From an uncultured Bacteroidales bacterium (lineage in GTDB: Bacteria; Bacteroidota; Bacteroidia; Bacteroidales; VadinHA17): DNA of 64,000 nucleotides. How positions within the stretch are numbered: position 1 is the first letter of the stretch; every line of letters begins with the position of its first letter. The stretch spans positions 128,389 through 192,388 of the forward strand of contig CAWHSH010000001.1 in NCBI GenBank assembly GCA_963831935.1, in the 5' to 3' direction. The notes beneath the pieces are model-generated. The model was not told the origin of the DNA and made no database searches. It saw nothing but the letters and a program-made list of their open reading frames with translations. The translations under genes and the position numbers were made by a program. Positions 1 to 64,000 of the stretch are shown in pieces.

Positions 1-463
1 GATGAGCGGAGTAAGTATCATGACACAGAGCCGCCCTGATGCCCTGAATCTTATTGCAGGCAATAGCTGCTCCGACACCGGTGCCGCAGACCATTATTCC
101 CCGTTCAGCACGACCGCTTTTTATTTCATCAGCCAAAAGAAGGGAGATATCAGGGAAGTCAACAGGATCAGGAGTAAATGACCCGACATCTTTCACACTG
201 TAATTCCATGACTGCAATAACCTGATTAACGGACCTTTCAGAGGGAATCCTGCATGATCACTTCCGATTACAAGTCTTATAGGAGCGTCCCGTTCTTTTT
301 CTTTGGCAAATGATGGATTGACATCGTTGAAATTCTCAGTCGCTGCCTGTTTAATCAAATTATAACGATTATCCGGAGATTTTTCCCCGAATCCCAGGGA
401 GGGAACAGCAAGCACAGAGGCCGATAATATGCCAGCTTTTTTAACAAATTCTCTTTTTCTCAT
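1..463 (-). CDS. RpiB/LacA/LacB-family sugar-phosphate isomerase with an N-terminal export signal; C-terminus lies beyond the window edge
   Basis: I translated the minus strand from the ATG at 461-463. It reads MRKREFVKKAGILSASVLAVPSLGFG..., then LVIGSDHAGFPLKG...GIMVCGTGVGAAIACNKIQGIRAALCHD, which is the RpiB/LacAB core. It is missing from the ORF track because it runs off the window. Confidence 0.7.
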   Translation of the reverse strand, partial: MRKREFVKKAGILSASVLAVPSLGFGEKSPDNRYNLIKQAATENFNDVNPSFAKEKERDAPIRLVIGSDHAGFPLKGPLIRLLQSWNYSVKDVGSFTPDPVDFPDISLLLADEIKSGRAERGIMVCGTGVGAAIACNKIQGIRAALCHDTYSAH

Positions 464-575
464 AATACTTTTACTAATTTTTAAATCAAATGCCTAATTT
501 TTCCATTTCTCCAAAAAGAATTTATGGAAAAAGGTCCGGCAGGAAATGATAAAAATTTATTAGCAGGGATCCGGA

Positions 576-1502
576 CTAAAGGATATCTTTAAAATACTCC
601 GCTACCGCTTCCCAGTCCACAGTTTCATCAGGTGCTTTTCCTAATTTCTGGTAAAGATTCCTGCGACTTTTTTTGTCATCAATGGCAATTCTCGCTGCAA
701 AATAAAGAACATCTTCAGCGACTTCTATCGGTACAACCACAACCCCGTCCCAGTCACATCCGATAATATCACCCGGACGAACCATAACACCACCACAGGC
801 TACTGGAACATCCACATCCATTAATTCCACACGACCAGGTATTATGGTCCGGCCAATACCTCTGCAGGCAACAGGATTTTTCTGCAGAACAATTTCGTCA
901 GTGTCTCTGGCATTACCATCTGTAACGATTCCGACAACTCCGTCAGCCTGCATAGCCATTGAATTGTTCGAACCCCAGTAACCGCATTCACGGGCTCCGT
1001 TTGTGGATGTGACTATAACACAACCCGGTTTTGTTTTCAGGCTCGCATGTGAACCACCTGATTTAAACCAGATATCGTGCTGCAGCAAAGCATCCTTCCG
1101 GTCGATCACCGGCATCCGGCGGTTAGTCGGAATGACACGCAGTGTAACAGCCGGCCCCCAGAAACGCATTCCCATCCATAAGGGACGGATTAACGGATCC
1201 ATCAACGTTAAATCGGCGCGACCTACAGCATCGAGCCCGTCGGTTACATCGGTAACCCTGAGATATTTGCCGAATCTCGCGGCGAGCGCGTAAGGATCTT
1301 TACCCTGTATTAATACAGGCTTAGTCTGGTCTGGTGTCTGAGATACTCTTGCAGAAGCAAATGGATTAGCTACTCCAATACCAACGGCGGTGGCTGCAGA
1401 CATTTTCAGAAAGTCTCTCCTGGATGAGGTGCCTTGTGATTTAGCCTCTTTCCGGCTGTTTAATAACTCCATGTCTGATTTCATTTTAGTACTTTTTTTC
1501 AT
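576..1502 (-). CDS. RraA-family (RraA / HMG-CHA-aldolase-like fold) protein with a twin-arginine signal
   Basis: 308-aa ORF. Tat motif SRRDFLKMSAATAVGIG. GVVGIVTDGNARD matches the RraA-family G-x-V-x-DG-x-x-RD motif. Confidence 0.65.
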   Translation of the reverse strand: MKKSTKMKSDMELLNSRKEAKSQGTSSRRDFLKMSAATAVGIGVANPFASARVSQTPDQTKPVLIQGKDPYALAARFGKYLRVTDVTDGLDAVGRADLTLMDPLIRPLWMGMRFWGPAVTLRVIPTNRRMPVIDRKDALLQHDIWFKSGGSHASLKTKPGCVIVTSTNGARECGYWGSNNSMAMQADGVVGIVTDGNARDTDEIVLQKNPVACRGIGRTIIPGRVELMDVDVPVACGGVMVRPGDIIGCDWDGVVVVPIEVAEDVLYFAARIAIDDKKSRRNLYQKLGKAPDETVDWEAVAEYFKDIL

Positions 1503-1784
1503 CGTTATTTAATTTAATTTTAAAGGTCAGATGCCTTCCTGTAGCATGATGATAGCATTTTTACGGTTTTTCAGGTAGTCTAAAATTATTCATTTATTAA
1601 GAATAATCATAGCATTACACTCCACTTCGTTCCGGCTTTTTAATTTTAACTTAACACCAGGTAAATTTTCAATGGAAAAACACCCCTGTCAATTTTCAAA
1701 ATTAAATTGTCGATATTTGATTGGGCCAATAAGAAGAAAAAACATTTACTGATGACAACCAACAAGATTAAAATCCCGATATCC

Positions 1785-2678
1785 ATGAAACACCTATTCA
1801 TTTTCCTGTGCTTTTCTTTTCTGACCCATACTTCACTCAAAGCAGAGCGAACCCCGATTGATCAGGTTGAAAATAATGACCAGGTGATCCATATCAAGGA
1901 AGTTTACAAAACGGTTGACACATTCAAACTTAAGATTGATATATTTTATACAAAGCAATCGTTTGAAAGAGAGAATAATACAGCAATTGTTTTCTTTCAT
2001 GGAGGTGGATGGGCCTTTGGCACCCCGGGTGAGTTCTTTACAACCTGTGAACGATATGCGAAAATGGGAATTGTGACGTTTTCTGTTGATTATCGGTTGT
2101 CAATTGAAAATGGAGTTACTCCGCATAAAACGATAAGTCCGATCGAATCTGTTATGGATGCAAAATCGGCCATGAGATGGGTTCGGGAAAACGCCGGAAA
2201 GTTCCATATTGACAGAAATAAAATAGTTGCTGCCGGTCAGTCTGCCGGAGGTCACCTGGCATTATGCACAGCTATGATTGATGATTATAATGAAAAATCA
2301 GATAACCTCAGCACAAGCTGCCGCCCGGATGCAATTCTGTTGTTTTCAGCATGTGTAAATGCAGTGGAAGGCTGGTGCGACCGTTTGCTGGCTGACCGCC
2401 GTAATAAAATATGGAGTATCTCTCCAGCCCACAATATAAAGAGAGGAATGCCGCCGATGATTGAGTTTCATGGTACTTACGATGAGCAGGTACCTGTATG
2501 GACAGTTCAATTCTTTGAAAGTGACATGAAAAAGGAAGGCAATTATTTTGAACTGCATACATATGAGGGAATGAGGCACTATCTGGGGGAGGGAAATCCA
2601 AAATATTCACGCTACTTTGACGATGAAATACTTAAGGTTGCGGATGATTTTCTCCGAAAATTTAATCTCTTAAATTAA
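1785..2678 (+). CDS. Secreted alpha/beta-hydrolase, HSL-type carboxylesterase/lipase
   Basis: HGGGW oxyanion motif and GQSAGG nucleophile elbow. Signal-like MKHLFIFLCFSFLTHTSLKA. I placed the start at an internal Met of ORF 1707..2678. Confidence 0.8.
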   Translation: MKHLFIFLCFSFLTHTSLKAERTPIDQVENNDQVIHIKEVYKTVDTFKLKIDIFYTKQSFERENNTAIVFFHGGGWAFGTPGEFFTTCERYAKMGIVTFSVDYRLSIENGVTPHKTISPIESVMDAKSAMRWVRENAGKFHIDRNKIVAAGQSAGGHLALCTAMIDDYNEKSDNLSTSCRPDAILLFSACVNAVEGWCDRLLADRRNKIWSISPAHNIKRGMPPMIEFHGTYDEQVPVWTVQFFESDMKKEGNYFELHTYEGMRHYLGEGNPKYSRYFDDEILKVADDFLRKFNLLN

Positions 2679-2738
2679 AACTCCTTCAACATTTTATTTT
2701 ATTTATGTTAAATTAGAATAAGGTATAAATCAGATTAA

Positions 2739-3391
2739 ATGATTAACCAGACTTTTTCACGAAGAGAATTTGTAAGGCTTTTTACGGGAGGAACAGCCGC
2801 AGTGCTCATCTCCTTTAATACTGCCTGCAGGAATAAAATCAGTCAGTGGCGTTATCTCAATGAAGAAGAAATTACTCTGCTTGATGCAATTGTTGAACAG
2901 ATAATTCCAACGGATGATTTTCCGGGTGGGAAATGGGCCAATGTGTCAAATTTTATCGATAAGCAACTTGACACATATTACAGGAAACATCAGCTTGCAT
3001 ATCGTGAAGGTCTTGCTGCCTTTGAAAAAACTGTAATTCAAATGAAGGGTAAAAAGTTTGAAGAACTTCCTTTCTGCAGAACAGACGGCAATGCTTGAAA
3101 AGATGGAGACGGGAGAATTCTCCGGTGATTATTGGAAGGACCACCCTCCGGCTGAGTTTCTTTGACATGGTAAGGCAGCATTCCTTGCAGGGTTTTTATG
3201 GAAGTCCTGTTCACGGAGGAAACCGTGAATATATTAGCTATCGTATGCTCGGACTTGATTATCCTAATGTTATCGGACAAAACAGGTACAATGATTTAAG
3301 CTGGCGTAAATACAATCCTAAATCTCCGCGAAAATGGCAAATAAACATGTTAATGCGGTTGTGGTCGGTGCAGGAGCAGGTGGTGGAGTAG
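2739..3391 (+). pseudogene. Gluconate 2-dehydrogenase subunit-3 (gamma)-family small Tat subunit; frame broken about twice
   Basis: Tat signal SRREFVRLFTGGTAAV. The protein continues in three frames: ...FEELPF | EQTAMLEKMETGEFSGDYWKDHPPAEF | FDMVRQHSLQGFYGSPVHGGNREY. The last segment is the family-typical GFY..P..GGN motif. Breaks lie near 3070 and 3150. Confidence 0.65.
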
Positions 3392-4987
3392 TAGCAAAGG
3401 AACTCGCTATCGGAGGTCTCACAGTGGTGCTCTTTGAACGTGGAAGATGGCATACCTTCGACGAACACGGGGATGATGAACTGACTTCCCAACGGACTTT
3501 TCCTCTCAAATGCGGTTATGGTCCGGATAATGAGCGCAACTGGAGAATGGCTCCTGATGGTAAAAATGGATGGATAAAGGTTTTCCCGAACCAGTGGAGC
3601 TACGGAAATAATGCTGCCTGTGTCGGCAGCGGAACAGTCAGTTATGGAGCAATGGCCTGGAGATTTCAGCCTGAAGACTTTCATCTTAAAACCAAATATG
3701 GTGCAGTACCAGGCAGCACCCTTGATGACTGGCCTTTGAGCTATGATGAACTGGAACCTTATTATGAGAAAGCTGAATATGAGTTAGGTGTGGCCGGCGA
3801 TCCGACAAATGATCCTTACGTACCGCCCAGAAAGAATCCTTATCCTATGCCTGCCTTTTCGTTTAACAGGGAAGGAATCATCCTTGAAAAGGCTGCAAAA
3901 AGACTGGGTTTGCATCCTTTTCCAATTCCCATGCTGCGAAATTCAGTGCCATATAACGGTCGTCCTGCCTGTATCCGCATGCGAACATGCGTAGGTTATG
4001 CCTGTCCTGTGGGCGCCAAGGCCGGTACACAGAATACTGTAATTCCTGTTGCATTAAAAACGGGAAATTGTGAACTCCGGATAAACTGCATGGTCAGTGA
4101 AATAATAGTCGACGAAAGAGGTAAGGCTAAAGGAATTAAATACTTTGATGCAGATAATAAGCTGCAGGTACAAACTTCAGACCTGGTAGTTGTGTCAGCT
4201 TCCGCCAGTGAAACTGCAAGGCTTCTGTTAAATTCCAAATCAAAGTTATTTCCCAGCGGAGCAGGTAATAATAATGGCTGGGTAGGCAAGAATATCCAGG
4301 ATCATGCATATACTGGAGCTTATGGCCTTTTTGAGGATGAAGTGTATGATGATGTTGGCCCGGGTGCCTGTATAGCAATAAATGATTTCAATCATCGCTT
4401 TCCTGACGTTATCGGAGGCGGGGTATTATGTAACGAATTTATTCGAATGCCATATCCAGTTTACCTCAATACGCCCGTCAGGCAGCAGGATGTGGGGAAA
4501 GGAACATAAAGATTTTCAGAAGCGTAATTTTAAAAGACATATCGGCATACATGGACCTGTACAGGAAATGCCGGTATTTGACAAAATGGTTGAGGTAGAT
4601 CCTGTTGTCAAGGATTTCTGGGGAATACCTGTTGCCCGGATTAGTGGATTAAGGCACGATAATGATATTAAAGTAGGACATTTTCTTGCTGATAAAGCAG
4701 AAGAATGGCTAAAAGAAGCAGGGGCCATTTATACATGGCAGGCTGTTCCCGGTAAGCAGAGTACTCCCAGCCAGCATCAGAGCGGGACCTGTCGCATGGG
4801 CAATGACCCAAAAACCTCCGTAACCAATAAATATGGTCAGTTGCATGAAATCGATAATATCTTCATTGCCGATGGCAGCCTTCATGTGAACAATGGCGGA
4901 TATAACCCTGCACTTACCATACTTGCTCTTGGTTATTGGGTTGGAGGCCATATTACGGAAAAGTGGAAGAGGACAAATATGAAGTAG
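3334..4987 (+). pseudogene. GMC-family FAD flavoprotein dehydrogenase (large subunit); one frameshift near 4440-4460
   Basis: N-terminal VVVGAGAGGGVVAKELA dinucleotide fold. C-terminal GTCRMGNDP...IFIADGSLHVNNGGYNPALT is the GMC signature. ORFs 3334..4509 and 4382..4987 overlap in different frames. Confidence 0.8.
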
Positions 4988-5037
4988 TCGAACTGATTCC
5001 TGAACCCGGTTTTTGAATTTAAAGAATACCTGGCCAA

Positions 5038-6096
5038 ATGAAAAAAATATTAATTATTAGTTCAATTCTCATCCTGTTTGTTGTTGCATTGCTTGTTTCT
5101 TACTCTCACTGGAATGCAGCTTCGCCGGCAAAAACCTGTGCGAGCTGTCATGAAATTTCACATTCAGTAGACCTGTGGGCAGAGTCGACGCACAGGAACA
5201 TAGCTTGTAAGGATTGCCACGGTACTGCCCTGAGTGAAGGAATGCACAGTCTGAAAGAAAAGGGAGCAATGCTTTTTCATCATTCCGGCAAAATAAAGCC
5301 TGACGAGGTAATAATTTCCGAAGCTCAACGTCTGGAGGTGATGCAAAGGTGCATAGGCTGTCATCAGACAGAGTATGCCAAATGGAATTCAGGCGGGCAT
5401 GCCATAAACTACTCCGAGGTCTTTTTAAATCCTGTTCATAACAAAGCTGAAACCATTTATGACGATTGTCTCCGTTGCCATGGTATGTTTTATGATGAAG
5501 GCACCGTTGTTAATATTGTCGAACCACTCGATACTGCGGGTCCCTGGAAATTAAAGGATGTTAGCCTCGCAGATCGTCCCGCAATTCCTTGTTTTGCCTG
5601 CCACCAGACTCATCAGCCGGGCTATCCCGGAATAAGACAGAATCTCGAAACACCTGCTTCCCTGCATTATTCAAGGGTGAAAAAAACACTTACCTCATTC
5701 TATTACAGACGCGATAATATGTATTTTCCTGTTTTATCGCTTTCTTCTCAGGAGATAACTTACAGGTCAGTGCCGGTTAAAATTTCACAGGATCCTAATC
5801 AGAGCTTGTGCATTCAGTGCCATTCACCCAATGCATTCAACATGGCAGGTACGTCTGACGATCGCACTCCCAGGGGAGTTCATGAAGGGATAAGCTGCCT
5901 GGCATGTCATGATTCACATTCCAACTCAGCAATAGCTTCCTGTAAAAACTGCCACCCCGCTATTTCCAACTGCAAACTGGATGTGGAGAAGATGAATACC
6001 ACCTACAAAGACCAATCAAGCATAAATAACATTCATTTTGTTGCATGCACAGACTGCCATACTAAGGGAAGACCCACTAAACGAACTAATCCATAA
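5038..6096 (+). CDS. Membrane-anchored nonaheme c-type cytochrome with a NapC/NirT-like N-terminus
   Basis: N-terminal TM helix ILIISSILILFVVALLVSY. Nine CxxCH motifs in the translation: CASCH, CKDCH, CIGCH, CLRCH, CFACH, CIQCH, CLACH, CKNCH, CTDCH. Confidence 0.8.
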   Translation: MKKILIISSILILFVVALLVSYSHWNAASPAKTCASCHEISHSVDLWAESTHRNIACKDCHGTALSEGMHSLKEKGAMLFHHSGKIKPDEVIISEAQRLEVMQRCIGCHQTEYAKWNSGGHAINYSEVFLNPVHNKAETIYDDCLRCHGMFYDEGTVVNIVEPLDTAGPWKLKDVSLADRPAIPCFACHQTHQPGYPGIRQNLETPASLHYSRVKKTLTSFYYRRDNMYFPVLSLSSQEITYRSVPVKISQDPNQSLCIQCHSPNAFNMAGTSDDRTPRGVHEGISCLACHDSHSNSAIASCKNCHPAISNCKLDVEKMNTTYKDQSSINNIHFVACTDCHTKGRPTKRTNP

Positions 6097-6259
6097 AAGT
6101 GTTCTGTAACAGCAACCCCATTCTGACCTATGATCCGCTGAAAGTGAAAAATAATCACTCTGAACACTATTCAAGCCAAGTAACAGTAAATGGCAATTAT
6201 CAACCCTATAAATCTTTGCCTGAAAAATTACTTATGATTTTTTAAAGCAAAATCGAATA

Positions 6260-6970
6260 TCATTTCTTTCCGGTTAACCGGTTAAAACTATCCCTGTATT
6301 TAAGACCTATTGGTATCGGTTTGTTGTTGATTATCACCTGATGATTCTCAATAATGTCAATATGTTTTAATGAAACCACATATGATTTATGGATTCGGCA
6401 AAACTTGCCGGGAGGCAGCATAGCAAGTACGTCCTGAATACTCAGGTAGGTGACTATTTTTTTGTCGGTCAGGAAAAAAGTCACATAATTTCCAAGACCT
6501 TCGACATATTGGATTGTATTAACTTTTACCCTGAAAGTTTTGGTTCGGTCTTTAATATAAACAATCTGATCTTCATCACCAGCGGCTTTCTTTTCTTTCC
6601 TTGTGGTCCCAGTTTTTAAAGCATATAATTCATTTGCCTTATTGACAGCTTTAATAAACCGTTCAAACTCAAAAGGTTTCAAGAGGTAATCAACAACATT
6701 GAGTTCGTATCCGTCTAAAGCGTGCTCAGAGTATGCAGTGGTAAGGATGATCAGAGGCGGATTTGGTAATGATCTTAAAAGTTGTAATCCTGTTATCCCG
6801 GGCATGCTTATATCGAGGAATATCAGGTCAGGTCTGTTCTCCGCAATATAATTCATTGCCTGAAGCGGATCCCTGAACGTTCCAAGTAATTCAAGAAAAG
6901 GGATTTTAGCTATAAATAAAGTCAGTATATCCAGCGCTTTGGGCTCATCATCTACTGCAATGCATGTCAT
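6260..6970 (-). CDS. LytTR-family response regulator
   Basis: Receiver domain (IAVDDE...LIFLDISMPG) followed by a LytTR DNA-binding domain (IQYVEGLGNYVTFF...CRIHKSYVV). Its start overlaps the stop of the upstream kinase by 4 nt. Confidence 0.85.
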   Translation of the reverse strand: MTCIAVDDEPKALDILTLFIAKIPFLELLGTFRDPLQAMNYIAENRPDLIFLDISMPGITGLQLLRSLPNPPLIILTTAYSEHALDGYELNVVDYLLKPFEFERFIKAVNKANELYALKTGTTRKEKKAAGDEDQIVYIKDRTKTFRVKVNTIQYVEGLGNYVTFFLTDKKIVTYLSIQDVLAMLPPGKFCRIHKSYVVSLKHIDIIENHQVIINNKPIPIGLKYRDSFNRLTGKK

Positions 6971-8010
6971 TTTACCGAAGTTAATCTGATCAACAAATCG
7001 ACATTAAAAACATCATTGTCTGAACTTATATTCAGACTGTGATTATCACGATAGAGTAGTTCCAGACGTTCTTTAATATTACTGAGACCAATTCCTGACT
7101 CAGGTAACTTATTTTTATAACAGATTGAGTTTCTGATATTAAACTTCAATTCATCATTTGTTACTACAAATTTAATATTAATAAAAGAGTGTTCCCTGAT
7201 ATTGATTCCATATTTGAAAGCATTTTCAATGAAAACAATAAAAATAAAGGGAGGAATTCTGATATCTGACGTGTTTCCTTCGATATCAAAAGTGATGTTA
7301 ACATCGTCTTGTTCTGAAAACCTTAATTTCTGAAGTTCTATATAACTTTTAAGATAGCCAATCTCTTTATCAAGCAAAATCATTTTTTCGTCCACTTCGT
7401 CGAGCATAAATCTCATAATATGAGAGAGCTTCGTTATCCCGACAGCAGTTTCGTCATCATTATGCTTCAGGGCAATGGAGTAAAGATTGTTAAGTGTGTT
7501 ATATAAAAAATGCGGATTTATCTGGGATTTTAGGTACTTCAATTCAAGTGTGAGCTTTTCTTCCACAAGCTTTCGTTCAATGATCTTATTTTTAATCCAT
7601 TCTTTTACTATGCAATAGAAGAACGACTGAACCGCAAAAAACAGATTAACTATTATTTCCATAATGTATCTTCCTGACTGATGTAAAGCTTCTTTTGAAA
7701 AATAATACCATATAAACTGATCGTCTGCCTTAACTTTCAGGAAAGCCATCAGGTTGATTAAAATGATGAGTAAAAGCGTATAAAATACAGGCTTTATTTT
7801 TTTCTTATTCAGTGCAGGGAACAGGAAAAATATGTTCAGGTAAACTATCAATATGTTTATTATCACGCTTATTATAAGCGGAAGAGCGAGGTACTTTCCC
7901 TCAAGGCCCTGAAAAGCCACCAGGTTGAACTTGATTATCAGGTAAGTCGGCAGGGTCCACAATAATATATGTGATATTACCTCAATATATGTTCCTGATC
8001 TTTTACTCAT
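6967..8010 (-). CDS. Membrane sensor histidine kinase, LytS/YehU type
   Basis: Multiple N-terminal TM helices. The NPHFLYNTLNNLYSIA H-box is typical of the His_kinase family. GIGLSNIKERLELLY belongs to the ATPase domain. Confidence 0.8.
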   Translation of the reverse strand: MSKRSGTYIEVISHILLWTLPTYLIIKFNLVAFQGLEGKYLALPLIISVIINILIVYLNIFFLFPALNKKKIKPVFYTLLLIILINLMAFLKVKADDQFIWYYFSKEALHQSGRYIMEIIVNLFFAVQSFFYCIVKEWIKNKIIERKLVEEKLTLELKYLKSQINPHFLYNTLNNLYSIALKHNDDETAVGITKLSHIMRFMLDEVDEKMILLDKEIGYLKSYIELQKLRFSEQDDVNITFDIEGNTSDIRIPPFIFIVFIENAFKYGINIREHSFINIKFVVTNDELKFNIRNSICYKNKLPESGIGLSNIKERLELLYRDNHSLNISSDNDVFNVDLLIRLTSVK

Positions 8011-8246
8011 TCCCTTTTATTCTCTTAAAAGATATAATATTATAGAATAAGTATCAATTCAACATATTTATTATTCCAATTCTCAGCTGTACTATTCAAA
8101 CTCATCAATATTCTATCTGAAGTCATATCTGGCAATAAATCCGGACATTCAGATAATTTTTTACCATTTTCGTATAAGTAATTTGTTCGCTGTTAGTGCT
8201 TTACATTATTTTGTCTGCGAGTATTAATTTATTAAATTTTTATACC

Positions 8247-10061
8247 ATGAAAAAAGCACTTTTATTATTAACAATAATACTTGGAGCGAATGCTTACTCA
8301 GCCAATGCTCAGAGTATTTCCGACCTTCTCGACGGATACTATGCATATAACAGATTCCAGGGAAGTGTACTGGTGGCCCGCAATGGCGAAATAGTGTTTC
8401 AGAAGAACTATGGTTTTGCCGACAAGGATAATAATGACCAGATCACAGAATCAAGTTTGTTCAACCTTGCTTCAGTTACTAAGGTCTTTACAGCAACTGC
8501 AATTTTTAAACTTCATGAAGAGGGAAAACTTAGCATATATGACAAGGTTGACAAGTACATTCCGGGATTTATCAATGACAATACTGACAGCTTAACACTT
8601 ATCAATCTCCTCAACCATACATCAGGAATGAGTGCGAATCTTGCCCAGACTGATAATCTCAACAAACACGGAAATGTAGTTGTGCCTGACAGCGGAATCG
8701 TTACCACTGACCAGCTGATATCAAAATTCAGAGACACCAATCTGAATACCAGACCGGGAAAAAGTTTTAATTATAATAATTACGGGTATCTTCTTCTGGG
8801 CTATATTATTGAAAAGGTAACCGGTATGGATTATATAGATTATCTGAATAAAGAAATATTTCCTGAAGCAGGCATGACAAACACTTATGTCCAGCGATTC
8901 CTTCCGGTGCAACAGGTAAAAGGTTATACCGGAATTGGAACAACCAGTATAATGCCGGTAAAGGAGGAGACTTTCCCAGCGTGGATCAAAGGTGCGGTGG
9001 GATTGTATTCTTCAGTCTCTGATCTCAATATGTTTCTGCAAGCTATTCTGAACAATCGTCTGCTTAACCATAAAACATTAAGTCTTATGCTTGATACCTG
9101 TGTTGCCACCCATATGGGAAATTCTCTTTGGACTGCAGGATGGGAAAAAAACGAGGTGGATGGTTTGAATTTATACTCACATGGGGGAAGCATTAAAGGA
9201 TTCTCTAACAGAATCGGATTTGTACCTGAAAAGAATATATCTGTTGTAATCCTTTCCAATCTGGTGAAAGATAAATCCCACGATGGTATGTCATCAGTAA
9301 ATTATTCCTGGGTTGATAATATCACTAAGGATATCGTAAGGATCATGAATGGCAAAAACGTTTCATATCTGCCTGTTCCTTCAGAAAAGCCTGGCAGAAT
9401 AAAAAGCGGTAAATACTTTTTGGATGATACCCATTTAATAAATTTATCATATCACAAAGATTCGCTGCTCCTGGAAACAGACAGCCCCGGTAATTTCACC
9501 CTCTTTGATTACAACCTTTACAGGGAAATAACTGACACGTCGCCAGAATATAAGGTATGTAAGACTTTTGTATCTTATATTTTAGAAGGAGATCTTAAGG
9601 ATATTGAAAAATATGCCGATGAAAAAATGAAGAAGGCAGCATTCGATGAAAAAGGGAATGCCTTAACATTGAATTTCTGGAATAATTTCGTATCACAGGC
9701 AGGGAAATGCTCCTTAACAAATATCTATAACAAAGATGAACAGAACGGTAGCAAAAACTATTTAATGGCTTTCCACCTTGAAAAAGCTGAATTACTGATG
9801 CAACTTTCATTTAATGATAATTCATTGATAAATGGATTTTTCATTCTTAAGATACTGCCAAAGTGTAATATTCATTCTGTTCAACTTATACCGACAGGCA
9901 AAAACAAGTTTTTTGTTGACGGATACAGCTATGGGGGGTATAAAGATTTCCGCGTCAGATATGATAAGCCTGCCAGAAGAATAAGCTTTGAAAGCGGTAA
10001 TGAAAATTTTACAGCATCAGGTTACAGAAAAAGGACTGAGAACTTTATTGCTATTAAATAA
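8247..10061 (+). CDS. Secreted serine hydrolase, beta-lactamase/PBP4-like fold, with an extra C-terminal domain
   Basis: Signal peptide MKKALLLLTIILGANAYSANA. SxxK motif ASVTK, YNNY (YxN) and HGGS box. Start taken at an internal Met of ORF 8196..10061. Confidence 0.8.
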   Translation: MKKALLLLTIILGANAYSANAQSISDLLDGYYAYNRFQGSVLVARNGEIVFQKNYGFADKDNNDQITESSLFNLASVTKVFTATAIFKLHEEGKLSIYDKVDKYIPGFINDNTDSLTLINLLNHTSGMSANLAQTDNLNKHGNVVVPDSGIVTTDQLISKFRDTNLNTRPGKSFNYNNYGYLLLGYIIEKVTGMDYIDYLNKEIFPEAGMTNTYVQRFLPVQQVKGYTGIGTTSIMPVKEETFPAWIKGAVGLYSSVSDLNMFLQAILNNRLLNHKTLSLMLDTCVATHMGNSLWTAGWEKNEVDGLNLYSHGGSIKGFSNRIGFVPEKNISVVILSNLVKDKSHDGMSSVNYSWVDNITKDIVRIMNGKNVSYLPVPSEKPGRIKSGKYFLDDTHLINLSYHKDSLLLETDSPGNFTLFDYNLYREITDTSPEYKVCKTFVSYILEGDLKDIEKYADEKMKKAAFDEKGNALTLNFWNNFVSQAGKCSLTNIYNKDEQNGSKNYLMAFHLEKAELLMQLSFNDNSLINGFFILKILPKCNIHSVQLIPTGKNKFFVDGYSYGGYKDFRVRYDKPARRISFESGNENFTASGYRKRTENFIAIK

Positions 10062-10350
10062 AATGTTCAGACAAAACTTTTTTCAGAATTATTCACATAC
10101 CACATAATAAAGTATAATGATATATATTGTAAATCAACAATTATTATATCCAATACAGTAAATATTTTACCTGGAACAATATGGTATTTACAACGCTGTA
10201 TTCAGTTGAAACGCCTCAGGAAGGGAGCCAAAAAAGGTGATTGAAGGACAATTTACTCCCTCATAACTGCCTGCGCTGAAGTTTACGGAACATTAATTTC
10301 TATTATATTTGGAAAAATAAAGGCAAACTATAAATAAATTATAAACTCTT

Positions 10351-10701
10351 ATGAAAATCAACACCAATAATGAGATTCCTGCTTCAGATGTCCTGATGGA
10401 AGGAGCGAGGGGTGTGAAAATGAAAATCCTTCTTGGTTACAATGAAGGATCAGATAAAATTATAATGAGGCATTTTATTATTGCCTCGGGCGGGAATACC
10501 CCGTATCATCAGCATAATTACGAGCATCTGGTCAAAATTGAAACAAACAGAGGAATTGTTGTTGATGAAGACGGGAATGATCATGAGGTAATGAAGGGTC
10601 AGAGCATCTTTGTAAAACCCAATGAGAAACATCAATTCAGAAATCCCTTTAAGGAAGATTTTGAATTTACCTGCATTATTCCCAATCCCGAAAAGAAATA
10701 A
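10351..10701 (+). CDS. Cupin-domain protein
   Basis: 116 aa. The cupin metal motif GGNTPYHQHNYEH fits the G-x5-H-x-H-x3-E pattern. Confidence 0.7.
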   Translation: MKINTNNEIPASDVLMEGARGVKMKILLGYNEGSDKIIMRHFIIASGGNTPYHQHNYEHLVKIETNRGIVVDEDGNDHEVMKGQSIFVKPNEKHQFRNPFKEDFEFTCIIPNPEKK

Positions 10702-10703
10702 GA

Positions 10704-11503
10704 CTACATGGAGATTATTTCCAGTTTCTTTCCTTCTGTCTGTTCATAAAGCTGCCTGGCCATCTCGGCCTTGTCATGGCTGAAAGAAGGATCCATGGAA
10801 TAAGCTTTCATATACGATTCATAGGCTTTGTCGTATTTCTTGATGTACATATAGTAATCTCCCTTTGAGTCGTATACGTTCGGATTTTTCGGTTCAAGCT
10901 CAATGTATTTGTCGAAGGCCTCTTGCGCTTTATCGTTCTGCTTTAGTGTCAAATATGCATATCCGAGCTGATTGTAAAAGGGTGCCGGATTTGTGGCAAT
11001 TTTAATTGCCTTATTTAAAGTTTCAACCATACCGGTAGAATCGCCTGCAAGTGATTGAAAATAAATCAGGTTATTATATGAATTGGGATCATTCGGATAC
11101 ATTTCCACAAGCTTTTTCCCCAGATCGGTAACATTTGTAGTGACCCTGTTTTACGCTTACCAGAGCATCTTTCAGAATCTCCTCAGCATCACTGAGTTTA
11201 GCTTTGCAATTTATTGCTGCATCAGCGTACCTGTTCAAAATCATCAGGAGCCCGGTTCAGAAGGTAATAAAATGCCAGCTGGTAATTAACCATGAAAAAA
11301 TCAGGGTCCTGATCAAGAGCTTTTTTAAAAGTTTCAAGTGCTTTATCCAGCTTAACTTCATCAAAGTATTTCATGGCCTGGTTGTAAATCGTCAATGCTG
11401 ATTTAGAATTCGTGGTTACAGGCATCAGCTTTACTTTCGCAGGCTGGGAATATATCATTATCCCTATTGAAATCGATATCATTGCCAGAAACAATTTTTT
11501 CAT
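10704..11503 (-). pseudogene. TPR-repeat secreted protein; frame broken at least twice between 11108 and 11222
   Basis: ORF 11222..11503 gives a signal peptide plus TPR-like helices. ORF 10704..11108 gives TPR repeats (AYLTLKQNDKAQEAFDKYIELEPKNP...). The 114-nt gap between them reads through only in a third frame. Confidence 0.6.
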
Positions 11504-11696
11504 TTTTCTAAATTTTTATATTGTTGATCTTATACATTGTTTCAAAATTACTTATGCAATTATATATTCAATTGCAAACTTTATGTATAACAATTAAAAA
11601 CACACGATGGTTTACTAAGTCATTCTTTAAGACCATGTCTCTTTAGCTGTCGGTTTTATTTTTTCCGGGATCTGCAGACCTCTGCGGCAAATCCGG

Positions 11697-14348
11697 TTAT
11701 TTTGTTGTAATTACAAGAGAAGCTTCCCTTAATCCTTCAGCTGTAGCCCTTACACTGATTTTCCCGGGGTTTGTATCCGGCCGGATTATTGCAAGGCATA
11801 TTCCCTGATAAGCTTTTTTCCTCGGCTGCTGAAAACTCGACATATCTCTCGGATTGCCGCTTCCGACACCGGCAACCTTTCCGTTTCCTGTAACCTCAAA
11901 GTTTATAACTATATCATCTGCATCAGGAACAATGTTACCTTTGGAATCGGTTATCTCGGCTCTCACATAAGACAGATCATTGCGGTCTGCTCTGATTTTG
12001 GTTCTGTCAGCAACCAGCCTTACAGATGCAGGTTTGCCGGTTGTTACCAGAGTCTGCGATGCTGATTCCCTGCCATTATCATAACAATGCGCAATGAGCG
12101 TTCCCGGCTCATAAGAGACCTCGAATGAAGCTGTGATTGATTTTTCCTGATCGACATTCTGTTCACCAATAATTTTACCGTTCAACTCAAGCCTGACCTG
12201 CTGAGAGCGTGTGTAAACGTGTACCTGAAGTTTTTTACCTTCCTGACCCGGCCAATTCCAGCTTTTAAGTTCATCAGGAAATCCCCAGCGGCTTGTAACC
12301 TCTTTTTTACCTTCAGGTATCGGACGGTGTACAAACATCTCAACTTTGCTTTTACGCCACACAACGTACTGATAAAATGAAGGCACCTTTCTGTTCCCGA
12401 TCAGGTCAATATCGCCCTGATAATTTGTATATACCGGCCAGGTATCGCGCCTGAAGAATCCTCCTCCCGGAATGTTTGCAGGAGGGCCTGCTGCACTTGC
12501 ACCTGGTATGCCAGGCATATCCGCAGGAGGACCAGTAAGGTTTGGAGCCGGTGCTCCCTGCCGGCCTGCTGGTCGGGGACCTGTTGGGGCCTCAGATGGT
12601 CTTTGATTATTAACTTCCCCGACATCACGGAGCTGAGGCATACCAACACCAGCTTCGCCAATGTTATCGGTGGCAGTCCAGACAAAATACCCGATTACAT
12701 AAGGAAGCTTCTCAACCAGTTGATAATTCTCCAGTGCAAAAGGAGGATTTGTTTCAGTTCCAACCATAATCCTGTCAGGATATTTTTCATGATCAGACTC
12801 ATACCTTGTATAAGCGTAGTTATATCCGACAACATCCAGTAATTCCAGATGTGTTTCAAAATCATCCCATCTGCTTCTGCCCGGCGCACTGCCGGCACCC
12901 ATCCCAAGCATTGCTTCTGTAATAGCTCTGGTAGGATCAAGGCGACGTATTCCGGTTGTGAGGTTTTTTGCTATTCTGTAACCTGAGGTATCGGCTGCTT
13001 CACGGATTTCATTCCCGATGCTCCAGATTATAACTGACGGGTGATTGCGATCGCGCATGATCCACGACTCCAAATCTTTACGCCACCATTCCCTGAAGTA
13101 CAAATGATAATCCTTCTCCTTTTTTGGTCTTTCCCACATGTCGAATATTTCATCAATCACTACCATTCCCAACCGGTCGCATGCATCAAGCAATGCAGGC
13201 GAGGGAGGATTGTGACTGGTCCTTATTGCGTTGAATCCAGCCTTTTTCAGTACCTCAATTTTGCGTTCCTCAGCACGGTCGATAGATGCAGCTCCCAGCG
13301 GACCGTTGTCGTGGTGGTAGCAACCACCAATCATATCAACCATTTTACCATTGATAGTCAATCCATTCCGGGCATCAATCTTTATACTGCGAATGCCAAA
13401 CAGAGTTTCCTGATAATCAACTACTTTTTCATCTATCAGTACATAAACCTTTGCCTGATAAAGGTTTGGTTCATCTATTGACCAGAGAGATGGTTTCTTT
13501 ACCGGGATATTCTGTACTACTTCAATGGTCTTGCCAGGTGTCAATGCAGAATTACTTTTGACTGATCCTGATAACCTGCCTGAAGGATCAAATAGCTGAG
13601 TCTGCAGGACAATGTTTTTATCCTGAGTTCCTGTATTCACAAGTGTGGATGCAATTTTAACTTCAGCAGAACTTTCAGAGACTACTGGCGTTGTAATATA
13701 AAGACCTCCTGATATATCTATATGAACAGGATTTACAAGAGTAAGCCATACATGCCGGTCTATTCCTGATCCGGAATACCAGCGTGAATTCAATCCTTCA
13801 TTCTTAACCCTGACCGCAACAATATTAGGCTCCCCGGCAGGATTAAGATAAGAAGTAATATCGTAATAAAAAGGAGTATAGCCATATGGATGAAATCCAA
13901 GATATTTCCCGTTAAGCCACACATCGGTATTCATATATACCCCGTCAAACTGGAGGTAAGCATTCTTGTCCTTGTCGTCCTCATTGACTGTAAAGGGTTT
14001 TCTGTACCAGCCAATCCCTCCGACCAGATAGCCGGAACTCATTTTATCAATGGAAGATTTATCAAACGGTCCGACTATACTATCATCGCTCTGACCCGGA
14101 AGATCCTCAATACTCCAGTCATGGGGTACGTCGAGAATTCTCCAGGATGAATCGTTGAAATCAGGATTCTCAGCACCTGAGAGACTGTCTTTTATGAAAT
14201 GCCAGCCATCGTCAAATGATATTGTTCTTGCATTAACATTAGTTTCAGGCTTTCTGCTGCATGAGATGAAGCAAAGAAAGACTGATACCATCATTCCGGA
14301 GAATGCACATAAAAAAAGTACTTTCAAAAAAGGTTTTCTTTTTTTCAT
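11697..14348 (-). CDS. Glycoside hydrolase family 2 (beta-galactosidase-like), secreted
   Basis: 883 aa. GH2 sugar-binding, Ig-like and TIM-barrel order. NHPSVIIWSIGNE carries the acid/base Glu. Signal/lipoprotein-like N-terminus ending in ISC. Confidence 0.85.
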   Translation of the reverse strand: MKKRKPFLKVLFLCAFSGMMVSVFLCFISCSRKPETNVNARTISFDDGWHFIKDSLSGAENPDFNDSSWRILDVPHDWSIEDLPGQSDDSIVGPFDKSSIDKMSSGYLVGGIGWYRKPFTVNEDDKDKNAYLQFDGVYMNTDVWLNGKYLGFHPYGYTPFYYDITSYLNPAGEPNIVAVRVKNEGLNSRWYSGSGIDRHVWLTLVNPVHIDISGGLYITTPVVSESSAEVKIASTLVNTGTQDKNIVLQTQLFDPSGRLSGSVKSNSALTPGKTIEVVQNIPVKKPSLWSIDEPNLYQAKVYVLIDEKVVDYQETLFGIRSIKIDARNGLTINGKMVDMIGGCYHHDNGPLGAASIDRAEERKIEVLKKAGFNAIRTSHNPPSPALLDACDRLGMVVIDEIFDMWERPKKEKDYHLYFREWWRKDLESWIMRDRNHPSVIIWSIGNEIREAADTSGYRIAKNLTTGIRRLDPTRAITEAMLGMGAGSAPGRSRWDDFETHLELLDVVGYNYAYTRYESDHEKYPDRIMVGTETNPPFALENYQLVEKLPYVIGYFVWTATDNIGEAGVGMPQLRDVGEVNNQRPSEAPTGPRPAGRQGAPAPNLTGPPADMPGIPGASAAGPPANIPGGGFFRRDTWPVYTNYQGDIDLIGNRKVPSFYQYVVWRKSKVEMFVHRPIPEGKKEVTSRWGFPDELKSWNWPGQEGKKLQVHVYTRSQQVRLELNGKIIGEQNVDQEKSITASFEVSYEPGTLIAHCYDNGRESASQTLVTTGKPASVRLVADRTKIRADRNDLSYVRAEITDSKGNIVPDADDIVINFEVTGNGKVAGVGSGNPRDMSSFQQPRKKAYQGICLAIIRPDTNPGKISVRATAEGLREASLVITTK

Positions 14349-14581
14349 TTACGTGAGTTTAGGTTAAATGATATTATGCGGGTTCTTATAAACAGACAAC
14401 CCCTTAAATATCCTTATTTCGAAAAACGACAAATATTGGTGGAAAAACCTGTAAATTTTTATCTGGTAAAAGTTAACATTTATTTTCAACTCACAGGAAA
14501 TATACTGACTTATCAATTTCAACATTCTCAACATTTCCCTGTCCGTGGAAGATATTAACACAACGGGGCAACAGTACTTTT

Positions 14582-15697
14582 TTAATTGTCAAAATAGTCC
14601 AGAAAATCCCCCATGCCGTAACTTTGGCATAGTCTTTTGAATTCGTCAAGCAATTCACTTCTAAACTGGACACCTTTATCTTTTCTTTCCATCCACTTAT
14701 AATACTCTTTTTCACCGGCAGTATAAATCCGGCTTTGTCCCGGCATTTTTCTTGAATCTCTGATCTCACGCAGTATTTGGCCTGTAGTCATTTTAAAATC
14801 AGAGGGATCAGCAAAAGCACCAACATCAATCGCAATGAAGAAATGTCCCAGGGAATATGGCACTTTTTCCCCATTATTTACCCCAAGCAGCATTTTAAGA
14901 AATGCTCCCTGTGCCAGGGCTGATGAGAGGATCTCGACTACCGTGGCATATCCGTAACCCTTGTAACCTCCTGTTTCTTCTCCCACTCCCCCAAGCGGTG
15001 TTAGAGCAGCCCGGCCACTAATAAGATCAATAAGTACCTGTTTTGAATCAGTTTTGGTTTGTCCGTTTTCATCAATTACCCATCCGGCTGGCAGTTCTTT
15101 GCCTTCCCTGGCATAGAGTTCTATTTTGCCCCTTTGAGTGATCGAGGTTGCACAATCGAGTAAAAACGGGAATGGCTCATCTGTGGGAATTCCAAATGTA
15201 AGCGGGTTTGTACCAATAATATTCTCCACGCCAAAAGTAGGTGCAATGGAAGGGCGTGCATTGGTACCCGTGATGCCTATCATATTTTCCTGCACAGCCA
15301 TAAGAGGGTAGTACCCGGCAAATCCGTAATGATTTGAGTTTCTGACTGCTACCATTCCCAATCCAAATTTTCTGGCTTTATCAATGGCAAGCTTCATCGC
15401 ATTGTAAGATATCACCTGTCCCATACCGTTATGTCCGTCAATGACAGCTGTTACCGGCCCTTGCCTTACAATTTCAGAATTTGTAACAGGATTTATAATC
15501 CCCTCTTTAATCCTGTCGAGATAAATGGTCTTCAAACGGTTTACTCCGTGAGAATCAAATCCAAGCTTATCCGCCTGGAGCAGGACATCCCCGACAATTC
15601 CGGCGTCTGCCCCGGGAACGCCCGCCCTTGTAAGTATCTCTGGCAGAAATTTTTCAAGTATCTCAAAAGAAATAAATTTAGGTTCCATAGGCTTCAT
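14582..15697 (-). CDS. Ldh_2-family (malate/L-lactate/sulfolactate dehydrogenase type 2) oxidoreductase
   Basis: 371 aa. FDSHGVNRL, VRNSNHYGFAGYY and GTNPLTFGIP blocks are characteristic of the Ldh_2 family. Confidence 0.8.
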   Translation of the reverse strand: MKPMEPKFISFEILEKFLPEILTRAGVPGADAGIVGDVLLQADKLGFDSHGVNRLKTIYLDRIKEGIINPVTNSEIVRQGPVTAVIDGHNGMGQVISYNAMKLAIDKARKFGLGMVAVRNSNHYGFAGYYPLMAVQENMIGITGTNARPSIAPTFGVENIIGTNPLTFGIPTDEPFPFLLDCATSITQRGKIELYAREGKELPAGWVIDENGQTKTDSKQVLIDLISGRAALTPLGGVGEETGGYKGYGYATVVEILSSALAQGAFLKMLLGVNNGEKVPYSLGHFFIAIDVGAFADPSDFKMTTGQILREIRDSRKMPGQSRIYTAGEKEYYKWMERKDKGVQFRSELLDEFKRLCQSYGMGDFLDYFDN

Positions 15698-15980
15698 TTA
15701 GGATTATCATTTATTAACAAAAGCAACTAATATTGTAGTATAAACTTAGTAATATTTTAACCATAGTTACATTTCTTTTGAAAGAGTTAGTCAGGGATTA
15801 TTTGTATTTGTTATCGGATCGTCCGTAGAAATCCTAAAAGTAGTGTTTGAGTGGATGTTGTCTTCTCCGGAGGAATGGATTTATCATTGAAAAAATCCTT
15901 TCTTTTTTACCGGATGATCACGCAATTGCAACGTTTATCTTCTTAACTTTATACCAAACCCAAAATTAACCAATTTACCC

Positions 15981-18315
15981 ATGAAACCAGGAGGACTAAC
16001 AAAAGTCGAAGTTGCTTTCCAGAAACGTTCAGGAAGGAAAGAATACTCAACAACCATTCCTTATGTTGTTGTTCAGAATTTCCCGAACCTCGGATTGCTT
16101 ACTTCCCTGAGGTTCCTGGAGTGGGTTGCGGAAAATCCTGAAGGAGTTATAAGCCTGCCGACAGGAAAAACTCCGGAATATTTCATCAAATGGACAAATA
16201 TGCTGCTGTCGGGCTGGAAAAAGCCTGAGAACAGGAGGCTGATGGATGAAAATGGGCTGACCCTTTCAAAGAAGCCCTCACTCAAGGGATTGCATTTTGT
16301 CCAGATCGATGAATTCTACCCGATAAATCCGAAGCAACATAACAGTTTCTTCGATTATGTGATGAAATATTATATTAAGGGATTTGAGCTTGATCCGGCA
16401 CGTGCTCTGTTCATTAACTCCGATAAAATAAGGCTCCCCGGGAGTTTTACCTACCGTGAGGTTTTCCCCGACAACAGGATTGATCTTTCACTCAGGAACC
16501 GGGAACCATCATCGCAGCAGGAAAGAATACAACAGGATTCGATATTCAGCATTGACAACTGGTGCACTGTCTATGAGAACAAAGTCAGGGAACTGGGCGG
16601 TATAGGCTTTTTTCTGGGCGGACTAGGCCCTGACGGACATGTAGCATTCAATACTCGCGGCAGCGACCACAATTCAACTACCCGTTTGACAGCAACAAAT
16701 TTTGAAACACAGGCAGCAGCTGCAGGAGACCTGGGAGGAATTGAGGTCTCGAGGAACAGGCTTGTTATTACGATCGGCCTTGGCACGATAACTTATAATC
16801 CTGATGCTGTTGCAATTATTTTTGCAGCTGGTGAGGCAAAAGCAAATGTCGTAAAGAATGCCCTCGAGAATCCTCCTGAAAATCAATATCCTGCCACTTC
16901 ACTGAACAGGCTTAAGAATGCACGTTTTTATCTGACAGAAGGGGCAGCATTCCAGCTCGACGATAGTATTGAAAGATACTATAAGAATGGCGCCTGGACA
17001 TTTGATAAGACAGAAAAGGCGGTATCTGACCTTTGTGAAAGGATCGACAAATATGCTCATAAGTTGGTTCTAAATGACCTGAAGAATGATAAATACTGTG
17101 CAATGATTCCGGATCTGAGCCTGACCAGAGTTCAGGAAGTAATGGAATCAACAAGGAGGAAAATAGCGACAGGATTGCATAAAGAAGGAGACCAGGTATT
17201 CCTTCACACCGGACCCCATCACGATGACATTATGCTTGGGATCTTCCCTTGCATTATACCGCAGCTTCGTATTAGCTCGAACAGGTTTCATTTTGCCGTT
17301 TTGACATCTGGTTTTACAGCGGTGACCAACGATTTGCTGCTGAATCTGCTGGAGAAAACACTTAACCTGATCCGCATTGGGAAAATTGAAATGCTTCGAT
17401 ATCCTGATTTTTATGAGAAGGGATACAGGTATAAGTTTGACAAGGATGTCAGCCATTATCTGAATAAGATTGCCGCCAATGATGAAATGGGCAAGCTCCG
17501 TGGCATCTGCCACCGTATCACAAGGGTGATGGTTCTGATATATAAACTCACATCAGAGAAAGAGCTGACCTTACAACTGGAAAAGAACATTGAACTACTG
17601 AAATCAAGTTACAGTGGTGAAAAAAATCCTGCTGATATTCAGAAACTTAAAGGCATGTTACGCGAATTTGAAGAGGAACTGGTATGGGCACATTACGGGG
17701 TCAAGGTTCAGGATATGGAGCATCTTCGCCTGGGATTTTACACTGGCGATATTTTCACTCCCCAACCACAGAAAGAACGGGATGTGTTACCAATTCTGAA
17801 AATGCTCAGGCGGGTACAACCAACAGTTTTAAGCCTTGCATTCGATCCTGAAGGTTCGGGGCCTGACACACATTACAAGGTATTGCAGGCGATTGCCGAA
17901 GCACTGAGGCAATGGAAAAAGGAGAAGGACCTTTCAAATCTGAGGATTATCGGCTACAGGAATATCTGGTATAAATTTCATCCTTCAGAAGCTAATGTTT
18001 TCACGCCGGTATCACTGAATTCTATGGCTGTCCTTGAACTGGTCATTCAAGAATTGTTATATCAGTCAGGTTAATGCTTCATTCCCCAGTTATGAATTTG
18101 ATGGCCCATTCAGCGACCTGTCGCAGAAAATCTGGGTTGAGCAGTTTAAACGAATACAGCTGATTCTTGGTAAAGACTTCTTCTATGAGAATGAGAGTCC
18201 AAAAATTCGTGCTACCCATGGTATGATATATTACAAAGAGATGAGAGTGGATGAATTTCTGATGCATGCCAGGGCGCTCGAAAAAAGTATGGAAGGAGAT
18301 GTGCTTTATGAATGA
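15981..18315 (+). pseudogene. Long-form glucosamine-6-phosphate deaminase-like protein (NagB domain plus LmbE/PIG-L-like domain); one frameshift near 18035-18075
   Basis: N-terminal NagB/6-phosphogluconolactonase-type fold (ISLPTGKTP...GLGPDGHVAFN). The central GPHHDDIMLG resembles the PIG-L AHPDDE motif. The C-terminus continues in ORF 18034..18315, which is in another frame. Confidence 0.7.
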
Positions 18316-18793
18316 ATTTTACTTTGAAAGTATGTCCCGTCTTTTCCGGAGTCAATATAACCCCCTCTTCAAAATCATTATACTTAAAAATAAGGAAATT
18401 GGATTGATGTTCCCTGTACTCGGTAAACATCAGGTTTTTAACTGTAAATAGGTTTGCTTTTTTATTATAATAACATCTGAATTCCAATTTCAATTCACCG
18501 TTGGATGACTCGATATTTGTCAGGCTAACTTTAAGCTTTTTATTGTCGGCAGTTATCCGTACTCTAGCCTCAAGATATTTACCAACCAATATTTGCGTTG
18601 TATCAATTTTCCGTGAAGTATCAAAATACTGATCATCATTAATAGCAAACCTGTAATCAAAGATAAAATCAGTATAACTCAGTTTAATAAAACCCTTAAT
18701 TATCCCCTTTTCAGGAAAACATTCCATACTCATGAATGATTCGTTCATTGGATTGGCAAATACCCAATATGATAATATGAGTGCCTTTAACAT
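18212..18793 (-). CDS. Hypothetical protein
   Basis: 193-aa ORF with no motif I recognise. Its last ~100 nt overlap the convergent NagB-like tail, so the true stop may have been lost or shifted. Confidence 0.4.
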   Translation of the reverse strand: MLKALILSYWVFANPMNESFMSMECFPEKGIIKGFIKLSYTDFIFDYRFAINDDQYFDTSRKIDTTQILVGKYLEARVRITADNKKLKVSLTNIESSNGELKLEFRCYYNKKANLFTVKNLMFTEYREHQSNFLIFKYNDFEEGVILTPEKTGHTFKVKFIHKAHLLPYFFRAPWHASEIHPLSSLCNISYHG

Positions 18794-18931
18794 CCTTGAT
18801 AATTTTTATATATCATCTAACATGGTGATTCTGCAAAATTACGGTTCTTTTGTCTCCGTTTTACAGACGGGTATTAAAGTGGCCGATTCGCTAATTGGAT
18901 GTGAGTCTTTGCTCACCTGTAAATAAGAAAA

Positions 18932-18960
18932 GCCCCCGGAGTTGAAATCCGGGGGCTGGT
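18932..18960 (-). terminator. Rho-independent terminator (minus strand)
   Basis: GCCCCCGGA-gttgaaa-TCCGGGGGC hairpin, followed on the minus strand by TTTTCTT. Confidence 0.6.
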
Positions 18961-18985
18961 AATCACGTTATTTTTACCGTGACTG

Positions 18986-19153
18986 CTATATTGATTTTTC
19001 CATAATGTTAAAGCCTGCAGCCATCTGGGCTTCTCTCTCCACTTTTTGCATTTGAGGGTTTAACTTAACAGCCCGGGAATTGCCATTCGTCGAAATCAAG
19101 AACGATTCTGAGATCCAAAAGAGGCTCATAATATTCATTCCCTTAGTTTTCAT
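18986..19153 (-). CDS. Possible 55-aa small protein
   Basis: My translation is MKTKGMNIMSLFWISESFLISTNGNSRAVKLNPQMQKVEREAQMAAGFNIMEKSI. It ends 26 nt before the terminator at 18932-18960. No homology recognised. Confidence 0.25.
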   Translation of the reverse strand: MKTKGMNIMSLFWISESFLISTNGNSRAVKLNPQMQKVEREAQMAAGFNIMEKSI

Positions 19154-19437
19154 AACCTCTCATCTTTGTCCTTTTAATGGATACAAATAATATACCATTC
19201 ATATTAAGTAAGACTCTAAAATCCAATAATTAACAAAACTTTAAGATTTATATTTCAGCGTTGTATAAATTGTAAAAGAATATCGGGAAAACATGATCAT
19301 GGATGCCGGATGCTCTTTTTTATGATGTTTTCATATTTATCCTTTTATTTTTATTTGCTGAAATTTTTAGGGTTGAAAAATTTACTAATATTGGAACTCT
19401 GATTGTAATTCTGGTCGTTAAATTCTGAAGGAGCTAA

Positions 19438-20963
19438 ATGATTGATACAAATCATATCGGGTTTGACAATGAGAAATACCTTAGGGAGCAGACTCTGCTA
19501 TTCTTGAAAGAGTGAGCCGTTTCAACAATAAATTGTACCTCGAATTCGGAGGCAAGATTTTATATGATTATCATGCAGCCAGAGTACTTCCGGGATTTGA
19601 TCCAAATGTCAAGATGCGGCTTCTGCAGATTTTAAAGGATAAAATTGATGTAATCCTATGCATCCATGCAGGTGATATTGAAAGAAAAAAAGTCAGGGCT
19701 GATTTCGGAATTACCTACGATGTCGACTCATTAAAGACAATTGATGATTTCAGGGAATGGGGTATCGATGTCACAGCTGTGGTTATTACCCGTTATCAGA
19801 ATCAATCACCGGCAAAGGCTTTTAAAAATAAGCTTGAGTTAAGGGGAGTCAAGGTTTATCTGCATTACCCCACGAAAGGATATCCCTCAGATGTTGACCT
19901 TATTGTAAGCGATCAGGGATTTGGAGCAAACGAATATATCAAGACTACAAATCCTATTGTTATCGTAACAGGTCCGGGGCCAGGCAGCGGTAAGCTTGCC
20001 ACCTGCCTGTGCAATCTCTACCATGAGTATAAAATCGGAGTGAAGGCCGGTTATGCAAAGTTTGAAACATTTCCAATCTGGGATCTGCCTATTGATCATA
20101 AGGTCAATATTGCCTATGAAGCTGCCACTGTTGATCTTAAAGACGAAGTTCTGATTGATGAACTTCATCTGAGAGCATATGGTGTAAAGATTGTGAATTA
20201 TAATCGTGATATTGAAGCGTTTCATCTGCTTAAAAGGATAATTGAGAAAATAACGGGTGGTGAGTCTATGTATCAGTCTCCGACTGACATGGGTGTAAAT
20301 CGCGCAAGTTCGGGTATTGTGAATGATCGAATAATCACGGAAGCATCCCACCAGGAGATTATCCGGAGATATTTCAGGTGTGCTGTTGAATATGCAATGG
20401 GACTGGCAGATAAAGACACTCTTGACCAGGCTGTTAAGATCATGGAAAAGGTTGGCGCAAAAGTTGAAGACCGAAGGTTGTATTACCAGCAAGAGAAGCT
20501 GCCAAAGATGCTGAAAAATGTGGGAAAGGCAATGCAGGTATGTTTTGCGGAGCTGCTATTGAGTTGCATGATGGAACAATAATAACAGGTAAAAATTCTC
20601 CTCTGCTGCATGCATCTTCGAGTCTGATTTTGAATGCTGCCAAACATCTGGCCGAGGCTCCCCGATAATTTATACCTGTTGCCGAAAAACATAATTGATT
20701 CAGTAACCTATTTGAAAAAGGATATCCTGAATGGCAAAATGGTTAGTCTCGATGTGGAAGAAACTTTGATTGTCCTTGGCATAAGCGCATTATCTAATCC
20801 GGCAGCTCAAATGGCATTGGAAAACCTGAAAGGTTTACGAGGTTGTGAGGTGCATATTACACATATCCCTACCCCCGGCGATGAAGCGGGATGGCGAAAA
20901 TTAATGGTAAACCTGACATGCGATCCTGAGTATTCGAGCAAGAGACTTTTTATAAGCGGATAA
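19438..20963 (+). pseudogene. DUF1846 (UPF0371)-family protein; about three frameshifts
   Basis: MIDTNHIGFDNEKYLREQT (frame 1), then SRFNNKLYLEFGGKILYDYHAARVLPGFDPN (ORF 19512..20582), then AAIELHDGTIITGKNSPLLHASSSLILNAAKHLA (third frame, ~20477-20660), then ORF 20634..20963. The combined length and the FDNEKYL/LYLEFGGK blocks fit the DUF1846 family. Confidence 0.75.
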
Positions 20964-20976
20964 GTGCCAATCTGAT

Positions 20977-21696
20977 TCAATAATCCCAGACGCAACGTAC
21001 AGACAAACCCTGGTTCTTAGGGTAGAAGGCTTTTTGAACACGGTTGTTATCATAAAACATGAGCCTGCTGGCAGCCCAGTCATCTCCAAAGGCAGTAGTC
21101 CACCAGCAACCCATTTCACGAAGGCTGTCGAATGGGGCATCAGGATTGTTAAGACGTATACCCCCCGGGAAGGCTTTGAAGCCGCTTTCATCGGTGGCAC
21201 CGGTATTGGGGCTGTTCCAATGCCTGAAACCGGATTCTTTCAGCTTGCCACCTGCTATATTTTCGCCTCCCAGATAGTCTGTCAGTTTAGTCCATTCAGC
21301 ATCACTGGGGACATGCCAGCCTTTGGGACAAAGTTTACCTGTGTTAACCGTATACCAGTTATAAAGGAGTCCGTAAGTTACCCGATAAGCCAGATCATTG
21401 ACCTGCCAGCAGTATCCGGGGGTTGAAAGATTGCTCCAGGATCCTGTATCCATTACAAGGGGTATGGATGTCCCATCATTATACTTCGTGGTCTTAAGGT
21501 TCTGAACCATCCAGGTTTGAGTGCCGATCGGAATGGTCTTATAAGTATTCCCATCCCGATCAGTCATACTGCCGTACACAATCCATGGTCGGAGATTCAT
21601 GTGATCAAATGCAAAATCATCTTCCTTATTGCAGCTGTAAATTGAAATAACGACAGATATTAACGGGTAAAGTAAAATGCTGTTTTTTATTTTCAT
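20977..21696 (-). CDS. FISUMP-domain (Fibrobacter succinogenes major paralogous domain) lipoprotein
   Basis: Lipobox IYSC. Family blocks IGTQTWMVQNLKTTKYNDG, YGLLYNWYTV, CPKGWHVPSDAEWTKL and C-terminal GLSVRCVWD. Confidence 0.8.
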   Translation of the reverse strand: MKIKNSILLYPLISVVISIYSCNKEDDFAFDHMNLRPWIVYGSMTDRDGNTYKTIPIGTQTWMVQNLKTTKYNDGTSIPLVMDTGSWSNLSTPGYCWQVNDLAYRVTYGLLYNWYTVNTGKLCPKGWHVPSDAEWTKLTDYLGGENIAGGKLKESGFRHWNSPNTGATDESGFKAFPGGIRLNNPDAPFDSLREMGCWWTTAFGDDWAASRLMFYDNNRVQKAFYPKNQGLSVRCVWDY

Positions 21697-21978
21697 GTCA
21701 GTCTGTTTGGAAAAACGGTAACCATTATTTCACAAATGATCTATTTATTGTTCTTATCTCTCATCATCAAAGTTACACTTTGTTCAAATCAAAGTCAATT
21801 TCATTTTGTTTTGAAATGCACCCGTAACAAACAGAGAACGGTTTTTTTAATGATTTATCAGACGAAGGAACCGTAAATCCATTACATCATCTTAATTAAA
21901 CAAAAGAATTTGAAATTCGTTAATTTGTTTTGATATTTTGTTCCCCCGGTTTTCGTAAATTTGAAAAAAATTTAAAAG

Positions 21979-22719
21979 ATGAAGACACGCATAACGTTCA
22001 GGATTTTAAGAGCGGGAACGCTCGTGTTGATTCTGTTATTTGTCATTAGTACTAATTTAATCCTTGCACAGAAACCCGGCAAGAAAATGAAAATAACAGG
22101 AAGTGTGACAGATGCAGGTATGTATCCTATTGTTAGCGCAATGGTTATGATTGATGGTCAGAATACAAGTCAGTTAACTGATAAGAACGGAAAATACAGA
22201 ATCAGGGTTCCAGGGGATGCTGAAAGGATTGGTATCTTATCACTCGGGAACGGATTTATGGAGGAGAATATAGAGGGAAGGTCCAGAATTAATTTCCAAC
22301 TGGGAGCCTGGGCACTCAAGAAGCTCCCGGAACCGGAAATCTGGTCTGATGAGGGCGAAGAAGGTGTCAGTACCGGTTATGGTCATATTAAAAGAAAATC
22401 CCTGACAAATGAGATCAGTAAAATTGACGGGACGAAGAAGAAGTATGCTTCATACCATTCAATTCTTGAAATGATCCAAAGGGAAGTCTCAGGTGTCCGG
22501 ATCATGAATGGCGGAGTTGTTATACATGATTCACGAAATCTTCTTGGTTTTGTGGAAGCCCTTGTCGTTGTTGACGGTACTCCGACTTCTGACTTTAATG
22601 ATATCAAACCCTCAACCGTGGAATCAATTGAAGTTCTTAAGGATGCTTCGGCTTCAATTTATGGCACAAGGGGATACGGCGGAGTAATCCTTATAAAAAC
22701 AAAGACCTCCAACAAATAA
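21979..22719 (+). CDS. Stand-alone CarboxypepD_reg-like plus TonB-plug-like domain protein with no beta-barrel
   Basis: Signal peptide, then KITGSVTDAGMYPIVSAMVMIDG (CarboxypepD_reg-like). C-terminal VVVDGTPTSDFNDIKPSTVESIEVLKDASASIYGTRGYGGVILIKTK is plug-like. The ORF ends right after it. Confidence 0.65.
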   Translation: MKTRITFRILRAGTLVLILLFVISTNLILAQKPGKKMKITGSVTDAGMYPIVSAMVMIDGQNTSQLTDKNGKYRIRVPGDAERIGILSLGNGFMEENIEGRSRINFQLGAWALKKLPEPEIWSDEGEEGVSTGYGHIKRKSLTNEISKIDGTKKKYASYHSILEMIQREVSGVRIMNGGVVIHDSRNLLGFVEALVVVDGTPTSDFNDIKPSTVESIEVLKDASASIYGTRGYGGVILIKTKTSNK

Positions 22720-22746
22720 ATTATTAATTAAAGCAAGCGGAAGATT

Positions 22747-23232
22747 TTAACGTCTCCCGCTATGGGCGCTTCTTTGGTATCCGCCACGATATGCCGGGCC
22801 TCCACGATGAATTATAATTGAAGGCCTGAAACCCCAGTCCCAGTATCCGTAATAAGGCCATCCGAAACCGTAACCATAATATGGATATCCATACATTCCG
22901 GGATACCCATTGTAATAATCTTCCATCCTTTGTTCGCGCCTTACTGCATTCAAATGGGTCTTTTGCATATAGTTAATAACTGAATCCTGAACTCCCTCGC
23001 TTTTAAGCTTTGCCAGCTGATCGGCAGGAAGCATGTATACCGAATGTGATTCCCGCATCTGATTTATTATAGCTTTTGAAGTAACACCATCCTTGCTCAT
23101 CCGGACTATGTCAGAAACAGGTACAATTGCCAGATTTTCCGGATTGTACACTGCGCAACTTTGCAGAAACATGCTCCCAAGAGCAAAAAAGAAGAAATAA
23201 ATCAAATGACTAAATTTTCCTATGATTTTCAT
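22747..23232 (-). CDS. Lipoprotein with a Gly/Tyr/Pro/Trp-rich C-terminal tail
   Basis: Lipobox LQSC. Tail YYNGYPGMYGYPYYGYGFGWPYYGYWDWGF. No family recognised. Confidence 0.5.
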   Translation of the reverse strand: MKIIGKFSHLIYFFFFALGSMFLQSCAVYNPENLAIVPVSDIVRMSKDGVTSKAIINQMRESHSVYMLPADQLAKLKSEGVQDSVINYMQKTHLNAVRREQRMEDYYNGYPGMYGYPYYGYGFGWPYYGYWDWGFRPSIIIHRGGPAYRGGYQRSAHSGRR

Positions 23233-23471
23233 ATTCCATCCCTCCTTTAATCCTTCTTTATTAATTAGTCACTACATATATATCCTACCTGAATATGCAA
23301 CAATTTTAATGCCGACTGATGTTAACAGAAAGTTAAAAAAAGCATAAGAATTCAGTAAAATTTTATCTATAATTGTACCTGCACGGACGAGATGTTTCAG
23401 GCAAGGCTGATGCTTACTGAAACCGCAGCACCCGGGTTGAACTTTAGTCAGGCCTCACTGTTATAATTTTA

Positions 23472-25283
23472 ATGGCAACTAATCTGAATTACGGAATTAT
23501 AGGCAATTGTCGTAGTAGTGCACTGGTCTCAGAACAGGGTTCAATTGACTGGTGCTGTCTTCCGGATCCTGATTCACCGGCTGTCTTTGCACGCCTTCTT
23601 GACAATGATAACGGAGGACATTTTAGTTTCAAAACCCAAAACAGGTATGATATTTCTCAAAAATACCAGGGCAATACAAACATTCTGGTCACGTCTTACA
23701 CAAATGAAACTGATGCTTTTGAGATCATTGACTTTATGCCCCGTTATAAAACTGAAGGCGGTAAATATTACAACTCACCTGAAATTTTTAGGATTGTTAA
23801 AGTCGTAAAGGGGAAACCTGTCATCCGGACAGAATACCATCCAAGACTAAACTTTGCCTCATCCGGAACAACACATGAAATTCAGCAAGGTTACATAAAG
23901 AGTTTTACAACAGAAGGCCGTTATGAGTCAGTTTACCTCTATTCAAACCTCCCATATAAACTAATTATTGAAAACGAATGGATTGAGTTGACAACGGACT
24001 GCTTTTTCCTGTTATGCTATAACCAGAAGCTGATTGAAATTGATATCAACAGGGCTTATCTCGAGTATCACCGAACTATTGTTTACTGGTTGAACTGGTC
24101 GAACCGCACCCCAAAATTTCCTGATTATCAACAGGAAATAATCAGAAGCGCACTTGTTTTGAAATTGCTGACATTTCAAAAGACCGGAGCAATTATTGCA
24201 GCAGTAACTACCTCTATCCCTGAGACGATTGGTGAGCAACGCAACTGGGATTACAGGTATTCCTGGATCCGCGACTCATCTATGATTATTAAAGCTCTGA
24301 TTGACACTGGCCATGTAATATCAGCAGAGCGTTTTTTAAACTTCCTTCTTACAGTGAACGAGGGCAAGCATGAGGATATTCAGATAATGTATGGCATTCG
24401 CGGGGAAAAGAAACTCGAGGAAAAAATACTCAGTCATCTGGCCGGTTACAATGGTTCCGGGCCTGTACGAATAGGTAACTCAGCCTACATTCAGAAACAG
24501 AATGATATTTACGGGATACTTATTGATGCGATTTATATTTCAATGACGAAGTTCCCCTCTACCCTTGACACTACTGAAGAACTCTGGACTTTTGTAAGAG
24601 GCATGATCGAAATGGTAGCCAGTAACTGGTCTAAACCCGACCGTGGAATCTGGGAAATAAGAGGGGAAAACAGGCATTTTGTGTTCTCAAAAATGCTGTC
24701 ATGGGTGGCAGTGAACAGGGCATGCAAAATTGCCCGAATGATAAATAAAAATTCCTATGTCGGACCATGGTCAGAACTGGAAGAAAAAATAAAAACAGAC
24801 ATACTACAGAATGGGTGGAACCCTAAAATAAAAGCATTTACACAATCGTACGGCAGCGAAGATCTTGATGCTTCAACATTGCTGATGGAGGATTATGGAT
24901 TTATTTCTGCCTCCGATCCTAAGTATATAAGCACGGTTCTCAATATAAAAGACCTGCTAAGTAAAAACGGGATGATGTTCCGTTACCTTAACAAAGACGA
25001 TTTCGGCATTCCACGTAATTCGATGGTAATCTGTACGTTCTGGCTGATCAATAGTCTGTATAAAACAGGTTCCAAAGATGAAGCGGTTGCTCTTTTTGAA
25101 AATATGCTAAAGTATTCCAATCATCTGGGACTCTTCAGTGAACATATAGATATTGACACCGGGCAATTATTAGGCAATTTCCCGCATGGTTATTCTCATC
25201 TCGGACTTATACAATCCGCCCTGATCCTGAACGGGATTGAATCAGGGGTTACAGAAGAGAAATTCAGTTTTATAAAACCCTGA
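23472..25283 (+). CDS. Glycoside hydrolase family 15 (glucoamylase/trehalase-type)
   Basis: 603 aa. The N-terminal YGIIGNCRSSALVSEQGSIDWCCLPDPDSPAVFARLL block and the (alpha/alpha)6 region NWDYRYSWIRDSS are typical of bacterial GH15. Confidence 0.85.
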   Translation: MATNLNYGIIGNCRSSALVSEQGSIDWCCLPDPDSPAVFARLLDNDNGGHFSFKTQNRYDISQKYQGNTNILVTSYTNETDAFEIIDFMPRYKTEGGKYYNSPEIFRIVKVVKGKPVIRTEYHPRLNFASSGTTHEIQQGYIKSFTTEGRYESVYLYSNLPYKLIIENEWIELTTDCFFLLCYNQKLIEIDINRAYLEYHRTIVYWLNWSNRTPKFPDYQQEIIRSALVLKLLTFQKTGAIIAAVTTSIPETIGEQRNWDYRYSWIRDSSMIIKALIDTGHVISAERFLNFLLTVNEGKHEDIQIMYGIRGEKKLEEKILSHLAGYNGSGPVRIGNSAYIQKQNDIYGILIDAIYISMTKFPSTLDTTEELWTFVRGMIEMVASNWSKPDRGIWEIRGENRHFVFSKMLSWVAVNRACKIARMINKNSYVGPWSELEEKIKTDILQNGWNPKIKAFTQSYGSEDLDASTLLMEDYGFISASDPKYISTVLNIKDLLSKNGMMFRYLNKDDFGIPRNSMVICTFWLINSLYKTGSKDEAVALFENMLKYSNHLGLFSEHIDIDTGQLLGNFPHGYSHLGLIQSALILNGIESGVTEEKFSFIKP

Positions 25284-25287
25284 CTTA

Positions 25288-26079
25288 ATGAATAGTTCCA
25301 GGACTAACAGCAGATTTGGTGAACTGACTGAAAAAGCTAAAAAGGCTAAAAATAAATTGATTCTGCTTGATTTTGACGGGACACTTGTGGATTTTACCTC
25401 GGACGCAGCAAGCACTAAACCTTCAAAAGACCTGTTATGCCTGCTTTATAAAATAGCTGACATATCAGACAACCAATTAATTATTATAACAGGACGGAAA
25501 CGGGACGAAATTGACAAAATGGTTGGGCGTTTACCTATTGATATTATAGCTGAACATGGTGCCATAATCAGGGAAGATAGGGAATGGAGAACATTGGTAG
25601 ATGGCAATACTGACTGGAAGAAAGAAGTTCTGCCGATAATCACCCGGTTTAATAACATAAGTCCTGATGCATTTGTAGAAGAAAAAGGCTTTTCCCTTGC
25701 CTGGCACTACAGAAGTGTTGAGCACCAAACAGGTATGGAAAATTCAAGAGCATTAATTAAAGCATTGAAAAAAGTCTCCACACATCATAATTTAAAAGTA
25801 CTTGAAGGGAAAAAAGTGGTTGAAATTATAAATAAGAATATAAGCAAAGGTTTAGCAGTCCAATATCTGATTGAAAAGAAGAATTACGATTATATACTGT
25901 CGGTAGGAGATGACAGAACGGACGAAGACATGTTTAAGGTCCTTCTAAATAACGATAATGCATATACAGTAAAAATTGGTCGGGGCAACACATATGCTAA
26001 ATATAAACTGAGCAACATCCAACAGGTCATATTGTTGTTAGAACAATTACAGATTGAAATGAGTCAAAAAGACTTTTGA
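25288..26079 (+). CDS. otsB: Trehalose-6-phosphate phosphatase
   Basis: HAD motif I LLDFDGTLV, motif GDDRTDEDMF, trehalose-PPase-type cap. Sits directly upstream of otsA. Confidence 0.85.
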   Translation: MNSSRTNSRFGELTEKAKKAKNKLILLDFDGTLVDFTSDAASTKPSKDLLCLLYKIADISDNQLIIITGRKRDEIDKMVGRLPIDIIAEHGAIIREDREWRTLVDGNTDWKKEVLPIITRFNNISPDAFVEEKGFSLAWHYRSVEHQTGMENSRALIKALKKVSTHHNLKVLEGKKVVEIINKNISKGLAVQYLIEKKNYDYILSVGDDRTDEDMFKVLLNNDNAYTVKIGRGNTYAKYKLSNIQQVILLLEQLQIEMSQKDF

Positions 26080-26197
26080 AATGGGTTAAATTATATTTAG
26101 TATCATGAAATATCCATGATTAAAAAGTAAAATCACAAACCGAAATGATTATTCATGGATATTCCATCTGACCATTAAAAAACAAAATTATAAACAG

Positions 26198-28426
26198 ATG
26201 AAAATTAATCTTGCATTTATACTTTCTGTAATTCTTGCGGTGGCCCTTGTAGCTCTGGGATTTACATTTTTTGAGATTACAAAAGAGCGTACCCGTATGA
26301 AAAATGATCTTAAAACCCGTAATTCACTGATTGCCCAGGAATTCAATAATTTATATTTCTCCGGTTCAAATGGGAAAGATCAGGAGTACGAAAAGAAGTT
26401 ATCAGATAGTCTGAGTGCGCGTTATAATTTACTGGGTATAGCGATCTATAATGCTAACAACCAGCTATTACCTCTGAGCCCCACAATCAAACCTTATCTG
26501 GAGGATACAAAAAATAAGGTTCTTCAAGCGGTTAATACAGGTTCTTCATTCGGAGATTTTTTTACTGAAAATGGAAAGACTATCTTTCAATACATAAAAC
26601 CTTCAGGTACCGATCAAAAAGAAAAGTATGCTGTAATTCTTTATTCCGATGCCGGTGAGATTCGTAATATAATCAAAAAGATTTTTGTTGGGAGTTTTAT
26701 CAGCCTCTTTATTCAGGTATTGTTGATGGTGATTGCTACTACCCTGCTGATCCGCTGGGGAATTTTTAAACCAATAAATAAAATTGTAAACTGGATTAAA
26801 GCAATAAAGGATGGCAATATTGAGCCTTTGAATGAAAAACCTCCTGTCAAATTTCTCCAGCCGCTGCACAAAGAAATCACCAGTATTGCTTATGCCATGC
26901 AGGAAGCACGGGCAACTGCTGAAGAAGAAGCGAAGCTGCGTACTACTGGAGAGGCTATCTGGACTCCCGACAGGCTAAAGGAAGAAGTTAAGAAGGTCTT
27001 GCCGAATAAAGTTTTGATTGTTGTCTCGAACCGGGAACCTTACATGCATGTTCACGATGGAAAAGAGATCAAATGCATTGTCCCCGCCAGTGGTATGGTA
27101 ACAGCTATGGAACCCATACTAAAAGCATGCGGCGGATTGTGGATTGCATCAGGAACCGGCGATGCTGATAAGGAAACGGTCGACAAAAACGATAAGATTT
27201 CTGTACCTCCGAATGAAGAGAAATATGTATTAAAGCGAATCTGGATATCAAAAAAAGAGGAGGATCATTTTTATTACGGATTCTCCAATGAGGGGATATG
27301 GCCTTTATGCCATCTGGCACATACCCGGCCTGTATTCAGGGAAGAGGACTGGGATTATTACAAGAAAGTGAATAGTAAATTTGCCAGAGCTGTTCTAGAA
27401 GAAGTTAAAAACGTTAAACAGCCTTATGTCCTGGTTCAGGATTATCATTTTGCTTTACTGCCTGAAATGATAAAAAAAGAACGGCCAGATGCCATAGTTG
27501 CCATTTTCTGGCATATTCCATGGCCGAACCCGGAGTTTTTCAGCATATGTCCCTGGCAACAGGAAATACTTCGGGGCATGCTGGGTTCAGACTTAATTGG
27601 TTTCCATACCCAGTATCACTGTCATAATTTCCTTGAGACTGTCAATAATTCGATCGATTCGAGAGTTATTAAGGAAAATTTATCAGTAAAAATTGGGGAC
27701 CAGACTACTTTTGTCAAATCATTTCCAATCAGTATCGCATTCACTTTACGAGACTACGATAAAAAAGATGAGAATTTACAGAACGCATCAGAAATTCTTT
27801 CCAGATACAATATTAAAGCTCATTTTATGGGTATAGGCGTTGAACGGATTGATTACACAAAAGGTATAATTGAAAGATTTCTTGCCATTGAACGGTTCTT
27901 TGAAAAATATCCTTCATACGTGGGGAAATTCACTTTTGTTCAGATAGGATCACCAAGCAGGACGTTAATTAAAAGCTATTCGGATATGGTCAATGCCGTT
28001 GAAGCCGAAGCTGCCAGGATTAATGCGAAGTATAAACTGAAAGACTGGAAACCGATCCTGCTGATGATGCGTCACCATAGTCACGAAGAAATTCTGCCGT
28101 TCTACAAGAATGCAAATATCTGCATGGTAACTTCACTCCACGATGGAATGAACCTGGTTGCGAAAGAATTTGTAGCTTCACGTAATAATAACGACGGGGT
28201 ATTGATTCTTAGCCGTTTTGCCGGGGCAAGCCAGGAGCTTCAGGGAGCTTTAATAATCAATCCCTACGATATTGAGCAGATGTCGGATGCAATTAAGACA
28301 GCTCTTGAAATGTCTAAAAAAGGGCAGCATGAACGTATGAAGCAGATGCGACAGGTAATTGTTGAGAATAATATTTATTCCTGGGCAGCAAACCTCCTAA
28401 GGACAATGGTCTCCATACAGGGCTGA
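26198..28426 (+). CDS. otsA: Trehalose-6-phosphate synthase (GT20) with a ~260-aa N-terminal TM-periplasmic-TM-HAMP-like extension
   Basis: GT20 blocks VSNREP, GFSNEGIWPLCH, VQDYHFALLP, GVERIDYTKGI. N-terminus has TM1 (ILSVILAVALVALGFTFF), ~140 aa predicted outside, TM2 (FISLFIQVLLMVIATTLLI), then an amphipathic linker. Confidence 0.85.
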   Translation: MKINLAFILSVILAVALVALGFTFFEITKERTRMKNDLKTRNSLIAQEFNNLYFSGSNGKDQEYEKKLSDSLSARYNLLGIAIYNANNQLLPLSPTIKPYLEDTKNKVLQAVNTGSSFGDFFTENGKTIFQYIKPSGTDQKEKYAVILYSDAGEIRNIIKKIFVGSFISLFIQVLLMVIATTLLIRWGIFKPINKIVNWIKAIKDGNIEPLNEKPPVKFLQPLHKEITSIAYAMQEARATAEEEAKLRTTGEAIWTPDRLKEEVKKVLPNKVLIVVSNREPYMHVHDGKEIKCIVPASGMVTAMEPILKACGGLWIASGTGDADKETVDKNDKISVPPNEEKYVLKRIWISKKEEDHFYYGFSNEGIWPLCHLAHTRPVFREEDWDYYKKVNSKFARAVLEEVKNVKQPYVLVQDYHFALLPEMIKKERPDAIVAIFWHIPWPNPEFFSICPWQQEILRGMLGSDLIGFHTQYHCHNFLETVNNSIDSRVIKENLSVKIGDQTTFVKSFPISIAFTLRDYDKKDENLQNASEILSRYNIKAHFMGIGVERIDYTKGIIERFLAIERFFEKYPSYVGKFTFVQIGSPSRTLIKSYSDMVNAVEAEAARINAKYKLKDWKPILLMMRHHSHEEILPFYKNANICMVTSLHDGMNLVAKEFVASRNNNDGVLILSRFAGASQELQGALIINPYDIEQMSDAIKTALEMSKKGQHERMKQMRQVIVENNIYSWAANLLRTMVSIQG

Positions 28427-28588
28427 TTTCTCAAATTGAGAAATAACTGTAAAATAAGAATTTGAAGGAAGTAATAAATTGGTAACATAATGCATTTACA
28501 TTGAATTAGATACAATTCCCTTTTCCCATAAGCCGGCAGGTTGGCACATTGTTGGAGTAAAATCAAAGGGACAAAAAGTATCAGCATT

Positions 28589-29020
28589 ATGAAAAAAGTA
28601 ATAAATGTGCTTGTGATTGATGACAATGAATATTACAACAAACTTCTGTCGGATGCAATTCAACAAAGTATCAGCTCTACCCTGCCTGAAAGGAAATACA
28701 AACTTGTTCTGCGTTCATTTACCGATGCCAATGAGTATATAAAGAAACTTAAATCAGAGGGAATTGAGTGTGATGACAGCATAGTGTTCATAGATTATTA
28801 CCTCGGAAATGGCATTAATGCAGCTCATATTATTAAATTGCTTAAAGAATACAGTTGTGATACTATGGTAGTCCTGCTTTCACAATCAAATACCATAAAG
28901 GAAAAGAGCAAACTGGTAAATTGCGATTATTTTGTTGTGAAAGACAGCCTGGCTCCTGCACTGTGTTGTCTGTATCTCAGGCAGTATGTTGAAAATAAAT
29001 ATGCTATTACTTTGGATTAA
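28589..29020 (+). CDS. Single-domain response-regulator receiver
   Basis: VLVIDDNEYYNKLL...FIDYYLG...VVLLSQS...FVVKD gives the receiver DD/D/S/K pattern. Its TAA stop overlaps the next gene's ATG in TAATG at 29018-29022. Confidence 0.75.
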   Translation: MKKVINVLVIDDNEYYNKLLSDAIQQSISSTLPERKYKLVLRSFTDANEYIKKLKSEGIECDDSIVFIDYYLGNGINAAHIIKLLKEYSCDTMVVLLSQSNTIKEKSKLVNCDYFVVKDSLAPALCCLYLRQYVENKYAITLD

Positions 29021-31435
29021 TGAATGAATCTTCCAATAAATCCCTGAGAAAAAATTCGATTCAGATCAAGATTGGATTATTGATGATAGTGGCAGTTATA
29101 TTATTGTCAGCGACCTGCTATCTGTCGTACCGTAATCTTTCTTCAATTGCCTCTTCCATTCAGATCGATGTAAAACCGGAGCTAAGGTTGCTAAGCATCA
29201 GGGGAATCTCAATGGACCTTCAGAAAGCGGAAAACAGTGTAAGAATGTACACTCTTACAAAAGATCTGGCTGATATTAAACCCTATTACAAAATTATTTC
29301 AAATATTGATGAAAAAGTAAGCCAATTACGTTCTGAATGCCTGAACGACACGGCTTTGCTGGGTCAGACTGATACTATCAGCCAGCTTATTGAAGAAAAT
29401 ATTTTTATCTGGAACAAACTTCTGCTCCTGAACCATGACGACAAAGTTATAGACTATATGAAACAGCTGTCGGACCAGTTGGATTCTGCTTCGGAAAGCA
29501 GTCAAAAAAAAAGGAATTCTGAAACGGGTTTTCAGCCGCAGTGATAAAAGTCTCCTGTATGAACAGGAGATCATGAATAATCTTAACGAGATAGTAGAAC
29601 AGGATCGCTCAACAAAAGAAAAGCTTATCAGGCAGGAGACACAACTGGCGGTTACCGGTAGTGAGATCAAAGAAAAGTTCTATGATCTGATCACCAAAAT
29701 GGAAAATGAAATCTCTGACCTCATTAAGGCAAAAGCGGTGGCAGCCAATGAGATCGCGGCCAGCACATACAGGTGGCTTATACTGATTTCAATTTCGGGA
29801 GGATTGCTTGCAGTGCTGGTACTTTATATATTAATAAGGTATGTAAGAAAAGCATATTCTTACCAGATTGCCCTGGAGAATTCAAAAGATGAAGCGGAAA
29901 AGCTTGCCAGGACTAAAGAGCTGTTCATGGCAAATATAAGTCACGAGATCCGTACCCCGGTAACGGCAATCTCCGGGTTCACCGGACAACTACTGTATGA
30001 ATCATCAGATGAAAATATAAACCGATCGTTGAAAATCATCAAATCATCCTCTGATCATCTTCTAAAAATAATTGATGATATACTGGACTTTTCAAAATTG
30101 CAGAATAATAAGCTTACTCTTGAAAAAGTACACTTCAGAATAGACCAGATCCTTGAAGATGTTTATCTGCTCTTTGAAAAACAAGCTCTGCAGAACAATA
30201 CAAAATTAAGCTATTCATTAAGTTCCGACACACCTCCGGTTTTGCTGGGCGATCCTTACCGCCTGAAGCAGATAATAATAAACCTGGTAAGTAATTCTGT
30301 CAAATTCACAAAAAACGGCAGTGTTCATTTTGAAGTGAGCTGCAGGAAAAAACACCCGGGGAAAATTGACCTGATAATGGAATTCAATGACACAGGAATA
30401 GGAATTGATGAAGCCAAACTGAATATCATTTTCGAAGATTTTACGCAGGCCGAAATGAGTACCACGAGAAAGTACGGCGGTACAGGATTAGGATTATCAA
30501 TAGTCAAGAAGCTCATCGAGTTACAGGAGGGTACTATCGACGTAAGAAGCAGAAAAAACCAGGGAACACTGATTGTATGCAGGATACCATTTATTGTGGG
30601 CGATGAAAACCAGATTAAAACTGATGTTGGTCACCCTCTTTCTGTTCCTGAAGAATTATCCGGATTGAAAATCCTGATTGTGGATGATGAAGAATATAAT
30701 CGTCTTCTCTTCAAAAAGATACTTGACAGATGGAAAATTAAATGCCTTGAAGTGATAAATGGTATGGAAGCATTGGAATTACTTAAAGAGGAGCGGTTTG
30801 ACCTCCTCTTCATGGATATGCGGATGCCCGGGATCGACGGACTTAAAACCACCCGGTTCATCCGCACCGAAATGAAAATATCCGAACCTGATATGCCGAT
30901 AGTACTCATCTCAGCCGCTCCGCTGAATGAGGACCTGCAGAAGTACAGGAATGCTGGGATGAGCGCTTTTCTTCAGAAACCATTCACAGAAGAAATGCTC
31001 CTGGCAACCATTATGTCAGTGGTAACGAATAAATCACAAGTCATAGTCGACGAAACCGGACCTAAGGATGATCATAAAAATGATTCCAGCGATAAAATTA
31101 ACCTTCACAATCTGTATCATATTTCAGGCGGAGATGAGGAGTTTGTAAAACAGATGCTTGGCTCCTTTATCAGTACCACAGAAAAGGGCCTGAAGGAGTT
31201 GCAGGATGCTGTTATATCGAAGAATTGGGATTCTGTGGCAGATCTGGCCCATAAGATACTGTCGCCATGCCGGCACATCGGGGCAATGGATCTGTATAAC
31301 CTTCTAAGCAAAATTGAAAAGAGTATCCGGAACGACAATAATACGGAATCAGTTGAATCTTTGACCGGAAAATCACTTAAAGAATTTGAAGCCGTAAGTG
31401 AGCTTTTGAATAAGCATATTTCAAAACTGAATTAA
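29020..31435 (+). pseudogene. Hybrid sensor kinase (CHASE3-like sensor, TM, HisKA, HATPase, REC, Hpt) split by a frameshift at an A9 tract
   Basis: ORF 29020..29544 holds TM plus a CHASE3-like helical sensor. ORF 29573..31435 holds TM, H-box ANISHEIRTPV, GGTGLGLSIVKKL, receiver ILIVDDEE...FMDMRMPGIDG and Hpt HKILSPCRHIGA. Removing one A from the run at 29504-29512 joins both ORFs as ...SSQKKGILKRVFSRSDKSLLYEQEIMNNL.... Confidence 0.8.
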
Positions 31436-31510
31436 ATTTCAGCAAAATCCAAGCATAATTTACTAATTTGCAATTTGACGGGATTATCTAATTTCAGTAA
31501 TCTGTAATCT

Positions 31511-32869
31511 ATGACTGAGAGACCAGTTAAAATTTTTGTGGTTGAAGACAATGAATGGTATAACAAGCTTTTGGTTCACACTCTGTCTTTAAATCCGGAT
31601 TATGAAATAAGAAGCTTTTTCAACGCCGGTGATTTCCTTAATTGCCTCCATGAATCACCCGATATTGTCACTCTCGATTACAGACTGCCTGATATTTCAG
31701 GTCTGGAAGTACTTAAAAGGATCCGGCAGGAAAACACCGATGTGCAGGTTATTCTGATCTCCGAGCAGGAAGATATAAATATGGTTGTAACCCTGTTAAA
31801 ATTAGGCGCTTATGACTATATAACCAAATCAAACGATATCAAGGACCGGCTTCTCAACACAATACAGAACCTAAGGAATGACATTGGACTTAAAATGGAG
31901 ATCTCAAGCCTGCGCAGGGAGGTTCAGAAGAAATACAGTTTCCGGCAGAGCATTCTTGGCGAAAGTCCGGCTATAAAAAGTGTTTACGAACTGATAGAGA
32001 AAGCTCTGGATACGAATATCACAGTTATCATTTCCGGTGAAACAGGAACGGGTAAAGAACTGGTAGCAAAAGCAATACATTATAACTCAAGGCGGAAGGA
32101 TAAATCCTTTGTAGCCGTAAATGTTCCTGCCATCCCCTCAGAACTTATAGAAAGCGAATTATTCGGTCACGAAAAAGGGGCGTTTACAGGAGCCTCATTC
32201 AGACGCATCGGCCGGTTTGAAGAAGCTGATGGCGGTACTCTTTTCCTCGATGAAATCGGGGAAATGGAACCGAATTTACAGACCAAATTACTTCGTGTCC
32301 TGCAGGAAAAGGAGATAGTCCGGATCGGAAGCAATAAACCGGTTAAAACCGACTGCAGGATCATCGCTGCTACCAATAAAAACCTGAAGGAGGAGGTGAA
32401 AAAAGGTAATTTCAGGGATGACTTGTATTACAGGCTTTTAGGTTTACCGATCGAATTACCTCCCTTGCGTGACAGGGCAAATGACATACTCATACTTGCA
32501 AGGCATTTTATGGAAAGTTTCTGCAATGAAAATAATATCCCGTTAAAGAAACTGTCCCCTCAGGCTCAAAAAAAACTGATGAGTTACTCTTTTCCGGGAA
32601 ATATACGGGAGCTGAAATCAATGGTTGAGCTTGCAATCACCTTATCTGTGAACGAGGAGATCGAACCCTCCGACTTTGCCATGGATGCGAACGAAACCCA
32701 GCTTTGGGAAACCGGCAATGATATGACCCTAAGGGATTATGAATTGAAAATCATCAGGGCAACCCTGAGAAAATACAATAACGACATTGGCCTGACAGCT
32801 AAAAAGCTCGATATAGGTGTTTCTACAATTTACAGGATGTTAAAGGAAGAAAAGAATCCTGAAAACTAA
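31511..32869 (+). CDS. Sigma-54-dependent response regulator (NtrC family: REC, AAA+, Fis-type HTH)
   Basis: Receiver IFVVEDNEWYNKLL...TLDYRLPD. Walker A GETGTGKE. ESELFGHEKGAFTGA carries the GAFTGA sigma-54 contact motif. C-terminal HTH is LTAKKLDIGVSTIYRMLK. Confidence 0.9.
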   Translation: MTERPVKIFVVEDNEWYNKLLVHTLSLNPDYEIRSFFNAGDFLNCLHESPDIVTLDYRLPDISGLEVLKRIRQENTDVQVILISEQEDINMVVTLLKLGAYDYITKSNDIKDRLLNTIQNLRNDIGLKMEISSLRREVQKKYSFRQSILGESPAIKSVYELIEKALDTNITVIISGETGTGKELVAKAIHYNSRRKDKSFVAVNVPAIPSELIESELFGHEKGAFTGASFRRIGRFEEADGGTLFLDEIGEMEPNLQTKLLRVLQEKEIVRIGSNKPVKTDCRIIAATNKNLKEEVKKGNFRDDLYYRLLGLPIELPPLRDRANDILILARHFMESFCNENNIPLKKLSPQAQKKLMSYSFPGNIRELKSMVELAITLSVNEEIEPSDFAMDANETQLWETGNDMTLRDYELKIIRATLRKYNNDIGLTAKKLDIGVSTIYRMLKEEKNPEN

Positions 32870-32954
32870 CCTTATTTCCACAAGTCTTCCTGCTTATTCA
32901 GATTTATTCGGGGTCGTGTGACTCCGTGGTAAAGGAATTTTTCATTAGAAATTC

Positions 32955-32985
32955 TTCTCAAAATGAGAATTGTTTCTCAAAATGA
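32955..32985 (+). promoter_or_regulatory. Direct repeat TTCTCAAAATGA x2 (19-bp register); candidate enhancer-binding-protein site
   Basis: Identical 12-mers at 32955-32966 and 32974-32985. They lie ~70-100 bp upstream of the candidate -24/-12 element and just downstream of the NtrC-type gene. Confidence 0.3.
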
Positions 32986-33055
32986 ACAAATCCATAACTT
33001 ATGTGGTTATGAATAATGAGCTCATATTTAGTACACTAAGTTTAACTTTATACAT

Positions 33056-33071
33056 CGGCCCGTCATTTGTA
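33056..33071 (+). promoter_or_regulatory. Candidate sigma-54 (-24/-12) promoter
   Basis: cGGCcCG-tcat-TTGta compared with the consensus TGGCACG-N4-TTGCW. The GG-N10-G spacing is kept but the -12 C is a T. It sits ~90 nt upstream of the ATG at 33163. Confidence 0.3.
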
Positions 33072-33162
33072 CTTTGGACATGAACCCGGAATCGGAATAA
33101 AATTCACTTTTAAAGAAATTCTATAAATAATGATTATTTAACTTAATTAAGGAGGAAAAAAA

Positions 33163-34149
33163 ATGGAAAACAAAGAAACCGCAGGCCGTGATTTAGCAAA
33201 CCAGCGCCTGGCTGAGCAAAACAAACTGGAAAACGCGAAGAAAGAAGGGCGTGCAAAAGGAGTACTGATCACCGCAATTATCGGTCTTCTCCTTCTCCTC
33301 GCACTGGGCGTACTGGGGTATTCACTCTATAACCGTGAACACAATAATCAGATCGCCCTTATGGAGAATCAGAAAAATTCATTTATGGAGCAGCTTACTG
33401 CCCGTGATTCCATGATCAACGACTGGCTGTCCACCTTCGATCAGATTGAAAAAAATCTGACCATGATAAAAGAGAAGGAAAAACTGCTCACTGTAAAGTC
33501 GTCATCGAATACAGAAGTATCAAAGAACAGGAAGGAACAGATTATGGAAGATATAAAAACAATAAATAATCTGATCGATGAGAACAAAAAGAAAATTGCG
33601 AACTTAAGTGCTCAGTTGAAAAAATCGGGCAATACCATCAAGGGCCTGGAGGAAAGGATAGCCACCCTCGAAGCAACAACAAAACAATATGAGAATGACA
33701 TAGCTGAATTAAGGACGACCATTGGCACCAAGGATTTAGAGATTGGACAACTTAATACAACAATGGTAGCTCTTAACGACACACTTACCCGGAAGAATGA
33801 AAAAATAAATGTTCAGATAAGTAAGCTGCATCAGGGATTTCTCGCTTCCGGTACTTTTAAGGATCTGAAGGCAAAGGGTCTGCTTACAAAAGAAGGTGGT
33901 TTTCTAGGCCTTGGCAGGAGGGAAAATATGGTAGGAGATTTTCCTGACAGCCTCTTCACTGAGATTGATGTCACCCAAACCAAGTCCATTCCCGTTAACT
34001 CAAAGTCGGTCAAACTCATAACTGAACACCCTGTAAACTCGTATGAGCTGATTCGTGAAGGCGATAATAAGATCGCTTCTATTGAGATAAAAGACCCTCA
34101 GGAGTTCTGGAAGATTTCAAAATATGCTGTTGTTGAACTGATTAAGTAG
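33163..34149 (+). CDS. Membrane-anchored coiled-coil protein with a conserved-looking C-terminal globular domain
   Basis: 328 aa. One TM helix (VLITAIIGLLLLLALGVLGYSLY), ~170 aa of heptad-like Lys/Glu/Leu-rich sequence, then ...GTFKDLKAKGLLTKEGGFLGLG...ITEHPVNSYELI...FWKISKYAVVELIK. No firm family assignment. Confidence 0.6.
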   Translation: MENKETAGRDLANQRLAEQNKLENAKKEGRAKGVLITAIIGLLLLLALGVLGYSLYNREHNNQIALMENQKNSFMEQLTARDSMINDWLSTFDQIEKNLTMIKEKEKLLTVKSSSNTEVSKNRKEQIMEDIKTINNLIDENKKKIANLSAQLKKSGNTIKGLEERIATLEATTKQYENDIAELRTTIGTKDLEIGQLNTTMVALNDTLTRKNEKINVQISKLHQGFLASGTFKDLKAKGLLTKEGGFLGLGRRENMVGDFPDSLFTEIDVTQTKSIPVNSKSVKLITEHPVNSYELIREGDNKIASIEIKDPQEFWKISKYAVVELIK

Positions 34150-34184
34150 CGTCAGGTCAGAGGCAACAATCAATAAGTCTTTGT

Positions 34185-34250
34185 GGTTTCAGTACCAGGA
34201 ATTATCAGCAAGGTCCAAGCTTTTAATTCCGCGTACTGAAACCTTTTTTT
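34185..34250 (+). terminator. Long-stem rho-independent terminator
   Basis: GGTTTCAGTAC...GTACTGAAACC encloses an inner GGAATTA/TAATTCC stem and is followed by TTTTTTT. Confidence 0.6.
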
Positions 34251-34274
34251 AAAACATTCATTTCGCATGAAAAC

Positions 34275-34304
34275 TGTTAATAACTTCCCCGGGAATGTTA
34301 TTTA
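34275..34304 (+). promoter_or_regulatory. Near-palindromic box TGTTAATAAC-N12-GTTATTTA upstream of RNA candidate A
   Basis: The same box recurs at 34927-34955 upstream of candidate B, with N11 spacing. Confidence 0.35.
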
Positions 34305-34356
34305 AAGTTCTTCATTCCTAAAGCATTGTAACTGTTCTGTTTCTAACTTTGTCAAC

Positions 34357-34448
34357 GGCCAGCATCCTGTCGCCTTTCCTATTCTGGAATTAGCACAATA
34401 AAATACTGATTAACAACTTAGACAAAATCGGATGCTGGCTCCTTTATT
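34357..34448 (+). ncRNA. Candidate structured small RNA, copy A
   Basis: TAACTTTG (-7-like box, 34344-34351) lies 5 nt upstream. GGCCAGCATCC (34357-34367) pairs with GGATGCTGGCT (34430-34440). Inner hairpin TTCC-TATTCT-GGAA. T-rich tail CCTTTATT. A paralogous copy sits at 34998-35093. Confidence 0.45.
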
Positions 34449-34558
34449 AAGTTAACCTGCATCCGGCATAAAAAAATTTGATGCCGGCTGAGAATATTTT
34501 TACGGTAAAAACGTTATTAAGTGTATCTGTAGGGAAGTTTTAAACTATTTAAGGCAAA

Positions 34559-34750
34559 ATGATAACTATGGAACCTAGCGAATTAAACAATTCAATTAAT
34601 GTAAGCGCCTACAAGATAAGCCTTGCAAAGCAGCTGGAAGAGAATGCCAGAAAATTAATGGAACATTACAGAAAGCTTCAGGAATCGCAGGAGAAATTGA
34701 AGGAGAACCATAAGCAGGAAACACACAGTTTTGTCTGTGACTGGCAATAA
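34559..34750 (+). CDS. Possible 63-aa helical small protein
   Basis: ORF-track entry only (…EENARKLMEHYRKLQESQEKLKENHKQE…). It lies between the two RNA candidates. No homology recognised. Confidence 0.25.
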   Translation: MITMEPSELNNSINVSAYKISLAKQLEENARKLMEHYRKLQESQEKLKENHKQETHSFVCDWQ

Positions 34751-34926
34751 ATGACAATCCGCAAACTGAAACAACCTCAATAGCATTTGCCCGGAGCCAG
34801 GAGGTTTTGTATTTCAGGATACCATCCAGAAATTATAGCATTTTTAAGTAACAAGGTATTTTTACTACCCCTGGTCATGTTTTTTGTTACATAAGGCTCA
34901 CTTATTGAACTTTGAATGGGGTCAGT

Positions 34927-34955
34927 TGTTAATAACTTTCTGGATATGTTATTTA
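34927..34955 (+). promoter_or_regulatory. Near-palindromic box TGTTAATAAC-N11-GTTATTTA upstream of RNA candidate B
   Basis: Paralog of the box at 34275-34304. Its distance to the TAACTTTG box is 29 nt here against 39 nt in copy A. Confidence 0.35.
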
Positions 34956-34997
34956 GTAAGGAGAATTTGCAATATTTCAATATCTAACTTTGATGAC

Positions 34998-35093
34998 GGC
35001 CAGCATCCATTCTCATTTTCCTACTCTGGAAATTGTATTGGACCAAAATAATTGATTAATGCTAATAAAACGGATGCTGGCTTTCTTTATTTC
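34998..35093 (+). ncRNA. Candidate structured small RNA, copy B
   Basis: TAACTTTG at 34985-34992. GGCCAGCATCC (34998-35008) pairs with GGATGCTGGCT (35072-35082). Inner hairpin TTCC-TACTCT-GGAA. Tail TTCTTTATTT. Confidence 0.45.
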
Positions 35094-35156
35094 CCCTGGT
35101 TTAACCGGACATTTACTTTAATGTTCTTTAAACAAGATTCTCTTTGTCACATGTAA

Positions 35157-35195
35157 TAAAAAAAACAGTCCGTATTACTTAACGGGCTGTTTTTT
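35157..35195. terminator. Bidirectional rho-independent terminator
   Basis: A-run, then CAGTCCGT-attactta-ACGGGCTG, then TTTTTT. It sits 28 nt beyond the stop of the minus-strand OMP gene. Confidence 0.6.
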
Positions 35196-35222
35196 CAATT
35201 AACGATGGTTATATTCTGAATG

Positions 35223-35777
35223 TCAGAACTTCAGTGCTATACCAACATTGAGGTAAGTTACACCATAACCGAGTTCAGCCATTACGCCAAAACTGGGTTT
35301 GAAGAAATATCTTGCTCCTATATAACCTGCTGACCTTATACCACCGGATGTTGCATTATAGTTATATCCAATCGGAGTACCAAACTCTTTTGAACTTACA
35401 ATATTATAGCCAATTAACAGGCCCAGATAGGTATCCAGCTTATTGGCCAGGGGGTAGTGGAAGTTGCCTCTCACACCGACAATGATATTTGTATATTTGT
35501 AGCCCCAGTCTGAATATTCCCATTTATATGATGAATATCCAATGTACGGACCAACTCCGATAACGCCTTTTTCAAGAATATTATCGGCAACACCAAATTC
35601 AAGAGAAGCAGAAACCGGAGGCACCGAGCTATGATAATAAGTTCCGGAATACCATGTAGAGCCAAAACCGATTCCAAGATTGAGCGCTTTGTCGCCCTTT
35701 GAGAATGAGGCTTCCTGGGCAACCAGTTGGGTAAGAGCAAAACAAACCACAACTACCGAAAGAAAAAGTTTTCTCAT
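35223..35777 (-). CDS. Small outer-membrane beta-barrel protein (OmpW/porin-like)
   Basis: Signal peptide, alternating aromatic/Gly beta-strand pattern, C-terminal ...GIALKF with a terminal Phe. Confidence 0.7.
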   Translation of the reverse strand: MRKLFLSVVVVCFALTQLVAQEASFSKGDKALNLGIGFGSTWYSGTYYHSSVPPVSASLEFGVADNILEKGVIGVGPYIGYSSYKWEYSDWGYKYTNIIVGVRGNFHYPLANKLDTYLGLLIGYNIVSSKEFGTPIGYNYNATSGGIRSAGYIGARYFFKPSFGVMAELGYGVTYLNVGIALKF

Positions 35778-35975
35778 AGTTAAAAGATTTATAACATTTT
35801 GAAATTAGAAAATTAAAACATACTAATTAACATATCAACAACCATTTCAGGGTTTTGTTTAATTCCCCTTAAATATAATGAAATTTTTGGATTTGCAGAA
35901 CAGGTGCAAAAATGAGCCGAAATTGCATGTCCCTGAAACAGAAAATTCCGGGGATTTATTAAAAACTACATGTAA

Positions 35976-36692
35976 TTATATAGATCCGTGAAAGATCAGG
36001 TACATTGCAGCTGCAAGTGCTGCTCCCAATAATGGACCAAGTATCGGTACCCAGGAATAACTCCAGTCACTGTCTCTTTTGTTCGGAATAGGAAGCAAGA
36101 AATGCATTATACGCGGACCCAGGTCACGCGCCGGATTTATTGCGTATCCGGTAGGTCCTCCAAGTGATAATCCTAAACCAAGGACAACCAGAGCTACGGG
36201 GAGAGCATTCAATGAACCGAGTCCCACTTCAGGTTCAGCCATATACAGCACAGCCAGGGCGAGGACATAAGTACCAATTATTTCAGTAATTACATTATAC
36301 CAGTAGCTCCTTATATTGGGCATCGTACAGAATACCGACAGTTTTGAGTTGCCGTCTTCGGTGGCATCAAAATGCTTCTTATATGCCAGCCAAACAAGCC
36401 CGGCTCCGAACATAGCTCCCAGAAGCTGTGCGCAAACATATACCGGTACTTTACTCCACGAGAACTTATTAACGATGGCAAGAGCAAGCGTGACTGCAGG
36501 ATTAAGGTGCGCGCCGCTGAATGGGGCTGCGATTAATACTCCTGTGAATACTCCTACTGCCCACCCGAAGGTAATCACAATCCAGCCGCTGTTGTTCCCT
36601 TTTGTTTTATTCAAAAGAACATTTGACACAACTCCGCCTCCGAAGACAATTATCATTGCGGTTCCGAAAAATTCAGCAAAAAATGGATTCAT
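35976..36692 (-). CDS. glpF: Glycerol uptake facilitator (MIP/aquaporin family)
   Basis: Two NPA boxes (HLNPAVT, INPARDLGPR). Sits in an operon with glpK and glpD. Confidence 0.9.
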   Translation of the reverse strand: MNPFFAEFFGTAMIIVFGGGVVSNVLLNKTKGNNSGWIVITFGWAVGVFTGVLIAAPFSGAHLNPAVTLALAIVNKFSWSKVPVYVCAQLLGAMFGAGLVWLAYKKHFDATEDGNSKLSVFCTMPNIRSYWYNVITEIIGTYVLALAVLYMAEPEVGLGSLNALPVALVVLGLGLSLGGPTGYAINPARDLGPRIMHFLLPIPNKRDSDWSYSWVPILGPLLGAALAAAMYLIFHGSI

Positions 36693-36721
36693 ATTCCTTG
36701 TTGTTAATGTTTGGTAAGTTC

Positions 36722-36760
36722 CTTGTTGCTGGTTACTGGTAACTGGTTGCTTGTTGCTAG
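36722..36760. repeat. TTGCTGGTT/ACTGGTT-type repeat (family R3)
   Basis: cttgttgctggttactggtaactggttgcttgttgct. Relatives at 41076-41138, 48121-48195 and 61041-61105. Confidence 0.75.
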
Positions 36761-36767
36761 CACCATA

Positions 36768-36870
36768 ATTCCCCCTTTGAAGGGGGCTGAGCGTTAAAAA
36801 TTTGCCTAGTAGGCAAATTTAGCGAAGGAGCCGGCTTGAAGCGGAGATTTTGTGGTGGGGGTCAGGGGGA
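36768..36870. repeat. Double-hairpin repeat (family R4)
   Basis: CCCCCTTTGAAGGGGG-cTGAGCGTTAAAAATTTGCCTAgTAGGCAAATTTAGCGAAGGAGCC...GGGGGATGT. A second copy lies at 61175-61262. This copy sits in the glpK-glpF intergenic spacer. Confidence 0.8.
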
Positions 36871-36915
36871 TGTCATCCTTTTTGAAATTTTAATTTATTA
36901 TTAACTTATTGTTAA

Positions 36916-38412
36916 TTAATTACCGGCTGATGCCCAGGCTTCAGCAGCTTTTACTGCACGGACCCAGCCTTTGATGAGCGCCCTGGTTTCTTCTTCAGGC
37001 ATCGTTGGTGAAAAGGTTCTGTCAAGCTGCCATTGCTTTTTAATCTCTTCCATATTGTTCCAGTATTTAACGGCCAGGCCTGCGAGATAAGCTGCACCAA
37101 GAGCTGTCGTCTCGGTTATTTTTGGTCTCACAACATTTGTTCTTAGCAGATCGGCCTGGAACTGCATCAGGTTCTCATTTACAGTCGCACCACCGTCAAC
37201 ACGTAATTCCTTTATTTCTATTCCGGAATCCTTCTGCATTGCAAGCAGTACCTCAAGAGTCTGGAAAGCAATGCTGTCGAGTGCAGCACGGGCAATATGA
37301 GCTGATGTTGTCCCGCGGGTAATACCAACAATGGTGCCTCTTGCATGCTGGTTCCAGTGAGGAGCCCCCAATCCCGCAAAAGCCGGAACAAAATAAACAC
37401 CGTCGTTGTCCCTGACATTTGCAGCGAGTTTCTCTACATCACCCGACTTTGTTATTATCCCCAGCCCATCCCGCAGCCACTGGACAACTGCACCTGCAAT
37501 AAATATACTGCCTTCAAGCGCATACTGTGTTTCATTTCCGATCTTCCAGCCGATTGTAGTGAGAAGCCTGCTTTTTGATTCAATAGGCTTGTTTCCGATA
37601 TTCATCATCATGAAGCATCCTGTTCCGTAAGTGTTCTTTATCATTCCCGGCTCGGTGCACATCTGCCCGAAAAGGGCTGCCTGCTGGTCACCTGCGATAC
37701 CTGCTACAGGGATCTCTGTGGCAAACTGGCCTGCCGTGCGGCCGTAGATTTCACTTGAAGACCTTACGTCAGGCAGCATGCTGGCAGGGATACCGAATAC
37801 TTTGAGCAGATCCTTATCCCATTCGAGTGTGTGAATGTTGAACAGCATAGTCCGCGAAGCATTCGAAACATCAGTGATATGAAGCCTTCCGCCGGTGAGG
37901 TTCCAGATAAGCCATGAGTCAACAGTTCCGAAAGCCAGCTCACCTTTTTCAGCAAGCTTTCCGGCATCTTTTACATTTTCAAGGATCCACCTTACTTTTG
38001 TTGCTGAAAAATAAGCATCTATTATCAGCCCTGTCTTTTTGAGGATGATCTTGCTCTGCCCTTCTTCCTTCAGTTTATCACAAAACTCAGCGGTCCGCCT
38101 GTCTTGCCATACAATTGCATTATAAACGGGCTTGCCGGTCTTTCTGTTCCAGACAACTGTGGTCTCGCGCTGATTGGTAATTCCAATGCCTGCAATATCA
38201 TTGCTTTTCAGGCCTGCCTTTGCAATGGCCTCTGTTGCGACTCCTGCCTGGGAAGACCAGATCTCTTCAGGATTATGTTCCACCCATCCTGGTTTGGGAA
38301 AGATTTGCGTGAATTCTTTTTGGGCGGAAGCCACCGGCAGTCCGTTCCGGTTAAAAACTATTGCCCGGGAACTTGTGGTTCCCTGATCAAAGGAGAGGAT
38401 AAAATCTTTCAT
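36916..38412 (-). CDS. glpK: Glycerol kinase
   Basis: 498 aa. [14 protein letters not shown]-terminus and full-length FGGY kinase blocks ([22 protein letters not shown]). Confidence 0.95.
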
Positions 38413-38443
38413 ACCGGATCAGATTGTTTATTTGAATTATATT

Positions 38444-40003
38444 CTAAAGATAGTTAGCTGTCAAGGTTTTATACTCTTTTATCTGTTGTTCTTTCCAGGA
38501 TTCATTGAAACCAAGCTCATCAGCCATTAAATCTGCTACATCCCTGCTGGCAGCAATGCTGGCCCTGACATCAAGGAAAAGTGCCCGGGTTCTCCTTGCA
38601 AGCATGTCCTCAAGCGTTCGGGGCATCTCATTCCTGCAAATCCATATAACTTCGGCTCTGGAGTAAGGAAGTCTTTTATCGATATGCTCTCCAAGCGAAG
38701 GCTGGTCATCAATCAGTTTCTCAATTTCAGGTGCATTTCTGCCGTAAATTTTCAGCCGTTCAGACTTCAGAACTGTATTATTACTGTAAAAGCTGAATGT
38801 TCCTGTAACGCATTTTCTGTTTTCCAGCAACCCGGCTTTGATCCCCTTGTTTATTGTTTCCTCAGCCATCCGGCGGTACGAAGTCCATTTTCCACCTATT
38901 ATTGAAAGCAGTCCTGAGGGAGAAAGAGTAATCTTATGCCTCCTTGAAACTTCTTTGGTAGCTTCAGGATTATCAGGATTTGCAGCAAGCGGCCTCAAAC
39001 CTGCGAAGATGCACAAAATGTCCTCTCTTTTCGGAGGTTTTGTAAGGTATTTTCCTGCGGTTGAAAGTATAAATTCAACCTCTTTATCCATGGCTTTTGG
39101 CTCGAGGGTTATGATTTCAAGCGGAGTATCAGTTGTTCCCACCACAACTTTGCCATACCACGGAATTGCAAAGAGCACCCGGCCGTCGTCAGTTTTCGGG
39201 ATCATAATGGCTGATTTGCTCTGAAGGAAATAGTTGTCGAGAACTACATGGACTCCCTGACTCGGGCGAATTGTCGGCCTCGATGAAGGCTCATCCATCC
39301 TGTGGATTTCATCAGCAAAAACGCCCGATGCATTTATAACAATCCTGCTATGAATAGTATACTCAGTTCCCGACTCCAAATCCTTAGCCAATACCCCCGT
39401 TATTTTGCTCTTCCCGTCTTTAAGCAGACCAACGACCCTGAAATAATTAAGAATGGTTCCCCCGTTTTCCACGCTTGCTTTTGCCAGGGTGATGCCCATC
39501 CGGGAATCATCAAACTGACCATCGTGATAAACAATACCGCCCTTCAATCCATCAGATTTAAGGAGAGGAAGCCGGTTAACCGCTTCAGACTTACTTATAA
39601 AATATGATTTCCCCATGCTAAGTCTTCCTGCGAGCAGATCATAGAATTTCAGTCCTATAGTGTACAGGAAAACATCCCATAAGGTATATACCGGAATTAC
39701 AAATTCCTGGTTGGAAGTAAGATGAGGGGCATTTTTCAGAATCAGGCCCCGTTCATGTAATGCTTCAGTTACCAGCAGGATATCTCCCTGTGCAAGATAA
39801 CGCACACCTCCATGAACAAGCTTTGTGCTCCTTGACGAGGTCCCTTTTGTAAAATCGGCCTGTTCGAGAAGGAGTGTTTTATACCCGCGCGTAACAGCAT
39901 CAAACGCCACTCCAAGTCCTGTTGCCCCGCCTCCGATAATAATTACGTCCCATTGCTGCGACTGGTTGTTCTTCAGATTCCGGATCAGGGTATCACGATT
40001 CAT
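38444..40003 (-). CDS. glpD: FAD-dependent glycerol-3-phosphate dehydrogenase
   Basis: 519 aa. DVIIIGGGATGLGVA FAD fold and TSSRSTKLVHGGVRYL block. Sits upstream of glpK. Confidence 0.9.
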   Translation of the reverse strand: MNRDTLIRNLKNNQSQQWDVIIIGGGATGLGVAFDAVTRGYKTLLLEQADFTKGTSSRSTKLVHGGVRYLAQGDILLVTEALHERGLILKNAPHLTSNQEFVIPVYTLWDVFLYTIGLKFYDLLAGRLSMGKSYFISKSEAVNRLPLLKSDGLKGGIVYHDGQFDDSRMGITLAKASVENGGTILNYFRVVGLLKDGKSKITGVLAKDLESGTEYTIHSRIVINASGVFADEIHRMDEPSSRPTIRPSQGVHVVLDNYFLQSKSAIMIPKTDDGRVLFAIPWYGKVVVGTTDTPLEIITLEPKAMDKEVEFILSTAGKYLTKPPKREDILCIFAGLRPLAANPDNPEATKEVSRRHKITLSPSGLLSIIGGKWTSYRRMAEETINKGIKAGLLENRKCVTGTFSFYSNNTVLKSERLKIYGRNAPEIEKLIDDQPSLGEHIDKRLPYSRAEVIWICRNEMPRTLEDMLARRTRALFLDVRASIAASRDVADLMADELGFNESWKEQQIKEYKTLTANYL

Positions 40004-40364
40004 CTGTTCATTCTATTCGGGTAATAATGTTACAAAGAATTTTTTAGAGTCCAATAAAAATGTGTTTGAAAAAATCCAAAGAAATCCATTTAACCACGAA
40101 GTTTCACCGGGTTTCACCGAGTTCCACGTTTGTTTTACAAAAACAGGTAACATCATCCTCGTAAATACGGTTTCCAAAACCATGTTATTTCCCGATTTTT
40201 ACCTGACTGACATAGTAAACTCCGTGACAGGTTCAAAAGACCTACAGCACGGTCCACTATTGTCAGTTAAGTAAAACAATAAATCAATAACTTTAAAAAC
40301 TATTTCAAAGAACGTAAACAAACATCGAGTAGCTCACGAAGTAACCAATTAATGAAAAGAACAG

Positions 40365-40431
40365 TGTTCCTCTGTGCTAACTCCGTGCTCCCTATCAGCG
40401 GGCCGGCGGATAGGGACCGTGGTTAAAAAAA
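40365..40431. repeat. CTCTGTG/CTCCGTG...GTGGTTAAAAA repeat (family R2)
   Basis: gttcctctgtgctaactccgtgctccctatc...gatagggaccgtggttaaaaaaa. A weaker fragment lies at 40090-40129. Relatives at 42295-42385 (inverted), 49986-50057 and 55582-55657. Confidence 0.7.
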
Positions 40432-40472
40432 TGAAACCATTTTACTAAATTTGATTTTAAAATTATCATAAA

Positions 40473-41054
40473 ATGAAAAAGATCCTTGCACTTTTTGCCC
40501 TGGTATTTCTGACAGGATTACCTTTTTTTGCCCAGCAAAATAAGACTGCTTTACTGCTTATTGATATTCAGAACTTTTATTTTCCGGGAGGAAGATCTGA
40601 ACTTGTCGAGCCGGTTAAAGCGGCAGAAAATGCTGCAAAGCTTCTTGCTGAATTCCGGAAGGAGGGCATGCCAGTGGTTCATGTAAGGCACAACTCTGAA
40701 CCCGGAGGAGAGATTCAGAATCTTGTGGAACCGATTTCCGGGGAAAAGGTCATATCAAAAAGTGCCGTAAATTGTTTTGTGGGAACTGATCTTCTTGATT
40801 ATTTAAGGTCGAAAGAGGTTGATACACTGGTTATTTGCGGAATGCAGACCCATATGTGCGTTGAGGCCGCAACACGGGCAGCAGCTGATTTTGGTTTCAA
40901 GTGTATTCTAATCGGTGATGCCTGTGCGACCAGGGATCTGAAGTATGGGGACAAGCTTATTAAAGCAGAGGATGTTCATTATTCAACCCTGAGCACTTTA
41001 AAGAGCTACGGAAGAATTGAAACAACAGTTGAATTTCTCAACAGTAGGAAATAA
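40473..41054 (+). CDS. Secreted isochorismatase-family cysteine hydrolase
   Basis: Signal peptide. ALLLIDIQN and VICGMQTHMCVE (catalytic Cys) blocks. Confidence 0.8.
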   Translation: MKKILALFALVFLTGLPFFAQQNKTALLLIDIQNFYFPGGRSELVEPVKAAENAAKLLAEFRKEGMPVVHVRHNSEPGGEIQNLVEPISGEKVISKSAVNCFVGTDLLDYLRSKEVDTLVICGMQTHMCVEAATRAAADFGFKCILIGDACATRDLKYGDKLIKAEDVHYSTLSTLKSYGRIETTVEFLNSRK

Positions 41055-41075
41055 TCATCCTCATGATTTATAAAA

Positions 41076-41138
41076 GGTTGCTGGTTGCTTGTTACTTGTT
41101 GCCTGTTAACCTGCAACTGCCGACCAGTAACCAGTAGC
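41076..41138. repeat. Palindromic TTGCTGGTT/CCAGTAACC repeat (family R3) between convergent genes
   Basis: ggttgctggttgcttgttacttgttgcc...gccgaccagtaaccagtagc. ORF 41085..41294 is just its translation. Confidence 0.75.
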
Positions 41139-41147
41139 ATGAGTTAT

Positions 41148-42266
41148 TTAGTAAAACTTCAGGCAGGCAGGTGCCTTAACAGCATACTGCTTTGGCGGTT
41201 CCTCCGGCAATCCTGTGGTTCTGCTTATCCTGAAAACGGCTATAGTGTCCGACTTCTGATTACCGACAAGGAGATTCCTTCCCGAAGGATCTAGAATAAA
41301 GTTCCTTGGCCAGTTTCCTCCGCAGTAAGTATGACCGGCAAGAGTCAGTAATCCGTTGCTTCCAATTTTGAAGGTCACGATACTATTTTCACCACGGTTT
41401 GAACCGTAAAGGAATTTCCCATCCTTCCCGATGTGAATATCGGCACAATAACTATTACCGGAAAATCCTTCCCTTAAGGTGGTCAATGTCTGAACAGGTG
41501 TCAATCCCTGATTTTCATCGACTTTAAATACAGTCAAAGTGGAACCAAGTTCATTTATGACATACAACATTGATCCGTCAGAATTAAAAACAAAATGACG
41601 TGGTCCGGATCCTTTTGGAAGAGAAGCAATACCATTTTCAAGCTGGGTAAGCCTGCCTGCTTTAATGTCAAAGTTGTACACGACCACCCTGTCAAGTCCC
41701 AGATCGGTCACATAAACATGGTTACCGGCAGGATCATGAAGGATCATATGCGCATGTGAGGCATCTGGCTCTTCTTTTACATATAATATTGTGTCTGTTA
41801 TGGTTTCGGGAATCCCGTTGCCATCAAGTCTTACCACGGCAACCGATCCGTTGGGATAATTTGCTACAAACAGATAACCGCTGTCAGCTGACATCGAAAT
41901 AAAACAAGGTCCTCCATATGGTACCCGGATTTCGTTAAGTTTTTCAAGCTGACTGGTTTCATCATTATACTTTAATGTTGTCAAACCTCCTCCGAATTCA
42001 CCCTTGAACTCCATGACTTCATTTAATACATAGAATAAGTTATTCTTTTTGGAGAAACAGAAGTAAGACGGATTTGGACCCACATCCGATTCTGAAACAA
42101 GCTTCATCCTGCCGTTACTGCTGTTGAAATCAAAAACCGAAATACCTTTTTCTCCTGCTTTCTGGGTAAATCCGCCTACGAAAAGTTTGTATTCTTTTTT
42201 ACAGGCAGTTAATGCAAAACCAACGCTGATTATAAAAAAAGCGATTTGCTTAAAATGTTTCTTCAT
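41148..42266 (-). CDS. Lactonase, 7-bladed beta-propeller lipoprotein (6-phosphogluconolactonase-like)
   Basis: Lipobox LTAC. Repeated blade pattern and a GSGPRHFVFNSDGSMLYVINELGSTLTVF block typical of the family. Confidence 0.8.
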   Translation of the reverse strand: MKKHFKQIAFFIISVGFALTACKKEYKLFVGGFTQKAGEKGISVFDFNSSNGRMKLVSESDVGPNPSYFCFSKKNNLFYVLNEVMEFKGEFGGGLTTLKYNDETSQLEKLNEIRVPYGGPCFISMSADSGYLFVANYPNGSVAVVRLDGNGIPETITDTILYVKEEPDASHAHMILHDPAGNHVYVTDLGLDRVVVYNFDIKAGRLTQLENGIASLPKGSGPRHFVFNSDGSMLYVINELGSTLTVFKVDENQGLTPVQTLTTLREGFSGNSYCADIHIGKDGKFLYGSNRGENSIVTFKIGSNGLLTLAGHTYCGGNWPRNFILDPSGRNLLVGNQKSDTIAVFRISRTTGLPEEPPKQYAVKAPACLKFY

Positions 42267-42294
42267 AGTGAGTTATATATCTTTTACATACATG

Positions 42295-42385
42295 TTTTTA
42301 ACCACAGAGAACACAGAGTTTTCTCGGAGTTTCACAGAATTCTTACTCCGTGTTTTCCTTCGTGCTACTCCGAGTTACTCAGTGG
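42295..42385. repeat. Family R2 repeat, inverted orientation
   Basis: tttttaaccacagagaacacagagttttctcggagtttcacagaa...ctccgtg...cgtgctactccgag. It overlaps the last codons of ORF 42365..42844. Confidence 0.7.
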
Positions 42386-43651
42386 TAAATTGCTTTTTTT
42401 TTCTAAAAACAACTTTTTATCCAGTTCATTCATTTTAAACCTGACACTCAGGATGTAGGGTTCTTTGTCTTTTTCCCAGTGTCCATATGTTGTTGCCACA
42501 AACGTCCCGTCAGGAAGAAGTTCAACACCCGGATAGCAGCAATCCCAACTAAGAATATTATCCTTAAATCTGATCCTGTATTGTCCGGGCTTACCTTTTA
42601 CAAGGTCTTTCCACGTGCCGACCCAACCCACCCAGTCACCTTCAGTCGGACTCCCCTGCCCTGTTTCTTTGGCAACCGTGCTTAAATTTATTTCATTCCG
42701 TGCTTTTGCCAGCTTGTCGAGGTCTGTTCTGAAATTTAAAGGACTGATATCCCTGAAAACAACAAGAAGCCGTCCGTCAGGAGTATATTTAATGACATGC
42801 CTGTCGCCGTTAAGCTCGTTGGGCAAGGTCGCGGATTGCTCCATGTTTCTCCTTCATCCTTTGAGAATATGATTTGTGAATTTTCTCTTCTTGCATTTTC
42901 CCTCAGAAGTACTGCAAGCGTTTTTCCGTTGGGAGATCTTATCAGCCCGGGTTCACAGAGATTCATATCCCTTCTGCCGAGTATCGCTTCCGGATTGGAC
43001 CAGGTCAGGCCACCGTCGTAAGAAAAAGTCTTGTAAAGAGTGAACAGCACCTCGTCATTCACTTTCCTGTCTTCATTATATTTTTCCTGTCCACCGGATG
43101 TCATAAACCGGAGGTCATCGTGAAACAAAGCCATATAATGTCCTTTCCCGCGTGTTAATGGCTGTGAGTGAAGCCATTACAACAACTCCTCCCCAGTCGC
43201 CAACCTTTTCCAGTTCACTCCAGGTAGCCCCGTCATCCTCAGAATGCGCAAGCCTGGCAGGATATAATCCTGAGAAAAGGATCAGATGTTTTTTACCCAG
43301 CGGATCAATAGTTCTGAAAATTGTGGGTACTTCCAGGGATGTCTTCCAGGTTTCAGGGGTGGCTAGCCGGCTGCTCCAGGTAAGTCCGCCGTCAGAGCTA
43401 CGCTTATAGACGATTTCACCCCTGCCATGTCCCTTCGGATAGACTATCAGGATTGTTTTGCCATCTTCAAGCAGAACAGTAGTCGGATGACCAAGGTACT
43501 GGCCATCTTCTCTGTCGACAATAACCTGGCGGGAGGTTTCATTGTTCAGGTCGATAATGGGGATTGAGAGATAGGGATTGGTGTTCTTCTCCTGCGAAAA
43601 AGTACAAACACCAATGAAAAGCAATAATTGCAGAAAAATAAGATTTTTCAT
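42365..43651 (-). pseudogene. BNR/Asp-box sialidase-like glycoside hydrolase; two frameshifts
   Basis: ORFs 43115..43651, 42736..43134 and 42365..42844 overlap in three frames. Together they carry four Asp-boxes: SSDGGLTWS, SEDDGATWS, SYDGGLTWS, SKDEGETWS. Signal peptide at the N-terminus. Confidence 0.7.
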
Positions 43652-43732
43652 TAATATATTGTTTTTGACCTCACTTTCATATCACTTCTAATTGTTCATT
43701 TTAGACCCGTCCCCAACTCATTAACTTTTTTA

Positions 43733-43868
43733 ATCCACCTCATCCCCTAACCCCTTCTCCCAGGAGAGAAGGGGAAATAGAAGAAATTCAGCATTTTTAG
43801 CCCCTCTCCCCTGGGAGAGGGGTTGGGGTGAGGTCGACACCCAGGGGAGGGATTTTGGGAGAGGTCAA
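43733..43868 (+). repeat. GC-rich double-hairpin repeat with a GGGGTGAGG tail (family R1)
   Basis: CCCCTTCTCC-caggagA-GAAGGGG ... CCCCTCTCCC-ctgg-GAGAGGGG-TTGGGGTGAGGTC. Relatives at 50058-50185, 55658-55785, 63224-63550 (inverted), 63961-64000 and, degenerate, 46402-46509. Confidence 0.8.
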
Positions 43869-43896
43869 ATAAAAAAGAGGCTGGTCTCACAGCCTC
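43869..43896 (-). terminator. Rho-independent terminator after the TIM-barrel isomerase gene
   Basis: GAGGCTG-gtctca-CAGCCTC hairpin, followed on the minus strand by a T-run. It lies 10 nt beyond the stop at 43906. Confidence 0.55.
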
Positions 43897-43905
43897 CTTA
43901 ATATT

Positions 43906-44851
43906 TTAAACCTCAAAGCTATCGCATTCACGATATGCCTGAATAACACGGGCTTCACCCTCCATCGTACCTCTTTTGCTTACTCCATGCTCCATGCAGA
44001 GAGTGCCATCATACTTTTTGTCGTAGAGGTACTTGAAAATGTTCTTAAAGTTAATTTCACCCGTTGTGGGTTCATTCCTGCCAGGGCTGTCTCCGAGATG
44101 AAAAGTCGCTATTTCGCTCCAGGCAGCTTCAATGTTGGGGATCAGATTGCCTTCGCTTATCTGCTGATGGTAAAGATCGTTTAAAATCTTGCATGAAGGC
44201 CTGTTCACCGCCCTGCAGATAGAGTATGCCTGCGGGATACCGGTAAGAAATAACCCTGGGTGATTAATATAATTATTCAATGGTTCAAGCACAATGGTTA
44301 ATCCCTTCAGGTTCCATAATATCACAGCAATACCTCAGGTTATCTATCGCATTTGCAGTCTGGTAATCCCTGTGGAGTTTGACATCATACCTTCCGAGAA
44401 CAACCAGTGCAAGTTTTGCTCCGGTTCTTTTTGCCACTTCAACACCCTCCTTCATATTGGCAATAAGCATATCACGGACTTCCTGATTGTTAAGGACAAA
44501 ATCCGTTTTTCCTGAATCAGCCCTGAGAACAAAAGGTCCCAGGTCCATGCCAAGGCGTTTCAGTTCATCAGTGATTTTCACCTGATCCTCAGCAGTCCGT
44601 CTCATAAGTCCGTTATCAAATACTGCGCGAAATCCCTGGTCATGGCAGAACTTGATGTTATCAATGGGATCCTGACCTGCATGCTGCCGGAACATACCCA
44701 GACCCGGAGCATACTTAAGCTTAAAAGGTGCAGCTGCATCAGCGGTTTTCTGCTGACCGGAGGTTTTTGCAGATCCCAAAATGGCAGGTGCTGCCAATAA
44801 TGCAGCACCTGTCGTTGCTTTCTTTATAAAATCTCTTCTTGAGCTATACAT
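43906..44851 (-). pseudogene. Tat-exported xylose-isomerase-like TIM-barrel protein (sugar phosphate isomerase/epimerase, hydroxypyruvate-isomerase-like); one frameshift near 44290-44325
   Basis: Tat signal SRRDFIKKATTGAALLAAPAIL. ORFs 44285..44851 and 43906..44325 overlap in different frames and together give ~315 aa of the AP-endonuclease-2/TIM fold, including a ...CMEHG... block. Confidence 0.75.
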
Positions 44852-44869
44852 AAAAGAAGATTATTAATT

Positions 44870-46273
44870 TTAATTTCTGGCAGCTTGTCTTTCGGCCCGT
44901 CTTTTAGCTTGTTCTGCTAATTGTTCCGGCGTCGGAGGAACGTAAGCTTCACCTGCAATTGGCACTGATTTGTCGATATCAACCGGGCCGAATACGAATA
45001 CTGTAGGACCGAGTTTGAGGTCGGAGTTCATCATTTCCTCGTATGTTGTTTCCTTGCCCGTATAAGCCGAGATACGACCCATAATACCGATCATCGTTGA
45101 AACAGCAGTATTTTCAAGTTCATTGAATGTTTTTCCCGTGCGGATAGCAGTTACCAGGTCAATATGTTCCTGAACATACGGATCGACGCTAACGCGGTCT
45201 GTGGGCTTGCCATCTTTGTCGAGAGGATATTGGTACTTCCATAATTCGGTTCCTGCAAGATCGAGAATTGCACTATGACAATCGGTTGAACCTTTAGCTC
45301 CCTGCAATCTTTCTGAAACATTATTCGCACATCCGTTTATCTGACGGCACATACTGTGAACATGCATCCCATTTTCAAATGAATAGTCAACGCTGAAATT
45401 ATCATACTGGTCGCCTGTAACACGACGGAGCCTTGAGCCAAAACCAACTGCTTTTACAGGATGCATACCGAAGAACCAGTTCATTACGTCAAGATTGTGA
45501 ACATGCTGCTCGACGATATGGTCGCCTGATAACCATGTCCAGTTAACCCAGTTGCGGATCATCCACTCCATTTCGCTCCATGACGGATCATTATCACGAT
45601 GCCACAGTTTACCTCCGTTCCACCAGACATTACCGCCGGTCAACTCACCAATCAGTCCCTGCTGAACCTGCTGCCAGTTGGCAACGTAGTCGCGTTGGTG
45701 ACGGCGCTGTGTGCCTGTTACAATACTCAGTCCCAGTCCTTCAGCCTTTTTAGCTGTTGCCATAACCGATCTGGCCCCTGTCGGATCAACACATACCGGC
45801 TTTTCAGCAAAAATATGCTTCTTTGCCTGAACTGCTGCAGCCAGATGCTCCGGACGAAAGAAAGGGGGAGTTGCCATAATGATTATGTCAACGCCGGAAT
45901 CTATAACTTTCTGATAAGCATCGAAACCGACAAAACAATTTTCGAGAGGGACTTCCTGATTTTTCTCTTTAAGAATTCTTTCTCTGCAATTATCAACGCG
46001 GTCCTTGAAGGTATCGCCTAAAGCAGTGATCTGAAGGCTGGGACCTGCGCTGAGGAAGTTAATTGCTGCCCCTGTTCCTCTTCCACCGCAACCGATCACG
46101 CCAGCTTTAAGTACGGGACCATCTGGTGCCTGATCAAGGAAAGAAGGAACGGCAACAACTTTTTTTGTTTCGCGAGAACAACTGGTAATAATCGTCGGCA
46201 CAACAACGCCAGCCACTCCCACGGTAGCAGCTTTGCCAAGAAAATTACGTCTTGAAATGTTTGATTTTTTCAT
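44870..46273 (-). CDS. Tat-exported Gfo/Idh/MocA-family oxidoreductase
   Basis: Tat signal SRRNFLGKAATVGVAG. Rossmann motif VIGCGGRGTGAA. 467 aa. Confidence 0.85.
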   Translation of the reverse strand: MKKSNISRRNFLGKAATVGVAGVVVPTIITSCSRETKKVVAVPSFLDQAPDGPVLKAGVIGCGGRGTGAAINFLSAGPSLQITALGDTFKDRVDNCRERILKEKNQEVPLENCFVGFDAYQKVIDSGVDIIIMATPPFFRPEHLAAAVQAKKHIFAEKPVCVDPTGARSVMATAKKAEGLGLSIVTGTQRRHQRDYVANWQQVQQGLIGELTGGNVWWNGGKLWHRDNDPSWSEMEWMIRNWVNWTWLSGDHIVEQHVHNLDVMNWFFGMHPVKAVGFGSRLRRVTGDQYDNFSVDYSFENGMHVHSMCRQINGCANNVSERLQGAKGSTDCHSAILDLAGTELWKYQYPLDKDGKPTDRVSVDPYVQEHIDLVTAIRTGKTFNELENTAVSTMIGIMGRISAYTGKETTYEEMMNSDLKLGPTVFVFGPVDIDKSVPIAGEAYVPPTPEQLAEQAKRRAERQAARN

Positions 46274-46401
46274 ATTAGATCAGATTTGATTATAAGAACT
46301 TAAATACCCGGTTTTCAAGCAAAAACAACATAATCAAATGTAAATATAGAGATTTTAATTACCAAAGATTCAAGAGGATTTAAAGTTTTTTAACATGAAT
46401 G

Positions 46402-46509
46402 TGCCTCTCCCCGAATTTAGCAGCCTTCCCCCAGTGTGGGAGGGGCTTAAATGCCAGATTTTAGAGTCCCCCGTCTCTCCCGGGAGAGGGGGATTTAGGG
46501 GGAGAGGCC
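46402..46509. repeat. GC-rich hairpin repeat, degenerate relative of family R1
   Basis: GCCTCTCCCC ... TCCCCCGTCTCTCCCGGGAGAGGGGGA ... GGGGAGAGGC with outer inverted repeats. ORF 46370..46558 is its translation. Confidence 0.65.
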
Positions 46510-46605
46510 GATTGTCTAAAGGAGGATAATAGGAGGTGAGGTAAAAACATTTATCCAAATTTGTAACTACATTTGTGAACCTGTCAGGTCATTTAAAAGT
46601 ATCCC

Positions 46606-48097
46606 GTGAAACTGTTTTTAAAAAGCAATTTCAAAATAGTCTTCCTCTTCATGATTGTCACACTTTGCAGCTGCAATCACAGGCCGCATGGTACAATTAC
46701 CGAAACCGGAACACTTCCGGTCATTGATCCTGACTATACAGGAGTGACAATCCCATATAATATCGCTCCACTGAATTTTAAAATACCGGACAAAGGATCT
46801 GCTTACTTTGCCAGAATTTCAGGCGGATCAAGAAACTTCAATGGAGATCGGGAGTAAAGACGGCATAATAAAGATCCCTGAAAAGAAATGGAAAAGGATG
46901 CTGGCAGAAAACAAGGGCAGTACTTTCAGTATTGATATCTATGCAAAAAATTCAAAAGGAGAATGGTCGAAATATAAGACAGTTACAAATAAAATTGCTT
47001 CCGATCCGGTTGATCCTTACATAACATACCGTTTACTTGTATCCGGGCTACGAAAGCTGGGAAGAAATAATTATCAAACAGCGGGATCTGGAAAGCTTCC
47101 ATGAGAGGTCAATAATTGAAAACAGCCTGGTTGAGCAGAACTGTATTAACTGTCATTCCTATAACAACAACGGAGGTCACCGGTAGATTTTCTTTTTCAT
47201 ATGAGAGGCAGCCTTGGAGGCACCTATTTTTATACCGGAGGAGATTTTAAAAAAGTCAATCTGAAAACTAAAGAGATGAAAAATGGCGCTGTTTATCCCC
47301 GCTGGCATCCTTCAGGAAAATTTGTTGCTTTCTCATCCAATAAAATAGTACAGCAATTCCATTCAGCACTGAACAAAAAGGTCGAAGTAAGCGACCTTGA
47401 GTCATCCCTGGTTCTTTATGACGTTGACAAGAAACGAAATAATGGATGTTGATCTTGCTGATAAGGAGAAATTACATGGATACCTACCCTGAATGGTCAC
47501 CGGATGGACTATATCTGTACTTCTGCAGGGCTCCGAAGGTCGGGGAAGTGTTCGAATACGATCAGGTCCGTTATGACCTTTACCGGGTTTCGTTTAATCC
47601 ATCAACCCGTAAATTCGGGGATGCAGAACTGATCTTTAATGCTTCAGCACTTAATAAAAGCGTTTCCTTCCCAAGAATTTCGCCAAACGGAAAATTTCTG
47701 GTTCTCACATTGCATGACTACGGTTGTTTCCCGATCTGGCATAAGGAAGCAGATCTCTACTCAATCGATCTGAAAACCATGCAACCCTCGATCAATGGAT
47801 CTGAACAGCGATTACACCGACAGCTATCATTCATGGTCATCAAACAGCAGGTGGCTTGTCTTCAGCAGTAAACGGATTGACGGACTTACTGCCAGACTCT
47901 TCATTTCATATATTGAGGACAACGGATCTTCAGCAAAACCGTTCATCCTTCCGCAAAAAGATCCGGAGTTTTACCAGAGATATCTTAAGAGCTTCAATCT
48001 GCCTGAATTCTCCACCCTTAAGGTAAGCGTACCTCCCGGTAAGATAAGGAAACGGGCAAAAGGAGAAGCATTGCAGGCTAAATGGATTGTAAACTAA
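46606..48097 (+). pseudogene. TolB-like (PD40) beta-propeller lipoprotein with a CxxCH haem motif; about six frame changes
   Basis: Lipobox LCSC. CINCH at 47142-47156. Four PD40-type blades spread over frames: YPRWHPSGKFVAFSSNK, YPEWSPDGLYLYFCRA, FPRISPNGKFLVLTLHD, YHSWSSNSRWLVFSSKR. Frame order by my tracking is 1,2,0,2,0,1,2. Confidence 0.6.
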
Positions 48098-48120
48098 TAT
48101 GTGAAGAAACTAACTAAATA

Positions 48121-48195
48121 TGTTGCTGGTTGCTGGTTACTTGTTGCTGGTTACTGGGTAATATTAACAAGCAACTGGCAACAAGCAACCAGTAA
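48121..48195. repeat. Palindromic family R3 repeat
   Basis: tgttgctggttgctggttacttgttgctggttactgg-gtaatattaa-caagcaactggcaacaagcaaccagtaac. ORF 48101..48322 begins as its translation (LLVAGYWVIL). Confidence 0.8.
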
Positions 48196-48215
48196 CATTC
48201 AATCAAAAGTCAAGC

Positions 48216-49985
48216 GTGAATCAGAACAAAAAAATAAATATCACAGTACAGTCATTTTCTGCCATATCTTTTTTTCTTTACAGGTTCTGGATTATTTTTT
48301 GGCCTGTTTGCCAGTTACATAGAATTCCACCAGGAGAAATTATCCCTCTTTGTTTTTTCAGGCGACTATCTTATCGATTATCTGAACCAGCCGGGAGCAT
48401 CTCTTGTATACCTCGGTAAATTCCTTACGACATTTTATTATTATCCTTTTGCAGGAGCAATAATCATCTCAGCAATAATCTGTTTGATTATTTTATGTCA
48501 TTTCAAGGATCATCAGATATTTGTCGGGCAAAGGAATCAGTACTTATTCCCGTTATTTTCGGAGTTGCGATATTCTTACTTCAGACCAATTACCAATATT
48601 TGCTTTACAACAGCCTTGGATTGCTCCTTCAACTGACTTTGTTCTATCTTTCAATAAGATATATAAAAGGATTGATCCCGGTTATCATTTTCCCGTTCTG
48701 GTATTATCTCACCGGCGGGTTTGCATGGATCTTCGGACTTATGTATACTGTTTATCTCCTGAAGGAACGATCGGAAAAAGTATGGATAAAAATTTTAACA
48801 TTATGGGGTATAAGTTTAGTGTTTATTTTCTGCTTAAGCAGTACTTCCTTTTTCAACCCACATCGGCATTGTTCCTTTTTCCCTTATCAAATGAAGATTC
48901 CGGATCACAATTCACTATTTTTATTCCTGTTATATCCCTGATAATTCTTGCTTCCCCTGATTGCTAAAATTAACCTCAGGTTTCTTTCAAAGTTAAAAGC
49001 CGCGGATCGCTTAAGAAGTGTAACACCTACACTTATTACACTGATCGTGATCTCCGTAATAGCCATTACCCGGTATGACAGGAATTTCAGAGATTATTTT
49101 AATGTGGAGAAGCTATTCTACGAGGAAAGGTTTGGCGAACTGTTGATTTTAACAGGAAGCATCCGACTACCAACAGGCTTACAATCTTCCTGAACAATAT
49201 TGCTCTCTGTGAAACAGGAAAACTTAACGATCAGCTTTTTTATTACCCGCAGAGTCCCGATGGTACAGTCGCTGTTTCTGAAGTGGGAAATGTTTGGGGA
49301 GGTCCTGAGACGCGGAGGCTATTTTTATTATACCACAGGAATGATCAATGAGGCACACCGATGGGCATACGAAAATATGATTATGAAGGGACTAACCCCT
49401 GAAGGTTTGAAAATGCTTATAAAAACCGAATTGATCAACGGCAATTACAATGTAGCCTCCAAATATATTTCTGTCCTTAAGAAGTCACTTTTCTACAGGA
49501 ATGACGCCGAAGCATATGAAAGGCTGCTCTTCGACGATGATGCAGTCGGTGCGCAACCTGAGCTTGGAGCAAAGCGAAAAGAAAAGATTGAGCATGATTT
49601 TTTTTCAATCACTGAAGATCCTTATATCAATATCGAAAGAGTGCTTGCATTCGATTCACTTAACGTGAAGGCCTTTGAGTACAAGATGGCTTACCTTATG
49701 CTTATCAAAGACTATAAAGGAATTGCATCGGGACTTACAAAGCTGGAAAGTTTCGGATTTAAGAAAATTCCCGTCCATCTTGAGGAGGCAGCCATGGTCT
49801 ACAGAATATCAAATCTGGGCCCGATGCCTTACCTGGGAAACCTGAGGATCGATCCGCAGATTGAGGCAAGATTTAAGCAATTCCTGCAGACTTTTCAGGC
49901 ATACGGGAACAATTTAAAGACAGCGCAGCCTTTCCTGAAGCAGAAATTCGGGAATACGTTCTGGTATTATGCGTTCTATCATTAA
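48216..49985 (+). pseudogene. Multi-pass membrane protein with a C-terminal helical-repeat domain (DUF6057-like); at least four frame changes
   Basis: Pieces lie in several frames: ...LSLFVFSGDYLIDYLNQPGASLVYLGKFLTTFYYYPFAGAII..., TM-rich ORFs 48495..48941 and 48948..49193, then ORF 49200..49985 (…YYTTGMINEAHRWAYENMIMKGLTPEGLKMLIKTELINGNYNVASKYISVLKKSLFY…). The family name is from memory only. Confidence 0.5.
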
Positions 49986-50216
49986 ACCCTCTGTGACCCT
50001 TTGTGTCTCCTCTGTGGATCTCAGTGAAACAAATAACGAACTTACACAGAGTTAAAAAGACCTCATCCCCCGACCCCTTCTCCCGAAGTGAGAAGGGGAG
50101 TATTAAATTGATAATCAGGATTTAAGCCCCTCTCCCTTGGGAGAGGGGTTGGGGTGAGGTCGATTCGCTTAAGGGGTTGGGGGGCAAAAAAAGCCGGCCT
50201 TCTGAGACCGGCTTTC
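49986..50216 (+). repeat. Composite ~230-bp repeat (R2 module, R1 module, terminator hairpin) downstream of a SusD gene
   Basis: It aligns end to end with 55582-55818. The central part CTCATCCCCCG.CCCCTTCTCCCGAAGTGAGAAGGGGAGTATTAAATTGATAATCAG.ATTTAAGCCCCTCTCCC is nearly identical in both copies. Confidence 0.85.
50186..50214 (-). terminator. Rho-independent terminator after SusD-1
   Basis: AAGCCGG-ccttctgaga-CCGGCTT hairpin with a T-run on the minus strand. It lies 33 nt beyond the stop at 50247. Confidence 0.6.
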
Positions 50217-50246
50217 ACTATTATTAATTACCAAACCTCCGGGAGT

Positions 50247-52130
50247 TTAATATCCGGGATTCTGGATCAGCGAAGTGTTTTTATTCATTTCATCCCTCAT
50301 GATCGGGAAGAAGTAACACTTGTCATTCCAGGCTCTTGACTCAACTCCGATAAGCTGATTGGAATAGATCGGAGCACCCCAGGTAGTACCATCCGGCTGA
50401 CGATAATTGGTTGCATTTGCAGCAGTTACATATTTTACATCAGCACGATGCGTAGGATGATATGCAGCCGGACCAATTATCCAGCGGCGCACATCCCAGA
50501 AGCGGTGGTCTTCAAGTGCAAGTTCGATACGGCGTTCGTGCCTGACTATTGCACGCATCGCAGCCTGGTCGGGACTTCCGGTAATATTTGGCTGTCCTGC
50601 TCTTGTACGGATCATATTGATATAGGTTCTGGCTTCAGCAAGGTTTGCAGCATCTCCTATTTCAATGCAGGCTTCAGCGTAGTTCAAAAGAACTTCAGCA
50701 TAACGGATATGACGGAACGGGATATCCTGTTTTACAAATTGAGGATCGAGTGTCGGATCATTGAATTTCCGCATATAGTATCCGCTTCTTCCTCCGTTCC
50801 AGTTTTCAATCGGCCCCTCGCGGGTATCCACACCCGGGACAAGCTGGGTTGTTCCGTCCAGTTTAAATACATGTCCTACCTGTATTTTATCCCATGGATC
50901 CATTGTCTGGACGTCAGACGGACGTTTCCTCCATGGACAACCTTCGTAAAGGATGGTTGCATAGAAACGGGCATCCCGCCTGGCATAGGGATTGGCCTTG
51001 TGAACCGGATTATTCCAGTCAAAGCTGGAACCATCTTTCATCTCATAATCATCAACCAGATCTCCCAGAGGAGTATTGTTGCCCCAGTTGTGGTATCCGT
51101 TAGGTCCGGAATACAATGCCGGATTGTAGTCCGACCAGCTCCGGCCGGTTTTGGTAGTAAAATACTGAAGAAGGATATCTTCAGTTTCATAACCGTACGA
51201 AAGAAAGTAATCAACAAAATTTTTGGCAATGGAATCTCCGGGAGCAGGAGTTTCCTTATACAGGCTGAAGGTACCCAGATCGATCACAGCTTTTGCAGCA
51301 GCTTTTGCAGTTGTCCAGCGGTCAGCCTGCGATCCGCTGGTATAGCCCAGCAGTTCCTTGTTTGTAAAACTTGAACCGGCTCCGGTCAGATAGCTGGACA
51401 TTTTGGAACCTTCATGCAGATCGCTGGCAGCATACAGCAAGGTTCTTGCTTTAAGGGCAAGAGCTGCTCCCTTGGTTGCATGGCCCCGGTCACCTCCTGC
51501 AAATGAAGCAGGAAGATACATGGCAGCAGAATCGAGCTGGCCAACTATGTAGTTTATACATTCCTCATAGGTATTCCTGGCAATGCTATAATCCTGGTTC
51601 AATCCATAGGGTTTGGTGATAAGAGGCACTCCTCCATAAAGGGCAACCAGATAATGATAAGTATATCCCCTGAGGAAGTAAGCTTCACCAATCGTGCGGT
51701 CCTTATCTGCTGGTGAAAGAAACTGAACGCCGCCAACTTTTGTAAAGAAAAGATTGAGCGCCCTCACATTCTTATAAAGAGGTGCCCAGCGATAATGCAA
51801 AGTATGGGCCGTAGGATCGGTATTTCCCCAGTCAGTCGACCAGCCCATCAGGCCATCCTGGGTCATCAGGGATTTGTTGAAATCGAATGCGCCCCAGTCG
51901 GGAGTGAATGAGGTCTCATCGGAATAATCGGAAAGCCTTTCAATAGCGAACGGCCATCCTAATGCATTATAATAACAATCGTTGATAAATGCTCCTACGA
52001 GGTTAGGGTCTACCCATACATCCGCATCAGAATATGATCCCAGAGGTTTTGTATCAAGGAAGTCTTTATTGCATGAAGTAACTATTCCGATCAGAAAAGT
52101 CGTACTTAAAATATATAATAGCTTTCTCAT
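50247..52130 (-). CDS. SusD/RagB-family nutrient-binding outer-membrane lipoprotein (pair 1)
   Basis: 627 aa. Lipobox VTSC. TPR-like SusD core. C-terminal ...YFFPIMRDEMNKNTSLIQNPGY. Confidence 0.9.
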   Translation of the reverse strand: MRKLLYILSTTFLIGIVTSCNKDFLDTKPLGSYSDADVWVDPNLVGAFINDCYYNALGWPFAIERLSDYSDETSFTPDWGAFDFNKSLMTQDGLMGWSTDWGNTDPTAHTLHYRWAPLYKNVRALNLFFTKVGGVQFLSPADKDRTIGEAYFLRGYTYHYLVALYGGVPLITKPYGLNQDYSIARNTYEECINYIVGQLDSAAMYLPASFAGGDRGHATKGAALALKARTLLYAASDLHEGSKMSSYLTGAGSSFTNKELLGYTSGSQADRWTTAKAAAKAVIDLGTFSLYKETPAPGDSIAKNFVDYFLSYGYETEDILLQYFTTKTGRSWSDYNPALYSGPNGYHNWGNNTPLGDLVDDYEMKDGSSFDWNNPVHKANPYARRDARFYATILYEGCPWRKRPSDVQTMDPWDKIQVGHVFKLDGTTQLVPGVDTREGPIENWNGGRSGYYMRKFNDPTLDPQFVKQDIPFRHIRYAEVLLNYAEACIEIGDAANLAEARTYINMIRTRAGQPNITGSPDQAAMRAIVRHERRIELALEDHRFWDVRRWIIGPAAYHPTHRADVKYVTAANATNYRQPDGTTWGAPIYSNQLIGVESRAWNDKCYFFPIMRDEMNKNTSLIQNPGY

Positions 52131-52142
52131 AATGGATTAGTT

Positions 52143-55100
52143 TTAGAAGGTTAATGTAACTCCAAGGTTTACGACTCTCTGAAGGGGATAATACTGACCT
52201 GAAGGTATTTCAGGGTCAATCAGTTTGATCTTGTCGAGAGTTATCAGATTAAGCCCGCTGATATAAACGCGAAGCATCTGAATATTCAGAGCACTGTTGA
52301 CTTTAGCCGGAAGTGTATAGCCAAATTCCAGGTTTTTCAGGCGAACATAGTCTGTCGGAAATTCCCAGAATGTATTGCCCTGATTTCTCCAGTACTCATT
52401 ATCGCGGTTCCATGCACGTGGCCATGTAGCGCCGGTATTTTCGGGAGTCCAGCGTTTATCAGCAAACTTTTTATAGAAGTTCCCGATATCACCGGATTCC
52501 ATTCCGAGATATACGATGTTACCAGCTGCCCCCTGTATTAACATACTGAGATCGAATTGCTTATATGTAAGAACAGCATTAAATCCCCCAATAAAAGTTG
52601 GTACGGTATTTTTACTGTCGCGAACCCTGTCCAGTCCGTCAATTGCACCATCATTGTTTACATCCTTGAATTTTATATCACCAGGCTGTGCACCAGCCCA
52701 ATGAGGATAAGCGTCAAGAGAGGCAGCATCCTTGAAAATCCCGATAGAAACATAGTTTAAGCCGGCATCCATTGGCATACCCTGGGCTTTCTGATATTCA
52801 GGTATACCGGGAGTGTCAAAGGTGAAATCGACTTTGTTCTTTGCATAACTGCCATTTAAAGAGAGGTCATAACCGAAATTTCCTGAAGCACCATGGTAGG
52901 TTATTATATATTCAAATCCCCTGTTCGAAACCTTTCCGATATTCTGAGGGGGAAGGGTCATCCCGGTACTTGCAGGAATAACGGCAGATGCCTGCCAAAG
53001 GATCTTTGAGCGCAGGTTATAGAAAAAGTCAGCTTCCAATGTCAGTTTATTATTCAGTAAAGTTGCATTGAATCCTATATTTGACTGATTTGCTACCTCC
53101 CATGTCACATCCGGATTTGGAACAACATTTTCATACAGCATCTTGGCATTGACACTCTGCCCGTATACATAATTCTGGCTGTCGAAGCTATAGGTAGAAA
53201 GATATTGATATTCCTTCAATTGATCATTGTAATAAATCCTGTCATTACCGGTTTGCCCCCACGAAGCTCTGAGCTTAAAGTCGCTTATGAAAGCAATGTT
53301 ATCTTTCCAGAAGTTCTCATCCGAAACACGCCAGCCCAGGGATACTCCGGGGAATAATCCAAATTGCTTACCCGGTTTGAACATATACGAACCATCATAC
53401 CTCAAAACCACTTCAATGAGATATCTCTGACTATAGTTGTAGTTGAATCGGCCAAAATAGCTCTCACGGGCATTCTGATCAGCCCAGCCATTGTTGGTCA
53501 TATATGTATCAGCGGCTCCGGCAAAGAGCTGGGGGATAGCGGAGGTAACATAATTCTTCCTGAATGCATTCAGATAGTTATTCAGAGCACTTTGCCTTTC
53601 AGCACCTACCATAAGTTTAATATTGTGTGTGGCGGCTATCGATTTTTCATAGGTAGCATACACGTTATAGGTAGTCTTGTGCTCCGTCCTGAAAATCCTC
53701 GCTTAGCTCCGGTGCATCCAGTCCCCTCTTTCCTTTCGTAAGTACATGGTCAGCATTTCCATCCCATGTGTACAGGTACCAGGGTGTCCGGAAACGTTTA
53801 TGGAAACGGAATATCTTGTCGTATGAACCATTGGCCTGCACAGACAATCCTTTTACCCACGGGATTGTAATATTCAGTCTTACGTTACTCTCCAGCACGT
53901 AGATCCGGTCTTTGTCTGTTCCGGTGGCATTGGTTACGGTTACTGCAGGGTTAAATCCGTATTCGATATCAGGTCCGGGTTCGCCGGTTGGCCAGTAAGC
54001 AGGCATATTGGGTTTGCCTCTCATAAGCATACGGAAGATATCTCCTGCACCGACAGTAGGGAAGTTCTTATTTTCCTGGCGGCCTGCAACGTCAAAAGCG
54101 ATATCGATATTTTTCGAAATCTTTCCATCGATGTTACTCCGGAAATCATATTGAGAAAAGTTGGTAGCACTGTGATAGTAATATGCATCCTGATATTTCG
54201 TACCAAGCGACAGAAAATACTTCATGCTTTCGGTACCACCGGAAATAGATATATTTTCGTAATTCTGTCTCGACCACGGTTTGAATACTTCTTTGAACCA
54301 ATCGGTATTGGGGTGTCCCCAGGGATCAGATCCATCTTTAAATTTCGTCAGATCATCAGCTGAAAATTGCTGGTTCCGTCCTCCGCCAGGATTGGAATAA
54401 TATGCAATCTCATTAAGCATTGTTGCATAGGTAACTGCATCGGCCATTTTAGGAACAACCGTGGGTTGGTTATAACCATTGTTCAGATTTAAAGTAATTG
54501 TCGGTTTTCCGATTTTACCTCGTTTAGTAGTAACCAAAATAACCCCGTTTGCAGCCTGTGTACCATAGATGGCTGCTGAAGCGTCCTTTAGAATGGTAAA
54601 ACTTTCAATGTCAGCAGGGTCCAGACGTTCAAGTGAACGATGGGGAATCCCGTCAATAACAACAAGCGGGGTATTATCACCAAGGGTATTGGCACCGCGA
54701 ATAGTAATCGTAGCGCCGTCATAACCTGGTTCACCGCTCTTTTGTACCGACGTGAGGCCTGGCAGACGTCCAACCAGACTGTTGGTAAGGTTTGTTGTAG
54801 GCGACTGCTTCAGGGTTTCACCCCTGACAGCACTAATGGAACCGGTTAAGCTGGCTTTTTTGGCCGTGCCATAGCCGGTAACCACAACCTCTTCAAGAGC
54901 TGTTACCTCCCCGGACAAGGCAACATTCACAGTTGTCCGTCCGTTCAAAGGAACTTCCTGTGTTACATAACCGATAAAAGAGAAAACAAGTGTTGCATTT
55001 CTGTCGGTTATGGCTAAGGAAAAATTCCCATTAACATCGGTAATAGCACCAAAATTTGTACCTTTTATCACAATGTTTACACCAGGCATTGCCTCAGCGG

Positions 55101-55296
55101 TTGCAGCATCGCTGACTTTACCAGTTATTGTAATTTGCTGCTGATCGTCAGTGCCTGGATTATTTCCAGCAAACGTTAAGGCTGGAGTTGTAAGGGTACA
55201 TAGGAGTAGAAGGATTATAAATTTCGCAGTCATTAGTAACTTACGAAAATCCATATCTGGCTTTAAAAGCCAAAAACAGAATGTAGTTTTTTTCAT
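52143..55296 (-). pseudogene. SusC/RagA-family TonB-dependent transporter (pair 1); single frameshift near 53665-53700
   Basis: ORF 53665..55296 holds the N-terminal extension, CarboxypepD_reg (ITGKVSDAATAEAMPGVNIVIKG) and plug (ITIRGANTLGDNTPLVVIDG). ORF 52143..53663 holds the barrel, ending ...NLGVTLTF. The two ORFs are in different frames. Confidence 0.85.
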
Positions 55297-55581
55297 ACTG
55301 TTACATATAAATTAATGATTTAGGAATTAAGGGTAAAATAAAAAGGATTATATAGCGAATGACAATGCGCTGAGTTTCCAGGTCTTTGACAAGGACATTT
55401 TCCTGGTTGTGGATCAATTCTCCTTCGTTATCCAATAAGAAATTCTTGTTTAAGGTTAGTCAGGCTATTCTTTGATTAGATACTTGGAAGTGCAATTTAC
55501 ACACTTAATAAATTAAAGTCAAGTTTTTCTTTAAAGAGAAAGTCAGAATACAGCCGGGAATGATGCGTTCAAATATTAATC

Positions 55582-55818
55582 ACCCTCTGTGACCCTACTG
55601 TGAATCCTTTGTGGATCTCTGTGAAACAATTTAAGAACTTACACAGAGTTAAAAAGAACTCATCCCCCGGCCCCTTCTCCCGAAGTGAGAAGGGGAGTAT
55701 TAAATTGATAATCAGAATTTAAGCCCCTCTCCCCCGGGAGAGGGGTTGGGGTGAGGTCTATTCACAGGGGGGATAGGGGTCAAAATAAAAAAGCCGGCCC
55801 TTTCAGACCGGCTTTTAC
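55582..55818 (+). repeat. Second copy of the composite R2+R1+terminator repeat, downstream of SusD-2
   Basis: See 49986-50216. It occupies the same position relative to the SusD stop codon (55852). Confidence 0.85.
55787..55814 (-). terminator. Rho-independent terminator after SusD-2
   Basis: AAGCCGG-ccctttcaga-CCGGCTT hairpin with a T-run on the minus strand. Confidence 0.6.
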
Positions 55819-55851
55819 CATATTAATATCAGGCTTTTTACTAACGGAATA

Positions 55852-57760
55852 CTAATAACCCGGGTTCTGCTGTAACTGAGGTGCTTTGTTCATCTCATCA
55901 CGTGCAATCGGTACCCAGTAGTATTTATCATTTGCCCATGATCTTTCATCAGGCATAGATGTAAGATCGAGCTTCCACTCCATATCTCCGTTTACCCACT
56001 CTTTTATCTTCATTTCATAAACGTTTTCAATGACTGTAGGAGCAGTCATCCAGCGTCGCATATCATACCACTGGTGTCCTTCGGCAAAGTGTTCAAGATA
56101 CCTTTCATGACGAACCCACTGCCGGGCCGTTGGCTGATCGGTCGTAACCCTGTCGGGTAAGTCCTGCACGGTTCCTGACCTTGTTAAGGGCATCGAGGCC
56201 ATTCTGAAGATCAGCACCGCCGAGTTCGATACATGCTTCCGCATAGTTAAGGAAAATTTCGGCAAACCGGAATTCAACCCAGGTATTGGTATTTCTGTAG
56301 TACTGTCCCACAGTTCCCGGATCCAGGAACTTTTTGAGATAGTAACCGTTCTTGGTTCCATTCCATGCTTCGATAAGTCCCTGCCTTGAATCGACGCCAT
56401 AGGATTTTACTGTTCCATCCATATTATACACGTGGCCGGTTTGTACCTTATTAAAAGGATCAAAAGCAGCACCATCAGCAGGACGGGCCTGCCATGGAGC
56501 TCCATTGAACAGAACTGTTGCATAGAAGCGCGGCTCACGGCCAACATAAGGATTCCTTTGCGGATCTGCTGTAAGCTGGGCTGCGGTGGCAGTTCTGAGG
56601 ACCTGGTCTCCCGGAGTATATTTGTCCCATACAAACGGAGTGCCATCAGCCATTTCGTACTGCCTTACAGCCGGTTCAGTCGGATCATTGTTACCCCAGT
56701 TGTGATATCCGCAAGGCCCATACCAGATGTTAGCATTGTTTACATTACCACCGGTAAGAGGATACTGAATGCCCCAGATTGTTTCCTTGTTCCATGCACC
56801 TTTCTGGTTAAAGATATTAAAATAGGTATTTGCATAGGTTGTAACATCTGCATCAGCAAGAGGTGATGGGGGATCAGTGTAGGTCCCGACAAGGTCGAAT
56901 GCCCCGTAGGTACCATCTATCACAGACTTGGCTGCATCCCTTGCTGCAGTCCAGCGGGCAGCCTGTGTGCCGGTAGTGAAGGATACAAGGGGATTTGAAG
57001 CTTCATAGCCACCGTTGACAAGAGGGCTTGCACAGAAGAGAAGGACTCGTGATTTTAGTGCGGCAGCTGCAGCTCTGGTTGCACGACCCTGTTCCATTCC
57101 TTTTGCAGGCAGGTTGGCAATTGCTGCATCAGCGTCAGCAAGAACCAGATCGAGTGTTTCCTGTAATGACGATCTTTTAATTGAAAGAAAATCACCCCCA
57201 AGCTTGAATGGTTCTGTGCTTATAACTGCTCCGCCATAATTCATAAGCAGTATTGCATATTCGTAAGCCCTTATGAAATATGCCTCACCTTTAAGACGCG
57301 TCGCAAGTGCTTCGTCTGGTGCAGATAATCCTTCTAATCCATCAATACCAGCCAGCACAGTGTTAAGGTTTTGAATATTACTGTAAAGATGGGGCCAGCG
57401 AAGGAATCCAGCATAACCGGTATTGGCAAAGTATCCAAGCTGGTCAGGACTCATCGTCCCTTTCAGATGAACATAGTTGGCAGGACGGTGAATACATAAT
57501 GTCTGATCAGTACCAGAGGTAAGCAGGTCTTCGCGCATTCCAAGGACACCATTATTATCACTATTCATATTGGTGGCATTCTGAATACCACCCATCCTGT
57601 CATAGCATTTGCCGAGGTAAGCCTTAACGACATTTATATCTGAGAAAACCACCTGCTCGTTAAATGAACTAACCGGGTCCTGATCCAGAACGTCTTTACA
57701 CGACGTTGCAAACAGGAGCAGTACCGCTACCGAGAGTATATAACTTAATTGTTTTTTCAT
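55852..57760 (-). pseudogene. SusD/RagB-family lipoprotein (pair 2); one frameshift near 56105-56160
   Basis: ORF 56105..57760 has lipobox ATSC and the SusD core. The tail of ORF 55852..56400 reads ...QWVRHERYLEHFAEGHQWYDMRRW...YWVPIARDEMNKAPQLQQNPGY. Confidence 0.85.
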
Positions 57761-57789
57761 ATCAGATTATTTAAGAATTTCTTAATCAG

Positions 57790-60700
57790 TTAAAAAGAGA
57801 TATTTGCACCAAAAGCAAATGTCTTCATAATAGGATATACTCCGGCTCCCTGGGCTTCCGGATCAAACTTCTTCGTCGCAGAATAGAGCAATCCAAGGTT
57901 GTTACCGGAGAAATAAACACTTGCATTTGAGATACCGACCTTTTTCAGAATACTGCTCGGAATATTGTATGAAAGCATAAGGTTCTTGAACCGGCAATAA
58001 GCCGTGTTATCGAGCCAGTATGTGTTCATATTCACAGCATGGGCGTAGTAAAAGTCATTACGGTTGTATGCTCTGGCAATATCAGTTTCGGTGTTTGTAG
58101 GTGTCCAGCGGTTGTCATAGGTCCATTGCATGTAGTTTCCTGCTTCACCACGTCTTTCATCATAGATATTCTGCTTTAAGAATTTCCCCTGTCCCTGTAA
58201 GAGAACTGATAATGTAAAATCTTTCCAGGTTGCATCCAGAGTTAATTCCATAGAAAATCTCAGGTACATCAGCCTCATCAATAAGGACCCTGTCATCACC
58301 GTTTATAACACCATCTTTCGAAACATCCTCAAATATAAGGTCACCGGGTTTTGCACTGTTCCAGTGAGGATAAGCATCAACAGCTCCCTGGTCGGCAAAA
58401 ACACCAATAGATCTGTACATCAGCCAGGCATTATAAGGGTGACCGGTGGTCTGCTGCCATGGAACTGCCCTTGCCGGTTCATCCTGGAAAACTACTTTGT
58501 TATGGTTATAGCTGAAGTTGCCGCCCAAGATCAACTCAAAGGTCAGATGTAATATTTTTATGAACACCTGCCTCGATTTCAAAACCCTGGTTATCGACAC
58601 GGGCTATATTTTCGTTTGGAAGCGAAAGACCGGTGAAATTCGGAACAGAAGCATCCCTTGGAGCAAGAATATCTTTCCTGATATTATAGAAGTATTCAAA
58701 ATCAAGGCTGATAAGATCATTAAGCCATTTTGATTCAAATCCGATGTTCTTGGTGGTCTGTGTTTCCCATGTTATATTCGGGTTTGCAACAACAGGAGGA
58801 CCGACAACAGTTTCAATTGATGTACCTGTACCAAATACCATACCTGATCCCAGGCTAAAACTGTTCATGTACTGGAAAGGATTTCCCGGGTCCATACCCA
58901 TCATACCGTATGATGCCCTGAGTTTGAAATAGTTGATAAACGGAATATTGTCTTTCCAGAATCCTTCCTCAGATGCACGCCATCCTACCATGAATCCCGG
59001 GAAATATCCCCATCGTTTGTTGGGCGGGAATTTAAGTGAACCGTCAGCACGGAAAAGTATTTCAGCAAGATATTTTCCCTGATAATCATAGGTTGCACGG
59101 CCGATATACGATTTACGTGCATAAATTGTCATTCCGCCTGTGGTATTCTTGTTCTGATCAGCTCCTGCATCCATTGTCTGAATCAGCGATGAAATATAGA
59201 ACTGACGGAATCCGTAAAAGTTATTATAATCGCTTGTATATTGTTCGAAACCGCCATACAGGAATATATTATGATTACCAAATTTCCGCGTAAAGGTGGC
59301 ACCAAGGTTAATTGTCTTGTTTATTGTCCGGTCAAAATTCTCTTCATTTTGGGGAGAAGAGAGCCCTCTGAGAGTTGGTGTCAGTGGCATATCGGTAATG
59401 AAACCTGTTACAGGATCTGTTGTAGCCTGCGACCAGTTGGGATAATAGAGAATCCAGGGTTTGAAGAATCTTTTCCTGTAGAAATTTGTCAGGTCATAAC
59501 TGTAAATACCATTAAGTGAAAGACCTTTTATCAAATGGGATTGTAATGGTTGCGTTAAATGAACTCAGCAATCTGTATGTTTTCTGGTCGTCTTTACCTC
59601 CTGCAAAAGTTGATGTAACAACAGGGTTATCACCATATTCAATATCAGGTCCGGGAAGTCCGTTTGGCCAGAATGACCATGTTGTCGGAGTCAGACGTGT
59701 TGACTGACCAACAATGGCATCAGCCGATTTATAAGGATAAACCCTGTTTACCTGGAATCCTGCCAGTTCAACCCCTGTCTTAAGCCAGTCGGTAATTGGC
59801 ATATCAACTTTTGCACGGACATTATACTGTTTATAGTTGGTGGAGGATTGCTTATACATTGATTCATCACCTTTTAGACCGAAGGAAACATAATAAGTCA
59901 TTCCTTTGGTACCACCGTCAATTGTAATATTGTGCCTGTATGGTTCTGTCCACTTTTTGATAAGGTCACCATACCAGTCAGTATTCGGATGTCTCCACGG
60001 ATCCTTATGGTTTTTAAACAGTTCAATGTCTGCATCGGTATATGTCCGTGATTTACCTGTTGCCGTCTGGTATTCTGAAAGCATTGTAGCATATTCCGCG
60101 GCATTGGTTACATCAGGGATTATACTCGGTGTCTGACATCCCTGGTAGAACTGATAATTAATCTTGGTTTGCCTTCTGCACCTTTTTTGGTAGCGATAAG
60201 GATAACTCCATTTGCAGCCTGGGCTCCATAGATTGCAGCAGAAGCATCTTTCAGAACTGATAGGCTTTCAATATCATTCGGGTCAATTTCATCCATTGAA
60301 CGTCCGGGAACACCATCAATAACCACAAGAGGTGCTGTTTGTGAAGCATATCTGTTTCTGTCTCCACCCAGAGTACTACGACCTCGAACAAGGATTTTGT
60401 GGCGTAAGCTCCGGGTTCACCTGTTCCCTGTATTACAATTGATCCCGGCAAACGTCCTGCAAGTGATGTTGAAACGTTTGGAGAAGGTACAGACTGGATG
60501 CTTGCACCTGAAATAGAGGTTACAGATCCGACAACGTTTGCACGTTTCTGGGTGGAATAACCTACAACGACAACTTCATCAAGGTCGGTAATCTCTCCTG
60601 AAAGTGCTACATCAACAACAGTTCTGCCGTTAAGGGCAATTTCCTGGGTTACATAACCGATAAATGAAAAGACCAGGGTTGCGTTGCTGTCAACTCCGGA

Positions 60701-60984
60701 TAAGTGAGTATTTCCCTTCGGCATCGGATATAGCACCAAGTGGCAGTACCTTTAACCTGGATGTTTACACCCGGCATTGCCTCGCCGGTTGAAGCATCGG
60801 TAACTGTTCCTGTAACCCTCACCTGTTGCTGATCATCAATGGATGGATTGTCTGCAGCCAATGAATAGGCCGGAACCGCCAGGCCGCAGAACAGAAGAAG
60901 AACTACAATTTTCACAGGAAGTAACAACCTGCGAAAACTTACATTTGGTCCTAAGGACCAAAAGCAGTTGGGAGTTTTTTTCAT
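57790..60984 (-). pseudogene. SusC/RagA-family TonB-dependent transporter (pair 2); at least six frame changes
   Basis: Seven overlapping ORF fragments (60649..60984, 60251..60739, 60120..60326, 59512..60084, 58536..59534, 58160..58600, 57790..58299) together give the N-terminal extension, CarboxypepD_reg, plug and barrel, ending ...FGANISF. The N-terminus is paralogous to pair 1 (ATLVFSFIGYVTQE shared). Confidence 0.8.
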
Positions 60985-61040
60985 ACTGTTACACTGTTAG
61001 TTAGTTAATAAATAGTTAGATATTAGGATTGCTTTGAAAA

Positions 61041-61105
61041 TGTTGCTGGTTGTCAGCCTTCGCTAAAGCTTCGGCTGGTAAAACTTGTTGCTGGTTTATC
61101 TGGTT
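61041..61105. repeat. Family R3-like repeat with an embedded AGCCTTCGCTAAAGCTTCGGCT hairpin
   Basis: tgttgctggttgtcagccttcgctaaagcttcggctggtaaaacttgttgctggtttatctgg. Confidence 0.65.
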
Positions 61106-61174
61106 TCTTTGTATTTCATACCCTCTTTGAAGTATCCTCACATAATTTCCCCGTTGAAGTATCACTCTTATAAG

Positions 61175-61262
61175 TCCCCCTTGGAAGGGGGCCGAGCGTT
61201 AAAAATTTGCCCGGTGGGCAAATTTAGCGAAGGAGCCAGCTTGCAGGGAGGGGGGGATGTTT
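61175..61262. repeat. Second copy of the family R4 double-hairpin repeat
   Basis: CCCCCTTGGAAGGGGG-cCGAGCGTTAAAAATTTGCCCGgTGGGCAAATTTAGCGAAGGAGCC...GGGGGGATGT. Compare 36768-36870. Confidence 0.8.
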
Positions 61263-61531
61263 CTTGGTTTTTCTCTTTTTTTGGTTCTTGTCTTTTAATT
61301 AGTCAGGTTCTTAATTCAAATAATAAACAAAATCCGAATAAGTGTAAAACTTACACTCATTCAAATTCATTCTTAATATTCGATAATTATTTGGTTATCC
61401 GATGTGTTCAGGTTTTTAGGTTAGACATTAGGGTTTAAAGGTGCCACCGAATATAAATAACTTGTTTCACAAAAACAAATCTGTTCATCAAATTTCGTTA
61501 CACCAGCCTGAACAAAAGTGACTGGAATTAC

Positions 61532-63072
61532 TCAATTTGAGGTGCTTACGTTTCCGGTTTTGCCGTCAAATTCGCACACTACCCTGAATCCTACATTAAA
61601 GCAGTCGGAATACCACCAGATGCTTTTTGGCATCTGCGGATCGGTCCGAAGCCATGCTTCTGTTCTTGTATAATCACGCGCGGCACTTCTCAAAGCTCAG
61701 GCCGGACTCTGGAATGTACCGCCGCGGATGACATGTTCCTCACCGCTTTCGGGACCCTTGGGATCTTTAACAACACCTGCAGGGATATTGTGAATAGGCG
61801 TCAGGCTGGTACCAGTCAGCACAGAATTCGGCTACATTTCCTGCCATATTTTTCAGTCCGAACGGATTTGGTTTTACGAAATCGGGTGTCTGGGTTTTCG
61901 ACGGACTGTTTTCCTTATATACTATATATCTGTTAATTAGAGTTGTATCATTCTTGCCAAGTTTTGCCCTGAGCCCCGTCTTTTCATATTTCTTCAGATC
62001 TCCATCGAAGAAAAACGGACCTTGTGTTCCGGCTCTGCACGCATATTCCCATTCAGCCTCCGTCGGCAGACGGTAGGTTTTACCCGTGACAAGTGAGAGC
62101 CATTTGCAGTAGGTCTCTGCTGCATGATACGTAAAAGATATTGCCGGACGCTGTCCCATTCCCCATCCCTGGTCAGGTTGTCCATATGGAGGAGTGGCAC
62201 CGGATATTGCATCGACATTCTGAGATGCCTTAAGACCGCTTCTCAAACCTTCAGTATCAGATGAACGGCCTTCAGCGGATGTCTGAACATAAAATGCAAG
62301 GTATTCATCCCATGTGACTTCAACCTCTGCCATGAAGAACGGACTTATCTCAACTTCCCTTACAGGTCCTTCATCTGCTTTCCTGAAAGGCTCATCTTCG
62401 GGACTGCCCATCTGGAATTTTCCTCCGGAGATGGCAACCATGTTAAAGGTAACTGAGGATTTTGGTATTTTTTCGGTATAGTTCTTAAATTCGGTAACGG
62501 TCGCAGGTTCTGTAAATATCTCTTTAGGTGCTGACGAGACGGCCCCGAAAGTTGTATTGCTTCCATGGGTATAGCCTTCAATATAGTGGCCAGCATTCAG
62601 ATGACAGTTTATGCAATTCAGGTCAGGAGTCTTTTTCTGCTGGGTATAATAAAGATGTGCATTCTCCCCGTCCTTTGGTAAGTTTCGCAGGGAAAAGGTT
62701 TTCATGACATTTAATACAGGTGCTTTCATACGTGTATCCACGGGCTAGTTCAAGTCTGCCGCGTTCAACCCAGTCGAATGAGGCTGAATCCTTGGTCCAG
62801 TAACTCCACAGATCGCGCAACCCTGTTTTCCCTTTTGCCCACAGGTATCCATGTCCCTTTGGAGGAAGATGGCACTCCACGCAGGCAACTCTGTATCCTG
62901 ACTGGGTTTCATAATGTACAGATCTTTTCCAGTCTGCATCCGCCATCGGGTGAATATGGCAAGACATGCAATATTCATTTGTTGAGGTTTTATTCGATTG
63001 CCCTGCCGGCACTGAGAATAATGAGCACACCGATGATCAGTCCGGGAGTGAACCAAATAAGAACTTCTTCAT
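61532..63072 (-). pseudogene. Fusion of a NapC/NirT-type tetraheme cytochrome to an FGE-sulfatase (SUMF1/EgtB/PvdO-family) domain; at least four frameshifts plus one in-frame TGA
   Basis: My frame tracking gives MKKFLFGSLPG|LIIGVLIILSAG|QSNKTSTNEYCMSCH...CVECH...CIKCH|...CINCH..., then the FGE domain (MGSPEDEPFRKADEGPVREVEISPFFMAEVEVT, RLPTEAEWEYACRAG, NPFGLKNMAGNVAEFCADWY), then |AGVVKDPKGPESGEEHVIRGGTFQSPA*ALRSAARDYTRTEAWLRTDPQMPKSIWWYSDCFNVGFRVV. The in-frame TGA is at 61697-61699. Confidence 0.7.
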
Positions 63073-63223
63073 AATTCAAAAAAATGTGTAGCAACAAGGT
63101 AAAAAATTATCTTAAACGTCAGAGCGGCTTAAATAATTTACCTTTAAAAATTTAGTTTTTTTAACTTAATCGGTCCTGTTTTTAAAAAGTTACCAAAGTA
63201 AAAGACGTCAAAAAAAGGAAATG

Positions 63224-63550
63224 CGGCCTCACCCTCTCCTGTTACCTGCTCTCCCGGAGAGAGCGGGTGATGACAGTTCAAATTTGTAAATGGCCATTAT
63301 TTTGCTGGTGTTGTGTCGGCCTCACCCCCTCCTATCCCCCGCTCCCGGAGTGAGCGGGGGATGAGTGTCAAATTTGTAAATGACCATTATTTTGATGATG
63401 TGGTGTCGACCTCACCCCCTCCTGTTTCCTGCTCCCGGAGTGAGCAAGGGATGACAGCTCAATTTTGTAAATGACTATTATTTTGATGATGTGGTGTCGG
63501 CCTCACCCCCTCCTGTCCCCCGCTCCTGGAGTGAGCGGGGGATGATAGTT
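63224..63550 (-). repeat. Tandem array (~3.5 units of 90-93 bp) of inverted family R1 hairpin repeats
   Basis: Units start at 63224, 63317, 63407 and 63498. Each unit is CGGCCTCACCCCCTCCTNTCCCCCGCTCCCGGAGTGAGCGGGGGATGA followed by a conserved ...TCAAATTTGTAAATGACCATTATTTTGATGATGTGGTGT. Confidence 0.85.
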
Positions 63551-63570
63551 CTTTTATCTTGATACGAATT

Positions 63571-63938
63571 TTAGATAAGTACTACTTCACAATTATTTAG
63601 TACCTCTTCATTCTTGAATCTAATAACAGATATCCCGAATCTTTCAAGTTCACCAGTTCTGCTATCGTCATATTCAAGTGATTTATCCCTTGAATGATAT
63701 TCACCATCAATTTCGATTACCAGCTTTTATCTTGTGACAATAAAAATCAGCAATAAAAATATCAATCGGATGTTGCCTCCGAAAAACGAATCCTTCTGAG
63801 CGAAATTTCCTTAAATGTTTCCACAGAATACTTTCAGATTCAGTCTGGATTATTTCTGTGACTTATGGCACGTCTGAATAAATCAGGCTTTGCACCAAAG
63901 TGCATATCCTTAATTCTTGCTTTACCTAAATATACCAT
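63571..63938 (-). pseudogene. DUF559 (Vsr/PD-(D/E)XK-like endonuclease-fold) protein; two frameshifts
   Basis: My translation gives MVYLGKARIKDMHFGAKPDLFRRAISHRNNP | TESESILWKHLRKFRSEGFVFRRQHPIDIFIADFYCHK | KLVIEIDGEYHSRDKSLEYDDSRTGELERFGISVIRFKNEEVLNNCEVVLI*. The FRRQHPI...ADFYC...LVIEIDG..H blocks are the DUF559 signature. Confidence 0.7.
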
Positions 63939-63960
63939 ATGCCTTCTCTTTTACTTTTGT

Positions 63961-64000
63961 AAGCCCCTCTCACTCCGGGAGAGGGGTTTGGGGTGAGGCC
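63961..64000 (+). repeat. Family R1 hairpin repeat, forward orientation, at the window edge
   Basis: AAGCCCCTCTCACTCCGGGAGAGGGGTTTGGGGTGAGGCC. It is inverted relative to the unit at 63498-63545 on the other side of the DUF559 remnant. Confidence 0.8.

Follow-up and report, generated by a model that had tools for sequence, protein, structure and literature searches.

In the window, which is the whole 64,000-nucleotide stretch of DNA that was analysed (from an uncultured Bacteroidales bacterium), three consecutive genes probably encode one periplasmic respiratory dehydrogenase that passes its electrons to menaquinone, with the single-base insertions in two of these genes most likely being artefacts. 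Through this module, anaerobic bacteria of peat and soil most likely deliver the electrons of sugar or alcohol oxidation to the quinone pool. The order small subunit, GMC flavoprotein and nine-haem cytochrome, and the location of each gene, are as an earlier note on this DNA had claimed:

2739..3344, + strand, small (gamma, "hitch-hiker") subunit, approximately 200 aa when three inserted bases are ignored
3334..4987, + strand, GMC flavoprotein catalytic subunit, 550 aa when one inserted base is ignored
5038..6096, + strand, nine-haem c-type cytochrome, 352 aa, intact

The ORFs at 2739-3098 and 3095-3391 both match PF13618 (Gluconate_2-dh3), and the small subunit is colinear with its intact orthologue from L017, with which it shares the ending ...ENGK-stop. 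Two features near its N-terminus bear on export:

2757-2774, + strand, twin-arginine motif SRREFV, residues 7-12 of the small subunit
2826-2828, + strand, lipobox-like Cys30 of the small subunit

Most orthologues of the small subunit contain the RR motif and a cysteine where the h-region ends; of the 61 ORFs listed, which include a handful of GMC fragments along with the small subunits, 51 have an RR motif. The small subunit probably carries a lipid anchor. The GMC protein lacks a signal peptide, and its N-terminus (MANKHVNAVVVGAGAGGG) enters the Rossmann motif at once. The combination of a twin-arginine small subunit with a signal-less GMC protein is that of Tat hitch-hiking, in which the small subunit would carry the folded GMC protein across the membrane.

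ORF 3334-4509 matches GMC_oxred_N (PF00732) with 54.5 bits and ORF 4382-4987 matches GMC_oxred_C (PF05199) with 69.8 bits, both above the cut-off. The closest solved relatives of the GMC protein, at roughly equal distances, are the alpha subunit of the Burkholderia cepacia FAD-glucose dehydrogenase (FAD-GDH; BcGDH) and fructose dehydrogenase: in phmmer comparisons, the orthologue P0122 matches 6A2U_B with an E-value of 1e-46 over residues 15-546 and 7W2J_A with 7.5e-42. Three cysteine codons are intact in the window copy:

3970-3972, 3988-3990 and 4003-4005, + strand, Cys213, Cys219 and Cys224 of the GMC protein

These residues align with Cys212, Cys218 and Cys222 of BcGDH (RPACIRMRTCVGYACP opposite RPTCCGNNNCMP-ICP), which are the ligands of a 3Fe-4S cluster (PMC6719666). 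The catalytic His/Asn pair of BcGDH is also aligned, and a serine is present at the position of BcGDH His105, the proposed covalent-FAD ligand. The substrate is putatively of the alcohol or sugar type.

The gene order of a small Tat subunit followed by a GMC protein is the same in BcGDH (gamma-alpha-beta; PDB 6A2U and 8HDD) and in the Gluconobacter fructose dehydrogenase (7W2J), which also share the signal-less GMC protein, the three-cysteine 3Fe-4S motif, the His/Asn pair and a c-type cytochrome as the product of the third gene. The major difference is that the third subunit in the window is an N-terminally anchored, nine-haem, NrfH-like protein, whereas that of the BcGDH type is a class-I trihaem cytochrome of unrelated sequence; in profile searches, the class-I cytochrome c families do not match the third gene. 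Additionally, the small subunit is lipoprotein-like here, the residue equivalent to His105 is a serine, and this anaerobe is among the hosts, together with numerous MAGs of Bacteroidota and Ignavibacteriota, in contrast to the proteobacterial systems. Aerobic Proteobacteria are the known source of three-subunit FAD dehydrogenases, which are used in biosensors because the cytochrome provides direct electron transfer. Gluconate 2-dehydrogenase, sorbitol dehydrogenase and glucoside 3-dehydrogenase are also members of the same heterotrimeric group.

The third gene is divided as follows:

5038..5487, + strand, signal-anchor helix (residues ~2-27) and NrfH-like tetrahaem module, haems C34, C57, C105 and C144
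5260-5262, + strand, codon of the invariant Lys75
5488..6096, + strand, five-haem C-terminal extension, haems C185, C258, C287, C302 and C337

The earlier note's description of a 352-aa cytochrome with an N-terminal anchor and nine CxxCH motifs is confirmed, and the gene is intact, as had also been claimed. Among 3505 word-sharing candidates scored from a set of 5.8 billion proteins, 2167 homologues have E <= 1e-3. With clustering at 50% identity, the clusters that reach E <= 1e-30 number only 59. In 59 homologues, the CxxCH motifs (residues 34, 57, 105, 144, 185, 258, 287, 302 and 337) are invariant, and nine further histidines (H52, H70, H82, H121, H134, H192, H282, H294 and H333) are conserved, so that the number of conserved distal histidines equals the number of haems. 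The NapC/NirT-like spacing noticed previously for the first haems is real, but the similarity is weak: TIGR03153 (NrfH) matches residues 6-114 with 48.8 bits against a cut-off of 134.2, and for PF03264 (NapC/NirT) the score is 19.1 bits with a cut-off at 24.1. The C-terminal extension has weak Pfam matches to cytochrome c7, c3 and NrfB-like families, and MtrC/MtrF-like and Cytochrome_C554 families also match the protein weakly. The AlphaFold2 model has a moderate pLDDT of 74.9, with the region around K75 being the weakest and the helix of residues 2-27 exceeding 90. NrfH (2J7A_C) is its best PDB match in Foldseek (probability 1.00, E 0.053, TM 0.51 as normalised by NrfH, 108 aligned columns), and searches by sequence, profile or fold give no significant solved relative of the whole cytochrome or of its five-haem extension.

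Like NrfH, NapC, NirT and CymA (NrfH structures 2J7A and 2VR0), the cytochrome begins with one N-terminal membrane helix that is followed by four CxxCH motifs within approximately 150 residues. K75, which is invariant across the 59 sequences, is placed on K82 of NrfH (2J7A_C) by the family profile, in an alignment that is itself weak (E 0.0016). This NrfH residue, which lies on helix 2 at the quinol site, corresponds to K91 of CymA, and the lysine is essential for menaquinol interaction (PMC2762525). The cytochrome differs from the NrfH group in falling below both curated thresholds, in having CASCHEI (with E39 invariant) instead of the NrfH-specific CxxCHxM motif at haem 1, and in the five extra haems fused at the C-terminus, which presumably form a wire towards the flavoprotein. 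Additionally, its partner is a flavoprotein dehydrogenase and not a reductase, and the proposed direction is quinone reduction.

The synteny of the three genes, which the earlier note had named as a check of its reading, is obligate at the loci compared. At each of 80 related loci, which belong to Bacteroidota and Ignavibacteriota, the GMC gene lies upstream of the cytochrome gene, in 79 cases directly adjacent to it, and the small subunit is present at every examined locus of these whose contig extends far enough. The same order is found on a Verrucomicrobiota contig (cytochrome identity 39%) and around a member that is 33% identical; two distant homologues (35-38% identity), both on short contigs, do not adjoin a GMC gene. 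The dehydrogenase pair is intact in nearly all relatives and is thus not the dead remnant that the earlier note had allowed for. More than 544 matches are found in a one-genome-per-species collection, and Draconibacterium mangrovi GM2-18 is a cultured carrier. Any further neighbour occurs at 12 of the 80 loci at most, and the three genes are therefore a self-contained module. The commonest neighbour is a Tat-type Gfo/Idh/MocA gene (12 loci), followed by an esterase (10 loci) and by SDR, xylose-isomerase-like, MFS and GH92 genes (4-6 loci each). These genes hint loosely at carbohydrates, and no conserved accessory gene pointing to the substrate or to an outer-membrane conduit is found across the 80 loci. 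Sigma-70 and terminator scans, which do not cover Bacteroidota promoters and so say little here, give fewer sites than the shuffled controls and none in the 50-nt gap before the cytochrome gene.

Pairwise distances of the cytochrome correlate with those of the adjacent GMC protein (r = 0.91, a value reached by none of 999 Mantel permutations), and in one MAG the small subunit and the GMC protein are naturally fused in a single 728-aa ORF. Synteny, correlated divergence and fusion together suggest that the three subunits may form a physical complex. A closely related GMC/small-subunit pair is found without the cytochrome, which indicates that the flavoprotein can use other acceptors.

The view that these genes encode a gamma/alpha membrane-bound FAD dehydrogenase with a different exit subunit is supported by the domains, the nine-haem third gene and the synteny. 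In the mechanism that we propose, the FAD of the GMC protein would oxidise an alcohol or sugar-type substrate and pass electrons to the surface 3Fe-4S cluster. The cytochrome would replace the trihaem subunit of the proteobacterial enzymes, with the five C-terminal haems handing the electrons to the membrane-held tetrahaem head, where menaquinone would be reduced by an NrfH/CymA-type module working in the quinone-reducing direction. Fumarate reductase or cytochrome bd may then consume the quinol; subunit I of cytochrome bd and a cytochrome b subunit of the b558 type of fumarate reductase/succinate dehydrogenase are encoded in the genome, in addition to a CcsBA-type cytochrome c maturation protein.

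Nine low-potential-type bis-His haems exceed the needs of a simple quinone reductase, which could mean that the cytochrome does not reduce quinone and is instead a tethered haem wire to soluble cytochromes, humic substances, Fe(III) or other periplasmic or extracellular acceptors. The sub-threshold NrfH similarity and the weak resemblance to MtrC/MtrF-like and c3/c7 families would agree with such a role, and these acceptors are plausible in the habitats of many carriers, which by their names are fen, peat or soil MAGs. However, the 80 loci have neither a conserved porin-cytochrome conduit or outer-membrane cytochrome nor any other conserved gene next to the module, the invariant lysine at the NrfH/CymA quinone position and the conserved membrane helix best fit a quinone site, and quinol sinks are present in the genome; we therefore consider a haem wire of this type unlikely. 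Of the electron exits suggested in the earlier note, coupling to menaquinone gains support from the apparently NrfH-like fold and the invariant lysine, whereas an extracellular acceptor finds none in the gene neighbourhoods.

The quinone-reducing direction is suggested by thermodynamics and by one precedent. Quinol oxidation is the usual reaction of NapC/NirT-type proteins. In Nitrosomonas, cytochrome cM552, which belongs to the NapC/NirT family, is thought to pass the electrons of hydroxylamine oxidation via c554 to the quinone pool, and is thus a precedent for a NapC/NirT-type module that reduces quinone with electrons from a periplasmic dehydrogenase. It belongs to a different enzyme system and is tetrahaem only, with the carrier c554 as a separate protein, whereas the extension is fused in the present cytochrome. 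Alcohol/carbonyl couples lie well below menaquinone, and the reduction of a carbonyl by menaquinol would therefore be uphill on general thermodynamic grounds. This makes it very improbable that the flow is reversed, with the NrfH-like module oxidising menaquinol and the flavoprotein acting as the terminal reductase of a periplasmic oxidant. NrfA is absent from the genome, so that the NrfH-like protein must serve another partner, and the biochemically studied NrfH, NapC and CymA are all mainly quinol dehydrogenases (PMC2762525), both of which would fit a reversed flow; the characterised gamma-alpha Fe-S GMC enzymes, however, are all dehydrogenases that donate to cytochromes (BcGDH, PMC6719666; fructose dehydrogenase; acetol dehydrogenase, bioRxiv 10.64898/2026.06.11.731722).

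The last of these, GmcAB of Methylacidiphilum fumariolicum, likewise consists of a Tat small subunit and a GMC protein with an Fe-S site near the interface and a cytochrome as acceptor. It differs in having four cysteines (CxxCxxCxxxC) with a [Cu-4Fe-4S] cluster, compared with three cysteines here, and in using the soluble cytochrome cGJ in place of a membrane-anchored nine-haem cytochrome. Its substrate, acetol, is a non-sugar (bioRxiv 10.64898/2026.06.11.731722), which cautions against assuming a sugar substrate for the present enzyme.

In the full-text literature searched, including references on glucoside 3-dehydrogenase, a GMC dehydrogenase with an NrfH-like multihaem cytochrome as its partner is nowhere described; the pairing is apparently new, and the enzyme class itself is known. 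Quinone reduction by the nine-haem version would extend the family to menaquinone-based anaerobes and would be the second clear case of a NapC/NirT-type module acting as a quinone reductase. Periplasmic substrate oxidation would also be marked as a source of electrons that has been overlooked in the Bacteroidota of peat and soil, and a long natural haem wire on a flavoenzyme may interest bioelectrochemistry. More generally, we raise tentatively that in peat, soil and sediment, anaerobic or microaerophilic members of the Bacteroidota, Ignavibacteriota and Verrucomicrobiota may use the periplasm to oxidise sugars derived from glycans, or other alcohols, and feed the electrons to menaquinone via a new, NrfH-derived class of nine-haem quinone reductases. 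If this is true, the module would be a previously undescribed way into the respiratory chain, and presumed fermenters would obtain energy by respiration from carbohydrates that they oxidise without taking them up.

The reading frames of the dehydrogenase pair are interrupted. Alignment of the DNA to three intact orthologues locates four single-base insertions (T3075, G ~3156, T3325 and C ~4456), one more than the three frame breaks that had been claimed:

3075, + strand, insertion 1, extra T relative to the three intact orthologues
3154..3159, + strand, insertion 2, extra G or T, exact position in GAGTTT ambiguous
3325, + strand, insertion 3, extra T, missed at the first reading
4454..4457, + strand, insertion 4, extra C in TATCCAG, the cause of the two separate GMC ORFs

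T3325 alters only the final codons of the small subunit and shifts the stop from 3342-3344 to 3391. The small-subunit gene previously given as 2739-3391 is therefore present, but its 3391 end is due to this insertion and the orthologous stop lies at 3342-3344.

The four breaks lie within 1.4 kb, while the cytochrome gene and approximately 6 kb of flanking genes are intact, a clustering that real decay could also produce, and a genome of the same genus (G006) has the three genes in a copy that contains in-frame stops. The insertions might thus be real and the pair a very recent pseudogene, with the intact cytochrome orphaned or reused with another partner. We regard this as improbable, since every change is a +1 insertion and the pair is otherwise free of stops, deletions and substitution decay, with dN/dS values relative to L017 of 0.30 for the small subunit and 0.08 for the GMC protein (0.20 for the cytochrome). 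In the same assembly, the essential rpoC is also split, as are 3 of approximately 20 unrelated orthologues, and the genome has no second intact copy of the pair; a GMC match on another contig (C14) is unrelated to this GMC clade. Two other MAGs, L028 and L046, carry independent insertions in the same ~10-nt stretch as T3075, at which all short-read MAGs are intact, and breaks in the orthologous operon genes are confined to MAGs that have MFD names and contigs called "contig_" (long-read-style). The four insertions are probably consensus errors of the assembly, and the operon is, by the same token, probably functional in the organism.

Programmed frameshifting was considered and rejected, as most orthologues are single-frame, the position of the inserted base varies among MAGs, and there is no slippery site. 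Two other split genes in the genome contain one insertion and one deletion (n=2, too few to speak of a genome-wide insertion bias). In the short-read MAG L062, a broken extra GMC copy lies downstream of the cytochrome gene.

The operon lies on the plus strand, where the small-subunit and GMC genes are each represented by two open reading frames and the cytochrome gene by one.

Genes in and around the operon (window coordinates)
2-463, minus strand: RpiB/LacAB-like gene with a signal-like N-terminus, upstream of the operon
576-1502, minus strand: RraA-like/aldolase-fold gene with a clear twin-arginine signal, upstream of the operon
Upstream of the operon: esterase gene
2739-3098, plus strand: small subunit, fragment 1, Gluconate_2-dh3 (PF13618) match
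3095-3391, plus strand: small subunit, fragment 2, Gluconate_2-dh3 (PF13618) match
3334-4509, plus strand: GMC N-terminal part, GMC_oxred_N match
4382-4987, plus strand: GMC C-terminal part, GMC_oxred_C match
5038-6096, plus strand: cytochrome, unbroken, 352 aa, nine CxxCH motifs
Downstream of the operon, opposite (minus) strand: LytTR/histidine-kinase pair
Farther downstream than this pair, plus strand: beta-lactamase-family gene
Farther downstream than this pair, plus strand: cupin gene
Farther downstream than this pair, minus strand: GH2 gene

A search of a 5.8 billion-protein collection yields 2167 homologues of the cytochrome at E <= 1e-3 among 3505 word-sharing candidates scored, which are named, where a name is given, "hypothetical protein" or "multiheme c-type cytochrome"; a one-genome-per-species scan contains at least 544 confirmed matches. 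The best 80 cytochrome loci, which served as the synteny sample, come from Bacteroidales of fen, peat and soil, Prolixibacteraceae (including the cultured Draconibacterium mangrovi GM2-18), Paludibacter, Cytophagia, Chitinophagaceae and seven Ignavibacteriota. The synteny check proposed in the earlier note bears out the gene order, as a GMC gene lies upstream of the cytochrome on the same strand in all 80 loci and immediately adjoins it in 79. The exception is a Prolixibacteraceae MAG (L096), in which a GH95-family glycoside hydrolase gene (L096:3547-5904) separates the two. The small-subunit gene is located 5' of the GMC gene in every locus whose contig extends far enough, and no neighbour beyond the three genes is conserved, the commonest being present in 12 of the 80 loci. 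The distances of the cytochrome and of the GMC protein are correlated (r = 0.91).

Outside this sample, the trio recurs on a Verrucomicrobiota contig, where the cytochrome shows 39% identity, and a 33%-identical member likewise has a small-subunit gene and part of a flavoprotein gene ahead of it. No such genes are found ahead of two further distant members on short contigs, and in a Cyclobacteriaceae MAG a closely related GMC/small-subunit pair occurs without the cytochrome. The distribution of the module is patchy: an even sample of 400 genomes from the phylum has it in one genome, and 24 genomes from the genus together hold two intact copies and one decayed copy. In a short-read peat MAG of the same genus (G007), the small subunit and GMC are fused in a single 728-aa open reading frame (L013:4440-6626, identical to L023), which supports a physical association of the two proteins. 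In five loci (L069, L079, L087, L062 and L095), a single small-subunit gene and a single cytochrome gene are accompanied by two GMC genes, which stand in direct tandem in L069 and L079; this suggests that several catalytic subunits use one common electron-exit subunit.

The closest solved relatives of the GMC protein are the alpha subunit of the FAD-glucose dehydrogenase of Burkholderia cepacia (BcGDH; 1e-46) and the large subunit of Gluconobacter fructose dehydrogenase (7.5e-42). The loop RPACIRMRTCVGYACP aligns to the loop containing Cys212, Cys218 and Cys222 of BcGDH, which ligate the 3Fe-4S cluster through which electrons from FAD reach the cytochrome subunit (PMC6719666). Both members of the catalytic His/Asn pair are likewise aligned, whereas the residue corresponding to BcGDH His105, the proposed covalent-FAD ligand, is a Ser. 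No signal peptide is present in the GMC protein. The small subunit contains an SRREFV motif and a Cys (window 2826-2828) closing the hydrophobic region, and most orthologues likewise have a Cys at the end of the Tat signal (FNTAC, LSRC, LAGC and similar). This shared RR and Cys pattern indicates that the small subunit is probably a Tat-exported lipoprotein; no such form is, to our knowledge, on record for characterised gamma subunits from Proteobacteria.

All nine CxxCH motifs of the cytochrome are conserved in 59 sequences, together with nine additional His residues, of which seven are invariant and two (H70 and H134) occur in 90% or more of these sequences; these would be sufficient for nine bis-His haems. 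The AlphaFold2 model, in which residues 2-27 form a confidently predicted N-terminal helix, is of moderate quality (pLDDT 74.9, pTM 0.70), and its fold matches in the PDB are NrfH chains only (probability 1.00, E 0.05, TM 0.51 normalised by NrfH). Searching the PDB by sequence and by profile yields weak matches only, with NrfH at E 0.0016; this weak NrfH alignment places the invariant Lys75 opposite NrfH Lys82, which hydrogen-bonds HQNO and whose equivalent in CymA, Lys91, is required for menaquinol interaction (PMC2762525). The cytochrome is similar to NrfH and CymA, yet it falls below the curated PF03264 and TIGR03153 thresholds, and the NrfH-specific CxxCHxM motif is not present. Only 59 clusters of a 1.84 billion-representative library match at E <= 1e-30, which indicates a narrow and distinct family.

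In the best-supported reading, the small subunit would carry the folded flavoprotein out via the Tat route, the substrate would be oxidised at the FAD of GMC, and electrons would pass from the 3Fe-4S cluster through a five-haem extension to a membrane-located, NrfH-like head with four haems, where menaquinone would be reduced; we infer both that electrons flow this way and that a quinone accepts them. The genome supplies a supporting context, with genes for cytochrome bd subunit I, for a fumarate reductase/succinate dehydrogenase subunit of the b558 type and for a maturation protein of the CcsBA type. NrfA is absent from the genome, and the NrfH-like module is therefore not part of a nitrite reductase. 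The unit would operate in the manner of the gamma-alpha-beta FAD dehydrogenases of Proteobacteria, but it lacks one of their defining features, the trihaem class-I cytochrome. Full-text literature searches found no description of a GMC dehydrogenase paired with a multihaem NrfH-like cytochrome, and the cultured carrier D. mangrovi GM2-18 makes the unit directly testable.

The earlier note had counted three frame breaks in the dehydrogenase genes. Alignment of the window to three intact orthologues (88-92% nucleotide identity) reveals four length differences instead, each a single extra base in the window.

Extra bases in the window
T3075: in the small-subunit gene
G at about 3156
T3325: affects the last codons of the small subunit only
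C at about 4456

When these bases are disregarded, the small subunit comprises 200 aa and ends in ENGK as in the orthologues, GMC comprises 550 aa, and neither contains an internal stop. The dN/dS values against the intact orthologue locus L017 are 0.30 (small subunit), 0.08 (GMC) and 0.20 (cytochrome).

The essential gene rpoC of the same assembly, outside the window (G000:C14:231159-235324), is also split, its two open frames coding for 983 and 464 aa, a sign of genome-wide assembly errors, and three of about 20 comparable unrelated orthologues are split over two frames. Of the 80 homologous loci, only L028, L046, L058, L072 and L078 have frame breaks in the operon genes, and all five belong to MAGs that bear MFD names and whose contigs are named "contig_", taken as a sign of long-read assembly; the exception, outside the operon proper, is an extra GMC copy downstream of the cytochrome in a short-read Paludibacter MAG (L062), which is split over several frames. 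Independent one-base insertions in the window, L028 and L046 lie within one shared stretch of about 10 nt in the small-subunit gene (CTTCCTTTCGCAGAAC; window 3067-3080, L028 about 4017-4039, L046 about 3955-3983), which looks like a sequence-context-specific consensus error in three MAGs with long-read-style names. Taken together, these observations make it quite probable that the four breaks are consensus errors. In another genome of the genus, the copy of the three-gene set (L016; G006:C8:1-9000) contains in-frame stops and several frame changes, with four TGA and one TAA in the cytochrome and an identity of just 36-65%; this copy is either truly decayed or a very poor assembly region. Elsewhere in the window, two adjacent short TPR-like open reading frames on the minus strand (10704-11108 and 11222-11503) may be halves of one gene with another frame break.

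Carbohydrate genes are located near some copies of the operon (Tat-type Gfo/Idh/MocA, xylose-isomerase-like, GH92, GH95 and MFS), and the GH95 gene inside the L096 operon is a hint of a carbohydrate substrate for that copy. A relative of the enzyme class with a different metal cluster, however, oxidises acetol (bioRxiv 10.64898/2026.06.11.731722). Upstream of the operon in the window, the products of the RpiB/LacAB-like and RraA-like genes appear as periplasmic versions of enzymes that are normally cytoplasmic.

Follow-up and report, generated by a model that had tools for sequence, protein, structure and literature searches.

Two sibling structured-RNA genes flank a small open reading frame beside a glycerol operon in uncultured Bacteroidales

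The window analyzed here is a 64,000-nt stretch of DNA from an uncultured Bacteroidales bacterium (VadinHA17; GCA_963831935.1, contig CAWHSH010000001.1, positions 128,389-192,388 of the forward strand). Two related units lie on its plus strand, copy A (34275-34450) and copy B (34926-35093), and each consists of an upstream site, a -7 promoter box, and an RNA that runs from GGCCAGCATCC to GGATGCTGGCT and a U-rich tail. An earlier, sequence-only reading of this DNA had described the surroundings as a gene-poor gap, but it holds a conserved small open reading frame (ORF) of 60 aa between the copies (MEPSEL...SFVCDWQ; plus strand, 34568-34750 including the stop codon). At every locus examined, the module formed by A, the small ORF, and B faces the 3' end of a convergent operon, which in the window occupies 35223-40003 on the minus strand and comprises, from Pfam matches, glpD (38444-40003; DAO), glpK (36916-38412; FGGY), glpF (35976-36692; MIP), and a small outer-membrane beta-barrel-like gene (omp; 35223-35777) that weakly matches the TDE1717 outer-membrane family. 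The boundary between RNA B and omp is marked by a two-way terminator hairpin (35160-35196, assigned to neither strand; AAAAAAAACAGTCCGTATTACTTAACGGGCTGTTTTTT), whose only weak Rfam matches are of the terminator type.

The module had also been linked to a sigma-54 two-component cluster immediately upstream. The cluster is indeed there in the window; however, other clades have different upstream genes, so the link is specific to one clade and not general. The 328-aa gene upstream of the module is itself preceded by a sigma-54 promoter (GGCCCGTCATTTGTAC, 33057-33072) and a palindromic enhancer site (TTCTCAAAATGAGAA, 32955-32969), both conserved in the related contig L001. Because the sigma-54 regulator thus has a target promoter of its own, the system is not needed to explain the RNAs. 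A sigma-54 promoter driving the RNAs themselves was considered and set aside, as inspection by eye found no GG-N10-GC between the upstream site and either RNA.

Every block that the sequence-only reading had described as shared by the two units is in place, although the first of them is better characterized in other terms. The putative protein-binding site of copy A (34275-34304, plus strand) reads TGTTAATAAC-N11-TGTTATTTA and that of copy B (34926-34955, plus strand) reads TTGTTAATAAC...GTTATTTA. Rather than a near-palindrome, each consists of TGTTAAT-like units repeated directly with a period of 21 bp (TGTTAATAACTT then TGTTATTTA in A; TTGTTAATAACTT then TGTTATTTA in B). The consensus TGTT[AG]ATAACTT-N9-TGTTAWTT precedes every A and B copy, and it is all but exclusive to them: 59 of its 61 occurrences in 504 kb precede these RNAs and the remaining two are cut by contig ends, while the whole window holds just two sites at one mismatch or fewer. 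The site is absent in front of glpD and omp, and a different element, TTCTTTGTAACATTATTACC, is conserved in the promoter of glpD. The distance from site to -7 box was correctly given as 39 nt in A and 29 nt in B, and the idea that the difference reflects one helical turn gains support from the comparison with relatives, in which a 29-nt spacing holds throughout, apart from the A copies of the window's own clade (39-40 nt).

The -7 boxes, at 34344-34351 (A) and 34985-34992 (B) on the plus strand, both read TAACTTTG and are of the Bacteroidota TAnnTTTG type. Across about 30 loci, the TA and TTTG are invariant and the nn positions vary (AC, AA, CC, TC); the box lies 4-5 nt before the closing helix in all loci and exactly 5 nt before it in both window copies. 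Of the two elements of a Bacteroidota housekeeping-sigma promoter, then, the -7 TAnnTTTG is present, but the -33 TTTG is not: no conserved TTTG was found 19-21 nt upstream of the -7 box, and the nearest TTG in the window, 15 nt upstream, is not conserved in relatives. A -7 box that stands without a -33 element fits a promoter that depends on an activator.

The RNAs are predicted to span 34357-34450 (A) and 34998-35093 (B) on the plus strand. In both, a 5' arm, GGCCAGCATCC, beginning at 34357 and 34998, pairs with a 3' arm, GGATGCTGGCT, at 34430-34440 and 35072-35082, to form a closing helix, P1 (34357-34367/34430-34440 in A; 34998-35008/35072-35082 in B), with an interior of 62 nt in A (34368-34429) or 63 nt in B (35009-35071) between the arms. 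The exact 11-mer of P1 occurs on the plus strand of the 64 kb at these two places only, as does its complement with one mismatch allowed. Inside P1 lie a hairpin, P2 (34376-34389 in A; 35017-35032 in B), a second helix, P3 (34388-34393/34406-34411 in A; 35031-35035/35053-35057 in B), and, in A, an A-rich single-stranded joiner (34412-34429); the U-rich tails occupy 34441-34450 and 35083-35093. The inner hairpin TTCC-TAYTCT-GGAA, the TGATTAA motif, and the T-rich tail are present in both copies. Each fold is more stable than those of shuffled sequences (z = -4.2 for RNA A and -4.6 for RNA B), and a covariance model built from relatives recognizes both RNAs (A, 108.8 bits, E = 1e-25; B, 65.4 bits, E = 3e-14).

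Evolutionary support for P1 comes from about 30 additional contigs in which these RNAs recur, every one of them from uncultured Bacteroidales. The samples that yielded such contigs are of wetland, sediment, and anaerobic-digester origin (for example, the JGI series Ga0153915, Ga0153916, and Ga0315295). Among 41 distinct sequences, the 11 bp of P1 are paired in 99.3% of cases; in a control with the 3' partners slid by 1-3 columns, pairing falls to 21-51%, against 97% observed. Compensatory changes on both sides were seen at four of the 11 pairs (34 cells altogether), the observed covariation score was reached by none of 500 shuffles, and the P1 pairs were also recovered in an independent MAFFT alignment. 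These RNAs thus have a structure with an evolutionarily supported helix. G-U pairs in P1 (column pair 4/96 in 38 sequences and 14/86 in 13) are workable on one strand only, which identifies the plus strand as the RNA strand, and the covariance model likewise scores about 100 bits on the plus strand and 15-25 bits on the minus strand. P2 and P3 are conserved in sequence, so covariation cannot confirm them. For P3, a register AAUUAU/AUAAUU proposed for the B type was discarded because an ACAAUU variant breaks it (L013, L029, L037, and L040), and the A-type register AAUUR/UGAUU is compatible with all sequences.

P1 also has the makings of an intrinsic terminator. The stem of 11 bp includes eight G-C pairs and is followed by CCUUUAUU in A or UUUCUUUAUU in B, and a U-rich tract directly follows P1 in every member, so that each RNA has the GC-rich stem and U-tract of a Rho-independent terminator. 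The "loop" of about 62 nt is atypical, and a simple terminator scan therefore leaves it unflagged.

In the window as a whole, no model of Rfam 15 (4227 models) matched at gathering thresholds. At E <= 10, the sole match within 34272-35093 was a plant microRNA model at 10 bits, and permissive E-values in the relatives L028 and L018 returned microRNA noise alone, all of which is consistent with an RNA family that has not been described. Copies A and B are real and ancient sister genes for a folded RNA of about 90 bases that lies outside the catalogued RNA families. The proposal of two paralogous units, each a promoter with a structured RNA of an undescribed family, is upheld by the covarying helix, the exclusive upstream site, and the lack of an Rfam match. 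Selection on both the RNA structure and its promoter and operator, as had been argued, is borne out by the covariation of P1, by -7 boxes in which nn varies and TA and TTTG stay fixed, and by that same exclusivity.

The arrangement A-small ORF-B was present at every locus examined, including five of five loci retrieved by the small protein alone. The RNAs are better conserved than the adjacent ORF (A, 89-98% identity; B, 81-100%; ORF DNA, 74-78%), and their interior is near-invariant, with stronger conservation than the neighboring protein genes; identity of RNA A to its orthologs is 89-98% against 53-79% in its flanks. RNA B is identical in L001, L004, and L005, despite a 328-aa neighbor protein that is 92%, 77%, and 70% identical, respectively, and the remaining clades all carry B copies of a second subtype. 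The split between A and B predates the divergence of the sampled clades, in agreement with the earlier argument against a recent neutral duplication. Additional copies, which we call C type, occur at unrelated loci, where they are convergent with the next gene and have no small ORF nearby. The segments J1/2, the P3 loop, and J3/1 differ among the A, B, and C types.

The small protein is known from only 61 clusters in a database of 5.8 billion proteins, all of them at least 53% identical and with an invariant FVCDWQ end, and it matched no family in Pfam or NCBIfam. It is hydrophilic, rich in K, E, and Q, and about charge-neutral by residue count, and AlphaFold2 predicts one long helix (pLDDT 90.8). 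The ORF is separated from RNA A by a leader (34451-34567, plus strand) that includes a hairpin at 34463-34469/34481-34487. Counted from base 1 of RNA A, the ORF start is 210-223 nt away (13 loci, several clades), and the spacer measures 111-123 nt in 11 of 13 loci; the two outliers, of 130 and 201 nt, are explained by a wrongly assigned start codon (L004) and an insertion (L035). No TAnnTTTG box occurs in this spacer at any locus examined, so the small ORF is probably transcribed by read-through of RNA A, and the fixed distance suggests a coupling in cis that is tighter than simple read-through. Conserved structure in the leader is limited to the short hairpin, whose sequence varies, and no competing pairing with P1 was found there. 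The sequence-only reading had doubted a cis-leader role for copy B on the grounds that it has no co-oriented gene downstream. That holds for B, which stands alone at every locus, but copy A, always at its fixed distance before the small ORF, would also be a leader, which that reading missed. A type I toxin-antitoxin arrangement was rejected, since the ORF product is a hydrophilic K/E/Q-rich helix and both RNAs share the strand of the ORF without overlapping it.

We favor, with moderate confidence, a reading in which both units are sibling genes for structured small RNAs of about 85-95 nt, dependent on an activator, with a closing helix that doubles as the terminator. Each gene would be read from a promoter of the Bacteroidota housekeeping sigma, in which the -7 box (TAnnTTTG) stands without a good -33 element. 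Its upstream direct repeat (TGTTAATAACTT/TGTTAWTT) would lie at roughly -71 to -42 from the start, and this position, together with the spacing variation of one turn, fits a site for a transcription activator. A possible candidate is a response regulator, for instance of the LytTR type, that recognizes direct repeats of 21-bp period. Transcription is predicted to start at, or within 1-2 bases of, the initial G of GGCCAGCATCC. Pairing of the two RNA ends as the 11-bp P1 would close the transcript on itself, and P1 with its directly adjoining U-rich tract would act as the intrinsic terminator. P1 would thereby present an AU-rich, almost invariant interior of about 62 nt, comprising a short pyrimidine-loop hairpin (UUUCC-URYUCU-GGRAA), a weak second hairpin (AAUUR/UGAUU), and a long A-rich single strand, which may be the working surface, for base pairing or for protein binding. 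The weaker U-tract of copy A would allow some transcripts to continue into the mRNA of the 60-aa helical protein, making A both a small RNA and a leader; the longer U-tract of copy B, with no gene behind it, would make B a stand-alone RNA.

What the interior might contact was sought among nearby genes. Conserved complementary sites were not seen in the start regions of the small ORF, omp, glpF, glpK, or glpD, and in duplex energies the local genes rank 21st-45th of 52, with a method that is weak either way and yields implausibly long duplexes. The suggested pairing with the outer-membrane protein mRNA (35223-35777) accordingly draws no support from either comparison, with the same caveat of a weak method. 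Genomic searches with the P2 loop and the A-rich joiner, each as its reverse complement, matched only the RNAs themselves and an unrelated repeat. Further, the near-invariance of about 55 consecutive interior bases exceeds the usual length of a base-pairing seed, and it would also fit a fold that binds a ligand or a protein.

That the units have no function as RNA, and are MITE-like DNA repeats, plain terminators, or products of recent duplication, is suggested by the inverted repeat and T-run in each and by the presence of two copies 640 bp apart, but this reading is largely refuted and we regard it as barely credible. Both types are syntenic across clades in which flanking proteins are merely 53-77% identical, each unit comes with a promoter box and an upstream site of its own, the G-U pairs fit one strand only, and interior conservation exceeds that of coding DNA. 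The upstream gene and the small ORF already have terminators of their own. A MITE or other dispersed repeat, raised as a possibility by the sequence-only reading, is likewise rejected, with only two copies in 64 kb, both at fixed syntenic positions at each locus, and none in viral contigs; a phage origin was dismissed as well, the RNA pattern having no match in viral contigs. It is more plausible, yet still improbable, that the invariant interior is a platform for protein partners, as a sponge for a global RNA-binding protein or in a ribonucleoprotein with the co-transcribed 60-aa protein. Sequence conservation beyond any seed length, the constant linkage of both RNAs to the small ORF, and A-rich repeats within the RNA (e.g., AACAACUUAACAAAC) argue for such partners, and there is a precedent in the paralogous small RNAs of Bacteroides that bind RbpB (PMC11697453). 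However, the small protein is about neutral and is modeled as a single helix with no known RNA-binding fold, C-type copies lack a small ORF nearby, and, in contrast to known sponge RNAs, individual members contain no repeated binding motif.

A cis-acting sensor, that is, a riboswitch or protein-controlled attenuator in which a metabolite (perhaps from glycerol metabolism) or a protein tightens or loosens P1, seems to us possible but unlikely. Given that P1 and the U-tract form a terminator, binding would decide whether polymerase reads through, into the small ORF at A and antisense into the convergent gene at B and C-type copies, unless the stand-alone copies serve as decoys for the same factor. 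The A type always lies 210-223 nt before the same ORF without an intervening promoter, as a riboswitch might, its U-tracts are weaker than those of B copies, and a closing helix surrounds a junction whose unpaired bases are near-invariant. In several loci, moreover, B ends 34-48 nt from the convergent omp stop codon with no terminator between, so that read-through would be antisense to the glp-omp operon. On the other hand, B and C types have no co-oriented downstream gene at any locus, no alternative (anti-terminator) pairing was found for P1, the differences among A, B, and C in J1/2, the P3 loop, and J3/1 exceed what a single binding pocket usually tolerates, and the regulated product would be a 60-aa helix to which no function is assigned. 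In its most specific form, which we consider a long shot, the closing helix of the binding domain would itself be the terminator stem, and the RNAs would form a new sensor class that detects a metabolite of the glycerol pathway or the 60-aa protein encoded alongside, with A gating the small protein and B either gating antisense transcription into the glpD-glpK-glpF-omp operon or acting as a decoy. If that were true, Bacteroidales would have a self-contained module in which RNA controls the use of glycerol.

To our knowledge, regulatory RNAs of Bacteroidota come almost solely from a few gut Bacteroides strains. The genes described here add a well-supported RNA family from uncultured environmental Bacteroidales that is unmatched among catalogued families. 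Their anatomy is clear, with a putative activator site, a promoter, a folded RNA, and a terminator in constant association with a tiny protein and a glycerol operon, and the covariance model can be used to annotate the family in metagenomes. They raise the questions of which regulator recognizes the TGTTAATAAC repeat, what the invariant interior targets, and whether RNA might control glycerol catabolism in these anaerobes.

Several known systems share parts of this design. Like riboswitches and attenuators of the intrinsic-terminator type, copy A has a 5' structured domain, a P1 helix, a U-tract, and a conserved downstream ORF without its own promoter; however, P1 here is itself the terminator stem and shows no evident alternative pairing, half of the family lacks a gene to control, and there is no known ligand. 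In the EutX/Rli55 leader-plus-decoy circuits of Enterococcus and Listeria, which act through the antiterminator EutV, one RNA motif occurs both before a gene and in a stand-alone small RNA and could titrate a shared factor, as A and B might by analogy only, but ANTAR-type dual hairpins are absent from the present RNAs, as is an antiterminator gene from their vicinity. Y RNAs and YrlA-type RNAs likewise pair their 5' and 3' ends into a long stem around a structured interior and carry terminal U residues; the RNAs described here, by contrast, match no Rfam Y-RNA model, have no Ro/Rsr gene at the loci examined, and lack a tRNA-like domain. Parallels also exist with FopS and GibS of B. thetaiotaomicron, which are likewise multi-copy sibling small RNAs of Bacteroidota with TAnnTTTG-type promoters, a suspected extra upstream regulator, a terminator at the end, and links to nutrient-uptake and outer-membrane genes (PMC11697453, PMC7366714). 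FopS RNAs measure 65-70 nt, have a single-stranded 5' seed (PMC11697453), and occur in gut Bacteroides, whereas the hosts here are uncultured environmental Bacteroidales, and FopS has no equivalent of the small ORF paired with these RNAs. Membership in the FopS/GibS group was rejected on a comparison with FopS as described (PMC11697453): in all members of the present family the 5' end is locked in P1, the RNA is about 85-95 nt long, and P1 encloses a conserved interior of about 60 nt.

The window holds two paralogous promoter-plus-structured-RNA units, copies A and B, and every block that the sequence-only reading had assigned to them was found where it had been placed. On the forward strand, each unit begins with an upstream site (34275-34304 in copy A, where it reads TGTTAATAAC-N11-TGTTATTTA; 34926-34955 in copy B), followed by a -7 box, TAACTTTG (34344-34351; 34985-34992), and, starting 5 nt past that box, by the 5' arm GGCCAGCATCC (34357-34367; 34998-35008) of a closing helix, P1, whose 3' arm is GGATGCTGGCT (34430-34440; 35072-35082). 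The copies share the hairpin TTCC-TAYTCT-GGAA and the motif TGATTAA, and both have a T-rich tail. A search of the whole window for the 11-mer, in exact form, and for its complement with one mismatch returned only the two copies, and the predicted transcripts, RNA A and RNA B, fold far more stably than shuffled controls (z = -4.2 and -4.6, respectively).

The gene immediately upstream (33163-34149) encodes a 328-aa protein with numerous homologues in uncultured Bacteroidales, and all contigs encoding homologues 92%, 77%, and 70% identical to it (L001-L005) carry both copies; among these contigs RNA B shows no differences over ~95 nt, and RNA A of L005 has an A-U to G-C swap in a closing-helix pair. 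A pattern scan with TTTCCTAYTCTGGAA-N10-30-TGAYTAA, in which the helix was left unconstrained, returned 8 true loci versus 4 chance matches from species-representative genomes (besides two contigs already examined, these loci represent 6 distinct genomes; all are Bacteroidales MAGs, one labelled Rikenellaceae), ~25 further loci from metagenomes, and no matches from viral contigs. Modeling and searching relatives, a check proposed in the earlier reading, brought further copies, with compensatory changes in the closing helix: RNAalifold recovered the 11-bp P1 from a MAFFT alignment of 21 RNAs, with such changes at four pairs, and the covariance model built from this alignment (108.8 bits for copy A and 65.4 bits for copy B in the window) found a second, B-type RNA at every locus reaching far enough.

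Among 41 distinct sequences, P1 pairing is 99.3%, 4 of the 11 pairs have changed on both sides, and none of 500 shuffles reached the observed covariation score; when the 3' partners were slid by 1-3 columns, pairing was just 21-51%. P1 encloses two hairpins, P2 (UUUCC-URYUCU-GGRAA) and the weak P3 (AAUUR/UGAUU), which are beyond reach of the co-variation test because both are conserved in sequence. An alternative register for P3 was ruled out by a variant in four B copies. The interior is near-invariant within each RNA type, and identity to the window is 89-98% for RNA A and 81-100% for RNA B, compared with 74-78% for the DNA of a small ORF between the copies, 64-79% for the spacer from RNA A to that ORF, and 53-77% for upstream DNA.

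The -7 box keeps TA and TTTG around two variable positions (AC, AA, CC, or TC) and always lies 4-5 nt from P1, a pattern characteristic of the -7 element recognized by the housekeeping sigma factor of Bacteroidota; no conserved -33 element was found in front of these RNAs. The upstream site had been described as a near-palindrome, and although the site itself is conserved, its arrangement (TGTT[AG]ATAACTT-N9-TGTTAWTT) is that of direct repeats at a period of 21 bp. The distance from the end of the site to the -7 box is 29 nt in every A and B copy outside one group, the A copies of the window's clade, where it is 39-40 nt; this supports the proposed spacing difference of one helical turn. In 504 kb searched, the site's 12-mer occurs 61 times, 59 of them before these RNAs and 2 in B promoters cut by contig ends. 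From its position (~ -71 to -42), and from an insertion that preserves helical phase, the site is a candidate for activator binding. Since a U-rich tract directly follows every RNA (with less length in A copies than in B copies), P1 plus tail looks like a terminator. A-type RNA contains AUUAACAA (34404-34414, reverse strand), exactly complementary to TTGTTAAT, the core of its own upstream site, which could be a coincidence or a feedback feature; B-type RNA lacks this complement.

The gap between the copies, previously called gene-poor, contains a conserved ORF that had been overlooked (34568-34750, forward strand), encoding 60 aa (MEPSEL...SFVCDWQ). Its protein family comprises just 61 clusters in a 5.8-billion-protein database, with identity of at least 53% throughout and an invariant C-terminal FVCDWQ; there was no family match in Pfam or NCBIfam, and the structure predicted by AlphaFold2 is a single long helix (pLDDT 90.8). 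At 13 loci from several clades, the distance from the first base of RNA A to the ORF start is 210-223 nt, and since the spacer lacks a TAnnTTTG box at every locus examined, read-through from RNA A is the probable source of the ORF's transcript. Loci fetched via this protein alone, with no use of the RNA, had A upstream and B downstream in five of five cases. Throughout the family, the ORF lies between the two RNAs.

The module of A, small ORF, and B always lies opposite the 3' end of a convergent glpD, glpK, glpF operon, which also holds one or two small outer-membrane beta-barrel-like genes. At several loci just 34-48 nt, lacking a terminator, separate the end of B from the stop codon of omp; in the window a two-way terminator occupies 35160-35196. 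All six loci compared have an element, TTCTTTGTAACATTATTACC (40022-40045, reverse strand, in the window), at 15-25 nt upstream of the start codon of glpD; it contains the palindrome GTAA-N5-TTAC, is distinct from the site before the RNAs, and is likely a glp promoter or operator.

The upstream neighbor differs among clades: that of the window has a sigma-54 two-component cluster together with a Cbp1-like coiled-coil gene, others have a 777-aa NagB-like gene, and still others an ECF sigma cluster. The link to sigma-54 drawn earlier is incidental, because the sigma-54 regulator has a target of its own, a conserved promoter plus palindromic enhancer site, in front of the 328-aa Cbp1-like gene: the palindrome TTCTCAAAATGAGAA (32955-32969) and the sigma-54-type promoter GGCCCGTCATTTGTAC (33057-33072), both on the forward strand and conserved in L001, are its likely target. 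Comparison of window 32870-33162 with L001 5169-6000 shows ~490 bp missing from the window, a deletion judging by the cleanly aligning flanks; in L001, L004, and L005 this segment holds a gene of 166 aa, flanked by those for the sigma-54 regulator and the 328-aa protein. In L001 and L005 the hybrid histidine kinase is encoded by one 806-aa gene that includes a CHASE3 domain; in the window (29020-31435, forward strand) it is split into 174-aa and 620-aa ORFs, which could reflect a frameshift, a pseudogene, or misassembly. Elsewhere, a ~180-nt intergenic repeat rich in CTCTGTG/CACAGAG and G-runs occurs twice (49990-50170 and 55590-55760, forward strand), each time with a terminator-like hairpin (AAAAAGCCGGCC...GGCCGGCTTT) after it; intergenic DNA in L005 (7900-8130) and L007 (7080-7800) is filled with G-rich repeats of a similar kind.

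A third type of RNA, C, resembles A in its interior and sits in unrelated loci, ~25 nt past a long hairpin RNA (D, ~75 nt) that shares the closing-helix and U-tail scaffold and has an unrelated interior. D (reverse strand: L028 6477-6564, L024 397-484, L039 4307-4394, L049 1164-1251) always precedes a C-type copy and has a -7 box of its own (TATTTTTG), together with the palindromic site CTGATAATTAATATATTATCAG. Like copy B, C and D are convergent with the next gene, and the existence of these stand-alone members argues for independent RNA genes.

In the best-supported reading, A and B would be sibling small-RNA genes dependent on a transcription activator, with P1 also acting as terminator, the invariant interior as working surface, and copy A doubling as leader of the small ORF. 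A search for RNA targets, which covered the start regions of neighboring genes, identified none. With an interior so extremely conserved and a fixed A-to-ORF distance, the RNAs may instead be sensors or attenuators, or they may bind protein. A repeat at the DNA level is essentially excluded. Strand information comes from G-U pairs, compatible with the forward strand only (38 sequences have one at column pair 4/96 and 13 at 14/86), and from model scores of ~100 bits forward versus 15-25 bits reverse.

That the RNA family is real and belongs to a conserved genomic module is well supported, and questions about its role are now testable. The Rfam scan proposed earlier gave no family match, placing the family outside Rfam, and literature searches yielded no connection between small RNAs of Bacteroidota and glp genes. 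FopS and GibS of Bacteroides represent the closest known kind and, like copies A and B, are paralogous small RNAs (65-70 nt); by description, their single-stranded 5' seed sets them apart from the RNAs studied here, in which the 5' end is paired (PMC11697453).

Follow-up and report, generated by a model that had tools for sequence, protein, structure and literature searches.

A Bacteroidales family of tetrahaem cytochromes fused to an FGE-like domain and paired with a Tat-exported dehydrogenase

The window analysed here, a 64,000-nucleotide stretch of DNA from an uncultured Bacteroidales bacterium, contains a gene for a NapC/NirT-type tetrahaem cytochrome fused to a domain of the FGE-sulfatase fold. 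This fusion is a real, widespread, uncharacterised and highly conserved membrane protein family of Bacteroidales. We consider it reasonably probable that the window gene encodes a functional member of the family, acting as the membrane subunit of a three-gene periplasmic module, and that its lesions are errors of the assembly. The fusion most likely hands electrons released by sugar oxidation in the periplasm on to menaquinone. The family is noteworthy for its abundance in Bacteroidales of anoxic habitats, its strict pairing with a Tat-exported Gfo/Idh/MocA dehydrogenase and an annotation that is probably misleading.

Architecture and distribution of the fusion

Encoded on the minus strand, the gene runs from an ATG at 63072-63070 to a stop at 61534-61532, and the transmembrane helix, tetrahaem cytochrome and FGE-sulfatase domain named in the original prediction were all found in it (Table 1). 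The CxxCH sites, CMSCH (62956-62970), CVECH (62869-62883), CIKCH (62704-62718) and CINCH (62601-62615), are invariant in both alignments (A1 and A2), and four such sites also occur in 20/20 divergent copies. The strings RLPTEAEWEYACRAG, NMAGNVAEFCADWY and DPQMPKSIWWYSDCFNVGFRVV, previously assigned to the FGE domain, were recovered in the translation, and this domain also contains a C-terminal motif specific to the fusion family, DPQMPKSIWWYSDC..GFRVV. When Pfam was run on the two largest fragments of the gene in the window, Cytochrom_NNT (PF03264) was matched with an E value of 2.6e-19 and 70.1 bits (cut-off 24.1) and FGE-sulfatase (PF03781) with 1.4e-37 and 130 bits (cut-off 23.3). In intact orthologues, PF03264 reached 83.3 and 92.5 bits and covered profile positions 10-171 of 174. 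The intact orthologue P0001 shares 93-94% aa identity with the window protein. An intact CcsBA-type gene for cytochrome c maturation is present in the window genome.

Table 1 Features of the fusion gene, its lesions and its neighbours in the window
Feature	Position	Strand	Remarks
Fusion gene, whole	61532..63072	-	Transmembrane helix, tetrahaem NapC/NirT-type module and FGE-like domain; ~512 aa on read-through
N-terminal membrane anchor	63005..63061	-	LIWFTPGLIIGVLIILSAG; read from sequence, kept in all aligned homologues
Tetrahaem module	62601..62970	-	Four CxxCH sites
FGE-sulfatase-fold domain	61577..62460	-	Pfam PF03781; without the FGE Cys pair
DAISGAT, perfect ApbE-motif match	62193..62213	-	Long loop of the FGE-like domain; pLDDT <50 in AF2 model
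Lesion 1, 1-nt deletion	63055..63056	-	Codon 6
Lesion 2, 1-nt insertion	62993..62994	-	A>AA; codon ~28
Lesion 3, 1-nt insertion	62677..62678	-	C>CC; codon ~133
Lesion 4, 1-nt insertion	61782..61784	-	CC>CCC; codon ~430
Lesion 5, in-frame TGA	61697..61699	-	GGA>TGA; Gly (GGA/GGT) in every homologue
Two SusC/SusD pairs	50247..60984	-	Separate the cytochrome gene from the Gfo partner in the window lineage
SusC#1	57793..60984	-	Frameshifted
SusD#1	55855..57760	-	Frameshifted
Partner, Tat-exported Gfo/Idh/MocA lipoprotein	44870..46273	-	467 aa; SRRNFLGKAA...ITSC; uninterrupted in the window assembly
Third module member, xylose-isomerase-like TIM barrel (AP_endonuc_2)	43906..44851	-	Split by one frameshift

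A database search with the fusion returned 7,999 proteins at E<=1e-3, and the best 120 of these matches all carry both PF03264 and PF03781 in 502-533 aa. Every intact relative is a single ORF of this length, which rules out separate cytochrome and FGE genes and bears out the prediction of one fused protein of ~510 aa; the contrary case that had been envisaged, that no intact fused orthologue exists anywhere, is refuted by thousands of intact copies. A relative is encoded in at least 575 species genomes. Among the genomes sampled from the order, 22/151 contain the fusion, corresponding to ~15% of genera in the order. Going by record titles, most carriers are MAGs recovered from anoxic environments, for example fens, sediments and digesters.

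The NapC/NirT family, including NrfH, CymA, NapC, TorC and cytochrome cM552, is characterized by one N-terminal transmembrane helix followed by four CxxCH sites, and the fusion belongs to it by its single anchor with four CxxCH sites and its above-cut-off profile match. By NCBIfam equivalog scores, it is not an orthologue of NapC, NirT, NrfH or TorC, reaching 54.7 against a cut-off of 478 for TorC, 51.9 against 134 for NrfH and 38.1 against 311 for NapC/NirT. An FGE-fold C-terminal domain has not been described for the NapC/NirT family, and the partner of the fusion is a Tat-exported NAD(P)-type dehydrogenase rather than a nitrite, nitrate or TMAO reductase. There are precedents in TorC, in which a NapC-type module is fused to a C-terminal partner-facing domain, and in cytochrome cM552, from which electrons enter the quinone pool. 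Covalent haem binding and electron exchange with the quinone pool are predicted for the fusion, with the CcsBA-type gene as indirect support. A literature search on NapC/NirT, FGE, Gfo/Idh/MocA, cytochrome c and flavinylation yielded no paper on the fusion in the library searched, in agreement with the earlier statement that this architecture could not be placed in any characterised system.

Origin of the lesions in the window copy

We mapped the lesions with two alignments, one of the DNA to that of an intact orthologue (93% aa identity) and one of protein to DNA that allowed for frameshifts. At least four frameshifts and an in-frame TGA had been predicted, and exactly four frameshifts and one TGA were found. 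Across the five segments, 94.5% of 508 aligned codons agree with the intact orthologue. Selenocysteine insertion or other recoding at the TGA was ruled out, as every homologue has Gly at this position. The frameshifts amount to 2.6 per kb, with three insertions to one deletion, which fits the insertion bias of the surrounding assembly.

For the assembly-wide rate, 63 proteins of a genome from the same genus (G004) were aligned to their orthologues in the window genome by frameshift-aware dynamic programming. These 63 genes (86.4 kb of coding sequence) contain 94 frameshifts (1.09 per kb) and 4 in-frame stops; 79 of the frameshifts are insertions and 15 are deletions (84% insertions), and 32/63 genes are affected. 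The 31 frameshift-free genes range over 49-92% identity, indicating that the method invents no frameshifts at such divergence, and a count of tblastn frame switches only (0.4 per kb) is too low because HSPs cross short out-of-frame stretches. Essential genes, with names taken from NCBIfam, are among those affected: valS has 7 frameshifts, ftsI 6, murC 5, mraY 5 and purF 4, and murD, murE and ftsW are frameshifted as well. At 2.7-4 frameshifts per kb, valS, ftsI, murC and mraY, the four genes for which copy number was checked, are each single-copy in the window genome. The 23 kb flanking the fusion gene have 1.5 frameshifts per kb, and ~24.5 kb around it hold 39 frameshifts, 3 of them in fumarase.

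Since essential genes of the same genome are broken as often, the four frameshifts and the TGA almost certainly stem from an assembly that is prone to insertions and unevenly polished, and not from biological decay. Moreover, differences from the nearest intact orthologue at codon positions 1/2/3 number 14/15/135, and the window lineage has 47 synonymous and 8 non-synonymous substitutions, compared with 46 and 19 in the sister lineage. These codon-position statistics show purifying selection on the fusion gene up to the present. The view that the gene is decayed and probably non-functional is not supported, in view of the equally dense breakage of single-copy essential genes and the ratio of 47 to 8.

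It is quite improbable that the gene is instead a true, very recent pseudogene, inactivated together with the adjacent SusC/SusD block by lesions of biological origin. Such a pseudogene would account for five disabling lesions within 1.54 kb (a density of ~2.4 times the genome-wide mean), for a clean nonsense substitution among them, which is a type uncommon in this assembly (4 in 86 kb), and for the breakage of the SusC/SusD genes downstream, and the window genome has no second copy of the fusion gene. However, single-copy essential genes have an equal or higher density of the same insertion-biased lesions, which track position rather than gene and strike nearly every gene of the affected stretches, including fumarase and the dcw cluster, and the partner Gfo gene is uninterrupted. 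Four neutral indels are expected alongside tens of substitutions, as known from mutation-accumulation studies, and this expectation likewise counts against a pseudogene; there is no non-synonymous excess, the window lineage having fewer such changes than its sister. Correspondingly, two tests for a genuine pseudogene, namely a lesion density above background with essential genes spared and a relaxation of selection (14/15/135; 47 to 8), both came out negative.

In the same genus, the full-length fusion is intact in 12 genomes, and two other broken copies, in G006 and G018 (assemblies of 40 and 8 contigs), have one 1-nt insertion each, at different positions. A lineage-specific 26-mer, used to seek a contig of the same strain in metagenome_contigs, gave 0 matches. 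With ~1 frameshift per kb assembly-wide, calls of pseudogenes in the window genome require read support.

Conserved partners and locus layout

A Gfo orthologue is encoded in 22/22 genomes with the fusion and in 0/20 genomes without it. For 23/25 fusion copies, the next gene downstream is Gfo, in the same orientation and at a distance of 23-138 nt, and Gfo is also directly downstream in 3/4 relatives at 37-50% identity and for the paralogue in G004, the operon of which also contains a ThuA-family gene. At 16/20 divergent loci, Gfo is followed by an AP_endonuc_2 gene. Twin-arginine N-termini are visible in 15/16 AP_endonuc_2 copies and in nearly all Gfo copies.

In the window lineage, the Gfo partner is 15 kb from the fusion gene and non-adjacent, separated from it by an insertion of two SusC/SusD pairs and two genes on the opposite strand. 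SusC/SusD genes occupy this place at 32/70 close loci and at 0/20 divergent loci, and they therefore represent a lineage-specific insertion, which rules out a general functional link of the fusion to its SusC/SusD neighbours. The families that recur among the neighbours are Gfo/Idh/MocA, AP_endonuc_2, fumarase, IU_nuc_hydro-FmdE, SusC/SusD and lactonase. Neither sulfatase nor apbE was seen among these recurrent families, and the conserved neighbours include no pyoverdine-type gene.

The FGE-like domain and the proposed electron transfer

Judged by its residues, the C-terminal domain of the fusion lacks both copper-binding cysteines and is therefore not a formylglycine-generating enzyme. It shares a fold family with FGE (T. 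curvata 6s07 and human 1y1e), matching 6s07 with an E value of 4.8e-26 over residues 206-455 and retaining the core motifs RLPTEAEWE and GNV.E.C.DWY. In contrast, a check of the catalytic residues against 6s07 found both Cu(I)-binding cysteines that follow the RGGS motif in FGE missing in every member examined. Where FGE has GGSFLC, the fusion reads RGGTFQSPAGALRSAARD, with Ser at the first Cys position and no second Cys, as also in 20/20 divergent copies, and the alignment to 6s07 terminates here at GGTFQS. The fusion further differs from FGE in a family-specific loop of ~45 residues with D-x-I-S-G-[A/P]-T-P-P, in an extra C-terminal DPQ.PKS.WW.SD and in the absence of a sulfatase context at its loci. 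Both the loop (D-x-I-x-G-x-T-P-P..P.QGWG) and the C-terminal motif are invariant across 37-93% identity. The database label of the family, 'SUMF1/EgtB/PvdO family nonheme iron enzyme', is probably misleading because the Cys pair and the sulfatase context are missing and the loop and C-terminal motif are additional.

The fusion also falls outside EgtB, OvoA and SenA, as its N-terminal half is a cytochrome and it has no DinB/His-triad domain; its NCBIfam scores were 49.1 against a cut-off of 360 for EgtB, 52.7 against 420 for SenA and 29.5 against 400 for OvoA. The best NCBIfam match of the domain was PvdO (NF051459, 98.1 bits, cut-off 500), followed by GldK (87 bits, cut-off 350). PvdO (5hha) and PorK/GldK/GldJ are likewise periplasmic FGE folds without the catalytic pair of FGE, and PvdO and PorK were also retrieved among solved structures by sequence from the fusion domain. 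Unlike the fusion, these proteins have neither a fused cytochrome nor a Gfo partner.

NapC/NirT proteins are usually quinol dehydrogenases, and the original prediction was accordingly that the quinol pool feeds an FGE-type oxidase. In this model, the NapC/NirT module would draw quinol electrons for the fused domain, an FGE/EgtB/PvdO-like O2- or metal-dependent oxidase or maturase with a periplasmic substrate. The usual role of NapC/NirT proteins and the strong FGE-sulfatase HMM match of the domain speak for it, as does its top NCBIfam match, PvdO, which is a periplasmic oxidising enzyme, although the score of 98 bits is far below the cut-off of 500. Against it stand the loss of the copper-binding cysteines from every fusion member examined, the absence of the DinB/His-triad domain of EgtB, OvoA and SenA, and conserved neighbours that include neither a sulfatase nor a pyoverdine-type gene. 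Moreover, it leaves the strict pairing with a Tat-exported dehydrogenase unexplained, and an O2-dependent enzyme is less expected in carriers mostly from anoxic habitats. A quinol-fed oxidase is therefore very improbable.

We infer a direction of electron flow, a substrate class and a role of the FGE-like domain as follows. The module would consist of the cytochrome-FGE-like protein, the Tat-exported Gfo/Idh/MocA lipoprotein dehydrogenase and the Tat-exported xylose-isomerase-like TIM-barrel enzyme. A glycoside or cyclitol would be the sugar-type substrate that the dehydrogenase oxidises; the TIM-barrel enzyme would act further on the resulting keto compound, and the reducing equivalents would travel via the FGE-like domain and then the four haems to menaquinone. 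The FGE-like domain would serve as an adaptor for docking or for carrying a cofactor, and the invariant Thr of D-x-I-S-G-[A/P]-T may hold an FMN. According to established redox potentials, electrons pass downhill from NAD(P)H to menaquinone, whereas the opposite transfer, from menaquinol to NAD(P)+, is uphill by ~250 mV. The invariable Tat-exported NAD(P)-type dehydrogenase partner makes the quinone pool the likelier destination of the electrons. An AF2 model of the fusion, built from a 27-sequence alignment, had a mean pLDDT of 58.7, which dropped to less than 50 in the haem part and in loop 266-312; the poor modelling of the haem part and the motif loop gave no geometry for the proposed electron path.

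The same partnership could serve another role, which we regard as rather unlikely: menaquinol may reduce the haems for keto-sugar reduction by Gfo, or the FGE-like domain may be a scaffold akin to PorK/GldK while another component carries the electrons. Quinol oxidation is the normal direction for NapC/NirT proteins, but the reductive version would have to drive menaquinol electrons uphill to NAD(P)+. For a scaffold, cysteine-less FGE folds are purely structural in PorK/GldK, GldK is the second-best NCBIfam match, PorK structures are detectable by sequence and the flavin motif is degenerate in most family members; the invariance of the loop and the C-terminal motif across 37-93% identity, however, exceeds the usual constraint on a passive scaffold.

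Returning to electron transfer towards menaquinone, the loop of the FGE-like domain contains a candidate flavinylation site. The window genome encodes ApbE (G000 C4:688081-688914) away from the fusion locus, which does not discriminate because ApbE is also expected for Nqr/Rnf. A perfect motif of the DAISGAT type is present in 197/200 close homologues. The 20 divergent copies read SGPT (14), TGPT (2), VGAT (2) and SGAT (2), with Pro in place of Ala in 16/20 and Val in place of Ser/Thr in 2/20, and Asp, Gly and Thr of the motif are invariant. The ApbE flavinylation motif is D-x-x-[S/T]-G-A-[S/T], and an Ala>Val change in the motif of a model substrate left ~50% flavinylation (PMC12052999). As in the ApbE-flavinylated NqrC, RnfG, NosR, PplA, DUF2271 and DUF3570, which are extracytosolic, the motif of the fusion is in a periplasmic loop; its host fold is FGE-like, in contrast to the FMN_bind domain of flavinylated proteins. 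Two surveys of flavinylated proteins make no mention of FGE, sulfatase or NapC. A covalent flavin on the motif Thr is unproven because most divergent copies read SGPT. We tentatively suggest, with considerable doubt, that a putative ApbE-attached FMN on this Thr relays the hydride of Gfo NAD(P)H as single electrons to the haems and on to menaquinone, taking the NAD(P)H of the Gfo-family dehydrogenase as non-dissociable and the FGE fold as a new redox adaptor. If true, anaerobic Bacteroidales would have here a previously undescribed point of entry to respiration that lets them conserve energy when sugars are oxidised in the periplasm, and the electron acceptor still missing for this class of periplasmic dehydrogenases would be identified.

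Zymomonas GFOR and B. thetaiotaomicron BT2158 are Tat-exported periplasmic oxidoreductases of the Gfo type that act on sugars and leave the cytoplasm folded with their cofactor, resembling the Gfo partner. The 3-keto-glycoside cluster BT2156-BT2159 holds a xylose-isomerase-like TIM-barrel enzyme (PMC8121099), as does the fusion module. For BT2158, 'another as yet unidentified sugar' was proposed as acceptor, and cytochrome c-dependent dehydrogenases were argued to be precluded in B. thetaiotaomicron (PMC8121099). Unlike this proposal, the fusion locus encodes a dedicated tetrahaem partner beside the dehydrogenase, and such a link to the quinone pool would render periplasmic sugar oxidation respiratory. 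BT2160, tried as a cytochrome-FGE protein of B. thetaiotaomicron, was ruled out, being a SusR-type regulator (PMC8121099). With respect to the membrane-bound sugar dehydrogenase-cytochrome c complexes glucoside 3-dehydrogenase (G3DH), ThuAB and LacABC, the fusion would act like their cytochrome subunit, in a module that, unlike G3DH and LacABC, is without an FAD-dehydrogenase subunit.

Domain architecture of the cytochrome-FGE-like protein

Reading through the frame segments of the minus-strand gene gave one protein with a TM anchor, four CxxCH sites and an FGE-sulfatase-type domain. The original prediction had called all of these, every quoted string included, and its gene coordinates (61532-63072, minus strand) proved exact. 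The two largest window fragments match the Pfam families Cytochrom_NNT (E 2.6e-19) and FGE-sulfatase (E 1.4e-37). Lesions were mapped by two routes, DNA alignment against the closest intact orthologue (P0001, on contig L014) and a custom frameshift-aware protein-to-DNA alignment, and the results agree: where at least four frameshifts and an in-frame TGA had been predicted, exactly four frameshifts and the TGA are present in the sequence. The read-through is identical to the intact orthologue at 94.5% of 508 aligned codons.

Features of the cytochrome-FGE-like gene and its partner genes in the window
Feature	Position	Strand	Basis or remark
Cytochrome-FGE-like gene	ATG 63072-63070, stop 61534-61532	minus	five frame segments read through
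Membrane anchor	63005-63061	minus	sequence
Four CxxCH sites	62956-62970, 62869-62883, 62704-62718, 62601-62615	minus	sequence
Lesion, 1-nt deletion	63055/63056	minus	DNA and frameshift-aware alignments
Lesions, 1-nt insertions	62993-62994, 62677-62678, 61782-61784	minus	same two alignment types
Lesion, GGA>TGA	61697-61699	minus	Gly in all homologues at that position
Gfo/Idh/MocA gene	44870-46273		uninterrupted; N-terminus MKKSNISRRNFLGKAA...ITSC, a twin-arginine signal with lipobox
AP_endonuc_2 gene	43906-44851		one frameshift; after Gfo, then BNR_2 fragments and lactonase

Judged by sequence, the protein begins with a genuine NapC/NirT-type half, with the Cytochrom_NNT profile covered end to end in intact copies (83-92 bits), and the protein is not orthologous to NapC, NrfH or TorC. 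The C-terminal half has the FGE fold (E 5e-26 to the T. curvata FGE). The original prediction had proposed an alignment to see which FGE or EgtB catalytic residues are kept; in the alignment, the Cu-binding Cys pair is kept in none of the members examined, the segment after RGG reading TFQSPAGALRSAARD, in which Ser replaces the first copper-binding Cys and the second is absent. The protein therefore cannot be a formylglycine-generating enzyme. Moreover, it has no DinB domain, unlike EgtB, OvoA and SenA, and falls far under the cut-offs for PvdO and GldK. On these grounds of Cys pair, DinB, cut-offs and orthology, identities as FGE, EgtB, PvdO, NapC, NrfH and TorC were rejected, and the formal placement is the NapC/NirT Pfam family plus the FGE fold superfamily. 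Database labels such as 'SUMF1/EgtB/PvdO family nonheme iron enzyme' and 'formylglycine-generating enzyme' probably misdescribe the protein. Two family-specific elements, a ~45-residue loop with D-x-I-x-G-x-T-P-P-x-G-x-P-x-Q-G-W-G and a C-terminal motif DPQ.PKS.WW.SD..GFR, are invariant at 37%-93% identity. No paper in the literature library searched describes the fusion, in keeping with the prediction that the architecture could be placed in no characterised system. What is new is a fused adaptor domain and a partner class, both undescribed, on a NapC/NirT-type quinone-pool module.

Origin of the frameshifts in the window copy

The gene had been predicted to be decayed and probably non-functional. 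To obtain the assembly background, we drew on 340 kb of a same-genus genome (G004; 5 contigs, 100% complete) and aligned 63 of its proteins, each 250 aa or longer, with frameshifts allowed, to their orthologues in the genome containing the window (G000; 20 contigs, 92% complete). The 86.4 kb covered held 94 frameshifts (79 insertions vs 15 deletions) and 4 in-frame stops, a rate of 1.09 frameshifts/kb, and 32 of the 63 genes were affected. The 31 call-free genes span 49-92% identity, so the method is not inventing frameshifts at such divergence. Essential genes were equally broken: valS carries 7 frameshifts, ftsI 6, murC 5, mraY 5, purF 4, and murD, murE and the gene that we take to be ftsW 1 each. 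The names valS, murC, murD, mraY, murE and purF were confirmed by NCBIfam on the G004 proteins, and for ftsI the only matches were sub-cut-off hits to penicillin-binding-protein models. The four checked (valS, mraY, ftsI and murC) are each single-copy in G000, and because no organism survives seven frameshifts in its sole valS, these lesions must be assembly-derived.

The frameshift pattern tracks position rather than gene: contig C19 and C15:85-93 kb are clean, and nearly every gene is broken in C15:101-188 kb. The surroundings of the cytochrome-FGE-like gene are of this second kind. From window position 46 kb to ~14 kb beyond the window end, ~24.5 kb of aligned coding sequence holds 39 frameshifts, and neighbouring genes include a fumarase with 3, a metallo-beta-lactamase with 2 and a stop, and an AP_endonuc_2 gene with 4 and a stop. 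With the cytochrome-FGE-like gene left out, the local background is 1.5 frameshifts/kb, and four frameshifts in 1.52 kb are therefore unremarkable (Poisson P ~0.2, our own arithmetic). Substitutions point the same way. Differences between L014 and the window fall at codon positions 1/2/3 as 14/15/135; when polarised against a third sequence, changes on the window lineage number 47 synonymous and 8 non-synonymous (counting the stop), and those on the sister lineage 46 and 19. Four neutral indels would be expected to come with tens of substitutions, and none of these was seen. Full-length open copies occur in 12 same-genus genomes, and two further interrupted copies (G006 and G018, assemblies of 40 and 8 contigs) have one 1-nt insertion each, at differing codons. 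No same-strain contig turned up in metagenome_contigs in a search with a 26-mer specific to this lineage. The lesion background, the substitutions and the other copies indicate that the apparent decay is very probably an artefact, contrary to the prediction, of an assembly prone to insertions and polished only in patches. The window copy is nothing special, its sole distinctive feature, the decay, being very probably an artefact. Across G000, indels amount to ~1.1 frameshifts/kb of coding sequence, 84% of them 1-nt insertions, and are patchy (C1, C4, C15, C19; window 46000-64000); pseudogene calls anywhere in this genome are unsafe unless read-supported.

Distribution and gene neighbourhood of the family

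A search of a 5.8-billion-protein collection gave 7,999 proteins at E<=1e-3, of which the top 120 all have both Pfam domains, a length of 502-533 aa and 76-93% identity, as expected for the one fused protein predicted. A relative is encoded by no fewer than 575 species-level genomes, almost all of them labelled as Bacteroidales MAGs and coming from fens, lake sediments, soils and digesters. Carriers make up 22/151 evenly drawn genomes of the order (19/142 genera) and only 1/300 other genomes drawn across the whole phylum. A second paralogue, ~58% identical to the first, is present in several genomes and sits in tandem with it in G004; the window copy is the sole one in G000. A 2.6-kb contig (JAFGFM010000146.1, locus L046) of a MAG labelled Deltaproteobacteria carries a copy with 81% identity to the Bacteroidales protein; the contig is most likely mis-binned. 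In addition, the same FGE-like subfamily, with a D-A-[VI]-[ST]-x-P-[ST] loop and C-terminal DP..P.S.WW (P0136, P0158, P0219, P0232, P0237, P0241, P0254), includes stand-alone secreted proteins of ~350 aa and fusions to other N-terminal domains of 618-727 aa, and giant proteins repeat FGE-like stretches, up to 21 matched in 4,448 aa. Together these constitute a large, uncharacterised radiation of FGE folds without the cysteines.

The cytochrome-FGE-like gene is partnered with an exported Gfo/Idh/MocA protein (Gfo). A Gfo orthologue (E<=1e-60) was found in 22/22 genomes with the cytochrome gene and 0/20 without it. For 23 of the 25 cytochrome copies outside G000 it is the next gene downstream in the same orientation, at a distance of 23-138 nt. 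Among 80 close-relative loci sampled, two downstream layouts were found, each in 32/70. In one, the cytochrome-FGE-like gene is followed directly by a 449-aa Gfo/Idh/MocA, AP_endonuc_2 and lactonase; in the other, SusC-SusD and opposite-strand DUF6057 and PD40 genes precede the same Gfo gene. The window has the latter with two consecutive SusC/SusD pairs (50247-60984). Relatives carry a single pair, or have Gfo immediately after the cytochrome gene, so this block appears to be an insertion, specific to the lineage, into an operon that was once contiguous. Conservation across 20 divergent loci is limited to three genes, arranged as cytochrome-FGE-like, Gfo, AP_endonuc_2 (16/20), and twin-arginine N-termini are visible on nearly all Gfo and AP_endonuc_2 copies. 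The same Gfo neighbour occurs in 3/4 relatives at 37-50% identity.

Other features of these loci vary. Just downstream of SusD, one relative (L002, 17567-21095) has two tandem copies of a group II intron-type reverse transcriptase gene (RVT_1 and GIIM, 475 aa). Directly upstream of the cytochrome gene, 54/79 loci have a divergent IU_nuc_hydro-FmdE fusion gene, which appears absent from the window lineage. In the window, a 91-bp unit is repeated 3.6 times in tandem (63224-63551), each unit with a G/C-rich hairpin CCCCGCTCCCGGAGTGAGCGGGG, and there is a further inverted copy (~63960-64000) that runs off the window end. Between them, 63560-63960 holds only short broken ORFs with no Pfam match; its counterpart in close relatives is a DUF559 gene.

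Proposed role and a putative flavin site

The pairing of a Gfo-family dehydrogenase with a xylose-isomerase-like TIM barrel typifies sugar pathways in which oxidation is followed by elimination or isomerisation, as in inositol, 3-keto-glycoside and C-glycoside catabolism. The BT2156-BT2159 cluster is one such example (PMC8121099). This pairing makes a periplasmic sugar-oxidising module the best explanation. The gene pairing and the export signals are established here; which way electrons run, what kind of substrate is used and what the FGE-like domain does are inferred. In this scheme the cytochrome-FGE-like protein would be the membrane subunit of this module, with a working likeness to the cytochrome subunit of membrane-bound sugar dehydrogenases, and electrons taken up by the dehydrogenase would reach menaquinone by way of the FGE-like domain and the four haems. 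Flow from an NAD(P)-type partner to menaquinone is downhill and the reverse uphill; the predicted direction, from the quinol pool to the FGE domain, is thus disfavoured, the partner dehydrogenase being present in all 22 genomes with the cytochrome gene. For cytochrome c maturation, a CcsBA-type protein is encoded in G000.

A covalent flavin is attractive because it would neatly solve the hydride-to-haem problem. The window loop DAISGAT (62193-62213) perfectly matches the seven-residue ApbE motif D-x-x-[S/T]-G-A-[S/T] (PMC12052999; PMC8238504). SGAT or TGAT is found in all but one of 200 close homologues (SGAT in 197); the 20 divergent copies have SGPT (14), TGPT (2), VGAT (2) or SGAT (2), and SGPT recurs in 2/4 distant relatives. 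The loop Asp, Gly and Thr are invariant, and the Ala and the Ser/Thr at -3 variable. Since a model substrate retained about half of its flavinylation after Ala>Val (PMC12052999), Pro at the Ala position may be compatible with modification, yet it lies outside the known motif. In both this loop and the haem part, the quality of the AF2 model is too low to be informative. ApbE is encoded in G000, away from the locus, and its presence is non-discriminating because Nqr/Rnf requires it regardless. Overall, a covalent flavin on the loop is possible but rather unlikely.

A second Gfo orthologue in G000 (C8:53225-54512), 54% identical to that of the window and with one frameshift, adjoins no cytochrome-FGE-like gene, unlike the paralogue operon of other genus members. 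In G004, locus L036 (C2:612001-632000) contains, at 6336-13789, the tandem cytochrome-FGE-like paralogues and, after them, two Gfo/Idh/MocA genes with a ThuA-family (trehalose utilisation) gene of 509 aa, a hint that one of the paralogues may work in a pathway of the 3-keto-disaccharide type.

Follow-up and report, generated by a model that had tools for sequence, protein, structure and literature searches.

When a small gene is bracketed by inverted copies of a hairpin repeat that is also dispersed around it, the question arises whether the product of this gene acts upon the repeat. A locus of this kind lies at the right end of the window, viz. the 64,000-nucleotide stretch of DNA from an uncultured Bacteroidales bacterium that was analysed here, and the gene in question belongs to the DUF559 family. 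An earlier reading, referred to below as the sequence-only reading, likened this layout to that of a REPtron and suggested that DUF559 proteins could be the enzymes mobilising or maintaining the repeat. Based on the results described below, we assign a probability of about 0.5 to the reading that the locus is a homing-like selfish cassette, in which a DUF559 gene is framed by inverted modules of the BoxC/TM type and acts on them.

The frame-repaired protein (63571-63938, minus strand) matches Pfam DUF559 (PF04480) with E=8e-30 and a score of 103 bits (cut-off 20.6), and its only other Pfam matches are to MTES_1575 and DUF2726. Neither an HUH Y1 (IS200/IS605-like) transposase nor a transposase domain of any other kind was detected by Pfam in the enclosed gene, and the match to NCBIfam PRK09767 (E=4e-21) is below the equivalog cut-off. 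If the gene is compared with its intact 147-aa orthologue P0001, to which it is 93% identical and whose gene occupies the syntenic site in the relatives L001 and L002, then three single-base insertions (at ~63845, ~63731 and ~63576) are seen, rather than the two frameshifts by which this copy had been thought to be inactivated. However, the apparent pseudogene state is probably an artefact of sequencing or assembly, as every syntenic neighbour is frameshifted at a similar rate (about 7 frameshifts in SusC, 1 in SusD and 2-4 in cytochrome/FGE). Frameshifting also accounts for a neighbouring 324-aa ORF having no exact protein record. Multihaem cytochromes are encoded in the window, but an anammox origin, to which they might point, was rejected in view of the SusC/SusD neighbours and the Bacteroidales relatives.

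The residues D64, E75, D77 and H81 are invariant in the DUF559 alignment A1 and, by their likeness to Vsr, the D...ExDGxxH residues are presumably catalytic. The nuclease core, with dN/dS values of 0.05-0.2, is under purifying selection. The AF2 model of the protein (pLDDT 69), in which the C-terminal tail is disordered, has its best match in 3HRL (TM-score 0.82 on target; PDB profile E=1.9e-24) and its next in the homing endonuclease I-Bth0305I (3R3P; Foldseek probability 1.0, TM-score 0.65 on target; profile E=7.6e-5). The latter, which is EDxHD/Vsr-like, is the closest characterised relative of DUF559 in both sequence and fold; 3HRL (N. gonorrhoeae NGO0050) and E. coli YcjD belong to the same family as the window protein, differ from it in showing ~40% identity, and are of unknown function. 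To our knowledge, DUF559 as a whole is a very large family for which a structure has been solved and the function is unknown. Membership in a defence system was considered and rejected, as the PADLOC matches are weak and at the domain level only ('HEase', 3.8e-4).

The geometry described in the sequence-only reading, in which the same hairpin module is present on both sides of the gene in opposite orientations, is confirmed in the window (Table 1). The right flank reads AAGCCCCTCTCACTCCGGGAGAGGGGTTTGGGGTGAGGCC, an arrangement inverse to that of the left flank. On the gene strand, this 5' module has the form GGCCTCACCCC-AAA-CCCCTCTC..GAGAGGGG-CTTAC and ends ~22 nt before the ATG, and its position relative to the ATG is shared by most of the close Bacteroidota loci. 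In the relatives L001 and L002, where the sequence beyond the equivalent of position 64000 can be seen, this flank runs on as 2-3 tandem copies of the 5' module upstream of the gene, and it is part of the cassette rather than of an unrelated neighbouring composite. The gene-proximal 3' module consists of a hairpin (CCCCCGCTC/GAGCGGGGG), followed by ACAGGAG and then by GGGGTGAGGCC. The left-flank hairpin had been placed outside the gene, but the module overlaps the end of the ORF, where it encodes SSPAHSRSGGQEGVRP, and in the intact orthologues the hairpin encodes the C-terminal tail ...ELSSPAHSGSGGQEGVRPT. Hairpin-encoded tails of DUF559 proteins have the form SP..G.G(..GVRP); some DUF559 ORFs, however, end just ahead of the hairpin, and therefore the conserved element is the nucleic acid and not the peptide. 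Over 25 loci, 97.6% of the hairpin cells are paired and two pairs show compensatory changes, a result which none of 500 shuffles equalled. The left flank was also said to be amplified into ~3.5 tandem units, and Tandem Repeats Finder indeed reports an array with a period of 91 nt, 3.6 copies and 84% matches. Each unit carries CGGCCTCACCCCCTCCTGTCCCCCGCTC..GAGCGGGGGA and consists of a 3' module together with an AT-rich spacer of 43 nt, and the copy number varies between relatives (2 in L001). The possibility that these spacers are remnants of the DUF559 ORF ends, so that the array would be a row of internally deleted cassettes, was rejected, as their local alignment in the window was no better than that of shuffles.

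Table 1. Features of the cassette and of the gene-less module pairs in the window.
Feature	Position	Strand	Basis
DUF559 (Vsr-like PD-(D/E)XK) gene, including repeat-encoded C-terminal tail	63495..63938	-	Profile match and intact orthologue
5' module of cassette (cut by window end)	63961..64000	+	Sequence, three-block finder
Gene-proximal 3' module	63498..63545	-	Sequence, three-block finder, hairpin covariation
Tandem array, 3.6 units of 91 nt	63224..63551	-	Tandem Repeats Finder, repeat families D1/D4, L001/L002 comparison
Gene-less composite: two inverted modules, tags outward, 26-nt AT-rich spacer	43737..43835		Repeat search, three-block finder
Degenerate composite with one recognisable module (46469-46506: CCCCGTCTCTCCCGGGAGAGGGGGATTTAGGGGGAGAG)	46402..46509		Repeat search, three-block finder
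Gene-less composite, layout as 43737-43835, directly past SusD gene terminator	50060..50161		Repeat search, three-block finder
Gene-less composite, 87% identical to the 50060 one, family D2	55657..55758		Repeat search, three-block finder

What the sequence-only reading missed is the identity of the repeat. Judged by their layout, the window modules are variants of the published BoxC/PIT/TM intrastrand-triplex repeat (Bergler 1992; Hoyne & Maher 2000; Holder et al. 2015, PMC4666352), of a subfamily other than TMECO. Both have a C-block followed by a G-block complementary to it and, after a short loop, by a second G-block in mirror image; the elements are intergenic and dispersed, often as close inverted pairs of two subtypes, and their loci, known from enterobacteria and cyanobacteria, are hypervariable between strains. 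Stem and tag change together, the tag remaining the mirror of the stem, with GGAGAGGGG/GGGGTGAGG in the window and GGAGAAGGGG/GGGGGTTGAGG in L069. The exact TMECO pattern (CCCTCNCCC N3-6 GGGNGAGGG N3 GGGNGAGGG) has matches in L179 and L181 alone, both of them E. coli loci, and not in the window modules; whereas the second loop of TMECO is 3 nt, that of the window 3' type is 6-7 nt, with one mirror mismatch. If the loops are relaxed to 2-7 and 2-5 nt, then 3 matches are found in the window compared with 0 expected. The folding computed for the modules is Watson-Crick only. In the putative triplex, the mirror-symmetric G-block would form G*G:C and T/A*A:T triads. A known RNA family was rejected as their identity, as no match in Rfam reached its gathering score and the single weak one was meaningless. 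According to Holder et al. (2015, PMC4666352), TM loci are unstable by an unclear mechanism and no mobility function is found near them. However, while the BoxC/PIT/TM literature associates neither a gene nor a mobility function with these repeats, the modules described here frame a DUF559 gene.

Relatives of the module had been noted at ~43.7, 50.1 and 55.7 kb, and in degenerate form at 46.4 kb, and all of these were found. As single-strand DNA, the composite at 43737 folds with -30.4 kcal/mol (z=-5.7), and that at 50060 has z=-5.8. A generic three-block finder (C-block, G-block and mirror G-block; 8-nt blocks with at most one mismatch) identified 10 modules in the window sequence, whereas 20 shuffles yielded 0, and GGGGTGAGG occurs 7 times in the window compared with 0.2 expected. 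As a Bacteroidota-wide marker, however, the fixed GGGGTGAGG tag was rejected, since it is present in only ~20-30% of the loci; the covarying hairpins and tags of other subfamilies differ from it, and motif-agnostic tests were used in its place. Target-site duplications or direct repeats outside the tags were not seen in the window composites or in the loci of relatives. The intergenic regions of the window are rich in repeats.

This repeat-richness would favour the view that a small gene has come to lie beside abundant intergenic repeats by chance. However, DUF559 and the modules are physically linked well beyond controls of the same geometry: inverted flanks above the 99th percentile of such controls are present at 40 of the 73 GTDB Bacteroidota DUF559 loci, and other copies of the gene do carry inverted repeats. 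About half of the Bacteroidota DUF559 loci have weak flanks or none by the criteria used, which counts against the cassette model. The flanks covary, the match between the two flanks of one locus being much better than that between flanks of different loci (p=2e-16), and the tags point outward rather than otherwise by 31:11 upstream and 35:10 downstream. The linkage is also specific. All 19 ORFs of at least 90 aa that are framed by inverted tags in the GTDB loci are DUF559, and in loci chosen independently of DUF559, which hold 449 ORFs, 4 of the 5 framed ORFs are DUF559; in the unbiased loci, 6 of 25 TMs adjoin DUF559, within 0.7% of the bases. Given these enrichment and specificity statistics and the recurrence of the arrangement across phyla, chance juxtaposition is effectively refuted.

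The cassette is also polymorphic between related genomes, insertion polymorphism being one of the checks that the sequence-only reading had proposed. In relatives, the gap at the fumarase / (nucleoside hydrolase) / cytochrome-FGE site ranges from 7 to 740 nt, and among 80 related contigs only a few carry DUF559 there, in three subfamilies and in both orientations; at this one intergenic site, related genomes have the cassette, lack it, have a different DUF559 subfamily in its place or show just a module pair with no ORF. L087 is collinear with the L085 cassette and lacks only the ~410-nt ORF between the two modules, a difference compatible with either gain or loss of the ORF. Tandem cassettes are present in L009, and one MAG has three DUF559 copies. 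These observations bear on the alternative that DUF559 is a housekeeping structure-specific repair nuclease, either Vsr-like or with triplex or hairpin DNA as its substrate, in which case the flanking modules would be its cis elements (5'/3' stabilisers of its mRNA, terminator or autoregulatory sites) and the dispersed copies would be independent of it. The purifying selection on the protein, its Vsr-like fold, the fixed distance of the 5' module from the ATG and the conservation of ycjD at a single site in E. coli of phylogroups A, B1 and C are all in accordance with such a role. However, presence or absence, replacement of subfamilies, occurrence in both orientations and in several or tandem copies are not the behaviour of a housekeeping gene, and identical module pairs exist without any gene. 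Further, no T-run follows the 3' hairpin in the window sequence, and PIT elements are reported to be without promoter or terminator activity (Hoyne & Maher, summarised in PMC4666352). We therefore consider a housekeeping role to be unlikely.

The association is conserved across phyla, with examples in cyanobacteria and alphaproteobacteria as well as in Deinococcus and E. coli. Modules flank DUF559 in Picosynechococcus, Pseudanabaena, Synechocystis, Sphingomonas and three species of Deinococcus (in one of which they form a 71-nt TIR), a one-sided module lies beside it in Azospirillum, Sinorhizobium, Photobacterium and E. coli, and the nuclease domain abuts the module at a tight junction whose conservation spans four phyla. 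The orientation of the module relative to the gene is, against the model, reversed in E. coli and Sphingomonas. In E. coli, ycjD ends in a TM and adjoins archetypal BoxC copies, and in strain K-12, with its 23 TMECO loci, a partial duplicate of its 3' end together with a TM is present downstream. All enterobacterial YcjD homologues examined end in the TM-encoded PSPRPSP*, and they come from the TMECO-rich genera Escherichia, Shigella and Enterobacter; none among the top 120 homologues is from Salmonella, which is reported to be free of TMECO (Holder et al., PMC4666352). The proposed role of DUF559 is weakened in that E. coli lineages lacking ycjD keep up to ~24 BoxC copies (O157:H7 has ~14); the median number of BoxC-like copies per genome is lower in them (7 versus 20 with ycjD; p=3e-8), a comparison confounded by phylogroup. 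Carriage of the cassette by phages was rejected, as the 3 IMG/VR matches are weak and none has modules.

The persistence of BoxC in ycjD-negative E. coli agrees with another interpretation, in which the modules are moved by an HUH/RAYT-like 'TIRYT' encoded elsewhere, or by host recombination at non-B DNA, and DUF559 has merely been trapped between them and travels along. Genes of the RAYT type have been reported whose flanking TIRs have GGGGWSAS in common, a motif that GGGGTGAG fits (Di Nocera et al. 2013), and the fumarase/cytochrome-FGE intergenic site is a general dumping ground, in which several unrelated repeat families are present. However, if trapping were random, then other gene families should also be framed, whereas essentially only DUF559 is, with a tight junction maintained across four phyla. 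The RAYT of E. coli, moreover, is tied to GTAG-tagged REPs and not to BoxC. Near TMECO, transposases or integrases were never found (Holder et al. 2015, PMC4666352). It is thus doubtful, in our estimate, that DUF559 is only a passenger.

According to the homing-like reading, which we prefer, a cassette would consist of a Vsr-like PD-(D/E)XK gene between two inverted modules (each a G/C hairpin plus a mirror G tag, with the tags outward), and the dispersed inverted module pairs would be such cassettes minus the ORF. DUF559 would be a nuclease whose specificity, for structure or for sequence, is directed at the module or at the ORF-less module pair, where it would nick or cut. If the break were then repaired by recombination templated on a gene-bearing copy, the ORF would be copied in, or modules would be deleted, duplicated or rearranged, and in this manner binding or cutting by DUF559 may drive the spread of the modules. 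As a hydrolytic nuclease of ~120 aa cannot rejoin DNA, any mobility must rely on host recombination. Such activity on the modules would also explain why the cassette ends are amplified in tandem and why TM loci are, as is known, unstable.

The proposed cassette resembles several known systems without coinciding with any of them. It shares with REPtrons and the REPIN-RAYT system a gene framed by inverted copies of its genome's own dispersed hairpin repeat, gene-less inverted doublets (REPIN-like), tandem BIME-like arrays and genome-specific repeat sequences. However, the enzyme has a Vsr-like PD-(D/E)XK fold instead of an HUH Y1 transposase, the GTAG tag is lacking and the module extends into the ORF end. 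A RAYT gene typically occurs as a single copy passed on vertically, whereas the DUF559 gene occurs in several copies, is not always present and has a horizontally patchy distribution. Of the REPtron-like interpretation, the geometry and the linkage stand, and the action of DUF559 on the repeats is an inference; the hairpin outside the gene does not stand, nor, probably, does the inactivation of this copy. Like a homing endonuclease gene, the DUF559 ORF is small, selfish-looking and present or absent precisely within a conserved frame (L085/L087), but it lies outside any intron or intein, lacks a long DNA-binding domain, and its putative target is a multicopy repeat dispersed in the same genome rather than a single allele. 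With IS elements and MITEs it has in common terminal inverted repeats on both the gene-bearing element and its short gene-less derivatives; however, DDE, HUH or serine/tyrosine recombinase chemistry is absent, and target-site duplications were not seen.

A search of the literature for an earlier link between DUF559 or Vsr-like proteins and a repeat found nothing relevant, and DUF559 is the first candidate that can credibly be put forward as the enzyme acting on BoxC/TM repeats. We suggest, more tentatively than for the locus itself, that DUF559 proteins including YcjD are the missing BoxC/PIT/TM enzymes of bacteria in general. As structure-specific nucleases they would, in the manner of homing, cut ORF-less pairs, spread their own genes and the modules by way of recombinational repair and cause TM instability. 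On record since 1992, these repeats mark hypervariable loci and abound in E. coli, Enterobacter, Microcystis and many other bacteria. Their specific coupling with DUF559 across phyla gives both the repeat and the protein family a testable function, for which E. coli K-12, where ycjD adjoins BoxC copies, offers a direct test. The overlap of module and ORF also explains many spurious 'PSP..GEG..GVR' tails in annotated DUF559 proteins. Beside REP-RAYT, the coupling would represent a second partnership of a repeat and an enzyme, in this case a non-HUH one.

The DUF559 protein of the window is encoded by the minus strand at 63546-63938, spread over three frames, and its joined frame pieces match Pfam PF04480 at E=8e-30. 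The gene lies between two modules, each made up of a G/C hairpin and a mirror-image G tag, and the order of these parts on both flanks gives the gene-strand layout [C-tag-hairpin]-ORF-[hairpin-G-tag], referred to here as the cassette; inverted module pairs without a gene (composites) are also present (see the table). When folded as long single-strand hairpins, the composites show a z of about -5.7, and GGGGTGAGG occurs 7 times in the window versus 0.2 expected. The host, judged from the SusC/SusD neighbours, is a Bacteroidales-like member of the Bacteroidota. Another, distinct dispersed element of the window is a 77-nt direct repeat (36765-36841 and 61170-61246; 90% identical); besides the hairpin AGTCCCCCTTGGAAGGGGGC, which is similar to the 'AAGTCCCCCTTGGGGG' module type, it has a further stem, GCCCGGTGGGC.

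Modules and composites of the window
Feature	Position	Context	Arrangement or sequence
3' module	63498-63545	directly 3' of nuclease domain	TCATCCCCCGCTC-ACTCCAG-GAGCGGGGGA-CAGGAG-GGGGTGAGGCCG
Tandem array of 3' module and 43-nt AT-rich spacer	63224-63551		3.6 copies, period 91 nt
5' module, inverse arrangement	63961-64000, truncated at window end	~22 nt 5' of ATG	GGCCTCACCCC-AAA-CCCCTCTC..GAGAGGGG
Gene-less composite	43737-43835	intergenic	cassette layout, ~25-nt spacer replacing ORF
Gene-less composite	50060-50161	intergenic	cassette layout, ~25-nt spacer replacing ORF
Gene-less composite	55657-55758	intergenic	cassette layout, ~25-nt spacer replacing ORF
Degenerate gene-less composite	46402-46509	intergenic	layout of the other three composites

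The hairpin and tag together are the three-block motif named BoxC (Bergler 1992), PIT elements (Hoyne & Maher 2000) and TM/TMECO (Holder et al. 2015, PMC4666352), in which a C-block is followed by its complementary G-block and, after a short loop, by a mirror-image G-block that can form a purine-motif intrastrand triplex (PMC4666352). A generic three-block finder detected 10 modules in the window versus 0 in shuffles, and a loop-relaxed TMECO pattern gave 3 matches versus 0. Among the loci of this analysis, the exact TMECO pattern was matched only in those from E. coli, and the window repeats therefore represent a related subfamily. Holder et al. (PMC4666352) describe inverted pairs of type A and type B TMs and a strong hypervariability of TM loci, with TMECO absent from Salmonella and at its maximum in Enterobacter asburiae; they state explicitly that no transposase or integrase is found near TMs and give the mechanism as unknown.

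A GTDB scan yielded 80 Bacteroidota DUF559 loci, of which the close ones share the arrangement of the window, with a 5' module (CCTC(A/T)CCCC-AA(A)-CCCCTC(T/C)CCC..GGGAGAGGGG-CTTAA) situated 25-35 nt upstream of the ATG and a 3' module (TCCCCC(G/T)CTC..GAG(C/A)GGGGGA-NNNGAG-GGGGTGAGGCC) overlapping the ORF end. Distant DUF559 subfamilies have different but analogous modules (e.g. AAGTCCCCCTTGGGGGATTTAGGGGT), and at one locus (L069) the gene is surrounded by a perfect 38-nt TIR. In a motif-agnostic test, in which 160 nt upstream were aligned to the reverse complement of the 3' region, flank similarity exceeded the 99th percentile of same-geometry random controls in 40 of 73 loci, and flanks of the same locus paired far better than those of different loci (Mann-Whitney p=2e-16). 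Further, in the close GTDB loci all ORFs that are at least 90 aa long and lie between inverted tags are DUF559 (19/19); in 80 contigs retrieved via an unrelated neighbour gene, with 449 ORFs in all, DUF559 makes up 4/5 of the ORFs so framed. The framing of DUF559 by inverted repeats, proposed in the sequence-only reading, is borne out by the flank similarity and by this specificity for framed ORFs, and a chance juxtaposition of gene and repeats is excluded. Outward tags outnumber inward ones 31:11 on the upstream side and 35:10 on the downstream side. The 3' hairpin is conserved in structure (97.6% of cells paired), and its covariation, with compensatory double changes at two stem positions (UA to GC 16:9; UA to CG 21:3), was matched by 0/500 shuffles. 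At several loci the stop codon lies immediately 5' of the hairpin, and therefore selection is on the nucleic acid and not on the peptide. A mini-hairpin of ~21 nt (CTCCCGCnnnnGCGGGACAnG or CCCCGCCTTCAAGCGGGG) is nested at one relative position within otherwise normal modules, viz. the 5' modules of L007, L011, L016, L018, L026 and L117 and the 3' hairpin of L025 and L026; this insertion of a still smaller repeat into the module recalls the small dispersed repeats of cyanobacteria.

The closest homologues of the window protein (1231 matches; best P0001, an intact orthologue, 93% identical) are 140-150 aa long and end in ...ELSSPAHSGSGGQEGVRPT, a tail that is disordered in the AF2 model. As this end is the translation of hairpin and tag, the earlier placement of the left-flank hairpin beyond the gene is incorrect. 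Two metagenome contigs, L001 and L002 (84-90% DNA identity to the window), have the P0001 gene in the syntenic place. Relative to L001, the window DUF559 has three single-base insertions, the adjoining NapC/NirT-FGE gene has four single-base indels (3 frame segments), and within 50000-63100 such indels split SusC into about 7 frame segments and SusD into 2. Since syntenic neighbour genes are also broken, it is doubtful that this DUF559 copy is an inactivated pseudogene, as had been claimed, and the simplest reading suggested by these comparisons is that the frame breaks reflect an error-prone (possibly long-read) assembly.

Insertion polymorphism among relatives, which the sequence-only reading had put forward as a check, was found, in that the presence, subfamily and orientation of DUF559 vary at the fumarase/cytochrome-FGE site. 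In 80 related metagenome loci retrieved via the neighbouring cytochrome/FGE protein (75-91% aa identity), fumarase, (nucleoside hydrolase) and cytochrome/FGE follow each other in a constant order and the intergenic content is highly variable, with a fumarase-hydrolase gap of 7 to 740 nt. DUF559 is limited to the lineage of the window, L001 and L002; to L085, L091 and L148 (63-67% identical, same orientation); to L101 (a different 'SPPWGI' subfamily, opposite orientation); and to L125 (in another gap, 42% identical). In the remaining relatives this site contains one module, a pair of modules, or repeats of unrelated families. L087 is collinear with L085 over the upstream flank and both modules, only the ORF of ~410 nt being missing, and it thus represents an ORF-less cassette at an orthologous site. 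Mobility is indicated further by L009 (8981-10432), where at least three cassettes, each with its own 5' and 3' modules, are arranged head to tail with ~12 nt between one 3' tag and the next 5' tag; by one MAG that has three DUF559 copies on separate contigs; and by the copy number of the end array, which is unequal among the window, L001 and L002. The fumarase-hydrolase intergenic site is a hotspot of several repeat families, with foreign families noted at L089, L129, L140, L145 and L162. Among them are a MITE-like family unrelated to the modules, whose long inverted ends read GGATTGCTTCGTC...GACGAAGCAATCC, and a second family that has CCACCCCGGCC at its ends (L105, L162). In some relatives this gap is filled by heptamer/octamer tandem arrays (GTTGCTG, GGTTACT and CAACGGCA types), which resemble cyanobacterial STRR repeats, often form inverted pairs, and also occur intergenically in the window (36725-36758, 41077-41107, 48122-48197) and in L141, L142, L143 and L155.

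In other phyla, 13 small DUF559 genes were inspected following a tblastn search of PLSDB. Modules are present on both sides of the gene in Picosynechococcus PCC 7002, Pseudanabaena, two Synechocystis plasmids, three Deinococcus species and Sphingomonas, and on one side in Azospirillum, Sinorhizobium, Photobacterium and E. coli; in Neisseria the repeats are arranged in another way. One of the Deinococcus cassettes, with 71-nt TIRs, lies between paaD and paaZ, and that of Sphingomonas (L173), with tags inward, lies between sufB and sufC of a conserved operon, in the operon's orientation. The paaD/paaZ cassette, that of Deinococcus psychrotolerans (L177), is likewise within a conserved operon and oriented like it. 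The cassettes of two cyanobacterial plasmids (L163, L164) adjoin genes for DUF1156, PglX/BREX-like methyltransferases and PIN/VapC toxins, and in L164 the DUF1156 gene is apparently interrupted by the cassette.

The E. coli DUF559 gene is ycjD, in the order sapF-ycjD-BoxC copies-fabI, where fabI is envM, the gene whose sequence yielded the first description of BoxC (Bergler 1992). The end of ycjD (...SPSP*) falls inside a TM, and in all enterobacterial homologues examined (Escherichia, Shigella, Enterobacter, Kluyvera, Klebsiella and related genera) the ending PSPRPSP* corresponds to CCCTCACCC-CGA-CCCTCTCCC-TGA; no Salmonella homologue was among the best 120 matches. Downstream of ycjD in K-12 (L181, 1545-1640), a partial duplicate of its last ~45 nt is followed by a degenerate TM (GGAGACGGTGCTGGAGAATATTCGGCAAGGTCTGAACCGTCCCAGCCATCGCCATGAAAGGGTTAGGGG); 3' end and module were duplicated as one. 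In some E. coli annotations the gene runs on through the duplicate, giving longer YcjD variants (P0124, P0132). The gene is present in 3378 of 5426 complete E. coli genomes. Across a spread sample, further BoxC-like places number 13-29 (median 20) in ycjD-positive genomes (n=37) versus 2-24 (median 7) in ycjD-negative ones (n=21; p=3e-8). Phylogroup confounds this correlation, since eefRABCD takes the place of ycjD in B2, D, E and F (PMC12817139). Lineages lacking ycjD, such as O157:H7, still keep ~14 BoxC copies. In a rival passenger model some other enzyme would move the modules, and a lead in this direction is provided by Di Nocera's RAYT-like TIRYT genes, which have TIRs with GGGGWSAS.

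The nearest solved structures are 3HRL (an N. gonorrhoeae DUF559 protein) and the catalytic domain of the homing endonuclease I-Bth0305I; PADLOC and NCBIfam searches added nothing specific for the window protein. D64, E75, D77 and H81 are invariant across the DUF559 alignment, and a dN/dS of 0.05-0.2 indicates purifying selection on the nuclease core. DUF559 could alternatively be a host repair nuclease, with the modules as the gene's own cis elements. Based on the fold, the ORF-plus and ORF-minus alleles and the outward-tag geometry, we favour a homing-like mechanism, in which a structure- or sequence-specific cut would be made at modules or ORF-less pairs and the ORF would be copied in by recombinational repair from a gene-bearing copy, with end amplification and local instability as by-products. 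We found no paper linking DUF559 or ycjD to BoxC/TM or to any repeat, the journal coverage being partial and priority not assured. The closest indication is in Milman et al. (2023), who list 'DUF559 domain-containing protein', uncommented, with the CDS in which predicted inversions are enriched (odds ratio 14.3), which is consistent with flanking inverted repeats. These results support the view that DUF559 and its modules constitute a gene-repeat unit with the behaviour of a mobile or selfish cassette, and that this cassette represents the dispersed module pairs in their ORF-bearing form.
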